A stretch of 32,000 bases of DNA from an uncultured Mycoplasmatota bacterium. Lineage in GTDB: Bacteria > Bacillota_I > Bacilli_A > RF39 > UBA660. How positions within the stretch are numbered: the stretch's first letter is position 1; each line of letters opens with the position of its first letter. The DNA lies in NCBI GenBank assembly GCA_900548695.1, contig URLC01000001.1:239577-271576 (forward strand). Direction: 5' to 3'. A program made the translations under genes and the position numbers. Below are positions 1-32,000 of the stretch, piece by piece. The notes beneath the pieces were generated by a model, which saw only the letters and a program-made list of their open reading frames with translations, searched no databases and was not told the DNA's origin.

Positions 1-1125
1 AATGTTGATAGATTGGCTATTTCATGTGTTATGGAATTTGATCATGATGGGAAGCAAATAGACTATGATATTTTTCCAAGTGTTATCCGGTCGCGTATTC
101 AAATGACTTATAAGAAAGTTAACAGTATTTTGGAAAAAGATGTGATTCCAGAAGGTTATGAACCGTATGTCGATTCTTTAAAATTAATGGCAGAGCTATC
201 TAAAATTTTACGTAAGATGAAGGATAAGCGTGGTTATATTGATTTTGAAGTGGATGAGGCAAAAATTTTAGTTGATGAAAATTGCAAACCTACGGAAGTT
301 ATTTTAAGAGAAAGGGGTACTGGTGAGAAGTTAATTGAAGACTTTATGATTGCTGCAAATGAATGTGTTGCAACGCATATTTATTTTATGTCACTTCCTT
401 TTATTTATCGAGTACATGAAGTTCCTAAAGAAGAAAAACTTCGTAGTTACTTAGGCTTTGTTGGAAGCTTAGGTTATCAAGTACCGGGAGATTTAAAAGA
501 CAATAGTCCTAAAACTGTACAAAAAATTATTCATTTCTTAGAGGATAAGCCAGAGTTTAAAATTTTATCCAGTTTACTTTTAAGAAGTATGCAAAAAGCA
601 GTTTATCGTCCTGAGAATTTAGGTCATTATGGTCTTGCTAGTAAGTGTTATACACACTTTACTTCACCAATTAGACGTTATCCAGATACCACTGTTCATC
701 GTTTGTTACATACATATTTGTTTGATAAAAAATTAGATATGGGTACTATTCGTAAATGGGAGGAAAAATTAGTTTATATTTCAGAACATTCATCAGATCG
801 TGAACGTGCTAGTATTGATTGTGAACGTGAAGTTGAAGATATGAAAATGGCTGAGTATATGGAAAATCACATAGGAGAAGAGTTTGAAGGAATGATTTCT
901 TCTGTAACTAGTTTTGGTATGTTTATTGAATTAGATAATTTAATTGAAGGATTAGTTCCATTACGAGATATGAAAGACTTTTTTCATTATGATGAAGAGC
1001 ATATGACTTTAACTGGTGAAAAGAGTCATGTAAAATATACGATTGGTGAAAGGGTATTAATTAAAGTTGTTCGTGCTTCTAAGGAAGAGAAAACAATAGA
1101 TTTTGAGGTTGTAAGGAAGTTGTAG
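1..1125 (+). CDS. rnr: Ribonuclease R, C-terminal part (5' end lies outside the window)
   Basis: The frame is open from base 1. RNB-domain motif HFTSPIRRYPD is present, with a C-terminal S1-like segment (GEEFEGMISSVTSFGMFIELD). Sits in the conserved rnr-smpB neighbourhood. Confidence 0.9.
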   Translation, partial: NVDRLAISCVMEFDHDGKQIDYDIFPSVIRSRIQMTYKKVNSILEKDVIPEGYEPYVDSLKLMAELSKILRKMKDKRGYIDFEVDEAKILVDENCKPTEVILRERGTGEKLIEDFMIAANECVATHIYFMSLPFIYRVHEVPKEEKLRSYLGFVGSLGYQVPGDLKDNSPKTVQKIIHFLEDKPEFKILSSLLLRSMQKAVYRPENLGHYGLASKCYTHFTSPIRRYPDTTVHRLLHTYLFDKKLDMGTIRKWEEKLVYISEHSSDRERASIDCEREVEDMKMAEYMENHIGEEFEGMISSVTSFGMFIELDNLIEGLVPLRDMKDFFHYDEEHMTLTGEKSHVKYTIGERVLIKVVRASKEEKTIDFEVVRKL

Positions 1126-1126
1126 T

Positions 1127-2314
1127 ATGGCAAAGAAAAAAGTTAGAAAGTTAAAGAAAGAAGTTAAAGTCTTGTTTGTTGTTTGTATATTGATATTAGG
1201 ACTTTCTGTTTATTTTTTTACTTCTAACTTTTCTTTTAGTAAATATAAGGAAGATAAAAGAGTAGTAAAAAAGGAAGAAAAACTTAAATATCCACAGGAA
1301 TATTCTTTTGACTTGTTTATGGTTGGAGATGCTTTAATACACAGTTCAGTCTATGAAGATGCTCATCTTGATTCTGGAAAATATGACTTTAAACCAATGT
1401 TACAGTATATTAAACCTATTTCTTCACAGTATGATTTAGCTTATTATAATCAAGAAACAATTTTGGGTGGAGAAGATCTTGGTTATTCTAACTATCCTTG
1501 TTTTAATTCTCCTGATGCAGTAGGAGATGCTTTTATAGATGCTGGATTTAATCTTGTTTCACTCGCAACTAATCATACGATGGATCAGGGAGAAAGAGGA
1601 GTGTTGCATTCTGTTGATTATTGGTCTAGTAAAAAGAATATAGTTTGGGATGGTCAAAGAAATTCCTGGGAAGAAAGAAATAAGGAACGTATTTACGAAA
1701 AGAATGGTATTAAGTATGCTTTTTTTTCGTATACTACGTGGACTAATGGATTGGAAACCCCAACTGGAAAAGAGTATTTAAATAATGTTTATAGTCCAGA
1801 AAAAGCCAAGGCAGATATTGATAAAATTCGTGATAAAGTTGATTTGATTATTGTGGCAATGCACTGGGGAACAGAATATTCTTTAGATATTTCTGCTGAA
1901 CAAAAGGAGATTGCTAATTATTTATCCTCTTTAGGAGTACAATTAATTATTGGAAGTCATCCTCATGTAGTAGAACCTGTAGAATATATTAATGATGGAA
2001 AAACTTTTGTTATTTATTCTTTAGGTAATTTTATTTCTGATCAGGCTGGAATAGAAAGACTAATTGGGCTTTCGATGGAAGTTATGGTAAAAAAAGTAGT
2101 GGAAGAGGATGGTACTACTTTGAAGATAGAAAATCCAAAAGCAGAATTAATTTATACAAAATCTAATTATGGAAGAAAGAGAAATTTTAGAGTTTATCCA
2201 TATTCAAATTTAAATGACTCGATTCTTTCTAATTATTCTACTTATTATAATAAATATAAAAATATCGTTAGTTCTCAATATCCAGATCTTGTATGGGGAC
2301 TTAGCAGGAGTTGA
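1127..2314 (+). CDS. CapA/PGA_cap-family metallophosphatase-like protein with an N-terminal membrane anchor
   Basis: K-rich N-terminus followed by a TM helix. Motifs GDALIH, ATNH, HWGTEY and GSHPHV are typical of CapA-type calcineurin-like phosphoesterases. Start is 2 nt after the rnr stop. Confidence 0.7.
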   Translation: MAKKKVRKLKKEVKVLFVVCILILGLSVYFFTSNFSFSKYKEDKRVVKKEEKLKYPQEYSFDLFMVGDALIHSSVYEDAHLDSGKYDFKPMLQYIKPISSQYDLAYYNQETILGGEDLGYSNYPCFNSPDAVGDAFIDAGFNLVSLATNHTMDQGERGVLHSVDYWSSKKNIVWDGQRNSWEERNKERIYEKNGIKYAFFSYTTWTNGLETPTGKEYLNNVYSPEKAKADIDKIRDKVDLIIVAMHWGTEYSLDISAEQKEIANYLSSLGVQLIIGSHPHVVEPVEYINDGKTFVIYSLGNFISDQAGIERLIGLSMEVMVKKVVEEDGTTLKIENPKAELIYTKSNYGRKRNFRVYPYSNLNDSILSNYSTYYNKYKNIVSSQYPDLVWGLSRS

Positions 2315-2318
2315 TTAG

Positions 2319-2759
2319 ATGGAAATTTTAAATAGAAAAGCAAAATATGATTATTTTGTTGAAGCAGTATATGAAGCTGGTATTGCGTTAACTGGAACAG
2401 AAATAAAATCGATTCGTAATGGAAATTGTAATATTAAAGATTGCTATGGAATTGTTAAAAATCATGAAGTATATCTTTTAAATATGTATGTTGCTCCTTA
2501 CAAAGAAGGTAATATTTTTAATCATGAAGAAAGTCGTAGTCGTAAGTTATTACTTCATAAAAAAGAAATAAAAAAGATAGAAGATGCAATCCAATTAAAG
2601 GGACTTACATTAGTACCTATCAAGCTTTATTTTAAAGATAATAGATTAAAAGTAGCTTTGGGAATTTGTCGAGGTAAGAAAGACTATGATAAACGTGAAG
2701 CCATTAAAGAAAGAGATATTAAGAAAGAAACGTTAAGAAATATTAAAAATTATTCATAA
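2319..2759 (+). CDS. smpB: SsrA-binding protein SmpB
   Basis: 146 aa. Characteristic NRKAKYDY...GTEIKS...RSRKLLLHKKEI sequence, located downstream of rnr. Confidence 0.95.
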   Translation: MEILNRKAKYDYFVEAVYEAGIALTGTEIKSIRNGNCNIKDCYGIVKNHEVYLLNMYVAPYKEGNIFNHEESRSRKLLLHKKEIKKIEDAIQLKGLTLVPIKLYFKDNRLKVALGICRGKKDYDKREAIKERDIKKETLRNIKNYS

Positions 2760-2760
2760 A

Positions 2761-2787
2761 AAAAGACATTATTTTGATGTCTTTTTT
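2761..2787. terminator. Bidirectional intrinsic terminator between the convergent smpB and the 2769-3239 gene
   Basis: Stem AAAAGACAT (2761-2769) pairs with ATGTCTTTT (2777-2785) around a 7-nt loop. A-run on the left and T-run on the right. Confidence 0.6.
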
Positions 2788-3239
2788 GTTTTAGATTTGG
2801 TGCGTTCTTTACTTTTTGTTTTTTTCTTTCCTCTAGTTTTGGCTTTTATTGCTTCTATTTTTTTTAATTCTTTTTCTGCTACCACAGCTAAATAATAGAT
2901 TCCAGCTCCTAATATTACAGCTATACAATCAAAATTATTAAAAATCTTTTGGTTTATTTGAATATATATTAATGATACTATTCCAAATAATGCTAGAGCT
3001 AAAGCAATGTTTTTAGTCACAGTATATTTTCTTGTGAAAGTAGTAATTCCACCACTGATTGCTAGAATAGATATGATATATGATAAGATGATATTAATTA
3101 TTTCATGGTGTTCATGGCCTGGGAAAACACCTATTATATTTCCTGTTATTGTTAGAGTTCCTAATATGGCGTATGCTATACCGAAGATAATCATAACTAT
3201 TCCTAAAAATTTTAAAGCTCCATTTTGTTCTTTTTCCAT
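2769..3239 (-). CDS. Hypothetical multi-pass membrane protein with a lysine-rich C-terminal tail
   Basis: Four hydrophobic segments. C-terminus is KAKTRGKKKTKSKERTKSKTKKTSK. No recognisable family. Confidence 0.55.
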   Translation of the reverse strand: MEKEQNGALKFLGIVMIIFGIAYAILGTLTITGNIIGVFPGHEHHEIINIILSYIISILAISGGITTFTRKYTVTKNIALALALFGIVSLIYIQINQKIFNNFDCIAVILGAGIYYLAVVAEKELKKIEAIKAKTRGKKKTKSKERTKSKTKKTSK

Positions 3240-3315
3240 TTTTATACCTCACTTTATTTTCTATACTTATACTATTACTATACTATTTTTTGACGTCTTT
3301 TTCAAATTTTAATTC

Positions 3316-4080
3316 TTACATTTTGTCAACTGGTGCTAATAAAATTTTACCAGTTCCACGGAATACATTGACTAAGCCTTCACCTGATGCGGCTGAACCG
3401 ACTAGTGTTTTTCCTGAACGTTCAACGGTAAAGGTAAGACTGCCACTCCATGCAATAGCCATATTACCATCGATTTTTAGTACATCATTTTGTAGTTCTA
3501 TCTCAATTAATTCTTCTTGTGGACAAGGAGATTCAATGCATAATATTCCTTTTCCTTCTATACCTAGGTTAAATAGACCTTCATTACCAGCAACAGCTGA
3601 TGAAATATTACTACGCATGACGGCTTTTTGTTGTAGATTGGATTCACAAGCTAAAAATAGACCATCATCTAAAACAATTGAACCATTCCAGTTTTCTAAG
3701 TTTAATAGTATTATGTGACGGTAGGTCGGTTCTAAAACCATTATCCCATCTCCAGTGTATTCTGGTTTGATGGCTGATTCACCAGTGACTTTTCCTCTTA
3801 CTGCTTTTGAAAGTAAGTCACCAACCCCTTTTAGACCAGTTGTAGCATTAACGTTTCCTACCATCCATTGCATTGTTCCTGATTGAACGGTTACTGATGA
3901 TATGGCTAGATTACAAATTAATTGTCTTTTTCTAACATTCATTAAGTTACTAAAGTAACTTATTTCTGCAGTGGCTGGAGTAACGCTTAAGTCTCTTACA
4001 TATTCAATTACTTTAAATGGTCCTAATTCTCCGATAATTCTAATATCATTATTGTTTGTAAAATTTGATATTTTGTACAT
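3316..4080 (-). CDS. AIM24-family (DUF124/TIGR00266-like) protein
   Basis: 254 aa. The overall pattern (...GSGEGLVNVFRGTGKILLAP C-terminus, repeated beta-rich G-x-G segments) matches my recollection of AIM24-family proteins. GGAGG-like RBS (aagaggtg) upstream of the ATG. Confidence 0.65.
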   Translation of the reverse strand: MYKISNFTNNNDIRIIGELGPFKVIEYVRDLSVTPATAEISYFSNLMNVRKRQLICNLAISSVTVQSGTMQWMVGNVNATTGLKGVGDLLSKAVRGKVTGESAIKPEYTGDGIMVLEPTYRHIILLNLENWNGSIVLDDGLFLACESNLQQKAVMRSNISSAVAGNEGLFNLGIEGKGILCIESPCPQEELIEIELQNDVLKIDGNMAIAWSGSLTFTVERSGKTLVGSAASGEGLVNVFRGTGKILLAPVDKM

Positions 4081-4154
4081 ATAACACCTCTTTTTTATTT
4101 TATAGTTTTATTATAGCTAATAATTATTTTATCTACAAGGCGTTTTCTGTATAG

Positions 4155-4181
4155 AAAAAGACTAGAATATTAGTCTTTTTT
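4155..4181. terminator. Strong 10-bp hairpin with A/T runs on both sides, in a divergent intergenic region
   Basis: AAAAAGACTA (4155-4164), loop gaatat, TAGTCTTTTT (4171-4180). Lies upstream of both the AIM24-family gene and srtB, so it terminates neither; probable insulator. Confidence 0.45.
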
Positions 4182-4267
4182 ATTTCAATTTATTTTTTTT
4201 GAGAAATTTAACATACTATTTTACATAACATTATTATTTTATAAGATAATATTATTGAGGTGGCTAA

Positions 4268-4948
4268 ATGAAGAGAAAATGGAGAATTCTTTTTTTGATA
4301 AGTATTGTTGTAATTTTAATAACTTCTTTTAATATTTTTAAGTATTATTATGGTTATAAAAATGAAAGTGATGTTTTAAATCATATGGCTAAGGGAAAAA
4401 TGGACACATTATATCAAATTAATTCGGATGTTGTTGGGGTTATTGTAGTTTCAAATACAGATATTAATTATCCTATTGTTAAAGGTAGTGATAATAGTTA
4501 TTATTTAAATCATTCTTTTACTAAAGAAAGTAGTAAGAGAGGAGCAATATTTTTAGATTATCGTAATGATTTAAATAATTTAAGTCGTAACAATATTATT
4601 TATGGTCATGGTTTGGTTGATAATACGATGTTTGGTAGTTTGGATAATTTAATTGATTCTAAAACAGATCCTTGTTATATAAAAATAATTACTAATAATA
4701 GTAGAATGATATTTAAAGTTTTTAGTGTTTATACAATAGAAAAAGAAGGTTATTATATTAAGACTTATTTTAGTAATGATAATTATTTTAAGCAGTTTTT
4801 AGATACAATTATGAAAAGAAGTATTTATGATTTTGATATGGAAGTTGATGTTTATGATAAAATATTAACTCTTTCTACTTGTAAAAATGATTTTGGAAAA
4901 AGGATTGTTGTTCACGCTAAATTATTAAAAAAAGAAGAAATTAGTTAG
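4268..4948 (+). CDS. srtB: Class B sortase
   Basis: N-terminal TM anchor, IIYGHG (catalytic His region), LTLSTC (catalytic Cys TLxTC motif). Length and layout are typical of SrtB. RBS gaggtgg upstream. Confidence 0.8.
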   Translation: MKRKWRILFLISIVVILITSFNIFKYYYGYKNESDVLNHMAKGKMDTLYQINSDVVGVIVVSNTDINYPIVKGSDNSYYLNHSFTKESSKRGAIFLDYRNDLNNLSRNNIIYGHGLVDNTMFGSLDNLIDSKTDPCYIKIITNNSRMIFKVFSVYTIEKEGYYIKTYFSNDNYFKQFLDTIMKRSIYDFDMEVDVYDKILTLSTCKNDFGKRIVVHAKLLKKEEIS

Positions 4949-5702
4949 TTTCTTCCTTTTTGAAAATTTTAGGTATGCTATAACTTGATAAAATTGTAAA
5001 GATAGTTAAAAAGAAAATATTTAATAATAATCGATCACTTGTTTCCGGATTATTAATAGATTCTTCTAGTTGGTTTATTTCATCAAGAGATAGCTCTTCG
5101 CCAGAAGTTAAATTGAATTTTGTGTTACCAATTGTTATTGAAGCATCTGTTGTATCTTTCGGTACCCAAATAGTAGGTTTATCAGCAGATTCTGTTGTAT
5201 TGATAATTTCAGCGTTATTATTTACAGTTAGATTAGGTGATGTGGTAACACCTTGGCCTTTACCAAGTTCAATTCCACCAAAACCATTACCAGAAACATC
5301 AATTTTACCATCGAAAGTTGCGTGCCCACCATTTATTAGTAGTCCGGCATTACCACCAGTTAGTTTGATATTTTTTAAGGTAACATTGCTTTTATAAACT
5401 TGTAATACATATATTCCACCCCAGACTGTATTATCTTTGCTGCTACTTTGTCCGAATGTTCCTACATATTTAATAGTTTTATTATTTCCATCGATTATAA
5501 CATCTCTCATTATATTAATTTTTTCAGTTGTTTCTATATCACTGCCTAAAGTGATTGTAGAAATATTACTATCATTTAAAGCATCTATAAGTTCTTTTTG
5601 ATTATTGACAATTTTATTAGTTGCTGCTTTTACACTTATAGTAGGAGCTAATATAATAGTTAATATTAAAATCAATAGAAATTTACTTAAATTCTTCTTC
5701 AT
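4941..5702 (-). CDS. Secreted surface protein (beta-helix-like G/N-rich repeats) with a C-terminal sorting signal NPETS + TM + basic tail; probable SrtB substrate
   Basis: I place the start at ATG 5702, which is preceded by GGAGGAAAAAG, not at 5789. Signal peptide MKKNLSKFLLILILTIILAPTISVKA. C-terminus is NPETSD-LLLNIFFLTIFTILSSY-KIFKKEE. Convergent with and overlapping srtB by 8 nt. Confidence 0.7.
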   Translation of the reverse strand: MKKNLSKFLLILILTIILAPTISVKAATNKIVNNQKELIDALNDSNISTITLGSDIETTEKINIMRDVIIDGNNKTIKYVGTFGQSSSKDNTVWGGIYVLQVYKSNVTLKNIKLTGGNAGLLINGGHATFDGKIDVSGNGFGGIELGKGQGVTTSPNLTVNNNAEIINTTESADKPTIWVPKDTTDASITIGNTKFNLTSGEELSLDEINQLEESINNPETSDRLLLNIFFLTIFTILSSYSIPKIFKKEETN

Positions 5703-6118
5703 CTTTTTCCTCCTTTCTGTTATTAGTGTTGGTCTACTGCAAAATAATATGCAAAAAAATTGTCTAATTATATAAGTAGTTTTTTCCAAAAGTTAGTTAA
5801 TAAAATTTTTACAAAATAAAAAAGTACGATTATACTTTTTGGTTTTATGCAATGGTGTAAAATATACACTTAATTTTTAAATGGTGGAAGAGATGTAGTA
5901 ATCTCTAACTTTTTCCTTGGAATAATAAATATAAAGTTTAATGAAATTTGTACTTTTACTTAAATCATTTTTAAATATTTATAGTATAATTAGAGCATAG
6001 GTGGGTGACAAAATAATGACTGATGAAGAAGTAAGGTTATATTATGGCGAAAATTTTTTTTTAAAATAAACAAAATTAAAATAATTTATGGTAAAATTCT
6101 TACGAAAGGAAGTAAATA

Positions 6119-6730
6119 ATGAAAATACACCATTATAATGATGAATACACTAGCAAAAATGGGATTAACGGAGTAAAAGAATTTGCTCTTGCGTTAATAT
6201 TTGGACTTTTAATACTTGTACCTGTTATATTAGCATCAATTGAAACTATATCTTGGTTATATGCAATAATTTGCATAATTATATTACTTTTATTAGTAAT
6301 ATATTTCATTAGAAAAGTTGGAGTAATAAATAAAGCTTCAATGTCAGTAATAATAGAAGATGGTGATGAATTATATTATATGATGATATCCCCAAATTTA
6401 AGAGGAAGTATGTTTCCAAAGTCTTTTAGTGCGCTTCTAGCTGGGTCATCAGCTACATATGTCGAAAATAAAATTGACGCAGAAGCAACAGCTATTGTAT
6501 TAGCAAGTGATGATAATCTTATAAAAGCTCTATTTGAATTATACAAGAATGATGAAATTAAAACTTCTTTTGATACAATAATGTATGGAAAACCAATTTA
6601 TGTTTCAAAATTATTAAATCAAGATTTTAAAAAAGAAAATAAAAAAATATATAAAGTAAATTGTGTTAAAGATAATGGAAAAACTACAAGAGTTAAAATT
6701 CCAAGAGCATTTCCAACATATTTCAATTAA
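6119..6730 (+). CDS. Hypothetical membrane protein (two N-terminal TM helices)
   Basis: RBS aaaggaag upstream of the ATG. No recognisable family. Confidence 0.5.
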   Translation: MKIHHYNDEYTSKNGINGVKEFALALIFGLLILVPVILASIETISWLYAIICIIILLLLVIYFIRKVGVINKASMSVIIEDGDELYYMMISPNLRGSMFPKSFSALLAGSSATYVENKIDAEATAIVLASDDNLIKALFELYKNDEIKTSFDTIMYGKPIYVSKLLNQDFKKENKKIYKVNCVKDNGKTTRVKIPRAFPTYFN

Positions 6731-7048
6731 TTTTTATTTTAATTATTGTCATTTTGAAAATAAAAAATATATTTACATTAACATATATAATTTGCTTTTA
6801 TAAATGCAATTGAAATAGTTTAAAAAGGAATTTTCTCTTTGCACACCGATATTGTTTCAGCCAATAGCGGCGTGTGTTATTATAATTGAATTTAAAATCG
6901 AGCATTTGAAATTTACTCGATTTTTTTCTGTATATTAATATCTCTATCATCATAATCGTACTCATTAGAATATAAACAATCATTATTTTTATTATTTAAT
7001 TTTTATTATTAACTTAATTGTTGGACATATTTTTGTTTTTAAATAATT

Positions 7049-7070
7049 AAAAAACTAACATTTCTGTTAG
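7049..7070 (-). terminator. Intrinsic terminator downstream of ssrA
   Basis: On the minus strand: CTAACA-gaaa-TGTTAG followed by TTTTTT (plus-strand A-run 7049-7054). Confidence 0.5.
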
Positions 7071-7116
7071 TAATTTATTACTCTCGAATTATTAAAAATT
7101 CGAGTTTCTTATCATA

Positions 7117-7496
7117 TGGTGGAGCTGAGGAGAATCGAACTCCTGTCCGAAAATAGAGCTACATAAACTTCTACAAGTTTAGTTAACTAGTTACTTTCGT
7201 ATACTATTCAAGTAGTTAACGACCAAAATAATATACTATCCCGATCATTCTTTCTATTCTTTGGGAAGAGAATAGCTATAACCTATGAATTATGAACCTT
7301 CAATTATTTCCTAGGTAAGAAATAAAAGAAAGCGCAGGCCTTTAAATTATTAGGCAAATGCTACTGCTTGGTTTCCACCAAACATGTTAGCAACTGCATT
7401 TTTAATTTTATTTGCATTTATTTTTTTGTATCCGTGACGTGGACATTCGACTTGCCATCTATGCTCTCATATTCCCGTCGAAACCGTGTCAGCCCC
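7117..7496 (-). ncRNA. ssrA: tmRNA (SsrA)
   Basis: Minus-strand 5' end GGGGCTGACACGGTTTCGACGGG. 3' end GGAGTTCGATTCTCCTCAGCTCCACCA (tRNA-Ala-like T-arm and acceptor with CCA). Internal tag ORF at 7353-7415 reads GCA...GCC TAA TAA, giving ANKIKNAVANMFGGNQAVAFA. The choice of resume codon is inferred. Confidence 0.9.
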
Positions 7497-7576
7497 ATGT
7501 AGGTAAATTATATCATAAAATAGTGAAAAAATCTATATGTAAAAATATGAAAAAAAGTGTCTATTTTTATAATATG

Positions 7577-7607
7577 TGCATGGAAATATAGGTGTTTATG
7601 GTATAAT
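7577..7607 (+). promoter_or_regulatory. Candidate extended -10 promoter for pflB
   Basis: TGgTATAAT at 7599-7607. The -35 is only weak (tgcatg/catgga). Confidence 0.35.
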
Positions 7608-7631
7608 ATGTATGGAAAGGTGGATAGATTA

Positions 7632-9875
7632 ATGAATTTCAAAGAAGAATGGAAAGAGTTTAATGAAGGTTCATGGTGTAATGAAATCAACGTTAGTGAT
7701 TTCATTAAGAATAACTACGTTGCTTATGATGGTAATGAAGAGTTTTTAAGTGGACCTACAGATAAAACAAAAAGAGTTTTAAAAGTATATGAAGACATGT
7801 GTTTAGAAGAAGTAAAAAAACATGTTATTGATATTGATGTAGATCATCCGGCAGGAATTAATGCTTTTAAACCTGGATATATTAGTGAAGATGATGATGT
7901 TATTGTTGGTCTTCAAACTGATAAATTGGGTAAGAGAAGTATTGTTCCTAAGGGTGGAATAAAAATGGTTTATCAAGAACTAGAAGCTTATGGATATAAG
8001 ATGAATGAAGCTCTTGAAAACTTTATTAAAGGAACAAATTTAGTAAAGACTCATAACGATGGAGTTTTTGATGCTTATACTAATGAAATTAGAACTGCAC
8101 GTCATGTTAAATTGTTAACAGGGCTTCCTGATGCCTATGGACGTGGAAGAATCATTGGGGATTATCGTAGAATTGCTCTTTATGGTATCGATTATTTAAT
8201 GGAACAAAAGAAGAGTGATTGGGATAATATGAAGATTTCTGTCATGGATGATGAAACTATTCGTTTACGTGAAGAAATCTCAATGCAATATAGAGCATTA
8301 AAAGAAATTAAAGATATGGCTGCTAGCTATAATATGGATATTTCTAAACCAGCAAAAAATGCTAAAGAAGCCGTTCAATGGACTTATTTTGGATATTTAG
8401 CTGCTATTAAAGAAGATAATGGTGCGGCTATGTCTTTAGGAAGAGTAGATGCTTTCTTTGATATTTATTTTGAAAGAGATATTAAAAATGGGTTATTAAC
8501 AGAAGAAGAAGCTCAGGAAATTATTGACCAGTTTGTTATTAAATTAAGAGCTGCAAGACATTTAAGAACACCAGATTATGATGAATTATTCTCTGGGGAT
8601 CCAACATGGGTTACTTGTTCTTTGGGTGGTATCAGCACTGATGGTAAATCAATGGTTACTAAGACCTCTTATCGTATTGTTCATACATTGGAAAATTTGG
8701 AAAGTGCACCAGAACCAAATATGACTATTTTATGGGCACAAAATTTACCAGAAAATTGGAAAAAATACTGTTCTAAGATTAGTATTGCAACAGATTCAAT
8801 TCAATATGAAAATGATGATGTAATGCGTCCAAGTATGGGTGATGATTATGCTATTGCTTGTTGTGTTTCTGCCATGCGTGTTGGTAAAGATATGCAATTT
8901 TTTGGAGCTCGTTGTAATTTAGCAAAAACATTACTTTATGCTATTAATGGTGGTGTTGATGAAGTTAAGCGTCAATTAGTTATTCCAGGATTTGAAAAAA
9001 TGACTGATGAAGTATTAGATTATGATAAAGTTAAGACTGCATATTTTAAGATGATGCATGAAGTTGCTAGAATTTATGCGGATGCTATGAATATTATTCA
9101 TTACATGCATGATAAATATGCTTATGAAGCAGGGCAAATGGCGTTACATGATACTTATGTTAATCGTTTGATGGCTTATGGAGTTGCAGGATTTTCGGTA
9201 GCTGTAGATTCTCTTTCTGCTATTAAATATGCTAAAGTTAAACCAATTCGTGATGAAGAGGGAATTACTGTTGATTTTGAAATTGAGGGAGATTATCCAA
9301 AATATGGTAATGATGATGATAGAGTAGATGCAATTGGTAAAGAGATTCTTGATGTATTCTATAAAGAATTAAGTTCTCATCCATGTTATAGAAATGCTCA
9401 TCCAACATTATCAGTACTTACTATTACGTCTAATGTAGTATATGGTTCAAACACTGGTGCTACTCCAGATGGTAGAAAAGCTGGTGTTGCGTTTGCTCCA
9501 GGTGCTAACCCAATGCATGGAAGAGATCAAAGTGGGGCTATTGCTTCTTTAAACTCTGTAGCTAAGCTTGATTGGGCTAATTGTTGTAGAGATGGTATTT
9601 CTAATACATTCTCTGTTATTCCTAGTGCTTTAGGACAAACAGAAGAAGAAAGAGTAGAAAACTTAGTTAATTTAATGGATGGATATTTTTCACAAGGAGC
9701 TCATCACTTAAATGTTAATGTTTTAAATCGTGAAACATTAATTGATGCGATGAATAATCCAGATAAATACCCATTACTTACTATTCGTGTATCTGGTTAT
9801 GCTGTTAGATTTAATAAATTAACAAGAAAGCAACAAGAAGAAGTAATTGCTAGAACATTCCATGAGAAAATATAA
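7632..9875 (+). CDS. pflB: Pyruvate formate-lyase (formate C-acetyltransferase)
   Basis: Start moved to ATG 7632 (RBS aaggtgg); the ORF-track N-terminus overlaps the promoter. Active-site IACCVSAM (Cys-Cys) and glycyl-radical motif [11 protein letters not shown]. Confidence 0.95.
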
Positions 9876-9877
9876 TT

Positions 9878-10588
9878 ATGAAAGCAAGTATTGATTCAAT
9901 TGAAACTTTCGGATTAGTAGATGGTCCAGGTATTCGTTGTGTAGTCTTCTTTAATGGTTGCAAATTAAGATGTAAATATTGTCACAATCCTGAAATGTGG
10001 AAACAAAGAGAAAAAAATTATACTTCGGAGGAATTAGTAAAGAAAATTAAAAGATGTGAACCATATTTTAAAAAGAATGGTGGAGTTACTTTTTCTGGAG
10101 GTGAACCTCTGTTACAGGGTGATTTTATTATTGAAGTTTGTAAATTACTTAAGAAAGACAATATTCATGTTGCTTTAGATACTTCTGGTGTAGGACTTGG
10201 GAATTATGAAGAAATATTATCTTATGTTGACTTAGTATTACTAGATGTTAAACATACTTCGTTAGAAGGATATTTAGATATTACTGGTATTAAGATGGAT
10301 GAAGTAGAGAAGTTTATTGCTGTTTGTAATAAAATGAATAAGAAAATATGGATTCGTCAAGTTATTGTTCCTGGAGTTCATGATAATTATGAATATATGG
10401 ATAGTTTGATAGAATACTTAGGTCATATTTGTAATGTTGAAAGAGTAGACTTCTTGCCATTCCATCGTTTAGGTCGAGAAAAATATATTCAATTAGGTAT
10501 ACCTTATCCTTATGAAGATAAGCAAGATATGGATAAGGAAAAATGTAATCAATTATATGATTATTTTAAAGAAAGATATTTTAAATAA
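9878..10588 (+). CDS. pflA: Pyruvate formate-lyase activating enzyme (radical SAM)
   Basis: CKLRCKYCHN is a CxxxCxxC radical-SAM cluster. GGVTFSGGEPLLQ. Lies immediately downstream of pflB. Confidence 0.95.
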   Translation: MKASIDSIETFGLVDGPGIRCVVFFNGCKLRCKYCHNPEMWKQREKNYTSEELVKKIKRCEPYFKKNGGVTFSGGEPLLQGDFIIEVCKLLKKDNIHVALDTSGVGLGNYEEILSYVDLVLLDVKHTSLEGYLDITGIKMDEVEKFIAVCNKMNKKIWIRQVIVPGVHDNYEYMDSLIEYLGHICNVERVDFLPFHRLGREKYIQLGIPYPYEDKQDMDKEKCNQLYDYFKERYFK

Positions 10589-10599
10589 TATCTTTTTTT
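10572..10599 (+). terminator. Intrinsic terminator after pflA
   Basis: AAAGATATT-ttaaat-AATATCTTT followed by TTTT. Overlaps the stop codon. Confidence 0.6.
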
Positions 10600-10741
10600 G
10601 TTATATTGACTCTAATAAAGGAATTTTTAAATGAATATTAAATTTATGAAATTGAATTTACTTTAAAGATGGAGAATGTATTATTGTTATTTCTTCTTGT
10701 ATGAGTGAGGAAATTTTGTACATGTTATTACTGGTGATATT

Positions 10742-12133
10742 ATGTTTTGGCAAACTAAATTTCCGGTTGTTTTTCCTTTAGATAATAATAATGAATTCGA
10801 TGTAGCTATTATTGGTGGAGGTATTACAGGACTTACTACCGCTTATTATTTGAGAAATACTAATAAAAGGATTGCTTTATTTGATAGGAGTAAAATTGGT
10901 TGTGGGATTACTTCAAATACTACTGGTAAAATTACTTATTTGCAGGGTGATATTTATCAAAAATTAGGCAAAGAAAAAGGAAGAAAATATTATTTATCTC
11001 AAAAGTATGCTATTGATAATTTATTAAAGATTATTCACAGTGAGAAAATAGCTTGTGATTTAGAAAAAGTTCCTATGATAGTTTTTACTAGTGATATTAG
11101 TAATGTTGATAAGATAGACAAGGAAAAACAGTTAGTTGAAGAGTTTGGCTCTTTTACTTTTCCTATTTATAATGAAAAAATAAAAAAAGGTTTTGGTGTA
11201 GGTGATTCTTATATTTTTCATCCTCTTAAGTATTTAGCAGGTTTAGCTCATGCTTTGAAAGATAAAATATCTTTTTATGAAGATATTATGGTTTTTGATA
11301 TGAAAAAGGAGAATGATTCTTATGTTATAAGAACAGCAAAAGGTGATTTTAAAGCAAAGGAAGTTGTAATTGCTTGTTTTTATCCTTTTTTTATAATTCC
11401 TAACTTTTTTCCATTAAAAAACTATATTCAAAGAGAGTATGTAAATGTTGCTAGAGTTAAAAAGAAGTATAATTTTTCTGCTATTAATATTGATGAAAAT
11501 TTACATTCTATTAGATTCTATAAAAATTTTCTTATTTATGGATCTAACAAACATAGATTAACTAGTGAAATAGACTATGGAAGGCATTATCAAAAAAGTA
11601 AAGATGATTTTGCTAATTATTTTGGTATTGAGCCAGAATTTACTTGGATGAATCAAGATATTATTAGTCATGATTTGTTACCTTTTATTGGAACAGTTAG
11701 TCCACATTTGTTTATTGGTACTGGTTATCGAGGTTGGGGAATGACGAATGGTACTTTGGCAGGTAAAATTATTGCTGATTGTATTTTGGAGTGCGAAAAT
11801 AGGTTTGAGGAATTTTTTTCTCCTAAAAGAATAGGTATTTCATTATTTATTAATTCCTTTTTGGGAACATTTCATTATATGAAAGTTTATGCACAATCTT
11901 TGTGGAAAAAGAGTAATCCATCTTATATTCGTTTTAATGGTTTTACATATGCTTTTTATAAAGATAAAGAACATAAAATTCATAAAATTAAATTACTTTG
12001 TCCTCATATGAAGTGTCATTTAGTTTTTAATTCATATGAAAAAACATGGGATTGTCCTTGTCATGGTTCAAGATTTGATTTAGATGGAAATGTTATTTGT
12101 GGTCCAGCTAAAGAAAATCTTTTAAAAGAGTAG
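10742..12133 (+). CDS. FAD-dependent oxidoreductase with a C-terminal Rieske [2Fe-2S] domain
   Basis: N-terminal dinucleotide fold VAIIGGGITGLTTAYYL. C-terminal CPHMKCH...CPCHGSRFDLDG is the Rieske CxH...CxxH signature. Confidence 0.8.
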   Translation: MFWQTKFPVVFPLDNNNEFDVAIIGGGITGLTTAYYLRNTNKRIALFDRSKIGCGITSNTTGKITYLQGDIYQKLGKEKGRKYYLSQKYAIDNLLKIIHSEKIACDLEKVPMIVFTSDISNVDKIDKEKQLVEEFGSFTFPIYNEKIKKGFGVGDSYIFHPLKYLAGLAHALKDKISFYEDIMVFDMKKENDSYVIRTAKGDFKAKEVVIACFYPFFIIPNFFPLKNYIQREYVNVARVKKKYNFSAINIDENLHSIRFYKNFLIYGSNKHRLTSEIDYGRHYQKSKDDFANYFGIEPEFTWMNQDIISHDLLPFIGTVSPHLFIGTGYRGWGMTNGTLAGKIIADCILECENRFEEFFSPKRIGISLFINSFLGTFHYMKVYAQSLWKKSNPSYIRFNGFTYAFYKDKEHKIHKIKLLCPHMKCHLVFNSYEKTWDCPCHGSRFDLDGNVICGPAKENLLKE

Positions 12134-12178
12134 TATATTTTTCTTTTTTCTTTGCAAAATATAAATGAGGTGATAAAT

Positions 12179-12616
12179 GTGAAAAAACAATTTGAATTGG
12201 TGGAACGAGTATATAAGGATGCCGCTATGGGCAGATATTCTATTAACAAAGTATTAGATATGATAAAAAATAGGGATAATAAAATAACAGAGGATGTTAG
12301 AAAAATTTATGATGAATATAGTTCTTATGAAGAAAAAGCTAAGGAGATTTTAATTTCTAGGGAAGTTACACCAGAAGAAGAGGGAACTATCACTAAAATG
12401 ATGTCTTCTATGGGAATTTATAAAGAAGTGATGAGTGATAATAGTGATTCTGCAATTGCTGATATGTTAATTCAAGGAATGGTTATGGGAATAACTGAGA
12501 TGGAAAAATTGTTGAAAAATGTTAGTGATGACATTATTAAAGATGATGAAAAATTAGCAAAAGAGTTTTTAAAATTCCAAGAGAAATCTAAGAAACATAT
12601 AGAAAAGTATTTATAA
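12179..12616 (+). CDS. Hypothetical helical protein
   Basis: I favour GTG 12179 (RBS gaggtga) over the ORF-track start at 12152. No family recognised. Confidence 0.45.
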   Translation: MKKQFELVERVYKDAAMGRYSINKVLDMIKNRDNKITEDVRKIYDEYSSYEEKAKEILISREVTPEEEGTITKMMSSMGIYKEVMSDNSDSAIADMLIQGMVMGITEMEKLLKNVSDDIIKDDEKLAKEFLKFQEKSKKHIEKYL

Positions 12617-12630
12617 ATACTTTTTTATTT
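12604..12630 (+). terminator. Intrinsic terminator
   Basis: AAAGTATT-tata-AATACTTT followed by a T-run. Confidence 0.6.
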
Positions 12631-12675
12631 TGTATAATTTACTTTTTGATGGTTATGCTATAAATGTAGTAAATT

Positions 12676-12704
12676 TTGACAAGTTTTGGTGATTATGTTA
12701 TAAT
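12676..12704 (+). promoter_or_regulatory. Consensus sigma-A promoter for the NlpC/P60 gene
   Basis: TTGACA (12676-12681), exactly 17 nt, then TATAAT (12699-12704). Confidence 0.7.
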
Positions 12705-12731
12705 ATGGCTTATCTCGGGGGGAGATTATAC

Positions 12732-13754
12732 ATGAATTCAGATTATATACCGTCGCGCCGAAAATTATTTTTGGCTACGATGATTATTTTTATAAGCTTG
12801 ATGGTTTGTTATTTTTATGAATATCATCAAGTCTATAGTAGTATTGATGTTGTTGTGTCTAACACGGCAACGATTGAATATGGAAGTCCTAACTATGATA
12901 TTCGTACAGTTTTGGATTCTGTTGATGGAGATATAGTTTCGGTAAAAAAAGATATTGATACTACAAAAGTTGGACCACAAGAGATGGTTGTAGAAGTTGA
13001 GAAAAATCATATTATAAAAGAAGTTCCAATTATTGTTGAAGTTAAGGATACAATTGCACCGGAGATAACGCTTAAGAGTGATGCTCTTTCTTTAACTGAA
13101 GGTGATTCTTTTGATGTATTGAGCAATTTAGTTAAAGTTTTTGATAAAGTAGATGGAGATATTAATTATCAACAGAAAGATGTTGTTAATTTAAATGCTG
13201 ATACTAATTACTATACTGTTGATAGTAATATCGATACTAATGTTCCAGGTACTTATCAAGTTGTTGTGACGGCTGTTGATAAGTATGGTAATAAATCATC
13301 TGCTACTTATTCTGTTTTAGTAGAAGAAAAAGAAGAGCCAGTAATTTCTCAACCAGTTTATCAAGATCATTATGTTGCTAAGGGTGATATGAGCGCGTTA
13401 GTAAATCTTGCCTATTTTCTTGTAGGTAGTCCTTATGTTGCTGGTGGTAATACTCCTAGTGGGTTTGATTGTAGTGGCTTTGTTCAATATTTATATAGTC
13501 AAGTTGGCTTAACTGTTAGTAGAAGTAGTTCCACTCAGTTATATGATGGAGTAGCTGTAAGTTATGAAAATGCTCAGCCTGGGGATATTCTTATTTGGGG
13601 ATATGGTCCTGGAGTTGCTACTCATTCAGCTATTTATGTTGGTAATGGTAAAATGATTCATGCTACTAATCCTAGACAAGGTGTAATTGTTAGTGATGTT
13701 GCAGCTTGGACTAGAGGATCAGGTACTTATGTTATTGGAGTTAGAAGAGTTTAA
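12732..13754 (+). CDS. NlpC/P60 (C40) cell-wall peptidase with an N-terminal TM anchor and an Ig-like middle domain
   Basis: Start set at ATG 12732 (RBS gggggag), because the ORF-track ATG at 12705 abuts the -10 box. Catalytic FDCSGFVQYLY, plus THSAIYVGNGKMIHA. The middle region has the DTIAPEI...DGD Ig-like pattern. Confidence 0.85.
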   Translation: MNSDYIPSRRKLFLATMIIFISLMVCYFYEYHQVYSSIDVVVSNTATIEYGSPNYDIRTVLDSVDGDIVSVKKDIDTTKVGPQEMVVEVEKNHIIKEVPIIVEVKDTIAPEITLKSDALSLTEGDSFDVLSNLVKVFDKVDGDINYQQKDVVNLNADTNYYTVDSNIDTNVPGTYQVVVTAVDKYGNKSSATYSVLVEEKEEPVISQPVYQDHYVAKGDMSALVNLAYFLVGSPYVAGGNTPSGFDCSGFVQYLYSQVGLTVSRSSSTQLYDGVAVSYENAQPGDILIWGYGPGVATHSAIYVGNGKMIHATNPRQGVIVSDVAAWTRGSGTYVIGVRRV

Positions 13755-13847
13755 TAAATTAGAAACGGTATGTTTCTTTTTTTATAAAATTTAATTTTTT
13801 TGTATAATTCTTTCTTTTTGGGTAATTATATTGGTAGGAGGGATTAT

Positions 13848-14048
13848 ATGGAAACAGTACAAAAAATATTATTAGTCATCACTATTATTGGGGCTATTAA
13901 CTGGGGATTAATTGGAGTATTAGATTTTAATTTAGTTGATACTATTTTTGGAGTTAATTCCTTATTTAGCAGAGTGATATATAGTTTAGTTGGAATTTCA
14001 GGGCTAATTAATATTGGTATTTTATTTAATCACATAGAGGCTAAATAA
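13848..14048 (+). CDS. DUF378-family small membrane protein
   Basis: Start at ATG 13848 (RBS aggaggg). IIGAINWGLIGVLDFNLV is the typical DUF378 motif. Confidence 0.8.
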   Translation: METVQKILLVITIIGAINWGLIGVLDFNLVDTIFGVNSLFSRVIYSLVGISGLINIGILFNHIEAK

Positions 14049-14114
14049 AATTTTTAAAAAATAATTTTCAAGTTGTAGTAAAAGTGATACAATATTGTTG
14101 TATCTTTTTATTTT

Positions 14115-14190
14115 GCCGATTTAGCTCAGTTGGTAGAGCAGCGCATTCGTAATGCGGAGGTCGAAGGTTCAAGTCCTTTAATCGGCACCA
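14115..14190 (+). tRNA. tRNA-Thr (anticodon CGT)
   Basis: I folded the cloverleaf by hand. Acceptor GCCGATT/AATCGGC, D-arm GCTC-AGTTGGTA-GAGC, anticodon loop TTCGTAA, T-arm GAAGG-TTCAAGT-CCTTT, encoded CCA. A TGaTACAAT extended -10 lies at 14085-14093 upstream. Confidence 0.9.
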
Positions 14191-14273
14191 TAGGTAATTT
14201 GTTCTATTGCTTGAACTTTTTAATAAATCTTTAAATATTGTTTTGTTTTTGCGGGTTTTATTAACTCGTTTTT

Positions 14274-14729
14274 ATGTTTTTTATTTATAAAAAGTTTTTA
14301 TCTTTTCTTGTTTTAATGTTGATAAGAATCTTGAAAAATGTTATTATTGATATTAAGAATAGGGGTGGTACATTGGATTTTTTTATTTCTTTTTTTAGAG
14401 ATTTTTTGTCAGGCCCTTTGTATATTGTTGTTGTAGTGATTTCTGTTATAGGAATATTTGCATGTATTGGTTATATTGCTGAAGCTACGATGAAGCAAAA
14501 AGAAGAACAAAAAAAACTAGAAGAAATGTATGCAAAGGTACATTTAATACCTGCTGATAGTGAGACAGGATCTCATATTTCTTCAGGTGTTGAAACTGTG
14601 ATTTCTAGTGCTCAACTAAATCAAGTTGGTGCAGCATCGGCTACTAATATGGCCCAAGCTGCGACTTCTTTTGATTCTCAAAAGGTAATAACAACTACAG
14701 ATCATTCTAAGGCTGATTCTGAGCAATAA
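14274..14729 (+). CDS. Hypothetical membrane-anchored protein
   Basis: One clear TM helix (LYIVVVVISVIGIFACIGYIA) followed by a K/E-rich then S/A/T-rich tail. The true start may be TTG 14373 (RBS aggggtgg). Confidence 0.45.
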   Translation: MFFIYKKFLSFLVLMLIRILKNVIIDIKNRGGTLDFFISFFRDFLSGPLYIVVVVISVIGIFACIGYIAEATMKQKEEQKKLEEMYAKVHLIPADSETGSHISSGVETVISSAQLNQVGAASATNMAQAATSFDSQKVITTTDHSKADSEQ

Positions 14730-14783
14730 CTTTACTATTCTTGTTATTTTTTGTATACTATTATAGAAGCATGGAGGGATAAG

Positions 14784-15617
14784 ATGTCATTAACAGTTAC
14801 TGATATTGTATCAATACTGAGAAAACTTGGGGATATTTGTCTTGTTTGGATAATTTTTTATTTTATTTTAAAAAATATCAAAAACAATGTTAAGCTTTCG
14901 TTAATTTTCAAAGGTGTTGCGATTGTAATTATTTTAAGTTGGATTAGCGATTTATTAGGATTTACTACAATTGGAGTATTACTTGATTATATTATTCAAT
15001 GGGGACCAATTGCTTTGATTGTTATTTTTCAACCAGAAATTCGTACTATTTTGGAACAACTTGGTCGTAGTCAATTACTAGGACGTCATAAGGTTTTAAC
15101 CGTTGATGAAAGAGAGCATTTAGTTTATGAAATTGTAAATGCTGTTGATTATTTGAGAAAAGAAAAAATTGGAGCACTTATTGTGTTAGAACGGGATATA
15201 AGTTTAGGTAATTATATTGATAAGGCTAAAAAGCTTTATGCAGATTTGTCTAGTGATTTATTGATTGCAATTTTTTATGAGGGAAATCCATTGCATGATG
15301 GTGGTGTTATAATTCAGGGTGATCGTATTACTTGTGCGGGTGCAGTATTCCCTACTAGTAATAGTCCAAAATTAAATCGTAGATTAGGTACTAGACATAG
15401 AGCTGCTTTAGGTTTATCTGAAGAAACGGATGCTATTTGTATCGTTGTTTCTGAGGAGACTGGTCGAGTTTCTATAGCATTAAAGGGAGAAATGCTTTAT
15501 AACTTGACTTTAGATGATGTTCGTATGATGTTAATTGATGAACTTCGTCCAAAACAAGATATTGATTTAGATGAAGATGAAATAGATGAGGAAGAGATAT
15601 ATGAAGAAAATAAGTAG
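14784..15617 (+). CDS. cdaA: Diadenylate cyclase CdaA (c-di-AMP synthase)
   Basis: Start at ATG 14784 (RBS ggaggg). Three N-terminal TM helices. DAC-domain motifs HDGGVIIQG, RHRAALGLSEETDA and VVSEETGRVS. Confidence 0.9.
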   Translation: MSLTVTDIVSILRKLGDICLVWIIFYFILKNIKNNVKLSLIFKGVAIVIILSWISDLLGFTTIGVLLDYIIQWGPIALIVIFQPEIRTILEQLGRSQLLGRHKVLTVDEREHLVYEIVNAVDYLRKEKIGALIVLERDISLGNYIDKAKKLYADLSSDLLIAIFYEGNPLHDGGVIIQGDRITCAGAVFPTSNSPKLNRRLGTRHRAALGLSEETDAICIVVSEETGRVSIALKGEMLYNLTLDDVRMMLIDELRPKQDIDLDEDEIDEEEIYEENK

Positions 15618-16956
15618 AGCAATATTAACATTCTTTCGTCATATTGGATCATTTTTTGATAAATGGTTAATTACTCCCATTACAAAACTTATATTAAAGA
15701 TAGTAGAAATCTTTAAAGATAATGCTAAGAGCTTGGATCATGTTATGAATAAAAAATCTACGTTGATTGTTATAAGTTTATTACTAGCATTTGGAGTTTT
15801 TGTATTAATTGATCAAGAATCTAGTGTAATGATTGACCAATACGCAGAAGTTTTATATGATGAGCCAGTTACAGCAATTTATAATGAAGAGTTATATGTT
15901 GTTGAAGGTTTACCAAAAACAGTAGATATTACTTTAGTTGGACAACGTAGACATATATTTTTAGCAAAACAATCTCCTTCTAAAGGAGTATCTGTTGATT
16001 TGACTGGATTGAAACCAGGAAATCATAAAGTTACATTAAATTATTCACAGAGGTTGAAATCTTTAGATTATCGTTTGGATCCATCGGAAGTTACAGTTAC
16101 TATTTATGAAAAAGTTAGTGAAACCAAGAGCTTGACTGTTGATATATTACATCAAGATGATTTAGATAGTAAGCTTTATATTGATGATGTTGAGCTTGAT
16201 AGAACTGAAGTTATTGTGAAGGGTGCAAAATATAAATTAGACCAAGTTGCTACCGTTCGTGCTTTGGTTGATGTTGATGCTATTAGTAATCCAAAAGCTG
16301 GGGAAATTACGTTAAAAGATGTACCATTGGTGGCTTATGATGCTGAAGGTAAAACCGTTGATGTTGAGATTGTACCAAAGACTGTAGATGCTAAGTTAAA
16401 GATTACATCTCCAAGTAAAGAAATTCCAATTAAGGTAGTACCGACTGGAAATTTAGCATTTGGTAAATCTATAAAATCTATTGATACTAGTGTTTCTAGT
16501 GTTACGGTTTATGGTAGTCAATCTGCTGTTGATAAGATTGAAGAATTAGAAGTAGAAGTGGATGTAAAAGGTTTGGAAAGTGATAAAGAATTTAAAGTAA
16601 CACTTAAGAAACCAAAAGGAATTACAGATATTAGTGAAAAAACAATTACAGTTGATGTAAAAGTTGATAACTCTATTTCTAAGGAATTTACTATTGATAA
16701 TATCCAATTTAGAAATTTGGGTGATAATTACCGAGTACAGGCATTATCAGAAGATGATACTAAGGTAGTTGTTGTAGTTAAAGGTAGTGAAGATATTGTT
16801 AATAAAGTTGATCCTGCTTCCATTGTTCCATATGTTGATTTAGATGGATATGGTGTAGGACAACATGAAGTGGAAGTAAAAATAGAACGATCTGATTTAA
16901 GACTTACTTATACTCCAAAGACGAAGAAAATAAAAGTTAGAATTTTAGAGGGATAG
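15601..16956 (+). CDS. cdaR: CdaA regulator CdaR (YbbR-domain repeats)
   Basis: Overlaps the cdaA 3' end. N-terminal TM helix followed by repeated beta-rich YbbR-like modules (...VTVTIYEKVS..., ...VDAKLKITS...). Confidence 0.8.
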   Translation: MKKISRAILTFFRHIGSFFDKWLITPITKLILKIVEIFKDNAKSLDHVMNKKSTLIVISLLLAFGVFVLIDQESSVMIDQYAEVLYDEPVTAIYNEELYVVEGLPKTVDITLVGQRRHIFLAKQSPSKGVSVDLTGLKPGNHKVTLNYSQRLKSLDYRLDPSEVTVTIYEKVSETKSLTVDILHQDDLDSKLYIDDVELDRTEVIVKGAKYKLDQVATVRALVDVDAISNPKAGEITLKDVPLVAYDAEGKTVDVEIVPKTVDAKLKITSPSKEIPIKVVPTGNLAFGKSIKSIDTSVSSVTVYGSQSAVDKIEELEVEVDVKGLESDKEFKVTLKKPKGITDISEKTITVDVKVDNSISKEFTIDNIQFRNLGDNYRVQALSEDDTKVVVVVKGSEDIVNKVDPASIVPYVDLDGYGVGQHEVEVKIERSDLRLTYTPKTKKIKVRILEG

Positions 16957-17033
16957 TAATAAACTATCCTTTTTTTTGCATAAAAATTTAAGTCTTTCAT
17001 AAAGTTTATTAGAATTATGATAAGAGGTGGATA

Positions 17034-17372
17034 ATGAAAAAGTTATTACTAGTCTTTTTCCTTAGTATTATTTTACTTTCTGGATGTGGTAAGTATGGGG
17101 AAGAAGATGTTGTTTCAGATTTTAGTAAAAAAATTAAAGATGCAAAAAGTTATTTTGTGGAGGGAAATTTAGAACTTGTAAATAATGATGATGTATATAA
17201 TTATGATGTTGAAGTAGCTTTTAAGGCTGATAATTTTTATCGTGTTAGTTTAACTAATACTGCTAATGATCATACGCAAGTTATTTTGAAGAATAGTGAT
17301 GGGGTATATGTTATGACACACAAAAGTACACAACTTTTAAAATCAAATAAGTTTGAGGTTATATCAATTTAA
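17034..17372 (+). pseudogene. Lipoprotein (LolA-like/DUF4367-like N-terminus), apparently truncated by the island insertion
   Basis: Lipobox LLSGC. The conserved-looking sequence runs to ...VILKNSDGVYVMT, then an unrelated 17-aa tail and a stop, directly abutting mobile-element genes. Truncation is judged from the 112-aa length against my expectation for the family, so it is inference. Confidence 0.45.
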
Positions 17373-17391
17373 TTAGTATCTTATAAACACT

Positions 17392-17423
17392 AGAATATGT
17401 TAAACGCATATTCTTTTTATTTT
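17392..17423 (+). terminator. Hairpin + T-tract just inside the island's left end (terminator; an oriT inverted repeat cannot be excluded)
   Basis: AGAATATG-ttaaacg-CATATTCT followed by TTTTTATTTT, 27 nt upstream of the relaxase gene. Confidence 0.45.
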
Positions 17424-17449
17424 GTTAAAAAAGAGAGGAGATTGATATA

Positions 17450-18745
17450 ATGAATTATGCAATATTTAGAAGTGAACCTATTATGACTATGCACGATCTA
17501 GCACAAATTGGTTCTCATAATCAAAGAGAAAAGAAAGCATACAATTCTAATCCTGATATAAGAGTTGAAGATAGCTATAAAAATTTAGAATTAGTACCAT
17601 TAAATTACAAATATGTTAAAAAATTTAAAGAGATAACAAAAGAGTATGAAAAACAACATAATGAAAAACAAAAAACTGAAAGAAAAGAAAGACAAAGAAG
17701 TTATACCCAAATGCTTAATCAATCAAGAAATTGTGTAGCAGATGAATTATTATTTACTGCTTCACCTAAATTCTTTGAAAATATGAGTAATGATCATTTA
17801 ATGAAGTGGGCAAATACTTGTATGGAGTTTGTTTATAATGATTTAGGTTATAAGAAAGAACAAATACTTCACGCGACTATTCATTTAGATGAAAAATCAC
17901 CACATATTCATTGTGTAGTAGTACCACTTGTTAAAAAATTAGATAAAAGAACTAATACTGAAAGATGGACAATATCAAAAAAGCAATTTATAAAAGATAA
18001 AATACATCTATCTCAATTACAAGATAAGTATCACGAACGATTAACTGAAAAAGGATTTGATTTAGAAAGAGGTATTAAAGGAAGTGGTAGAGAACATTTA
18101 AAAACAAAAGAATTAAAGAAAACAACCAGATATTATGAAAATAAAGTGGAAAATATTAATAAAAATTTAGAACAAGCCATAAGCGATTTAAATGATAAAA
18201 TGAAATCTAGTAAAAATACTATTTTTGGTAATGAATATATTAAGGTTAAAAACGAAACCTTTGAATCTATGAATAATGTTATTAAAGAAACTAAAAAAGT
18301 ATTAGAATTTCAACCTAAAATAGAACAATTATTTAATGAAGTAAAAACATTTACTAAAAGTCATCAAATACTAGAAAAAGAAAATACAAATTTAAAAAAA
18401 GAAGTTAAATCTCTTACTACTAGAAATCAAACCTTGACTGATGAAAATAATAAATTAAGAACCTATATTGAAGCAATATTAGAAGCAATTAAAAAATTTT
18501 TTAGAAAGATATTACAATTTGGTAATGAAAAGGCAAAAGACGAAACAACTCTTGAAGTTAAAGATTATTATGATAATAATGATTTTGATATGAATGATGT
18601 AATTAAAATATCTAGAGGAACAACTAAACAAGATGAATTATTTGATTATGTAGAGGCACCAGATTATTTAAAAACAAGAGTTAAGGATATAGATGAATTA
18701 GAAAAAGATTATGAGAAATCTGATGACTTTGATTTAAGTAGATAA
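17450..18745 (+). CDS. mob: MobV-family (Pre/Mob) plasmid-recombination/relaxase protein
   Basis: Motif I HNQR (HxxR). Motif III HLDEKSPHIH (HxDExxPHxH). Long coiled-coil C-terminal half. RBS agaggag. Confidence 0.85.
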   Translation: MNYAIFRSEPIMTMHDLAQIGSHNQREKKAYNSNPDIRVEDSYKNLELVPLNYKYVKKFKEITKEYEKQHNEKQKTERKERQRSYTQMLNQSRNCVADELLFTASPKFFENMSNDHLMKWANTCMEFVYNDLGYKKEQILHATIHLDEKSPHIHCVVVPLVKKLDKRTNTERWTISKKQFIKDKIHLSQLQDKYHERLTEKGFDLERGIKGSGREHLKTKELKKTTRYYENKVENINKNLEQAISDLNDKMKSSKNTIFGNEYIKVKNETFESMNNVIKETKKVLEFQPKIEQLFNEVKTFTKSHQILEKENTNLKKEVKSLTTRNQTLTDENNKLRTYIEAILEAIKKFFRKILQFGNEKAKDETTLEVKDYYDNNDFDMNDVIKISRGTTKQDELFDYVEAPDYLKTRVKDIDELEKDYEKSDDFDLSR

Positions 18746-18920
18746 AAAGATAAAAAATAGTATTGATTTTTTTACTTTTTAGAGTGATAAATATAAGTAC
18801 AGAAAAACGAGATTTAACCCTATTAAATCGCCTATATTGGAGTTTTAATGTAAGGTTTAATATCTTATCTGTATCTTAAAATAAATTGCTTTAAATGGCA
18901 AAAAAAGAAAGGATGATATT

Positions 18921-19316
18921 ATGTTATTAAGTAATAATACTAAAAATGTTATAACATTAGTTAATATGGTAGATAAGTTAAATGATATTGATAAAGTTAG
19001 ATTAGCAATAAATTTATTTGAAGATTTAGGATTTGTACCAAATTATAATGTTGATAATTTTATTAAGTTATTTCAAGAAGTATTATTAATACTTGATCCT
19101 AACTCTAAAAAGTTAATCACCAACTTTGCTAAATATAATAATCTACTATTTATTTCAGCAAAGTATATGGAATTATCATTATTGGAAAAACAAAAGTTTT
19201 CTGTTGAAATTTTATTTAATATTTTTCAATATGATTTTAATAATAATGAAATTAATATTAAAGTTAATTATCAATTAAATGTATATGACTATTATTATTC
19301 ATTAAATATAATATAA
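18921..19316 (+). CDS. Hypothetical protein
   Basis: ORF with RBS aaaggatg. No recognisable motifs. Confidence 0.4.
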   Translation: MLLSNNTKNVITLVNMVDKLNDIDKVRLAINLFEDLGFVPNYNVDNFIKLFQEVLLILDPNSKKLITNFAKYNNLLFISAKYMELSLLEKQKFSVEILFNIFQYDFNNNEINIKVNYQLNVYDYYYSLNII

Positions 19317-19355
19317 AAGCGAGAATATGTCATTTTTATAGCATACTCTCGCTTT
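19316..19355. terminator. Bidirectional terminator between convergent genes
   Basis: AAAGCGAGA (19316-19324) pairs with TCTCGCTTT (19347-19355), with partially paired inner arms. Confidence 0.5.
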
Positions 19356-19805
19356 TTATCTATTAATTTTAGAATTATTCGTTCTGCCAACTACCCAATC
19401 CATTGATACATTATAGGTTTTACATATATAGTATAAATTCGTTGTGTTAATTAAATAGTTACCTGTTTCATAACCACTATAAGTAGTTTGTGAAATTTTG
19501 CAATCATCAGATAATTTTTGTTGGGAAATTCCTAATTTGTTTCTTAATTCTTTTAGTTTTTTACTTATTTTAATTTTGTCAGTTGTAAATTTCCCATATT
19601 TAATATTATTTCTTATTAAACCACATACGAAATCCAATGAATAATCATACATATTACAAAATTTAATAAGTTTTGGTAATGGTATAGAGTCATGGGCAGT
19701 TTCCCAAGAGCGAACAGCTGAATCTGATACTCCAAATATATAACCAAGTTCAGCTTGTGTCATCTCTAATTCTTCTCTACAATATCTTATATTATTATCA
19801 AACAT
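19356..19805 (-). CDS. Transcriptional regulator with two tandem XRE/Cro-C1 HTH domains
   Basis: MTQAELGYIFGVSDSAVRSWE and ISQQKLSDDCKISQTTYSGYETG. Start placed at ATG 19805 (RBS ggtga). Confidence 0.8.
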   Translation of the reverse strand: MFDNNIRYCREELEMTQAELGYIFGVSDSAVRSWETAHDSIPLPKLIKFCNMYDYSLDFVCGLIRNNIKYGKFTTDKIKISKKLKELRNKLGISQQKLSDDCKISQTTYSGYETGNYLINTTNLYYICKTYNVSMDWVVGRTNNSKINR

Positions 19806-19913
19806 AGTTATCACCAATAATATTTTCCCATTAAATATTAATTTAACTAAAAAACCGAATACTATTCGTTGAAAATATGTTATAATAATAAAGTAAAGAA
19901 AAAGGAGCTAGAT

Positions 19914-20402
19914 ATGAAAAAAGAAAATTTAAATGAATATGTAAAAAAAATATCAGAAATTTTAGATGACAAAATTAAAATTATTACCTCAATCAAATAT
20001 TATTATGATTTAGAAGAACTTACTTCTTCATTAAATAACTTATCTAATGAAGAAGTAGAAAATGTATTAGAACAATTAATTAATGCAAAATTAGAAGAAA
20101 TACAGAAAAGTAGTAAGGTAGATAAATTTAGAGAAAATAATAGATTAGTTGATGATGTAACTGAATTTTTTTATGATAATAAAGAAGAAAATGGGACTAT
20201 TTTTGAAGAAGGCAGTTGTATAGCGTCTGATTTGATTTTAAAAGTAATTGGTATAAATGGTAGAAAGATTAAATTACCTGTAAAAATTTCATATGTAAAA
20301 GAATATTGTATAAGTAATTTGATTGAGGAAAAAAATATTAGAAAAACATTATTGTGGATAGTTTTAGAACTATCAGTTGTAAGTTATTTTTTAAACAATT
20401 AA
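19914..20402 (+). CDS. Hypothetical protein with a C-terminal TM helix
   Basis: Start at ATG 19914 (RBS aaggag). C-terminal TLLWIVLELSVVSYFL. Confidence 0.45.
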   Translation: MKKENLNEYVKKISEILDDKIKIITSIKYYYDLEELTSSLNNLSNEEVENVLEQLINAKLEEIQKSSKVDKFRENNRLVDDVTEFFYDNKEENGTIFEEGSCIASDLILKVIGINGRKIKLPVKISYVKEYCISNLIEEKNIRKTLLWIVLELSVVSYFLNN

Positions 20403-20524
20403 AAATAAAATATATAAGTAGTAGTTAGCAGTACCTAAATCTACCTTTTTAAGACACTTCTAATACTATGGAAGTGCTTTATATTGTAATTAAGTTATAT
20501 TTATATAGAAAAGAGCGTGATTTG

Positions 20525-21112
20525 ATGTTACAAGTTAGTAGAACCAACAATCTTAAAGTTCCAAAAACATTAGAAAATACTATTGATAATTTAAATAGTG
20601 TTGATGACAAAGTTGCAGTAAAACAAGCTCTGGCAACAGCAAATAATCAAAAATTTAATAAGAATAAAGTAAAAGAAAATATTGAAAAAGATGGTGAATT
20701 AGAAAGAATTGAAAAGATTCCATTTAATGCAAACGATTTAATGGTTATTACAGTTGTAAAAAAATTAGGAGCTTATATAATTGCAGTTACTGAAAAATCT
20801 CCTGCTAAATATAGAGGTGTGTTTGTTAATCGCATGCAAAATTTATCATTAGAAATATTAGAGTTGCTTTTACAAGCAAATTTTGTAAGAATAGATTGCT
20901 TAGATAATAAAAAAAAGAGAGAAGAATATCAAAAGGATGCAATAGTAAAGTTAAAAATGCTAGGATATATTTCAATGGTAGCAGAAAATTCAAATTGCAT
21001 TTTATCTAGGCAATTTAAACAAATCTCTATTCAAATTGGTGAATCTATTAACTTAATAGCTGCATGGAAGAAAAGCGACGATTCTAGATGGAACAGTCGT
21101 ACAAATAATTAA
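20525..21112 (+). CDS. avd: Avd-like DGR accessory protein (four-helix-bundle type) with an N-terminal extension
   Basis: Position is immediately 5' of the TR. The C-terminal ~125 aa follow the Avd pattern (SPAKYRGVFVNRMQNLSLEILELLLQAN ... LSRQFKQISIQIGESINLIAAWKKSD). The ATG at 20468 sits inside a hairpin, so I prefer 20525. The assignment rests on pattern memory, not a search. Confidence 0.5.
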   Translation: MLQVSRTNNLKVPKTLENTIDNLNSVDDKVAVKQALATANNQKFNKNKVKENIEKDGELERIEKIPFNANDLMVITVVKKLGAYIIAVTEKSPAKYRGVFVNRMQNLSLEILELLLQANFVRIDCLDNKKKREEYQKDAIVKLKMLGYISMVAENSNCILSRQFKQISIQIGESINLIAAWKKSDDSRWNSRTNN

Positions 21113-21156
21113 AGGATTTTAAACCGAAAGGTTTTTAATTAAGTAAATAATTTATT

Positions 21157-21482
21157 CTAGCGGCATTGCTAGTTTTGCGCCTTTGGCGCAGGGCTTTGTC
21201 TTTGTCCGCGCGGTCAATAAGAATGGTAATAGGAACAACAAATATAGATACAAACGCAATGGTGTTGTTCGCCCAGATTTGCTTTTGAAGAGATTATAAA
21301 ATCTAAAAAACAGGTCAGAGAAATATATTTTAAGTAAAATATATCAGAACTTTAAAGCAAAGGAATTATTTACTTTTCTAACCGCTATAATAGTGCGGTG
21401 GATAGATTTTAGTGCTCACACCAACAACGATATGTATGTATTTTTGAAGGTTAAAAAGGGGCACTTTTTTGGTGGTGATTAT
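21157..21482 (+). ncRNA. DGR template RNA region: two 5' GC-rich hairpins, the TR, and a ~200-nt structured spacer running up to the RT start
   Basis: Hairpins CTAGC-ggcatt-GCTAG (21157-21172) and TGCGCC-ttt-GGCGCA (21176-21190). TR at 21203-21282. Spacer hairpins ATATATTTT-aagt-AAAATATAT (21323-21344) and ACCGC-tataatagt-GCGGT. Possible long-range pairing CACCAA/TTGGTG. Transcript ends are not determined. Confidence 0.45.
21203..21282 (+). repeat. DGR template repeat (TR)
   Basis: 80-bp match to 22807-22886. All 14 mismatches are at A in this copy. Non-coding and locally GC-rich in an AT-rich genome. Confidence 0.92.
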
Positions 21483-22511
21483 ATGAATTTAGAAAATATA
21501 TTTAGCTTTGAAAACTTATATGATGCACATAAAAAATGTAGAAAATCAAAACAACATAAAGGTGAAGTTATAAGATTTGAAGTAAATATTTCAGAGAATA
21601 TTTATAAATTACAAAAAGAAATAATATCAAGGAAATATAAAGTAGGAAAATATAAGGAATTTATAATATATGAACCAAAAGAAAGATTAATACAAGCTCT
21701 TCCATATAGAGATAGAATTGTATTAAGATGTTTTTGCGATAATGTTTTAATTCCAAAGATTGAAAAAAAACTAATAAATGATAATGTTGCTTGTAGAAAA
21801 GGCAAAGGAACAAAATATGGAATGGATAGATTGAAATATTTTTTGCAAAAAGAATATTTTAAGAATAATGATAATAAAGTCTATTATTTGAAATGTGATA
21901 TTCGCAAATATTTTCCTAGCATTAACCATAATATTTTAATAAATAATCTAAAAAGGATTGACTTTACAGGTGATGAATTTTGGTTTATAAAAAAAATTAT
22001 AAATGAACAACCTGATAATTTAGAAAGAGGGTTAGCATTAGGTAATCAATCAAGTCAATGGTTTGCTTTATACTATCTTGATAAAATTGATAGATTGATC
22101 AAAGAAGAATTGCAAATTAAAAGTTATGTAAGATATATGGATGATTTTATTCTACTTCATCGTGATAAAAAGTATTTACAATATTGTTTAGAAAAAATAA
22201 ATAATGTTTGTATTGAAAAATTAGATTTGGAACTTAATCAAAAAACACAAATAGGACTTGCATATAATGGAATTGATTTTTTAGGTTTTAATCATATTTT
22301 AACCAATAGTGGTAAGGTTATTAGAAAACTTAGGTTTTCATCTAAGCAGAGAATGAGAAAACATATTAAAACCATAAGAAAACTTAAAGATAAATCCATA
22401 ATTGATGAAGAGTATGTTGGTATGAGAATTAACGCTTTTAAAGCACATTTAAAACATTCTAATGAAAAGAGTGTGGACAAATTATTATCCAATTTAGATA
22501 AAAAAATATAA
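21483..22511 (+). CDS. DGR-type reverse transcriptase
   Basis: Start at ATG 21483 (MNLENIFSFENLYDAHKKC...). Motif LGNQSSQ (22038-22058) is the DGR-RT [I/L]GxxxSQ signature. Catalytic YMDD at 22134-22145. No maturase or endonuclease domains. Confidence 0.9.
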   Translation: MNLENIFSFENLYDAHKKCRKSKQHKGEVIRFEVNISENIYKLQKEIISRKYKVGKYKEFIIYEPKERLIQALPYRDRIVLRCFCDNVLIPKIEKKLINDNVACRKGKGTKYGMDRLKYFLQKEYFKNNDNKVYYLKCDIRKYFPSINHNILINNLKRIDFTGDEFWFIKKIINEQPDNLERGLALGNQSSQWFALYYLDKIDRLIKEELQIKSYVRYMDDFILLHRDKKYLQYCLEKINNVCIEKLDLELNQKTQIGLAYNGIDFLGFNHILTNSGKVIRKLRFSSKQRMRKHIKTIRKLKDKSIIDEEYVGMRINAFKAHLKHSNEKSVDKLLSNLDKKI

Positions 22512-22576
22512 AATTCGCAAAAATAGTAAGAAAAAATGATTTCATATGGTAAAATATAGATGTGGTGATGATAAAA

Positions 22577-24499
22577 ATGAATAATCAAGATTTAACTTTA
22601 TTGTCGGAAGGACAAATTTGGGGTAATGATAAAGAATCTCAATTAGAAGTAATAAGAAAGTATGGAACAAAAGCTGCAATCACAGATTTATGTGTATTGA
22701 CAGGTAGCTATTTATGCGAAGATACAGATTATAATATTGATGAAGATAGTTCTTTAAAAGGCAGAACTAGTTGGTTTTGGACTAGATCTGATGATAACGA
22801 TAATGATGTCCGCGCGGTCCGTAAGTCTGGTAATAGGGGCCTCGAATATAGTTACACTCGCGATGGTGTTGTTCGCCCAGCTTTGCAATCTTCTGTAATT
22901 TTTTCTCAAATCTCCCCGAACAGAGTGAGGGGATACAACGGAACTGAAGAAGTAGAATATGGAGAATATCCACAATATGCTGCTGATTCAAGAATGCAAA
23001 GTATATTAGAATCAGAATATAATAGGGGAATGAATAAAACTGGAAGAAGTTATACATTTGATTCAGTAAAATATGATGATTATGATACAGGATTCAAACC
23101 AGTAACTTATGAAGAATATGAATATCAAGGAAAGAGATATATTCGTATAAGAGCAAATTCTGATTTTGGTGGAAATAAATTTAAACTTTCAAATGGTGTT
23201 GAATATAGAGATGGCGATTGTGTTTGGCTAGAAGTATCGCCTGTAAAATGGTTAATTGATGATAGAACAGGAATATTAGTTTCAAAATTAGGGTTAGTTT
23301 CTGGAATAAGATTTCTTGATAGAAATCATAATTATAAAGGTGATTTTAGTAGAACAGAAATGAAGGAATATCTTGATAGATATATGATACGCGATTTGAC
23401 TCAAACAGCAACATTTACTCGTATTCAAGATATGACACCAGAAGAAAAAACTCAATTTGAAGAAGAAAGAAAACAAGCTGAAAAAAGAAGAAATCCTTAT
23501 GGTTTAAAATTTGGACAAGTTAGTGAAGAAGAAATTATTAAGGGTGCAATAGAAAGTGGTATAGCAGTATTCTTGCATGGCCCTTCATCAGAAGGTAAAT
23601 CTGCAAGGGTAAAACAAATAGATCCTGATTGTGTAATTATTTATCTAAGAAATGCGACACCAGAAAGTTTAAATGGTAAAAGTGTTTACAATCAAGCAAC
23701 AGGTGAGATGATTGATGTTAAGCCAAGTTGGTTAAAAAAATTAGAAGAAAAATGCGAAAAAGAGCCAGATAGATTTCATATTGTATTTTTAGATGAAATT
23801 ACAAATGCACTACCAAGTATTCAAGGTATAGCATTTAATATAGTATTAGATAGAGAAGTTAATGGTATTTGGAAATTACCAGATAATGCAAGAATTGTTG
23901 CAGCAGGAAATGATATGAAAGATTCATTAGCGGCAAATCAATTAGCAGAACCATTATTTAATAGATTTGCTCATGTTTATATTAAAACAACTGCTGAAAG
24001 TTGGTTAAAATGGGCAAGTGAACATAATATACACCCTGCTATTTATTCATATATTGCTTATAAAAAAGGCGAAACATTAAGAAGTAAATATGATGGTGAA
24101 AAACCTAATGCAGATCCAAGAAAATGGGAAATGGCTTCTAAAATGTTATACGCAACAGGAAGTCCAGAAATGTTAAGAGCATTAGTAGGAGAGGATATAA
24201 CAAGAGAATTTGTACAATTTTGTAATCAACAAGTTATAACGCTAGATGATGTAATAAATGAAAATTATACCCAAAGAGACATACAAGCATTAAATACAGC
24301 AGAAAGATATGCGACAACTATGGGATTATCACAAGTTGATGATAACAACTTAGAAAAAGTAAGAGGTTTTGTTACAGGATTAGGAGCAGAGTTTGGGGCT
24401 ATTTTTGATGCTTTATGGACACATGGCGATGAAAGTAAATTAGAAAGACTTGCAGAAGTAAAACTTGCTGAAATGTCAGAAGGAGGTATAAGAAGATAA
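22577..24499 (+). CDS. DGR variable (target) protein: an N-terminal CLec/DUF6273-like ligand-binding domain carrying the VR, fused to a MoxR/AAA_5-type AAA+ ATPase
   Basis: Probable start is ATG 22577 (RBS ggtga; the ORF track starts at GTG 22562). FLLS-like LTLLSE, WFWTRS and GVVRPAL motifs flank the VR (codons 78-104). Walker A GPSSEGKS (23580-23603), Walker B IVFLDEI, sensor-1 VAAGN, NRF arginine. No signal peptide or TM helix. Confidence 0.85.
   Translation: MNNQDLTLLSEGQIWGNDKESQLEVIRKYGTKAAITDLCVLTGSYLCEDTDYNIDEDSSLKGRTSWFWTRSDDNDNDVRAVRKSGNRGLEYSYTRDGVVRPALQSSVIFSQISPNRVRGYNGTEEVEYGEYPQYAADSRMQSILESEYNRGMNKTGRSYTFDSVKYDDYDTGFKPVTYEEYEYQGKRYIRIRANSDFGGNKFKLSNGVEYRDGDCVWLEVSPVKWLIDDRTGILVSKLGLVSGIRFLDRNHNYKGDFSRTEMKEYLDRYMIRDLTQTATFTRIQDMTPEEKTQFEEERKQAEKRRNPYGLKFGQVSEEEIIKGAIESGIAVFLHGPSSEGKSARVKQIDPDCVIIYLRNATPESLNGKSVYNQATGEMIDVKPSWLKKLEEKCEKEPDRFHIVFLDEITNALPSIQGIAFNIVLDREVNGIWKLPDNARIVAAGNDMKDSLAANQLAEPLFNRFAHVYIKTTAESWLKWASEHNIHPAIYSYIAYKKGETLRSKYDGEKPNADPRKWEMASKMLYATGSPEMLRALVGEDITREFVQFCNQQVITLDDVINENYTQRDIQALNTAERYATTMGLSQVDDNNLEKVRGFVTGLGAEFGAIFDALWTHGDESKLERLAEVKLAEMSEGGIRR
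22807..22886 (+). repeat. DGR variable repeat (VR)
   Basis: Cognate of the TR. 9 codons differ: N->R, N->S, N->G, N->L, K->E, R->S, K->T, N->D, D->A relative to the TR-encoded sequence. Confidence 0.92.
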
Positions 24500-24891
24500 T
24501 GGGAGATAAGAAAGAAATATTACTATCATATATAAGAGTAAATGTTGCACCAATTTTAGTTGATTTTATATTTGGTAAAGATATAAATGGTGCTGTTGTA
24601 TTACCTGCCAATGTTGATGTTAAAGAGTTAAATGGTCATTATGATGGAACTGATTTTATGCCACCAAAATGGCTTAGTGAAATATTAAGTACAAATGCAA
24701 GTAAAATTTTAGTGATTGATAAAATTGATGCAATAGCAAAAGAAGAACAATTAAAATTCTGTGAATTGTTAGAACATAGAAAAATATCTACATTTGAATT
24801 ACCAAAAAGTTGTGTGATAATTGTAACAGCAAACGAAATAAATAAAGATAAGATAAATGAAGAAATATTCTCATTAGTTGCACGAATTTGA
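24499..24891 (+). CDS. Small protein resembling a P-loop-less AAA+ core fragment
   Basis: The start ATG overlaps the upstream stop (TAATG), which suggests translational coupling. ILVIDKIDAI (Walker-B-like) and IIVTAN (sensor-1-like) are present, but there is no GxxxxGK[ST]. Confidence 0.55.
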   Translation: MGDKKEILLSYIRVNVAPILVDFIFGKDINGAVVLPANVDVKELNGHYDGTDFMPPKWLSEILSTNASKILVIDKIDAIAKEEQLKFCELLEHRKISTFELPKSCVIIVTANEINKDKINEEIFSLVARI

Positions 24892-24901
24892 GGTATAAGT
24901 T

Positions 24902-26482
24902 ATGAAATATGATATTGCAGCATTAAAAAGAAAAATGCTTGTTAAATATCCCTTTTTTGGGAGTGTAGTAGCAAGTGTAGATTATAAAGAAAACAAAGAT
25001 ATACCAACCGCAGGTACAGATGGAGAAACAATTTACTATAATCCTAAATATTTAGAAAGTTTAAGTGTTGAAGAACAAACTTTTATATTTGCTCATGAAG
25101 TATGTCATATTGCATTTAATCATATCTTAAGAAGTGAAGGCAAAGATCCAGAGTTATGGAATATTGCTACAGATGGTGTTATTAATCAGTTTTTAAAACG
25201 AGACGGATTAAAAATGGCTCTGGGGGGTGTTGATATGGCAGAAGCTATTAATTACGATGCTGAACAGTTATATGACAAACTATTACAAGAAAAACAACAA
25301 AGACAACAACAAAATGGACAAGGTAATAATCAAAGTGAACAAGGTAATCAGCAACAAAATCAACAACAAAGCAGTGGTAGTAGTCAAGGCGAAAATGGTC
25401 AACAACAATCTCAATCACAACAACAAACTGGCGATTCACAAAATCAAGAAGACCAGAAACAAGATAGTGATGCAGGACAAAGTGGAGATGAACAGCAACA
25501 ATCTCAACAACAAAATAGTTCTAATAGTGGAAACTCACAAGAACAAGATAAGCAATCCCAAGAACAAAGCGGTGGTGACTCTGGAAAAGATTTACAAGAA
25601 GAAGATAAATCAAAGCAAGATGTTGGACATGATACTCATAGTATGTGGGAGCAAGCAGTTAAAAAGCACAAAGAGCAGCAAGAAAAATCTGATAAAAAAG
25701 AGAGCTTATTAGATAAACTTTTAGGAAAAGATGCAAAAGAAAAAGAAAAGAATGAACTAGAAAAGAAACAAGAAGAACTTGAGAGCATGGGAGAAAAAGA
25801 TGCTTTTAAGAAAAATCTTGAAGATAAGAAAAAGCAACTTGAAGAATTAAAAGAAGCAATTTCTAAACAAGCATCACAAGCAGGAACTTCAACAAATAGA
25901 GATGTTAGAATAGTTAATGATATTGGTACTGCAAAACCAATAGTTGATTGGCGATATGTTTTGAGAGAAGCAATTAAATATGATGTAGATTGGTCATATA
26001 AAAATGCTACATTAGAAGATGGAGTTGTTACTGCTAATTTAGAAGAGCAACCAATGCCAGAAACTGAAATTGTTCTTGATACAAGTGGTTCAATAAATGA
26101 AGTATTATTAAAGAACTTTTTAAGAGAATGTAAGAATATATTACAACATACTAAATTAAAAGTAGGATGTTTTGATACAGAATTTTATGGATTTTATGAA
26201 ATTAGAACAGAAGAAGATATAGAAAATATGCGATTTGAAGGTGGTGGAGGAACTGATTTTGATGTTGCTGTAGGTGCTTTTTCAAGAAGAGTAGAAAATA
26301 AAATAATATTTACTGATGGAGAAGCTTCAATGCCAGATATGCCACTTGATGCAATATGGATAGTATTTGGTGGAGAAAGAATTAATCCGAAAGGTGGGAA
26401 AGTGATTCACATTACACCTGAACAATTAGACAGACTATATTCATATGAAATGAATATAAAATCAAAGGGAAAAACAAGATAG
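24902..26482 (+). CDS. Putative Zn-metallopeptidase (DUF2201_N-like, HExxH) - Q/S/N/E-rich disordered linker - coiled coil - VWA-like domain protein
   Basis: HEVCH at 25094-25108. Low-complexity Q-rich stretch at aa 129-240. K/E-rich heptad-like stretch at aa 250-325. MIDAS-like DTSGS at 26078-26092. VWA proteins are the classical partners of MoxR-class ATPases. Confidence 0.8.
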   Translation: MKYDIAALKRKMLVKYPFFGSVVASVDYKENKDIPTAGTDGETIYYNPKYLESLSVEEQTFIFAHEVCHIAFNHILRSEGKDPELWNIATDGVINQFLKRDGLKMALGGVDMAEAINYDAEQLYDKLLQEKQQRQQQNGQGNNQSEQGNQQQNQQQSSGSSQGENGQQQSQSQQQTGDSQNQEDQKQDSDAGQSGDEQQQSQQQNSSNSGNSQEQDKQSQEQSGGDSGKDLQEEDKSKQDVGHDTHSMWEQAVKKHKEQQEKSDKKESLLDKLLGKDAKEKEKNELEKKQEELESMGEKDAFKKNLEDKKKQLEELKEAISKQASQAGTSTNRDVRIVNDIGTAKPIVDWRYVLREAIKYDVDWSYKNATLEDGVVTANLEEQPMPETEIVLDTSGSINEVLLKNFLRECKNILQHTKLKVGCFDTEFYGFYEIRTEEDIENMRFEGGGGTDFDVAVGAFSRRVENKIIFTDGEASMPDMPLDAIWIVFGGERINPKGGKVIHITPEQLDRLYSYEMNIKSKGKTR

Positions 26483-26536
26483 ACAATTTATGAAATATAA
26501 AATAATCTCTATATCTAATTAAAATTCCATAAAAAA

Positions 26537-26675
26537 CTATCTTTAAGACAAGATAGTAACACACTACCAAGATGGACAAGCCATCTAGGAATAGTGTGCA
26601 AAGGGAGAACCCTTTTGAAACCCCATTTAAGCAACATACCACAAACTAATCGTAAGTGGTATTGTTGCCTTTTTA
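26537..26675 (+). ncRNA. Candidate structured RNA / structured 3' UTR downstream of the VWA gene
   Basis: Four consecutive stem-loops. (1) CTATCTT/AAGATAG. (2) Nested CACACTA...TAGTGTG enclosing AGATGG/CCATCT. (3) AAGGG-agaa-CCCTT. (4) A terminal 12-13-bp terminator hairpin. Confidence 0.3.
26631..26675 (+). terminator. Intrinsic terminator ending the DGR/AAA+/VWA transcription unit
   Basis: GCAACATACCAC (26631-26642) pairs with GTGGTATTGTTGC (26656-26668) with one bulge, followed by CTTTTTATTT. Confidence 0.65.
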
Positions 26676-26761
26676 TTTAAATCAAGTTTAAATAAAAAGA
26701 AGAATGCTATCGCCAATTTCATTGCTAAAGCAACAAAACTTGCCACGCATTCTTATATGAA

Positions 26762-26810
26762 AAATAGCCTAATACCTAATCTAACGAAAAGGTAAAAGGC
26801 TATTTTTTTT
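26762..26810. terminator. Bidirectional terminator
   Basis: AAATAGCCT...AGGCTATTT with inner ACCT/AGGT pairing. A-run on the left and T8 on the right. Lies 3' of the minus-strand gene 26814-27242. Confidence 0.5.
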
Positions 26811-26813
26811 GTA

Positions 26814-27242
26814 TTATTTATTATCTTTTAATAATTTAATAGTATCTTTTTTAGCATTCCATATTGATAGATAATTAAATAATACAAATTCTATTGTCAT
26901 AATAAAGTATCCGATTATGACATAGTTGTTTTTCATTACTTCATTATTAAATTGATTAAAAAATGCAATTATTAAAAGTAAACTACCATAAAACACAACT
27001 AATAATGTTGTACTATCATCAAAACCTCTCCTAATAGTTTTTGATTTATTTTTATCAACATCTAATCCTAATTTGCTCCAAGCATTAAGATCTAACAATA
27101 CACCACACATAAGAAACATACTAGCAACCCAAAACATATTCTTAAAATAATCAGTTGCAATAGTTTGTGTTAATACAAAACTTACTATAACAAATATACA
27201 TAATAGTATAACTAAAATATTTAATATTTTTCTATTTCGCAT
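26814..27242 (-). CDS. Hypothetical four-TM membrane protein
   Basis: Hydrophobic segments throughout. Its start overlaps the 3' end of the upstream XRE gene, so the two are likely co-transcribed. Confidence 0.55.
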   Translation of the reverse strand: MRNRKILNILVILLCIFVIVSFVLTQTIATDYFKNMFWVASMFLMCGVLLDLNAWSKLGLDVDKNKSKTIRRGFDDSTTLLVVFYGSLLLIIAFFNQFNNEVMKNNYVIIGYFIMTIEFVLFNYLSIWNAKKDTIKLLKDNK

Positions 27243-27732
27243 TTCTATTTCTCTCCTTTACTTTTAAACTTTGAATTAAGTTTATTATTTCTTGTTGCGT
27301 ATTAATTTGATAATTTGTATCTTCAATAGTGTGTAGTAATAAATCTTTTTCTCTTTCTAATATGTTTTTATCTTTTAATTTTTCTTCACAAGATAAAACT
27401 AATTTTTCTAAATTTTGTTTACTACCTAAAACATTAATTTCTGCCTCATTTAATTCATTTCCTTTTAAATTGGAATAGTAATCTTTAATAAAAGGATTTA
27501 ATGGACTAACTTCAATACCTAATCCCATTTTATACATTAAATCATTATAATTAACATCAATATATTTACTTATCTTTCTTAATATTTTAGGACTAGGATC
27601 TCTTTCTCCTGCTTCTATTTTAGATAAACCAGAACTATTAATTCCAGCAAGTTTTGCAAGTTGTCTTTGAGATAGATTTTTTTCTTCTCTAGCTTCGGCA
27701 ATTACTTCACCAATAGTTTTATCACTAGACAT
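27232..27732 (-). CDS. XRE-family HTH regulator with a coiled-coil C-terminal half (repressor-like)
   Basis: LSQRQLAKLAGINSSGLSKIEAGER. Start placed at ATG 27732 (RBS gaggtga). Confidence 0.8.
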   Translation of the reverse strand: MSSDKTIGEVIAEAREEKNLSQRQLAKLAGINSSGLSKIEAGERDPSPKILRKISKYIDVNYNDLMYKMGLGIEVSPLNPFIKDYYSNLKGNELNEAEINVLGSKQNLEKLVLSCEEKLKDKNILEREKDLLLHTIEDTNYQINTQQEIINLIQSLKVKERNRNAK

Positions 27733-27752
27733 TTTTTTCACCTCACACATTA

Positions 27753-27781
27753 ATCATACACCAAACGAGTACAAAAGTCAA
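27753..27781 (-). promoter_or_regulatory. Promoter for the XRE-membrane operon
   Basis: On the minus strand: TTGACT, 17 nt, TATGAT. Confidence 0.5.
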
Positions 27782-27810
27782 CAAAAGTACAAAATTTGAA
27801 TAAAAAGGTA

Positions 27811-27840
27811 TTGACAGGTTAGTATTTACTATGTTAAGAT
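27811..27840 (+). promoter_or_regulatory. Divergent promoter for the rightward wHTH genes
   Basis: TTGACA (27811-27816), 18 nt, TAAGAT, with TG at -15/-14. GTAC-containing repeats flank it: AGTACAAAAGT, AAAAGTACAAAA and AGTACAGAAGTACA. Confidence 0.5.
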
Positions 27841-27911
27841 TAATTTGTCAGTGAGTACAGAAGTACACAATAAAACAACTATTGAATACAGGAAGGGAGG
27901 AAACCAAATGT

Positions 27912-28178
27912 ATGCCAAAGAACAAACAACTAGAATTAATTAATCCAAAGATATGGAAAGACAAGAATATAAAGTTTGAAACTAAACTTATATACAAAAT
28001 ACTTTGTGCAGAACAATCACATAGAAGTAAGTTCACAAGTATAAGTATAGGTAGAGTTCAAAATCACTTAAGTATAACAAATGTTGGATTCAAAAAGAAC
28101 TTACAAATATTAGAAGATAATAAATATATAAAGTTCATTGAATATAGCAAAGGATTATACACATACGAGTTTTGTTAG
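27912..28178 (+). CDS. Small winged-HTH-like protein
   Basis: Start at ATG 27912 (RBS gggagg). Similar layout to the 28395 ORF (...KLIYKILCAEQ...ISIGRVQNHLSITNVGFKKNLQILEDNKYIKF). Confidence 0.45.
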   Translation: MPKNKQLELINPKIWKDKNIKFETKLIYKILCAEQSHRSKFTSISIGRVQNHLSITNVGFKKNLQILEDNKYIKFIEYSKGLYTYEFC

Positions 28179-28334
28179 AAAAGATTAAATCGCTAACAAA
28201 TAAAGGTTCAGTAAATGTTCGCAGATTTATATTAGAACCCAGTCTATAAGACTAAAACACTTTAATCCAAGAGACAGGATTTAAAATAAGGTCTCTGGGT
28301 TAGTATTGTCTTTTTGTAGTTTTATATCAGTATG

Positions 28335-28362
28335 ACTTGTAAGATGTTTTACAAGTTTTTTT
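28335..28362 (+). terminator. Intrinsic terminator between the two wHTH genes
   Basis: ACTTGTAA-gatgtt-TTACAAGT followed by TTTTTT. Confidence 0.65.
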
Positions 28363-28394
28363 GTTTCTAAAAATAAGGAAAGGAGGATGATAAT

Positions 28395-28676
28395 ATGACA
28401 GATATAAGTAATTTAAAATATGTACAAGTACCTATGATAGTTCTATTAGATGAAGAATTATCTTCTACTTCTAAACTATTAATGGGATTAATTACTACTT
28501 TAACTATGCAAGAGGGTTTTTGTTATGCAAGTAATAAGTATCTAAGTACTATTATGAAAGTATCAAAGAGAACTATTACAAGTTGCATAACTTCATTAAA
28601 AAGAAAAAAATATATTAAAGTAGAAAATGAACCTAATATACGAAGAATATATTTAGCAAATATCTTCCATAGTTAG
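28395..28676 (+). CDS. Winged-HTH (HTH_36-like) protein, as found in N-terminal domains of element replication/regulatory proteins
   Basis: RBS aaggagg. YVQVPMIVLLDEELSSTSKLLMGLI...CYASNKYLSTIMKVSKRTITSCITSLKRKKYI. Confidence 0.5.
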   Translation: MTDISNLKYVQVPMIVLLDEELSSTSKLLMGLITTLTMQEGFCYASNKYLSTIMKVSKRTITSCITSLKRKKYIKVENEPNIRRIYLANIFHS

Positions 28677-28818
28677 TAGCATTATCTTGCTATATGTAAT
28701 AGCAAGAATCTTCTAACAGAATAAATAATATTAATAAATAATTATAATAAATAATATAAATTTAAAATTATTTTAATAATTTAAATAACTAAATAAATTA
28801 AAATGAAAGGAGCAAAAA

Positions 28819-29238
28819 ATGGAAATTGATTTAAATGAGATAATAATATCTGGAACTATAAATAATGTAACAGATAATAATAAAGACTATATTAAATTTG
28901 GTTTAACTACTTTAAAGTATGATAAAAGAAAAGTATATTCAAGTTTAAATATTAATCGAAATCTTTATACAATCTATAAAGATTTTTTTGTTAAAGGAAC
29001 TAAAGTATTTATTAAAGGTTATCTTAACTCTTATATTACAAACAATAATATACAAAGTTTTATTACTGTAATAGATATTGCTGATAATCACAAAGAACTA
29101 ATAAATGGTAAAAGTGGACCTCATACACGAATTGATCCAGATGGCGTTCCTGTTTGGAATGGTAAAAGAGAAGAATCTATTCCACCAACCAAAGAAGAAT
29201 TAAAAGAAATGAAAGAACTACTAAAAGAGTTTGAATAA
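28819..29238 (+). CDS. Possible SSB-like OB-fold protein
   Basis: RBS aaaggag. The N-terminal NEIIISGTI...FGL...VFIKGYL pattern resembles an SSB OB-fold. It lacks the canonical acidic D-D-D-I-P-F tail. Confidence 0.35.
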   Translation: MEIDLNEIIISGTINNVTDNNKDYIKFGLTTLKYDKRKVYSSLNINRNLYTIYKDFFVKGTKVFIKGYLNSYITNNNIQSFITVIDIADNHKELINGKSGPHTRIDPDGVPVWNGKREESIPPTKEELKEMKELLKEFE

Positions 29239-29371
29239 AAAAGAAGAAAGGATTGAATGTAATATGTTAGAAAAAACAGAAAATTAAGACAAAGGAGGTA
29301 TTTAATGAAGATAGACAAACTTATACAAAATAATATTAATTTAGGTGCATATACATTTATAGAGGTGCCCT

Positions 29372-29527
29372 ATGGAAAAAGAATATAAAGTAAATAATAT
29401 TTTTAATGAAAATGGAATAACACTTAATGAATTAATAAGTAATTTTTTAGCATCTTTTCTAGATAAAGAATTTAATTTATACGAAAATAATGGTATAATA
29501 AATACCGATATAATCTCGAACTTATAG
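29372..29527 (+). CDS. Unannotated 51-aa ORF immediately upstream of the recombinase gene
   Basis: My own translation: MEKEYKVNNIFNENGITLNELISNFLASFLDKEFNLYENNGIINTDIISNL. RBS-like agaggtg 5 nt upstream. Below the ORF-track size cutoff. Confidence 0.3.
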   Translation: MEKEYKVNNIFNENGITLNELISNFLASFLDKEFNLYENNGIINTDIISNL

Positions 29528-29539
29528 ATTGGAGTAGAA

Positions 29540-31129
29540 ATGGTAACAGACACAACCTATAAGGTAGGAATATATTTAAGATTATCTAGAGAAGATGAAA
29601 GGTTAGGTGAGAGTGGTAGTATCTCTACACAAAGAGATTTGCTTTTAAATTATATTAGAGATAATGATTTATTATTTGTAGATGAATATATAGATGATGG
29701 TGTATCTGGAACAACTTTTGATAGAGTAGGATTTAATCGTATGATTAAAGACTGCGAAGAAAAGAAAATAAATATGATTATAACTAAAGATACATCAAGA
29801 TTAGGTAGAGACCATATTGAGTTTGGTTATTATGTAGAAAGATATTTTCCAGAACATAACATTAGATATGTAGCAGTTAATGATGGGGTAGATACTTTTA
29901 AAAGAGATAGTTCAGCAAATGATATGTTAGTATTTAAAAGTGCTTTTAATGATATGTATGTTAAAGATATATCAAATAAACTCCGAAGTTCTTTATATAC
30001 TAAAAAACGAAATGGTTTATTTGTTGGAGCATACGCTCCTTATGGCTATAAAAAGAATGAAGAAGATAAGCACAAACTTGAAATTGATGAAGAATCTGCT
30101 AATGTGGTTAGAAGAATATTTGATATGTTTACAAGTGGAGATAGTTTAAGCAAGATATGTGATACGCTAACTTGTGAACATATACCAACACCAAGTATGC
30201 AAAAAAATATGAAATTAGGACAAGACAATGTTCATTATGGTGTTTGGGCAACGAGGACAGTTAATGATATTCTAAAAAATCCAACTTATATTGGAAATTT
30301 AACACAATGTCGCCAAAGGAAAGTTAATTACAAATCTAAAAAAAGAGTTCATAATAAAGAAAATGATTGGATTATATCAGTTGGTGCAGTAGAACCCATA
30401 ATTGCTAAAGAAACATTTGAACTTGCCGAAGAAATGTTTAAGAGTAATAAAAATCGTGGCAAAGGTAATGGCATAACTGATAAACTTTTACTTCGTGGTT
30501 TAATATATTGTAAAGATTGTAAGCATACGATTGGATTTAGAGAACATAAACAACAAACTAAAAAATATGGAGAGGTTAGCCGAATTTATGGTAATTGTAA
30601 TTATTGGGCTAAAAGAAAAAAACAAAATGTATGCACACCACATTCTATTAAATATCAAATTATAGAAAATATAGTTTTAGATAATTTACGAAAAATGGCA
30701 AAAAAATACCTAGATGAAAAAACTCTTGAGAGTATATTAAAAACAAATGATAGAATCAAAAAGAAAAAAGATAGTATTAAAGGAGAAATATTTAGATTAG
30801 AGACGGCAATCGAAAATGCTAATAAAAAAATAGATATTTGCTACAATGATAAATTAGAGGGAAATATAACTTTAGAAATGTATAAGAGAACTTACAACAA
30901 CTTGACTCTAGAGATTAATGAATCAAAGAAAAAGAAACTAGAATATGAAAGAACTCTATATAATTTAGAAAATAATGGGGAAACTAATGATAATTTTTAT
31001 CTAGATAAAATTAAAGAATTTTTAGAGATGAAAAATCCATCTCGTGCATTAATTAGTTTACTAATTGATAGAATAGAGATAGATGAAGAAAAAAATATTG
31101 ATATATATTATAAGTTTAAGTTGATTTAA
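29540..31129 (+). CDS. Large serine recombinase (resolvase/invertase N-domain + recombinase domain + zinc ribbon + coiled coil)
   Basis: N-terminal VGIYLRLSREDE...SISTQRD (catalytic Ser region). ITKDTSRLGRD. Cys cluster CKDCKH...CNYW...C. C-terminal coiled coil. Confidence 0.9.
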   Translation: MVTDTTYKVGIYLRLSREDERLGESGSISTQRDLLLNYIRDNDLLFVDEYIDDGVSGTTFDRVGFNRMIKDCEEKKINMIITKDTSRLGRDHIEFGYYVERYFPEHNIRYVAVNDGVDTFKRDSSANDMLVFKSAFNDMYVKDISNKLRSSLYTKKRNGLFVGAYAPYGYKKNEEDKHKLEIDEESANVVRRIFDMFTSGDSLSKICDTLTCEHIPTPSMQKNMKLGQDNVHYGVWATRTVNDILKNPTYIGNLTQCRQRKVNYKSKKRVHNKENDWIISVGAVEPIIAKETFELAEEMFKSNKNRGKGNGITDKLLLRGLIYCKDCKHTIGFREHKQQTKKYGEVSRIYGNCNYWAKRKKQNVCTPHSIKYQIIENIVLDNLRKMAKKYLDEKTLESILKTNDRIKKKKDSIKGEIFRLETAIENANKKIDICYNDKLEGNITLEMYKRTYNNLTLEINESKKKKLEYERTLYNLENNGETNDNFYLDKIKEFLEMKNPSRALISLLIDRIEIDEEKNIDIYYKFKLI

Positions 31130-31141
31130 AGGAGGTAATAA

Positions 31142-31999
31142 ATGAGTAAAGATAAATTAGAAACAATATCAAATCTTTTTGAGGGTAATGAAATAAGAAG
31201 TATTTGGGATAATGAAAAAGAAGAATATTATTTTAGTGTTGTTGATGTTATTAGTGCATTAACTAATGCTAATATACCAAGAAATTACTGGAGCGATTTA
31301 AAAAGAAAATTAAAAGATGAAGGAAGTCAGTTGCACGAAAAAATCGTGCAACTCAAAATGAAGTCAAAAAAAGATGGAAAAAATTATTTGACTGATACTT
31401 TAGATACTAAAGGAATATTAAGATTAATTGAATCTGTTCCTAGTCCTAAAGCTGAACCTTTTAAACTTTGGCTTGCTAATTTAGGTAGCGAAAGAATAGA
31501 CGAGGTATTTGATCCTGAAATTGCTATTAACAGGGCAGTAGATTATTATAGAAAACGAGGATATAGCGATAAATGGATAAAAGACAGACTAGATGGAATC
31601 GTAGATAGAAAACAATTAACTGATGTTTGGAAAGATGGCGGTATTACTAAAAATTATGAATATGGGATACTAACAAATGAAATTTATCAAGAATGGTCTG
31701 GAATGAAAGCAAGTGAATATAAAGCATTTAAAGGACTTCGTAAAGAATCTTTAAGAGATAATATGTCCGATATAGAAGTCCTTTTGACAGACCTGGGAGA
31801 AACTGCAACAAGAGAACTTGCTAAAAAACATAAGCCTTATGGTTTAGAACAAAACAAAAAAATAGCAAGAATGGGTGGTAATACTGCTAAAGTTGCTAGA
31901 GATGACCTTGAAAGAAAATTAGGAGAATCAGTAATAACTAAAAATAATAACTTAAACTATAAATATATTGAATCGCAAGATAAAATAGAAAATAAATAA
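31142..31999 (+). CDS. Bro-N domain protein, DinD-like (DNA-damage-inducible protein D family)
   Basis: N-terminal Bro-N pattern (EIRSIWDNEKEEYYFSVVDVISAL). The C-terminal region resembles DinD (...DRKQLTDVW...GLRKESLRDNMSDIEVLL...). Assigned from memory of the family. Confidence 0.6.
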   Translation: MSKDKLETISNLFEGNEIRSIWDNEKEEYYFSVVDVISALTNANIPRNYWSDLKRKLKDEGSQLHEKIVQLKMKSKKDGKNYLTDTLDTKGILRLIESVPSPKAEPFKLWLANLGSERIDEVFDPEIAINRAVDYYRKRGYSDKWIKDRLDGIVDRKQLTDVWKDGGITKNYEYGILTNEIYQEWSGMKASEYKAFKGLRKESLRDNMSDIEVLLTDLGETATRELAKKHKPYGLEQNKKIARMGGNTAKVARDDLERKLGESVITKNNNLNYKYIESQDKIENK

Positions 32000-32000
32000 A

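Follow-up and report, generated by a model that had tools for sequence, protein, structure and literature searches.

Results

The window analysed here is a stretch of 32,000 nucleotides from the genome of an uncultured gut member of the Bacilli. We show that it carries, on the forward strand throughout, a real, complete and canonical diversity-generating retroelement (DGR). DGRs are a known type of machinery for targeted hypermutation, and the parts of this one follow one another in the order Avd, template repeat (TR), structured spacer RNA, reverse transcriptase (RT) and target. The original prediction of a complete DGR is borne out by the presence of an Avd-like gene, a non-coding TR, an intact RT and a variable repeat (VR) lying in frame within its target gene. 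The 195-aa Avd-like accessory protein (20525..21112) matches phrog_3206, 'Avd protein of DGR', at 1.1e-13, and gives weak matches, both below curated cut-offs, to Pfam bAvd (1e-4) and NCBIfam DivGenRetAVD (3.6e-5); the mechanical open reading frame starts at 20468, and the ATG at 20525 is taken as the start from homologues and gene calls. Directly upstream of avd, an ORF of 162-177 aa (19914..20402) returned only weak matches in family searches. It adjoins Avd in 8 DGR-bearing genome loci (78-98% identity) and also in L002, L159 and L160, a co-occurrence that makes it a possible DGR accessory gene.

DGR-type RTs are recognised by a motif 4 of the form [LIV]GxxxSQ and a catalytic YxDD. The 342-aa RT of the window (21483..22511; phrog_1423 at 1.3e-105, RVT_1 at 6.5e-16) has the DGR-type motifs that had been read in it, LGNQSSQ at 22038-22058 and YMDD at 22134-22145, and a check for a frameshifted or inactive RT found its reading frame uninterrupted.

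The TR (21203..21282) is non-coding, contains 27 adenines and is identical in L082, L159 and L160, and the VR (22807..22886) spans aa 77-104 of the target. Base-by-base comparison reproduces the predicted identity of 66/80, with 14 mismatches at the predicted template positions, which affect 14/27 adenines and 0/53 other bases; the probability that all 14 would land by chance on the 27 adenines is 1.3e-8. The template and expressed peptides quoted for the two copies are found in the sequence, identity collapses beyond both edges as had been claimed, and the pair is no generic repeat family, since it does not recur elsewhere and is the sole long repeat pair within the window. The conserved 3' end of the repeat likewise occurs at two sites only, TR and VR (0 expected by chance). 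In agreement with a bias towards AAY codons, 9/14 changes fall in such codons, and the bases that replace TR adenines in the window VR are C5/G5/T4. Pooled over 15 loci, 165/171 mismatches lie on adenines.

Two elements of the original prediction need to be narrowed. The count of 27 template adenines is correct, but diversification is limited to 25 of them, all of which vary among 16 distinct cognate VRs and all of which lie in a mutagenised tract at 21216..21259. The corresponding diversified VR tract (22820..22863) comprises 13 codons (aa 82-96), has a mean column entropy of 1.26 bits against ~0.1 elsewhere in 121 homologues, and allows ~1.4e13 different peptides. As far as the sequence data show, mutated transfer is effectively limited to the 25 adenines at 21216-21259. 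Similarly, the reading of the 14 mismatches as products of adenine mutagenesis stands for their placement on adenines but not for A21277/C22881, a fixed asymmetry between TR and VR. At A21277 the base is C in 16/16 VRs, and the same state (TR A, VR C) is fixed in distant loci and shared by all related loci but one, the decayed L112, which has T; random mutagenesis is thereby ruled out as its origin. A21275 remains A in 16/16 distinct VRs, and since this is a synonymous third codon position, protein selection does not explain its invariance.

The VR ends in an invariant, GC-rich segment with the fixed C22881 (22864..22886), which forms an IMH-like boundary inside the coding sequence (GVVRPAL). 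Judged from the aligned loci, this end, where TR and VR consistently differ by one base (A and C, respectively), behaves as a directional boundary, and it would be expected to serve the function of an IMH. We found no stable DNA hairpin or cruciform 3' of the VR, at 22870-22960 (z = 0.9); to our knowledge, such a structure is not universal among DGRs. The distant relative L005 has a GC-rich hairpin of 6 bp with a 4-nt loop after its VR. Four TR codons (AAG, two AAA, AGA) can become stops, and occasional inactivation of the target gene by mutagenesis is to be expected. The TRs of both L130 and L151 contain TAA codons.

Our covariation analysis defines a structured RNA around and downstream of the TR. 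Just 5' of the TR lies a stem-loop with the core GCGCC-TTT-GGCGC (21171..21195), a terminator-like site whose stem is preserved by compensatory changes in related loci, such as GCACC/GGTGC in L134; it may be part of the DGR RNA or act as an attenuator. The 3' end of the TR, TTTGCTTT (21278-21285), can pair with the spacer segment AAAGCAAA (21354-21361) in a candidate template:primer duplex, P1. All 8/8 pairs are kept in 9/9 sequences, two of them changed on both sides (UA to CG, GC to AU) in L117, L130 and L151, and the locus L006, which was not part of the seed, adds a further compensatory pair. The TR117-129:Sp47-56 duplex of Bordetella phage BPP-1 is an analogue of P1 (bioRxiv 10.1101/2023.10.23.563531), and by this analogy P1 is a candidate priming duplex. 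P2 (21291..21304) is a 5-bp hairpin with two compensatory pairs and none broken. P3 (21323..21344), a 9-bp stem with a tetraloop, retains 9/9 pairs in 9 sequences, two of them with compensatory changes; it is a candidate Avd-binding stem-loop and fits the element described for 207 DGRs as a 9-bp stem-loop with a tetraloop directly after the TR. Of all spacer elements, the P4 hairpin (TCTAACCGC...GCGGTGGA; 21377..21402) is conserved most widely and is also retained in L005 and L006, whose RTs are 51-52% identical. A long hairpin followed by a T-run, P5 (AGTGCTC / GGGCACT; 21411..21470), lies just 5' of the RT ribosome-binding site, and 5 of its 7 pairs show compensatory changes in 2-4 sequences (alignment columns 294-300/346-352). 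For P1-P4 taken together, 270/270 cells of 30 pairs are paired and 8 pairs are compensatory, a result reached by 0/500 shuffles; slid controls gave far lower values. An RNA model of the region (R1) finds one match per locus, directly 3' of the TR, including the non-seed loci L005 and L006 (E ~1e-15).

The target gene (22577..24499) encodes 640 aa, or 643 aa from an alternative ATG at 22568. The protein begins with the VR domain (aa 1-~112), continues with a beta-rich part (~115-280) and further carries a P-loop ATPase (~319-608) that matches the phrog_1297 ATPase at 2.1e-47, with Walker A GPSSEGKS at 23579-23602 and Walker B IVFLDE at 23780-23797. The VR lies near the N-terminus of the protein, at the C-terminal border of a small domain, and is modelled as a beta-hairpin with loops (pLDDT 92 for aa 1-300; 83 for a second N-terminal model). 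Pfam and PDB sequence searches with the window protein gave no match, and no PDB sequence relative of its ATPase was found. Foldseek searches of PDB and BFVD with models of aa 1-300 and aa 1-118 returned no C-type lectin and nothing at E < 0.05, a DUF6273 protein first appearing at E = 0.42. Among 131 target homologues, 20 match the C-terminal part of DUF6273, with the window protein itself lacking a match, and 7 match AAA_5 at or below the cut-off. DUF6273 has been reported to be C-type-lectin-like and targeted by DGRs (PMC10743442, PMC11792537), and profile matches among the homologues suggest that the VR-bearing domain is distantly related to it. The N-terminal module also forms tandem arrays. 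An intracellular ATPase is an unusual target for DGR machinery.

Downstream lie two conserved partners: a 130-aa ORF (24499..24891), a degenerate AAA-like fragment without Walker A (weak AAA match, 0.0035) that accompanies the target in nearly all of the 75 genome loci, and a protein (24902..26482) in which a DUF2201_N metallopeptidase (3.4e-38; motif HEVCH at 25094-25108) is joined by a Q/S-rich linker to a DUF2201 VWA-like domain (5.2e-13), with a match to phrog_1314 at 1.4e-67. Target, 130-aa ORF and DUF2201 protein are syntenic in 75 species. Avd and RT are both intact in only ~13/75 species-level loci, and many retain RT remnants; on this distribution, the three-gene cassette is the more widely conserved unit, to which the DGR is an accessory that has often been lost.

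These surroundings bear on the question of whom the target serves. The same DGR mechanism might act on a protein that works for a mobile element or phage rather than in host defence, for example as an ATP-driven chaperone or remodelling module that uses its variable domain to recognise host or competitor proteins as they change, or as a particle-associated binder like the DUF6273 'tentaclins'; we regard this as possible without favouring it. Both the ATPase and the VWA-peptidase match phage families (phrog_1297, phrog_1314), the window cassette is embedded among mobile-element genes (relaxase, repressor-like HTH proteins, serine recombinase, Bro-N), and gut-phage DUF6273 targets with N-terminal VRs are known. 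Against such a role, the cassette sits amid ordinary chromosomal genes in other lineages, and no relatives were found among 2.9 million IMG/VR contigs or in phage and plasmid collections. Moreover, domain searches of the target found no Ig-like, Fn3 or tail domains, and reading the sequence by eye reveals neither a signal peptide nor a hydrophobic N-terminus.

Comparison of natural copies indicates that DGRs of this family operate in nature. As predicted, VR polymorphism between near-identical copies in public assemblies is restricted to TR-adenine positions. L159 and L160, metagenome copies from two separate samples, share the window TR and a 342-aa RT and differ at 17/8,778 bases, 16/17 of which are in the VR, all on TR adenines. 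The same holds for differences from the window VR in L159 (13/13), L160 (18/18), L082 (14/14) and L161 (15/15). Across 121 homologues there are 42 distinct VR peptides, and some homologue pairs have 0 differences outside the VR and 7-9/17 inside. Where TRs differ at bases other than adenine, as in GTT/GCT, the cognate VR shows the same change, which points to information flow from TR to VR. Finally, a widespread lineage with a ~240-nt internal RT deletion carries a single VR allele across 142 collection blocks, and this frozen VR lends indirect support to the dependence of variation on the RT. Collectively, the population data support DGR activity in nature, and the sister copies suggest that the element is currently active in the window genome as well.

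An intact-looking DGR that has since fallen silent in the window genome, its TR/VR differences being relics of past activity, is in our judgement improbable. The scarcity of loci with intact Avd and RT, the many RT remnants, the damaged-RT lineage with its frozen VR and the tendency of close relatives to share a VR (mean 0.62/15 differences when fewer than 5 differences lie outside it) would all fit such a history, but the RT, Avd, TR and spacer RNA of the window are intact, its TR is identical to that of copies demonstrably diversified between samples, and its VR differs from 15/15 other collected VRs. Recombination or gene conversion among copies under diversifying selection, with the TR as a pseudogene-like fragment of the target, might be suggested by the tandem target paralogues in L105, L113, L124 and L125 and by the arrays of the N-terminal module, but it accounts neither for the mapping of all differences to template adenines, nor for the copying of non-adenine TR variants into the VR, nor for the end of variation upon RT deletion, and with a single target copy and only two repeat copies in the window it is already contradicted and has practically no chance of being correct.

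Discussion

Our findings make it highly likely that the locus is, as a whole, a canonical DGR that varies the N-terminal domain of an ATPase, and this domain may be a recognition module. By analogy with BPP-1, the avd-TR-spacer-RT transcript would fold so that TR 21278-21285 pairs with the spacer at 21354-21361, ~70 nt downstream, and RT and Avd would bind this structured RNA. Synthesis of cDNA would then begin beside the P1 duplex and proceed 5' through the TR with misincorporation at adenines, and the cDNA would take the place of the homologous VR, which lies in the gene directly following the RT. The outcome could be a 13-codon stretch, modelled as a beta-hairpin and loop at the C-terminal border of the DUF6273-like domain, in up to ~1e13 versions.

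Less certain is what the diversified protein does. Since PADLOC defence families gave no match to the target, the 130-aa ORF or the VWA protein and the ATPase has no PDB relative, a sensor or conflict function is one that we can only infer. The N-terminal domain may be a ligand sensor on a cytoplasmic ATPase of the P-loop/AAA+ type, which may work with the downstream VWA-metallopeptidase protein. Together they would give the region a means of intracellular recognition that can be reprogrammed, and its most plausible use would be in conflict with phages or competing mobile elements. In its most specific form, we offer only tentatively the idea that the DGR sets the specificity of an ATP-driven machine: the variable domain on a MoxR-like ATPase would recognise the changing proteins of invading phages or rival elements, and the ATPase would engage the VWA-metallopeptidase to remodel or destroy them or to set off a response. 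The locus would then be a mobile defence or counter-defence module of gut Bacilli, a group outside the multicellular bacteria from which DGR-MoxR-vWA systems are described. In such a module, the stop-capable codons of the TR, and the TAA codons found in the L130 and L151 TRs, might also permit stochastic ON/OFF switching.

Since the mechanism is that of a textbook DGR, our results leave the understanding of hypermutation itself unchanged. They provide a clean natural case, in which sister copies differ almost only at template adenines and a lineage with an RT deletion has a frozen VR, and they reveal a graded loss of the DGR around a conserved cassette of ATPase, small ORF and VWA-peptidase in 75 species. 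They also add to the short list of N-terminal VRs, with an example from uncultured gut Bacilli in which a DGR scaffold resembling DUF6273 is joined to a probably intracellular ATPase. Should the domain prove to be a sensor, conflict systems tuned by DGRs would extend beyond multicellular bacteria. From a practical perspective, the compact 80-nt TR and the defined spacer RNA with covariation support could serve engineering.

The BPP-1 DGR (avd-TR-brt, target mtd) has the same Avd, TR and RT genes, adenine-specific transfer from TR to VR, and an invariant GC-rich 3' end with TR/VR asymmetry, like IMH/IMH*. The duplex between the TR 3' end and the spacer and the 9-bp tetraloop hairpin just downstream of the TR also appear to match features of the BPP-1 ribonucleoprotein. 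Unlike in BPP-1, the target here lies downstream rather than upstream of the RT. It is a 640-aa, probably cytoplasmic ATPase fusion with the VR close to its N-terminus, where BPP-1 has a tail-fibre protein with a C-terminal VR. At 80 nt the TR is short, some of its codons are able to become stops, no hairpin follows the window VR, and the element lies outside any recognisable phage.

Gut-phage DGR targets with DUF6273, including the 'tentaclins' (PMC10743442; PMC11792537; bioRxiv 10.1101/2024.10.15.618418), resemble the window target in the position of the VR at the C-terminal edge of an N-terminal DUF6273-type domain, in its modelling as a beta-hairpin with loops, in the gut setting and in the persistence of targets after DGR loss. 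They differ in that the window domain is distantly DUF6273-like, with no match for the window protein itself, and in that no phage context or IMG/VR relatives were found for its cassette; in place of the Ig-like domains of tentaclins, a beta-rich domain and a P-loop ATPase follow. Assignment of the target as a tentaclin (phage-encoded, N-terminal DUF6273 with Ig-like domains) was rejected on its lack of Ig/Fn3 domains, its C-terminal ATPase and the absence of relatives from the phage and IMG/VR collections.

The vWA-MoxR (VMAP) ternary conflict systems of cyanobacteria and gammaproteobacteria (PMC7159879; PMC10907252) likewise combine a DGR-variable binding domain, an AAA+-type ATPase, for which the window ATPase is a candidate counterpart, and a vWA protein, are probably intracellular and include a peptidase domain. 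A vWA partner is present at our locus as well (DUF2201 VWA-like, 5.2e-13, syntenic in 75 loci); no VMAP protein with an effector was identified by PADLOC, the third gene being the 130-aa degenerate AAA-like fragment. The published systems have their variable C-type-lectin domain at the C-terminus, either on the vWA protein or on its own, with MoxR separate, and the hosts are multicellular; in the window, it is the ATPase that carries the variable domain, at its N-terminus, the vWA domain is of the DUF2201 type with its own metallopeptidase, and the host belongs to uncultured gut Bacilli. DGR-variable domains fused to AAA-type ATPases have also been described elsewhere, in 2017 work cited through PMC10907252 and in Midasin-like UVR4 targets (PMC5758913); as far as these descriptions go, the RT clade and VR class are different, and the fusion itself is alike.

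A complete diversity-generating retroelement

We show that the window carries a canonical diversity-generating retroelement (DGR), supported by evidence from natural populations. Base-by-base re-alignment of the template repeat (TR, 21203-21282) with the variable repeat (VR, 22807-22886) gives 66 identical bases out of 80 and reproduces each of the adenine mismatches listed in the original prediction: all 14 fall on a template A, with 14 of 27 adenines and 0 of 53 other bases changed. The replacement bases are C at five positions, G at five and T at four, and identity falls to background at once beyond both repeat ends. Chance as the origin of the repeat is rejected by the probability that 14 random mismatches would all land on the 27 TR adenines (P = 1.3e-8) and by the conserved 3' end of the repeats, for which no sites are expected by chance. 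A generic repeat family is likewise rejected, since TR and VR form the only long repeat pair in the window and their 3' end is found there at two sites only.

The components of a complete DGR proposed from the sequence are all present. Upstream of the non-coding TR lies an Avd-like gene (20525, the best start, to 21112) matching phrog_3206, 'Avd protein of DGR' (1.1e-13); its matches to the Pfam bAvd and NCBIfam Avd models fall under the curated cut-offs. Downstream is the reverse transcriptase (RT, 21483-22511; phrog_1423 at 1.3e-105, RVT_1), with the motifs LGNQSSQ (22038-22058) and YMDD (22134-22145); its integrity, on which the prediction depended, is confirmed by an uninterrupted frame of 342 aa. 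The next gene is the 640-aa target (22577-24499), which carries the VR at residues 77-104, followed by a degenerate AAA-like protein of 130 aa (ORF130, 24499-24891) and a 526-aa DUF2201 protein (24902-26482) composed of a DUF2201_N metallopeptidase domain (HEVCH), a Q/S-rich linker and a DUF2201 VWA-like domain. The linker (25227-25720) is of Q/S/N/E-rich low complexity with imperfect direct repeats (families D5 and D10), and its length differs among loci. Directly upstream of avd, an ORF with no assigned function (19914-20402) is kept (78-98%) beside Avd in eight DGR-bearing genome loci and likewise present in the related loci L002, L159 and L160; it is possibly an additional DGR accessory gene.

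Variation in natural populations

Among 121 aligned target homologues, column entropy averages 1.26 bits at residues 81-100 versus about 0.1 elsewhere, and 42 distinct VR peptides occur. Some homologue pairs have no differences over about 600 residues outside the VR and seven to nine within 17 VR residues. The expectation that VR polymorphism would be confined to TR adenines held in public assemblies, where all VR differences between near-identical copies lie on these positions. L159 and L160 are copies of the same element found in two runs of a single study, and both have the window's TR unchanged and an intact RT. They differ at 17 of 8,778 aligned bases, one outside the VR and 16 inside, the latter all at TR adenines (16/16). 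Comparisons of the window with L159, L160, L082 and L161 gave 13/13, 18/18, 14/14 and 15/15 VR differences at TR adenines, respectively. TR/VR pairs in related loci were found with an adenine-tolerant ungapped scan, as BLAST misses heavily mutated VRs; across 15 independent loci with intact DGRs, 165 of 171 TR/VR mismatches are at adenines. Non-adenine TR polymorphisms, such as GTT versus GCT at 21264-21266, reappear faithfully in the cognate VR, which shows that information flows from TR to VR. In the assemblies of two loci (L001:5344-5405 and L097:10231-10311), the VR is 1 nt off the TR length and the target is frameshifted; this may reflect either a genuine indel or an artefact of the consensus in a mixed VR population.

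A natural negative control is provided by a widespread lineage with a frozen VR (L156-L158 at 9272-9937, L004 and L012), which keeps Avd and the TR region and has lost about 240 nt internally from its RT, called as a 187-aa fragment. The VR of this lineage is identical everywhere; its target protein, P0011, is indexed in 142 collection blocks, and the VR allele NKHGDRDDLFRYLRYGA is common to 50 cluster representatives. An intact RT therefore accompanies diverse VRs, whereas a damaged RT accompanies a frozen one. In this lineage the cassette has a chromosomal setting: it is flanked by an ABC transporter and a gene for an AMP-binding enzyme, and IS3-type transposases lie close by. Collectively, the population results favour a working DGR, from which we infer activity in this particular genome.

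The diversified tract and its fixed 3' boundary

In the 16 distinct VRs of the 80-nt family, all 25 adenines within 21216-21259 vary. In contrast, A21275 is always A, a constancy that protein selection cannot explain because it occupies the third position of a Pro codon (CCA), and A21277 is matched by C in every VR. At residue 102, homologues have Ala (98) or Val (23) and never Asp or Gly, and relatives with only about 50% RT identity show the GAT (TR)/GCT (VR) difference as well. The sole locus with a VR base other than C opposite A21277 is the decayed L112, which has T. Since the A21277/C22881 mismatch is a fixed asymmetry, 13 of the 14 mismatches that the original prediction ascribed to mutagenesis are its products in the window, and this one is not. 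The asymmetry is comparable to IMH/IMH* at the 3' boundary of BPP-1, the Bordetella phage reference DGR. As the VR is internal to the gene, the boundary falls in coding sequence (GVVRPAL), a constraint noted by Wu et al. for the few known N-terminal or internal VRs (PMC5758913).

The diversifiable tract comprises 13 codons (six AAY, AAG, AGG, two AAA, TAT, AGA and TAC), from which about 1.4e13 peptides are reachable. In homologues, residue 91 (TAT in the TR) is exactly Y, C, F or S, the set expected from TNT. Four codons of the window TR can mutate to stops, a departure from the classic all-AAY design. Two distant relatives with intact DGRs, L130 (TR/VR at 8611-8690 and 10213-10292) and L151 (8613-8692 and 10204-10283), have in-frame TAA codons in the TR and TGA or TAG there in the VR. 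As assembled, their target ORF is interrupted inside the VR only. Stop-codon reassignment is unlikely and was rejected, given that all other genes in these loci lack internal stops and use TGG for Trp; these VR stops could reflect DGR-driven ON/OFF switching or be null alleles.

A structured RNA between template and reverse transcriptase

The 200-nt interval between TR and RT is more conserved than the flanking genes, and RNAalifold predicted 57 pairs within it, 21 with compensatory changes. Four helices that we defined, P1-P4, pair in 270 of 270 cells across nine sequences, with changes on both sides in eight pairs; the observed values were never attained in 500 shuffles, and slid controls paired at only 35-60%. 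In P1, the final TR bases (TTTGCTTT, 21278-21285) pair with AAAGCAAA at 21354-21361; it reads TTCAC/GTGAA in L117, L130 and L151, and TTTGCTCT/AGAGCAAA in the non-seed locus L006. The P3 hairpin (21323-21344) has a stem of 9 bp and a tetraloop. With a covariance model built from P1-P4, we obtained one match per locus, directly 3' of the TR, in L001-L003 and L012. L005 and L006, both outside the seed, were also matched (E about 1e-15 to 1e-16), as were L007 and L010 weakly; loci with an RT below 45% identity gave no match. A search of the TR and spacer region against Rfam returned no family.

These features match the description of the Bordetella phage ribonucleoprotein by Handa et al. (bioRxiv 10.1101/2023.10.23.563531), in which the 3' end of the BPP-1 TR pairs with the spacer to form a template:primer duplex and the initiating template base lies just 5' of it. 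The same work places putative Avd-binding stem-loops, for which 9 bp and a tetraloop are the commonest form, immediately 3' of the TR in 207 DGRs. By analogy, cDNA synthesis in the window would begin beside A21277, the site of the fixed asymmetry. A further hairpin, P5 (AGTGCTC/GGGCACT, 21411-21470), shows strong covariation and leads into a T-run immediately ahead of the RT ribosome-binding site; it may serve as a terminator or attenuator, or form the 3' end of the DGR RNA. No hairpin was found in the window 3' of the VR.

Genomic setting and distribution

The cassette is surrounded by mobile-element genes (17034-32000). Among them, a Mob_Pre relaxase (17450-18745) and a minus-strand HTH repressor-like gene (19356-19817) precede it; a second such gene, also on the minus strand (27232-27750), a large serine recombinase (29540-31129) and, from 31142 onward, a Bro-N protein follow it. 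This mobile-element stretch adjoins ordinary chromosomal genes (RNase R, SmpB, tmRNA, PFL and CdaA). Just before the relaxase, a lipoprotein-like ORF of 112 aa (17034-17372) looks truncated and may mark the insertion site. On the chromosomal side, about 4 kb separates smpB from a full-length tmRNA gene (168 bits) on the minus strand (2319-2759 and 7117-7496), and a tRNA gene (14115-14187) lies upstream of cdaA. Megablast searches of phage and plasmid collections found no match to 20400-26500, and IMG/VR holds no relative of the target.

The target-ORF130-DUF2201 cassette occurs in 75 species-level genomes, mostly metagenome-assembled uncultured gut Bacilli and some Clostridia, such as Zhenpiania hominis, and is more widely conserved than the DGR. 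Z. hominis BX12 (L149), a cultured carrier, has the cassette but no DGR. Only about 13 of the 75 have intact Avd and RT; several further loci carry RT remnants of varied length, and in many, nothing but the final tens of bases ahead of the target survives. This makes the DGR an accessory and frequently lost partner of the cassette. Where the RT is 52% identical (L005), the Avd-TR-RT-target-VWA order is as in the window, and in L006 the DGR target is a version without the ATPase. An orphan DGR is also found (L002:783-3423), comprising Avd, TR, spacer RNA, an ORF177 homologue and an RT of 86% identity; its target is lost, and beyond about residue 340 of the RT lie unrelated minus-strand pilin-like and glycosyltransferase-like genes.

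The target protein and its possible roles

Most DGR targets carry the VR at the C-terminus. Here it is placed near the N-terminus, an arrangement found in 3 of 372 DGRs by Wu et al. (PMC5758913). The C-terminal half of the target (aa ~319-608) matches the phage ATPase family phrog_1297 (2.1e-47) and has Walker A (GPSSEGKS) and Walker B (IVFLDE) motifs; PDB sequence searches with the whole target or the ATPase-domain profile returned nothing. From a 131-sequence alignment, AlphaFold2 gave a confident model of residues 1-300 (pLDDT 92), in which a small alpha/beta domain (aa 1-~112), with the VR predicted as a beta-hairpin and loop, precedes a beta-rich domain. Foldseek found no significant PDB or BFVD match for this model, nor a PDB match for the isolated N-terminal domain, so that a C-type-lectin fold is not demonstrable structurally. 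Pfam DUF6273, in its C-terminal part, is matched by 20 of the 131 homologues and Fib_succ_major by a single one; neither is matched by the target in the window. DUF6273 is reported to be a C-type-lectin-like domain whose C-terminal edge carries the VR in DGR targets of gut phages (PMC10743442; PMC11792537).

The N-terminal two-domain module forms its own family of 2,882 clusters (50% identity, E <= 1e-3), found alone, in tandem arrays, duplicated within one protein or, as in the window, fused to the ATPase. In one chromosomal setting (L162:4554-8242), it occurs without the ATPase as three tandem paralogues of 392, 397 and 413 aa. The TR/VR scan also revealed target-gene duplications, as long near-identical repeats, in L105, L108, L113, L124, L125, L129, L136 and L138.

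The variable domain is fused to a P-loop/AAA+-like ATPase, the VWA-metallopeptidase is always next, and inspection of the target N-terminus by eye reveals neither a signal peptide nor a hydrophobic segment. The target may act as an intracellular sensor, though we consider this less likely than not; about equally likely is a role in the service of the mobile element or a phage. PADLOC gave no defence-family match for the target, ORF130 or the VWA protein.

Comparison with known systems

Several features of this element are worth recording: a VR near the N-terminus, in a DUF6273-like domain joined to an ATPase, a fixed boundary asymmetry within coding sequence, a spacer RNA with covariation support, and repeated DGR decay around a conserved cassette. 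Its nearest described counterparts in logic are the vWA-MoxR 'ternary' conflict systems diversified by DGRs in cyanobacteria and gammaproteobacteria (PMC7159879, PMC10907252), together with the C-type-lectin-AAA ATPase fusions noted in CPR bacteria, as cited in PMC10907252. The window cassette differs from these in that its variable domain is N-terminal and on the ATPase, its vWA belongs to the DUF2201 type and brings its own peptidase, a VMAP protein was not identified, and its genomes are recorded as uncultured gut Bacilli rather than multicellular bacteria.

What the first reader, a model, noticed from the sequence alone, without database searches (positions are those of the whole stretch)
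22577..26482. The DGR diversifies a cytoplasmic sensor fused to a MoxR-type AAA+ ATPase, in an operon with a VWA/metallopeptidase protein: candidate hypervariable conflict system
Characterised DGR targets are mostly phage tail fibres or secreted/surface proteins, with the VR at the extreme C-terminus of a C-type-lectin fold. Here the VR occupies codons 78-104 of a 640-aa protein that has no signal peptide, lipobox or TM segment.

The variable module (LTLLSE...WFWTRS...VR...GVVRPAL, DUF6273/CLec-like) is N-terminal. It is followed by about 190 aa of further beta-rich sequence and then a full AAA_5/MoxR-like ATPase (GPSSEGKS, FLDEI, AAGN, NRF).

The next genes are tightly linked. A TAATG-coupled P-loop-less AAA-like protein follows directly. 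After a 10-nt gap comes a protein combining an HExxH peptidase domain with a MIDAS-bearing VWA domain. MoxR ATPases classically act on VWA partners.

The architecture therefore looks like: programmable recognition domain, then an ATP-driven remodeller, then a VWA-tethered protease effector. All of it is carried on a mobilizable island next to XRE switches. I infer an intracellular, DGR-tunable sensing or defence (or counter-defence) module. I do not recognise this exact fusion as a described system.
Basis: partly seen in the sequence, partly recalled or inferred. Interest (0 to 1): 0.9.

Follow-up and report, generated by a model that had tools for sequence, protein, structure and literature searches.

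The report
Hypervariable sensor fused to MoxR ATPase
A mobile three-gene cassette of gut Bacilli encodes a cytoplasmic AAA+ motor whose N-terminal binding domain is rewritten by a diversity-generating retroelement, next to a VWA-tethered zinc protease; it is probably a programmable recognise-and-cleave device, and a new variant of the retroelement-linked MoxR/vWA conflict systems already described in cyanobacteria.

Summary
A complete DGR (accessory ORF, Avd, 80-nt TR, RT) lies just upstream of a 640-aa protein. The VR covers codons 77-104, and all 14 TR/VR mismatches fall on TR adenines. The DGR is active in nature. Alleles with identical backbones but different VRs sit behind intact DGRs. 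One allele behind a truncated RT is identical in at least 77 contigs.

AlphaFold and Foldseek place residues ~317-640 in the MoxR class (NorQ, CbbQ). The next gene is a degenerate AAA paralogue without a P-loop. The third gene is DUF2201_N (HEVCH) plus a VWA domain with a full MIDAS.

The DUF6273/C-lectin call for the N-terminus has only weak support: sub-threshold Pfam hits, one transitive link, and no significant fold match.

The three genes form a self-contained cassette in about 60 of 75 related loci, in unrelated flanks. Only 13 of 65 evaluable loci have an intact RT, and 9 have RT remnants. Some DGR-less loci carry tandem sensor-ATPase paralogues.

The concept is published (Kaur 2020; Doré 2024), and the ATPase/peptidase-vWA pair is known in phages (Iyer 2021). 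This fusion, host range and partner set are not. I call it a new variant of a known kind. The conflict function is inferred, not shown.

The parts
19869..20402 (+). Conserved DGR-associated ORF of unknown function (177 aa by longest ORF; called as 162 aa in relatives). It always lies just upstream of Avd.
   Evidence: It co-occurs with Avd and RT at a fixed distance in 8 sources and in L082-L084. Its only profile hit is phrog_35976, of unknown function.
20468..21112 (+). Avd accessory protein of the DGR.
   Evidence: It matches phrog_3206 'Avd protein of DGR' at 1e-13, NCBIfam DivGenRetAVD at 3.6e-5 and Pfam bAvd at 1e-4.
21203..21282 (+). Template repeat (TR), 80 nt with 27 adenines.
   Evidence: The TR is identical in the window and L002, while their VRs differ at 14 of 80 positions.
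21393..22511 (+). DGR reverse transcriptase. The probable start is the ATG at 21484, which gives 342 aa.
   Evidence: RVT_1 at 8e-16 and PADLOC RT at 1e-34. Relatives are called at 342 aa.
22577..24499 (+). DGR target: a 640-aa cytoplasmic fusion of a variable N-terminal module and a MoxR-class AAA+ ATPase.
   Evidence: The AF2 model has pLDDT 93.3. Full-length relatives occur in 148 stretches of GTDB species genomes.
22577..22888 (+). DUF6273-like domain (aa 1-104) carrying the VR at its C-terminal end. Motifs: LTLLSE, WFWTRS, GVVRPAL.
   Evidence: Pfam DUF6273 is sub-threshold at E 0.008. It is the only family that recurs across N-terminal fragments, in 7 of 48. Relative P0214 matches the whole N-terminal module (E 1.4e-90, residues 3-303; 38-40% identical over 284-285 aligned positions) and matches DUF6273 above threshold.
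22807..22886 (+). Variable repeat (VR), codons 77-104.
   Evidence: All 14 mismatches to the TR are at TR adenines. Among the 120 nearest homologues, entropy peaks at residues 82-96. In the model the VR covers a beta-hairpin and its loops.
22889..23356 (+). Second, beta-rich part of the N-terminal module (aa 105-260). Conserved motifs are EYGEYPQ and VWxEVxPxxWL. The fold is unassigned.
   Evidence: The model of aa 1-265 has pLDDT 96.1 and pTM 0.93. It has no Foldseek hit with E below 0.1 in PDB or BFVD.
23525..24499 (+). AAA+ ATPase module (aa 317-640). Walker A GPSSEGKS is at 23579-23602 and Walker B IVFLDE at 23780-23797.
   Evidence: Top Foldseek hits are NorQ (9qh4) and CbbQ2 (6l1q), with E about 5e-9 and TM about 0.64 normalised to the target. 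phrog_1297 ATPase matches at 2e-47.
24499..24891 (+). A 130-aa degenerate paralogue of the AAA alpha/beta subdomain. It has no Walker A, and D-K replaces D-E in Walker B. Its start overlaps the target's stop codon in TAATG (translational coupling inferred).
   Evidence: hhalign of its family profile against the target family gives probability 97.4 and E 1e-11, aligned to target residues 318-449. It is present in 57 of 76 sources.
24902..26482 (+). Zincin metallopeptidase (DUF2201_N, with HEVCH at 25094-25108), a long Q/S/E/K-rich linker, and a VWA domain (DUF2201, with MIDAS DTSGS at 26078-26092).
   Evidence: Pfam 3e-38 and 5e-13. phrog_1314 at 1e-67. It is present in 63 of 76 sources.
17450..18745 (+). 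Mob_Pre relaxase of the carrying island (context only).
   Evidence: Pfam Mob_Pre at 2e-30. The same island occurs in L002 and L054.
29540..31129 (+). ORF that I read as the carrying island's large serine recombinase (context only).
   Evidence: The label rests on my reading of the translation. Orthologues are 98-99% identical in L002 and L054.

Best explanation
**Shown.**
- A working DGR (accessory ORF, Avd, TR, RT) rewrites about 13 codons of a surface beta-hairpin and its loops. These lie at the C-terminal end of a small DUF6273-like domain at the N-terminus of a cytoplasmic protein.
- The C-terminal half of that protein is a MoxR-class AAA+ ATPase with intact Walker A and Walker B motifs.
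- This protein is encoded in a conserved, tightly spaced three-gene unit. Its partners are an inactivated AAA alpha/beta paralogue and a protein that joins a zincin HExxH peptidase, through a long disordered linker, to a MIDAS-bearing VWA domain.
- The unit moves as a cassette between unrelated genomic contexts. Its N-terminal module diverges much faster than its motor.

**Inferred.**
- As in NorQ/NorD and CbbQ/CbbO, the ATPase forms a hexamer that docks the VWA protein.
- The six N-terminal variable modules act as the specificity determinant and capture a cytoplasmic protein ligand.
- ATP-driven remodelling then does one of two things. It either presents the captured ligand to the tethered zincin peptidase, or it releases and activates that peptidase.
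- I think the most likely biological role is recognition of proteins of invading phages or rival mobile elements, that is, a defence or exclusion function carried as cargo.
- On this view the DGR supplies an anticipatory repertoire of about 5.7e13 possible peptide variants. DGR-less relatives use fixed domains or tandem sensor-ATPase paralogues instead.
For: **DGR anatomy and activity.**
- All 14 TR/VR mismatches are at TR adenines, p = 1.3e-8.
- A-only TR/VR pairs sit at the same N-terminal position in 11 related loci whose targets are down to 51% identical.
- Window against L002: the TRs differ at 0 of 80 positions, the VRs at 14 of 80, and the next 300 nt at 4 of 300.
- Among the 120 nearest homologues, entropy is concentrated at residues 82-96.
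- Same-backbone alleles with 7-11 VR differences (P0005, P0064, P0070) lie behind an intact accessory ORF, Avd and 342-aa RT.
- The allele P0011 lies behind a 187-aa truncated RT and is identical in at least 77 contigs.

**Motor and partners.**
- Foldseek's top hits are NorQ and CbbQ.
- The motifs are intact.
- The small protein is an AAA paralogue.
- The third protein has the DUF2201_N and DUF2201 domains.

**Sensor-like behaviour of the N-terminal module.**
- It is far less conserved than the ATPase. Examples are L031 at 48% against 93%, L035 at 46% against 92%, and L039 at 43% against 91%.
- Tandem paralogues in DGR-less loci are 69-88% identical in the N-module and 91-98% in the ATPase. 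L025 has five such copies.
- The N-module also occurs with other C-termini and as a tandem pair fused to DUF4116 repeats.

**Cassette behaviour.**
- Nothing beyond the triad is conserved in the flanks.

**Precedent.**
- DGR-diversified C-lectin sensors in cytoplasmic MoxR/vWA conflict systems are described in PMC7159879 and PMC10907252.
Against: - No experiment bears on function.
- None of the three proteins matches any PADLOC defence model.
- The flanks of 141 neighbouring ORFs contain only a handful of defence genes and no recurrent family.
- The homologous ATPase + peptidase-vWA pair is a core module of lytic N4-like and jumbo phages. There it has been proposed to be an assembly chaperone (PMC7824862).
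- Two thirds of evaluable loci have no DGR.
- The C-lectin fold of the variable domain is not confirmed by structure search.
- The TR contains AAA, AAG and AGA codons that can mutate to stop codons. In 3 of 13 DGR-positive reference loci the VR carries stops or a frameshift in the assembly.
- Hexamer formation, the VWA-ATPase contact and peptidase activity are all inferred by analogy.
Confidence: 0.45

Rival explanations
1. Counter-defence or host takeover for the mobile element. The machine is the same, but the variable domain recognises host proteins, such as polymorphic defence or restriction proteins. The MoxR/VWA-peptidase unit inactivates them so that the island or its helper can establish itself.
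For: - The window copy is cargo of a mobilizable island, between a relaxase and a serine recombinase, with XRE regulators.
- The nearest relatives of the ATPase and the peptidase-vWA protein outside this family are core genes of lytic phages: 749 and 687 phage records with the same taxon spectrum.
- There are no PADLOC hits.
Against: - Most copies sit among housekeeping genes, with no recognisable mobile element nearby.
- The frozen-VR allele is stably chromosomal in many gut samples.
- No close relative exists in the IMG/VR viral contigs.
- No phage or plasmid record in the collections searched carries the N-terminal module.
Confidence: 0.2
2. A dedicated chaperone/co-chaperone with a processing peptidase, as proposed for the phage MoxR + metallopeptidase-vWA pair. 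It would assemble or mature a client complex, with the N-terminal module as a client-binding domain. DGR variation would only tune client affinity.
For: - MoxR/VWA pairs characterised so far (NorQD, CbbQO, RavA-ViaA) are maturation or remodelling factors, and they are the best structural matches.
- Iyer et al. propose virion assembly with peptidolytic processing for the phage pair (PMC7824862).
- Most family members work without a DGR.
Against: - No conserved client gene accompanies the cassette.
- There are no virion or conjugation-pilus genes in the island.
- A fixed client does not explain about 13 hypermutated codons, the fast divergence of the N-module, or tandem arrays of sensor-ATPase paralogues.
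Confidence: 0.15
3. An exported adhesin-type DGR target, like most cellular DGR targets. Export would be by a non-classical route, and the variable domain would bind extracellular ligands.
For: - Most cellular DGR targets surveyed carry signal peptides or TM segments and bind extracellular ligands (PMC8144416).
- DUF6273 domains in gut phages are presumed receptor-binding domains (PMC10743442; bioRxiv 2024.10.15.618418).
Against: - The protein has no hydrophobic N-terminus and no TM-like segment.
- Its C-terminal half is an ATP-dependent motor with an intact P-loop, which only makes sense in the cytoplasm.
- Both partner proteins also lack export signals.
Confidence: 0.03
4. A decaying association. 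The DGR landed next to a pre-existing ATPase operon, and its variation is neutral or deleterious. The link would carry no functional meaning.
For: - In 9 loci the RT is a 5'-truncated remnant, and 43 loci have none.
- Stops or frameshifts occur in the VR of L017, L050 and L071.
- One frozen allele is very widespread.
Against: - The same avd-TR-RT-target arrangement, with the VR at the same codons, persists across targets only 51-56% identical (L050, L071).
- VR changes respect the scaffold. Non-adenine positions such as G85, R95, G97 and R100-P101 stay fixed.
- The VR sits at the C-terminal end of a DUF6273-like domain, as in established DGR targets.
Confidence: 0.07

Closest known systems
VMAP-ternary MoxR-vWA conflict systems with DGR-diversified FGS/C-lectin domains (Kaur et al. 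2020, PMC7159879; Doré et al. 2024, PMC10907252)
   Same: - A DGR hypermutates a ligand-binding domain of a predicted cytoplasmic component of a MoxR AAA+ / vWA operon that also encodes a peptidase.
- The proposed logic is the same: sensor, then ATPase, then effector.
   Different: - In those systems the C-lectin domain is C-terminal and is fused to the vWA protein or to STAND NTPases. The MoxR ATPase is a separate protein, and a VMAP protein is the third core part.
- Their peptidases are trypsin-like or caspase-like.
- Their hosts are multicellular cyanobacteria, gammaproteobacteria and actinobacteria.
- Here the variable domain is N-terminal and is fused to the motor itself.
- No Pfam VMAP-type domain was reported.
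- The peptidase is a DUF2201_N zincin fused to the VWA domain, and an inactive AAA paralogue is added.
- The hosts are uncultured gut Bacilli and Clostridia known mostly from metagenome-assembled genomes; one closed Bacilli chromosome in this set is 1.46 Mb.
Phage MoxR AAA+ ATPase + (metallopeptidase-vWA) pair (phrog_1297 / phrog_1314; Iyer et al. 2021, PMC7824862)
   Same: - The ATPase half matches phrog_1297 at 2e-47, and the zincin-VWA protein matches phrog_1314 at 1e-67.
- The two genes are adjacent, as in phages, and the co-chaperone has the same domain make-up.
   Different: - Phage ATPases are about 320-360 aa and match only target residues ~300-630 at 25-31% identity.
- None has the N-terminal module, the DGR or the small AAA paralogue.
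- This family is absent from the phage, plasmid and IMG/VR collections searched.
DUF6273 DGR targets of gut phages, including tentaclins (Baykov et al. 2023, PMC10743442; bioRxiv 2024.10.15.618418)
   Same: - A DUF6273-type domain carries the VR at its C-terminal end.
- In tentaclins this domain is at the N-terminus of a multidomain protein, and the VR forms a beta-hairpin with flanking loops.
- Some relatives keep the target after losing the DGR.
   Different: - Those proteins are virion receptor-binding proteins, followed by Ig-like domains.
- Here the domain is cytoplasmic and is fused to an ATPase.
- The match to DUF6273 is sub-threshold for the window protein (16.5 bits against a 23.5-bit threshold).
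- A C-lectin fold could not be confirmed with Foldseek.
NorQ/NorD and CbbQ/CbbO MoxR-VWA remodellers
   Same: - They are the best structural matches to the ATPase module.
- A VWA partner with a MIDAS motif is encoded next to the motor.
   Different: - Those systems have fixed metabolic clients (cNOR, Rubisco), no peptidase and no variable domain.
- Sequence similarity is undetectable. A profile search of the family against PDB sequences finds no MoxR protein.

Membership tests
Diversity-generating retroelement | Reverse transcriptase of the DGR type next to the repeats | tested here: met
   RVT_1 at 8e-16 and PADLOC RT at 1e-34. Orthologues are called at 342 aa. DGR-clade phylogeny was not done.
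Diversity-generating retroelement | Avd accessory protein | tested here: met
   phrog_3206 Avd at 1e-13. NCBIfam DivGenRetAVD at 3.6e-5, which is below its cut-off.
Diversity-generating retroelement | TR/VR pair whose differences are confined to TR adenines | tested here: met
   All 14 mismatches are at A, p = 1.3e-8. The same pattern holds in 11 related loci.
Diversity-generating retroelement | Ongoing diversification of the VR in populations | tested here: met
   - Entropy peaks at residues 82-96.
- Alleles with the same backbone have different VRs.
- An intact DGR goes with a variable VR, and a truncated RT with a frozen VR.
Diversity-generating retroelement | IMH and hairpin cis elements at the 3' end of the VR | tested here: inconclusive
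   A fixed A-to-C difference at repeat position 75 occurs in all six loci compared. It may mark IMH against IMH*. No inverted repeat was found downstream of the VR.
MoxR-class AAA+ ATPase | Walker A, Walker B and sensor-1 motifs | tested here: met
   GPSSEGKS at 335, IVFLDE at 402, and AAGN.
MoxR-class AAA+ ATPase | Fold closest to MoxR proteins | tested here: met
   Foldseek against PDB puts NorQ and CbbQ2 at the top, with E 5e-9 to 2e-8 and TM 0.6-0.67 normalised to the target. The model has pLDDT 93.
MoxR-class AAA+ ATPase | Curated sequence models (AAA_5, AAA_3, NCBIfam MoxR) above threshold | tested here: not met
   - The window protein scores AAA_5 at E 0.006-0.02, below the cut-off.
- NCBIfam gives no hit.
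- Among family representatives, 14 of 56 hit AAA_5 (best 4e-7) and 3 of 56 hit AAA_3.
MoxR-class AAA+ ATPase | Adjacent VWA-domain partner with a MIDAS motif | tested here: met
   DUF2201 VWA at 5e-13 with DTSGS. Linkage holds in 63 of 76 sources.
MoxR-class AAA+ ATPase | Hexameric ATPase activity and physical contact with the VWA protein | not testable with these tools
   This needs biochemistry or a complex prediction.
DUF6273 / C-type-lectin-fold DGR variable domain | Pfam DUF6273 above the gathering threshold | tested here: not met
   - The window scores 16.5 bits against 23.5.
- DUF6273 is the only family that recurs in N-terminal fragments, in 7 of 48 with best E 0.0018.
- Relative P0214 passes at 26.3 bits, which gives a transitive link.
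DUF6273 / C-type-lectin-fold DGR variable domain | Structural similarity to C-lectin-fold variable proteins | tested here: not met
   - The model of aa 1-265 has pLDDT 96 and pTM 0.93.
- Its best PDB hit has E 0.14.
- Its best BFVD hit is a DUF6273 protein, but at E 0.11 and TM 0.26.
DUF6273 / C-type-lectin-fold DGR variable domain | VR at the C-terminal end of the domain, on exposed hairpin and loops | tested here: inconclusive
   - The VR ends at residue 104, where the DUF6273 alignment ends (profile positions 111-168 of 172).
- In the model the VR spans strands 78-81 and 87-90 and their loops.
VMAP-ternary MoxR-vWA system | [quoted passage not shown] | tested here: not met
   Pfam reports only DUF2201_N, DUF2201, SprT-like and weak AAA on the three proteins. 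I did not confirm that this Pfam copy holds a VMAP model (it does hold bpMoxR). No further gene is conserved in the flanks.
VMAP-ternary MoxR-vWA system | Variable C-lectin/FGS domain fused to the vWA component | tested here: not met
   The variable domain is fused to the ATPase, not to the VWA protein.
Phage MoxR + metallopeptidase-vWA pair | Homology of both proteins to the phage families | tested here: met
   phrog_1297 at 2e-47 and phrog_1314 at 1e-67. tblastn finds 749 and 687 phage records.
Phage MoxR + metallopeptidase-vWA pair | Location in a phage genome | tested here: not met
   There are no virion genes here. The carrier is a mobilizable island in the window, and relatives sit in chromosomal contexts. 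No close relative is in IMG/VR.
Catalogued anti-phage defence systems (PADLOC 2.0) | A match of any core protein to a defence-system model | tested here: not met
   Zero families match the target, the small AAA protein or the VWA protein at E <= 0.01.

The most novel reading that the evidence does not exclude
The cassette is an intracellular, anticipatory immune-like receptor machine. A DGR writes up to about 5.7e13 binding specificities directly onto the substrate-recruiting face of an AAA+ unfoldase or remodeller. The result would be a programmable targeted-proteolysis device, a functional analogue of antibody-guided degradation. DGR-less relatives would reach the same end with germline arrays of sensor-ATPase paralogues. 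It would be the first case of a hypervariable domain fused to the motor itself. It would also show that DGR-based intracellular sensing is not restricted to multicellular bacteria, but is common in uncultured gut Bacilli and Clostridia.
Probability: 0.35. Interest if true: 0.85.

Novelty: new variant of a known kind. Interest (0 to 1): 0.62.

Why it matters
DGR targets with a known role are almost all extracellular binders. Intracellular DGR sensors have so far been inferred only in large-genome, multicellular cyanobacteria and proteobacteria.

This family shows the same logic in abundant, uncultured, unicellular gut Bacilli, in a compact three-gene form that could be cloned and tested. The variable domain sits on the ATPase itself. 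That makes a simple prediction: VR sequence decides which protein the motor and peptidase act on.

Nature has already supplied contrasts for such a test:
- intact against truncated RT;
- variable against frozen VR;
- DGR against paralogue arrays.

The cassette also attaches a testable function to two unstudied families: DUF2201 and phrog_1297/1314, the latter a core module of N4-like and jumbo phages. If the mechanism holds, it is a natural scaffold for programmable intracellular protein recognition and degradation.

Tried and rejected
1. **Circular permutation of DUF6273.** In P0214 the Pfam match spans the end of one N-module and the start of the next. This suggested that residues ~212-262 plus 1-108 together form the canonical domain. 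I tested artificial permutants of 41 family members. The window protein gained nothing (E 0.0074, same stretch). Only 5 of 41 hit, with a best E of 1.1e-4. I left this as unsupported.
2. **Foldseek on the N-terminal model.** Searches against PDB and BFVD gave no significant hits. The C-lectin fold is therefore neither shown nor excluded.
3. **Profile searches against PDB sequences.** The only hits were designed or PQQ beta-propellers. These arise by summing weak repeated hairpin matches, each with a domain i-Evalue above 20, so I judged them spurious.
4. **Megablast of the cassette against phages and plasmids.** No match.
5. **IMG/VR scans.** The scan with the protein found nothing.
6. **PADLOC and NCBIfam on the three core proteins.** No hits.
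7. **Neighbourhood enrichment in DGR-less loci.** There were 199 Pfam families among 141 ORFs, and none occurred in more than 4. Only scattered defence genes appeared, including AbiE, AbiD and MADS components. There is no guilt-by-association signal.
8. **Hairpin search downstream of the VR.** None found.
9. **L032, with four target copies behind an RT.** All four VRs are identical and no A-only TR match was found. I did not use it as evidence.
10. **Literature.** Searches on DUF2201, DUF6273, and DGR with AAA/MoxR found no paper describing this fusion.

Full report
**1. What is in the window**

The window is low-GC DNA. Positions 1 to about 17,000 carry housekeeping genes: RNase R, pyruvate formate-lyase and its activase, and CdaA-YbbR.

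From about 17.0 kb an island follows:
- a Mob_Pre relaxase (17450-18745);
- an XRE regulator;
- the cassette studied here;
- a small membrane protein, and a second XRE regulator;
- a 529-aa ORF that I read as a large serine recombinase (29540-31129).

The same island is found 92-100% identical at protein level in L002, and 81-98% in L054. Both are MAGs of uncultured gut Bacilli.

**2. The DGR**

The gene order is ORF177, Avd (20468-21112), TR (21203-21282), RT (21393-22511, probable start 21484), then the target.

- TR and VR (22807-22886) are 80 nt long. They differ at 14 positions, and every one is an adenine in the TR (14 of 27 A). The chance of that placement is 1.3e-8.
- The VR covers codons 77-104 of the target.
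- The adenine-containing codons (mostly AAY, but also AAA, AAG and AGA) allow about 5.7e13 peptide variants. Four of those codons can also mutate to stop codons.
- The mismatch at repeat position 75 (A to C) is the same in all six loci compared. It may mark the IMH/IMH* boundary.
- No hairpin was found downstream of the VR.

**3. The DGR is active in nature**

- Among the 120 closest database proteins (92-98% identical), column entropy above 1.2 bits occurs only at residues 82-96. Twelve of the 13 high-entropy VR positions are adenine-templated codons.
- The window and L002 have identical TRs. Their VRs differ at 14 of 80 positions, against 4 of 300 in the next 300 nt.
- A-only TR/VR pairs sit at the same place in 11 related loci whose targets are down to 51% identical to the window's.
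- There is a natural control. Alleles with identical backbones but 7-11 VR differences (P0005, P0064, P0070) lie behind an intact ORF162-Avd-RT(342 aa) cassette.
- The allele P0011 lies behind a 187-aa truncated RT with no Avd called by Pfam. It is found with exactly the same sequence on at least 77 contigs, in 142 index blocks, of human-gut assemblies.
- In three DGR-positive reference loci the assembled VR carries one stop (L050), two stops (L071) or a frameshift (L017). This could be a cost of a TR that contains AAA, AAG and AGA codons. It could also be an assembly artefact of a mixed population.

**4. The target protein**

Pfam, NCBIfam and PADLOC give nothing above threshold.

An AlphaFold2 model built on 56 family representatives is confident: mean pLDDT 93.3 for the whole protein, and pLDDT 96.1 with pTM 0.93 for residues 1-265.

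*Residues ~317-640.*
- These form an AAA+ module whose best structural matches are the MoxR proteins NorQ and CbbQ2. E is 5e-9 to 2e-8, and TM is about 0.64 normalised to the target.
- Walker A (GPSSEGKS, 335), Walker B (IVFLDE, 402) and AAGN are intact.
- At sequence level the family is remote. phrog_1297 matches at 2e-47. AAA_5 is reached by only 14 of 56 representatives. A family profile finds no MoxR protein among PDB sequences.

*Residues 1-104.*
- These carry the motifs LTLLSE, WFWTRS and GVVRPAL.
- They give a sub-threshold DUF6273 hit: E 0.008, with residues 46-103 aligned to profile positions 111-168 of 172.
- DUF6273 is the only family that recurs when 48 diverse N-terminal fragments are scanned. 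It is hit by 7 of 48.
- One relative (P0214) matches the whole N-terminal module (E 1.4e-90, residues 3-303), at 38-40% identity over 284-285 aligned positions. It passes the DUF6273 gathering threshold.
- DUF6273 is documented as a C-lectin-like DGR target domain with the VR at its C-terminal end (PMC10743442; bioRxiv 2024.10.15.618418).
- Foldseek nevertheless finds no significant match for the N-terminal model in PDB (best E 0.14) or BFVD. The best BFVD hit is a DUF6273 protein, but at E 0.11.
- I therefore treat 'DUF6273-like' as probable and 'C-lectin fold' as untested.

*Residues 105-260.* This is a second beta-rich region with strongly conserved EYGEYPQ and VWxEVxPxxWL motifs and no assignable fold.

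*Export.* No signal peptide or TM-like segment is present by hydropathy.

**5. The partners**

- The 130-aa ORF overlaps the target's stop codon (TAATG). It is a paralogue of the target's own AAA alpha/beta subdomain: hhalign probability 97.4, E 1e-11, aligned to target residues 318-449. It lacks a P-loop, and D-K replaces the Walker B D-E.
- The 526-aa ORF follows after 10 nt. It combines DUF2201_N (3e-38, HEVCH at residue 65), a Q/S/E/K-rich low-complexity linker of about 200 aa, and a DUF2201 VWA domain (5e-13) with DTSGS plus downstream T and D residues.

**6. Distribution**

- The family is large. There are 613 clusters at 50% identity with E <= 1e-30, and relatives in 148 stretches of GTDB species genomes. 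Those genomes are mostly uncultured gut Bacilli and some Clostridia, from humans, mice, chickens, rabbits and ruminants.
- In 75 loci plus the window, the target is found in 71 sources, the VWA protein in 63 and the small AAA in 57. No other gene is conserved.
- The flanks of DGR-less loci hold 199 different Pfam families in 141 ORFs. None occurs more than four times. Most are housekeeping genes, with a few scattered defence genes. The triad is therefore a self-contained, horizontally moving cassette.
- Of 65 loci with enough upstream sequence, 13 have a full RT (11 with an Avd hit), 9 have a 5'-truncated RT remnant directly upstream, and 43 have none. The DGR link is therefore old (it spans targets 51-98% identical) but is often lost.
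- The N-module diverges far faster than the motor. Examples are 48% against 93% in L031, 46% against 92% in L035, and 43% against 91% in L039.
- Several DGR-less loci carry tandem arrays of full-length sensor-ATPase paralogues that share one small-AAA/VWA pair. L025 has five. L033, L040, L042, L044 and L058 have two each. These paralogues are 69-88% identical in the N-module and 91-98% in the ATPase, apart from L058 at 32% against 68%.
- The N-module also occurs with other C-termini, and as a tandem pair fused to DUF4116 repeats.

**7. Relatives outside the family**

- tblastn finds 749 phage records for the target and 687 for the VWA protein. The taxon spectrum is the same for both: N4-like Schitoviridae, jumbo phages such as PA5oct, and Bacillus phage G.
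- The target matches them only over residues ~300-630, at 25-31% identity.
- Plasmid hits are likewise to the ATPase half only.
- No close relative is present in IMG/VR.
- Iyer et al. described this phage MoxR + metallopeptidase-vWA pair and proposed a virion-assembly chaperone with peptidolytic processing (PMC7824862).

**8. Mechanism**

*Shown:*
- an active DGR that diversifies a hairpin-and-loop region of a DUF6273-like domain;
- a direct fusion of that domain to a MoxR-class motor with intact catalytic motifs;
- conserved linkage to an inactive AAA paralogue and a zincin-VWA protein;
- cassette mobility;
- fast evolution and paralogous expansion of the N-module.

*Inferred by analogy with NorQ/NorD and CbbQ/CbbO:*
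- a hexameric motor that docks the VWA protein;
- N-modules acting as specificity determinants for a cytoplasmic protein ligand;
- ATP-driven remodelling that either hands the ligand to the tethered peptidase or activates that peptidase.

*My estimates of the biological role:*
- defence or exclusion is most likely (about 0.45);
- counter-defence for the mobile element is second (about 0.2);
- a dedicated chaperone role is third (about 0.15).

The last two cannot be excluded for three reasons. No defence model matches. The neighbourhoods carry no information. The nearest outside relatives are core phage genes.

**9. Comparison with what is known**

- Kaur et al. (PMC7159879) and Doré et al. (PMC10907252) have already proposed that DGRs diversify cytoplasmic sensors of MoxR/vWA conflict systems.
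- In those systems the C-lectin domain is C-terminal and is fused to the vWA or a STAND protein. The MoxR protein is separate, a VMAP protein is a core part, the peptidases are trypsin-like or caspase-like, and the hosts are multicellular bacteria.
- Here the variable domain is N-terminal and sits on the motor. There is no VMAP protein. The peptidase is a DUF2201_N zincin fused to the VWA domain. An inactive AAA paralogue is added. The hosts are gut Bacilli and Clostridia.
- N-terminal DUF6273 VRs are known from phage tentaclins (PMC10743442).
- The large DGR survey of Roux et al. mentions no ATPase targets, and no paper found describes this fusion.

Verdict: a real and well-supported feature, and a new variant of a known kind. 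Its function is still inferred.

Noticed in passing
window 19869-20402; L082 1348-1836; L083 1327-1815; L084 1323-1811: An uncharacterised ORF of 162-177 aa always precedes Avd in this DGR lineage, giving the order ORF-Avd-TR-RT-target. Its only profile hit is phrog_35976, of unknown function. It may be an undescribed DGR accessory protein.
   Followed up: partly
L077-L081, 8374-8937 and 9001-10932: A widespread human-gut lineage carries a 187-aa truncated RT and no Avd upstream of the target. Its VR (NKHGDRDDLFRYLRY) is identical across at least 77 contigs. It looks like a 'frozen' allele left after DGR decay. Nine GTDB loci likewise have 5'-truncated RT remnants.
   Followed up: yes
L050 ~10250; L071 ~10220-10260; L017 ~10240: The assembled VR contains one stop (L050), two stops (L071) or a frameshift (L017). 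These could be null alleles created by adenine mutagenesis of AAA, AAG or AGA codons. They could also be consensus artefacts of a mixed VR population.
   Followed up: partly
L025 4669-17917; also L033, L040, L042, L044, L057, L058: These loci hold tandem arrays of two to five full-length sensor-ATPase paralogues that share small-AAA/VWA genes and have no DGR. In most pairs the N-modules are more divergent than the ATPase halves; the two L057 copies are 99-100% identical. This looks like a germline alternative to hypermutation.
   Followed up: partly
window 22889-23356 (target aa 105-260): This region is modelled with high confidence (pLDDT about 96) and is beta-rich, with invariant EYGEYPQ and VWxEVxPxxWL motifs. 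It has no Foldseek match in PDB or BFVD. It may be a new fold, or a part of the DUF6273 domain displaced in sequence.
   Followed up: partly
protein P0214 (818 aa): A relative has two tandem copies of the whole N-module followed by six DUF4116 repeats in place of the ATPase. Other relatives (P0205, P0208, P0230, P0250) join the N-module to about 300 aa with no Pfam match. The module is therefore shuffled between contexts.
   Followed up: partly
window 25290-25940 (VWA protein aa ~130-345): A long Q/S/E/K-rich low-complexity linker with CAACAA-type repeats lies between the peptidase and VWA domains. The length of the protein varies from 369 to 761 aa among loci, mostly in this region.
   Followed up: no
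window 21277 (TR position 75) and 22881 (VR): The last TR/VR mismatch (A in the TR, C in the VR) is the same in all six loci compared, unlike the other mismatches. It may mark the IMH/IMH* boundary that sets the direction of homing.
   Followed up: partly
window ~17000-32000: The carrier is a mobilizable island inserted after cdaA-ybbR. It contains a Mob_Pre relaxase, two XRE regulators, an ORF read as a large serine recombinase, and several unannotated small ORFs. These include ORFs at 28819-29238 and 31142-31999 that have no NCBIfam hit. The island's right end lies beyond the window.
   Followed up: partly
L004, L017, L023, L083, L084, about 4.5 kb upstream of the target: In a second island type that carries the DGR cassette, a DNA cytosine methyltransferase and a pair of small XRE genes precede ORF162-Avd-RT. 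The DGR plus triad therefore rides on at least two different mobile backbones.
   Followed up: no
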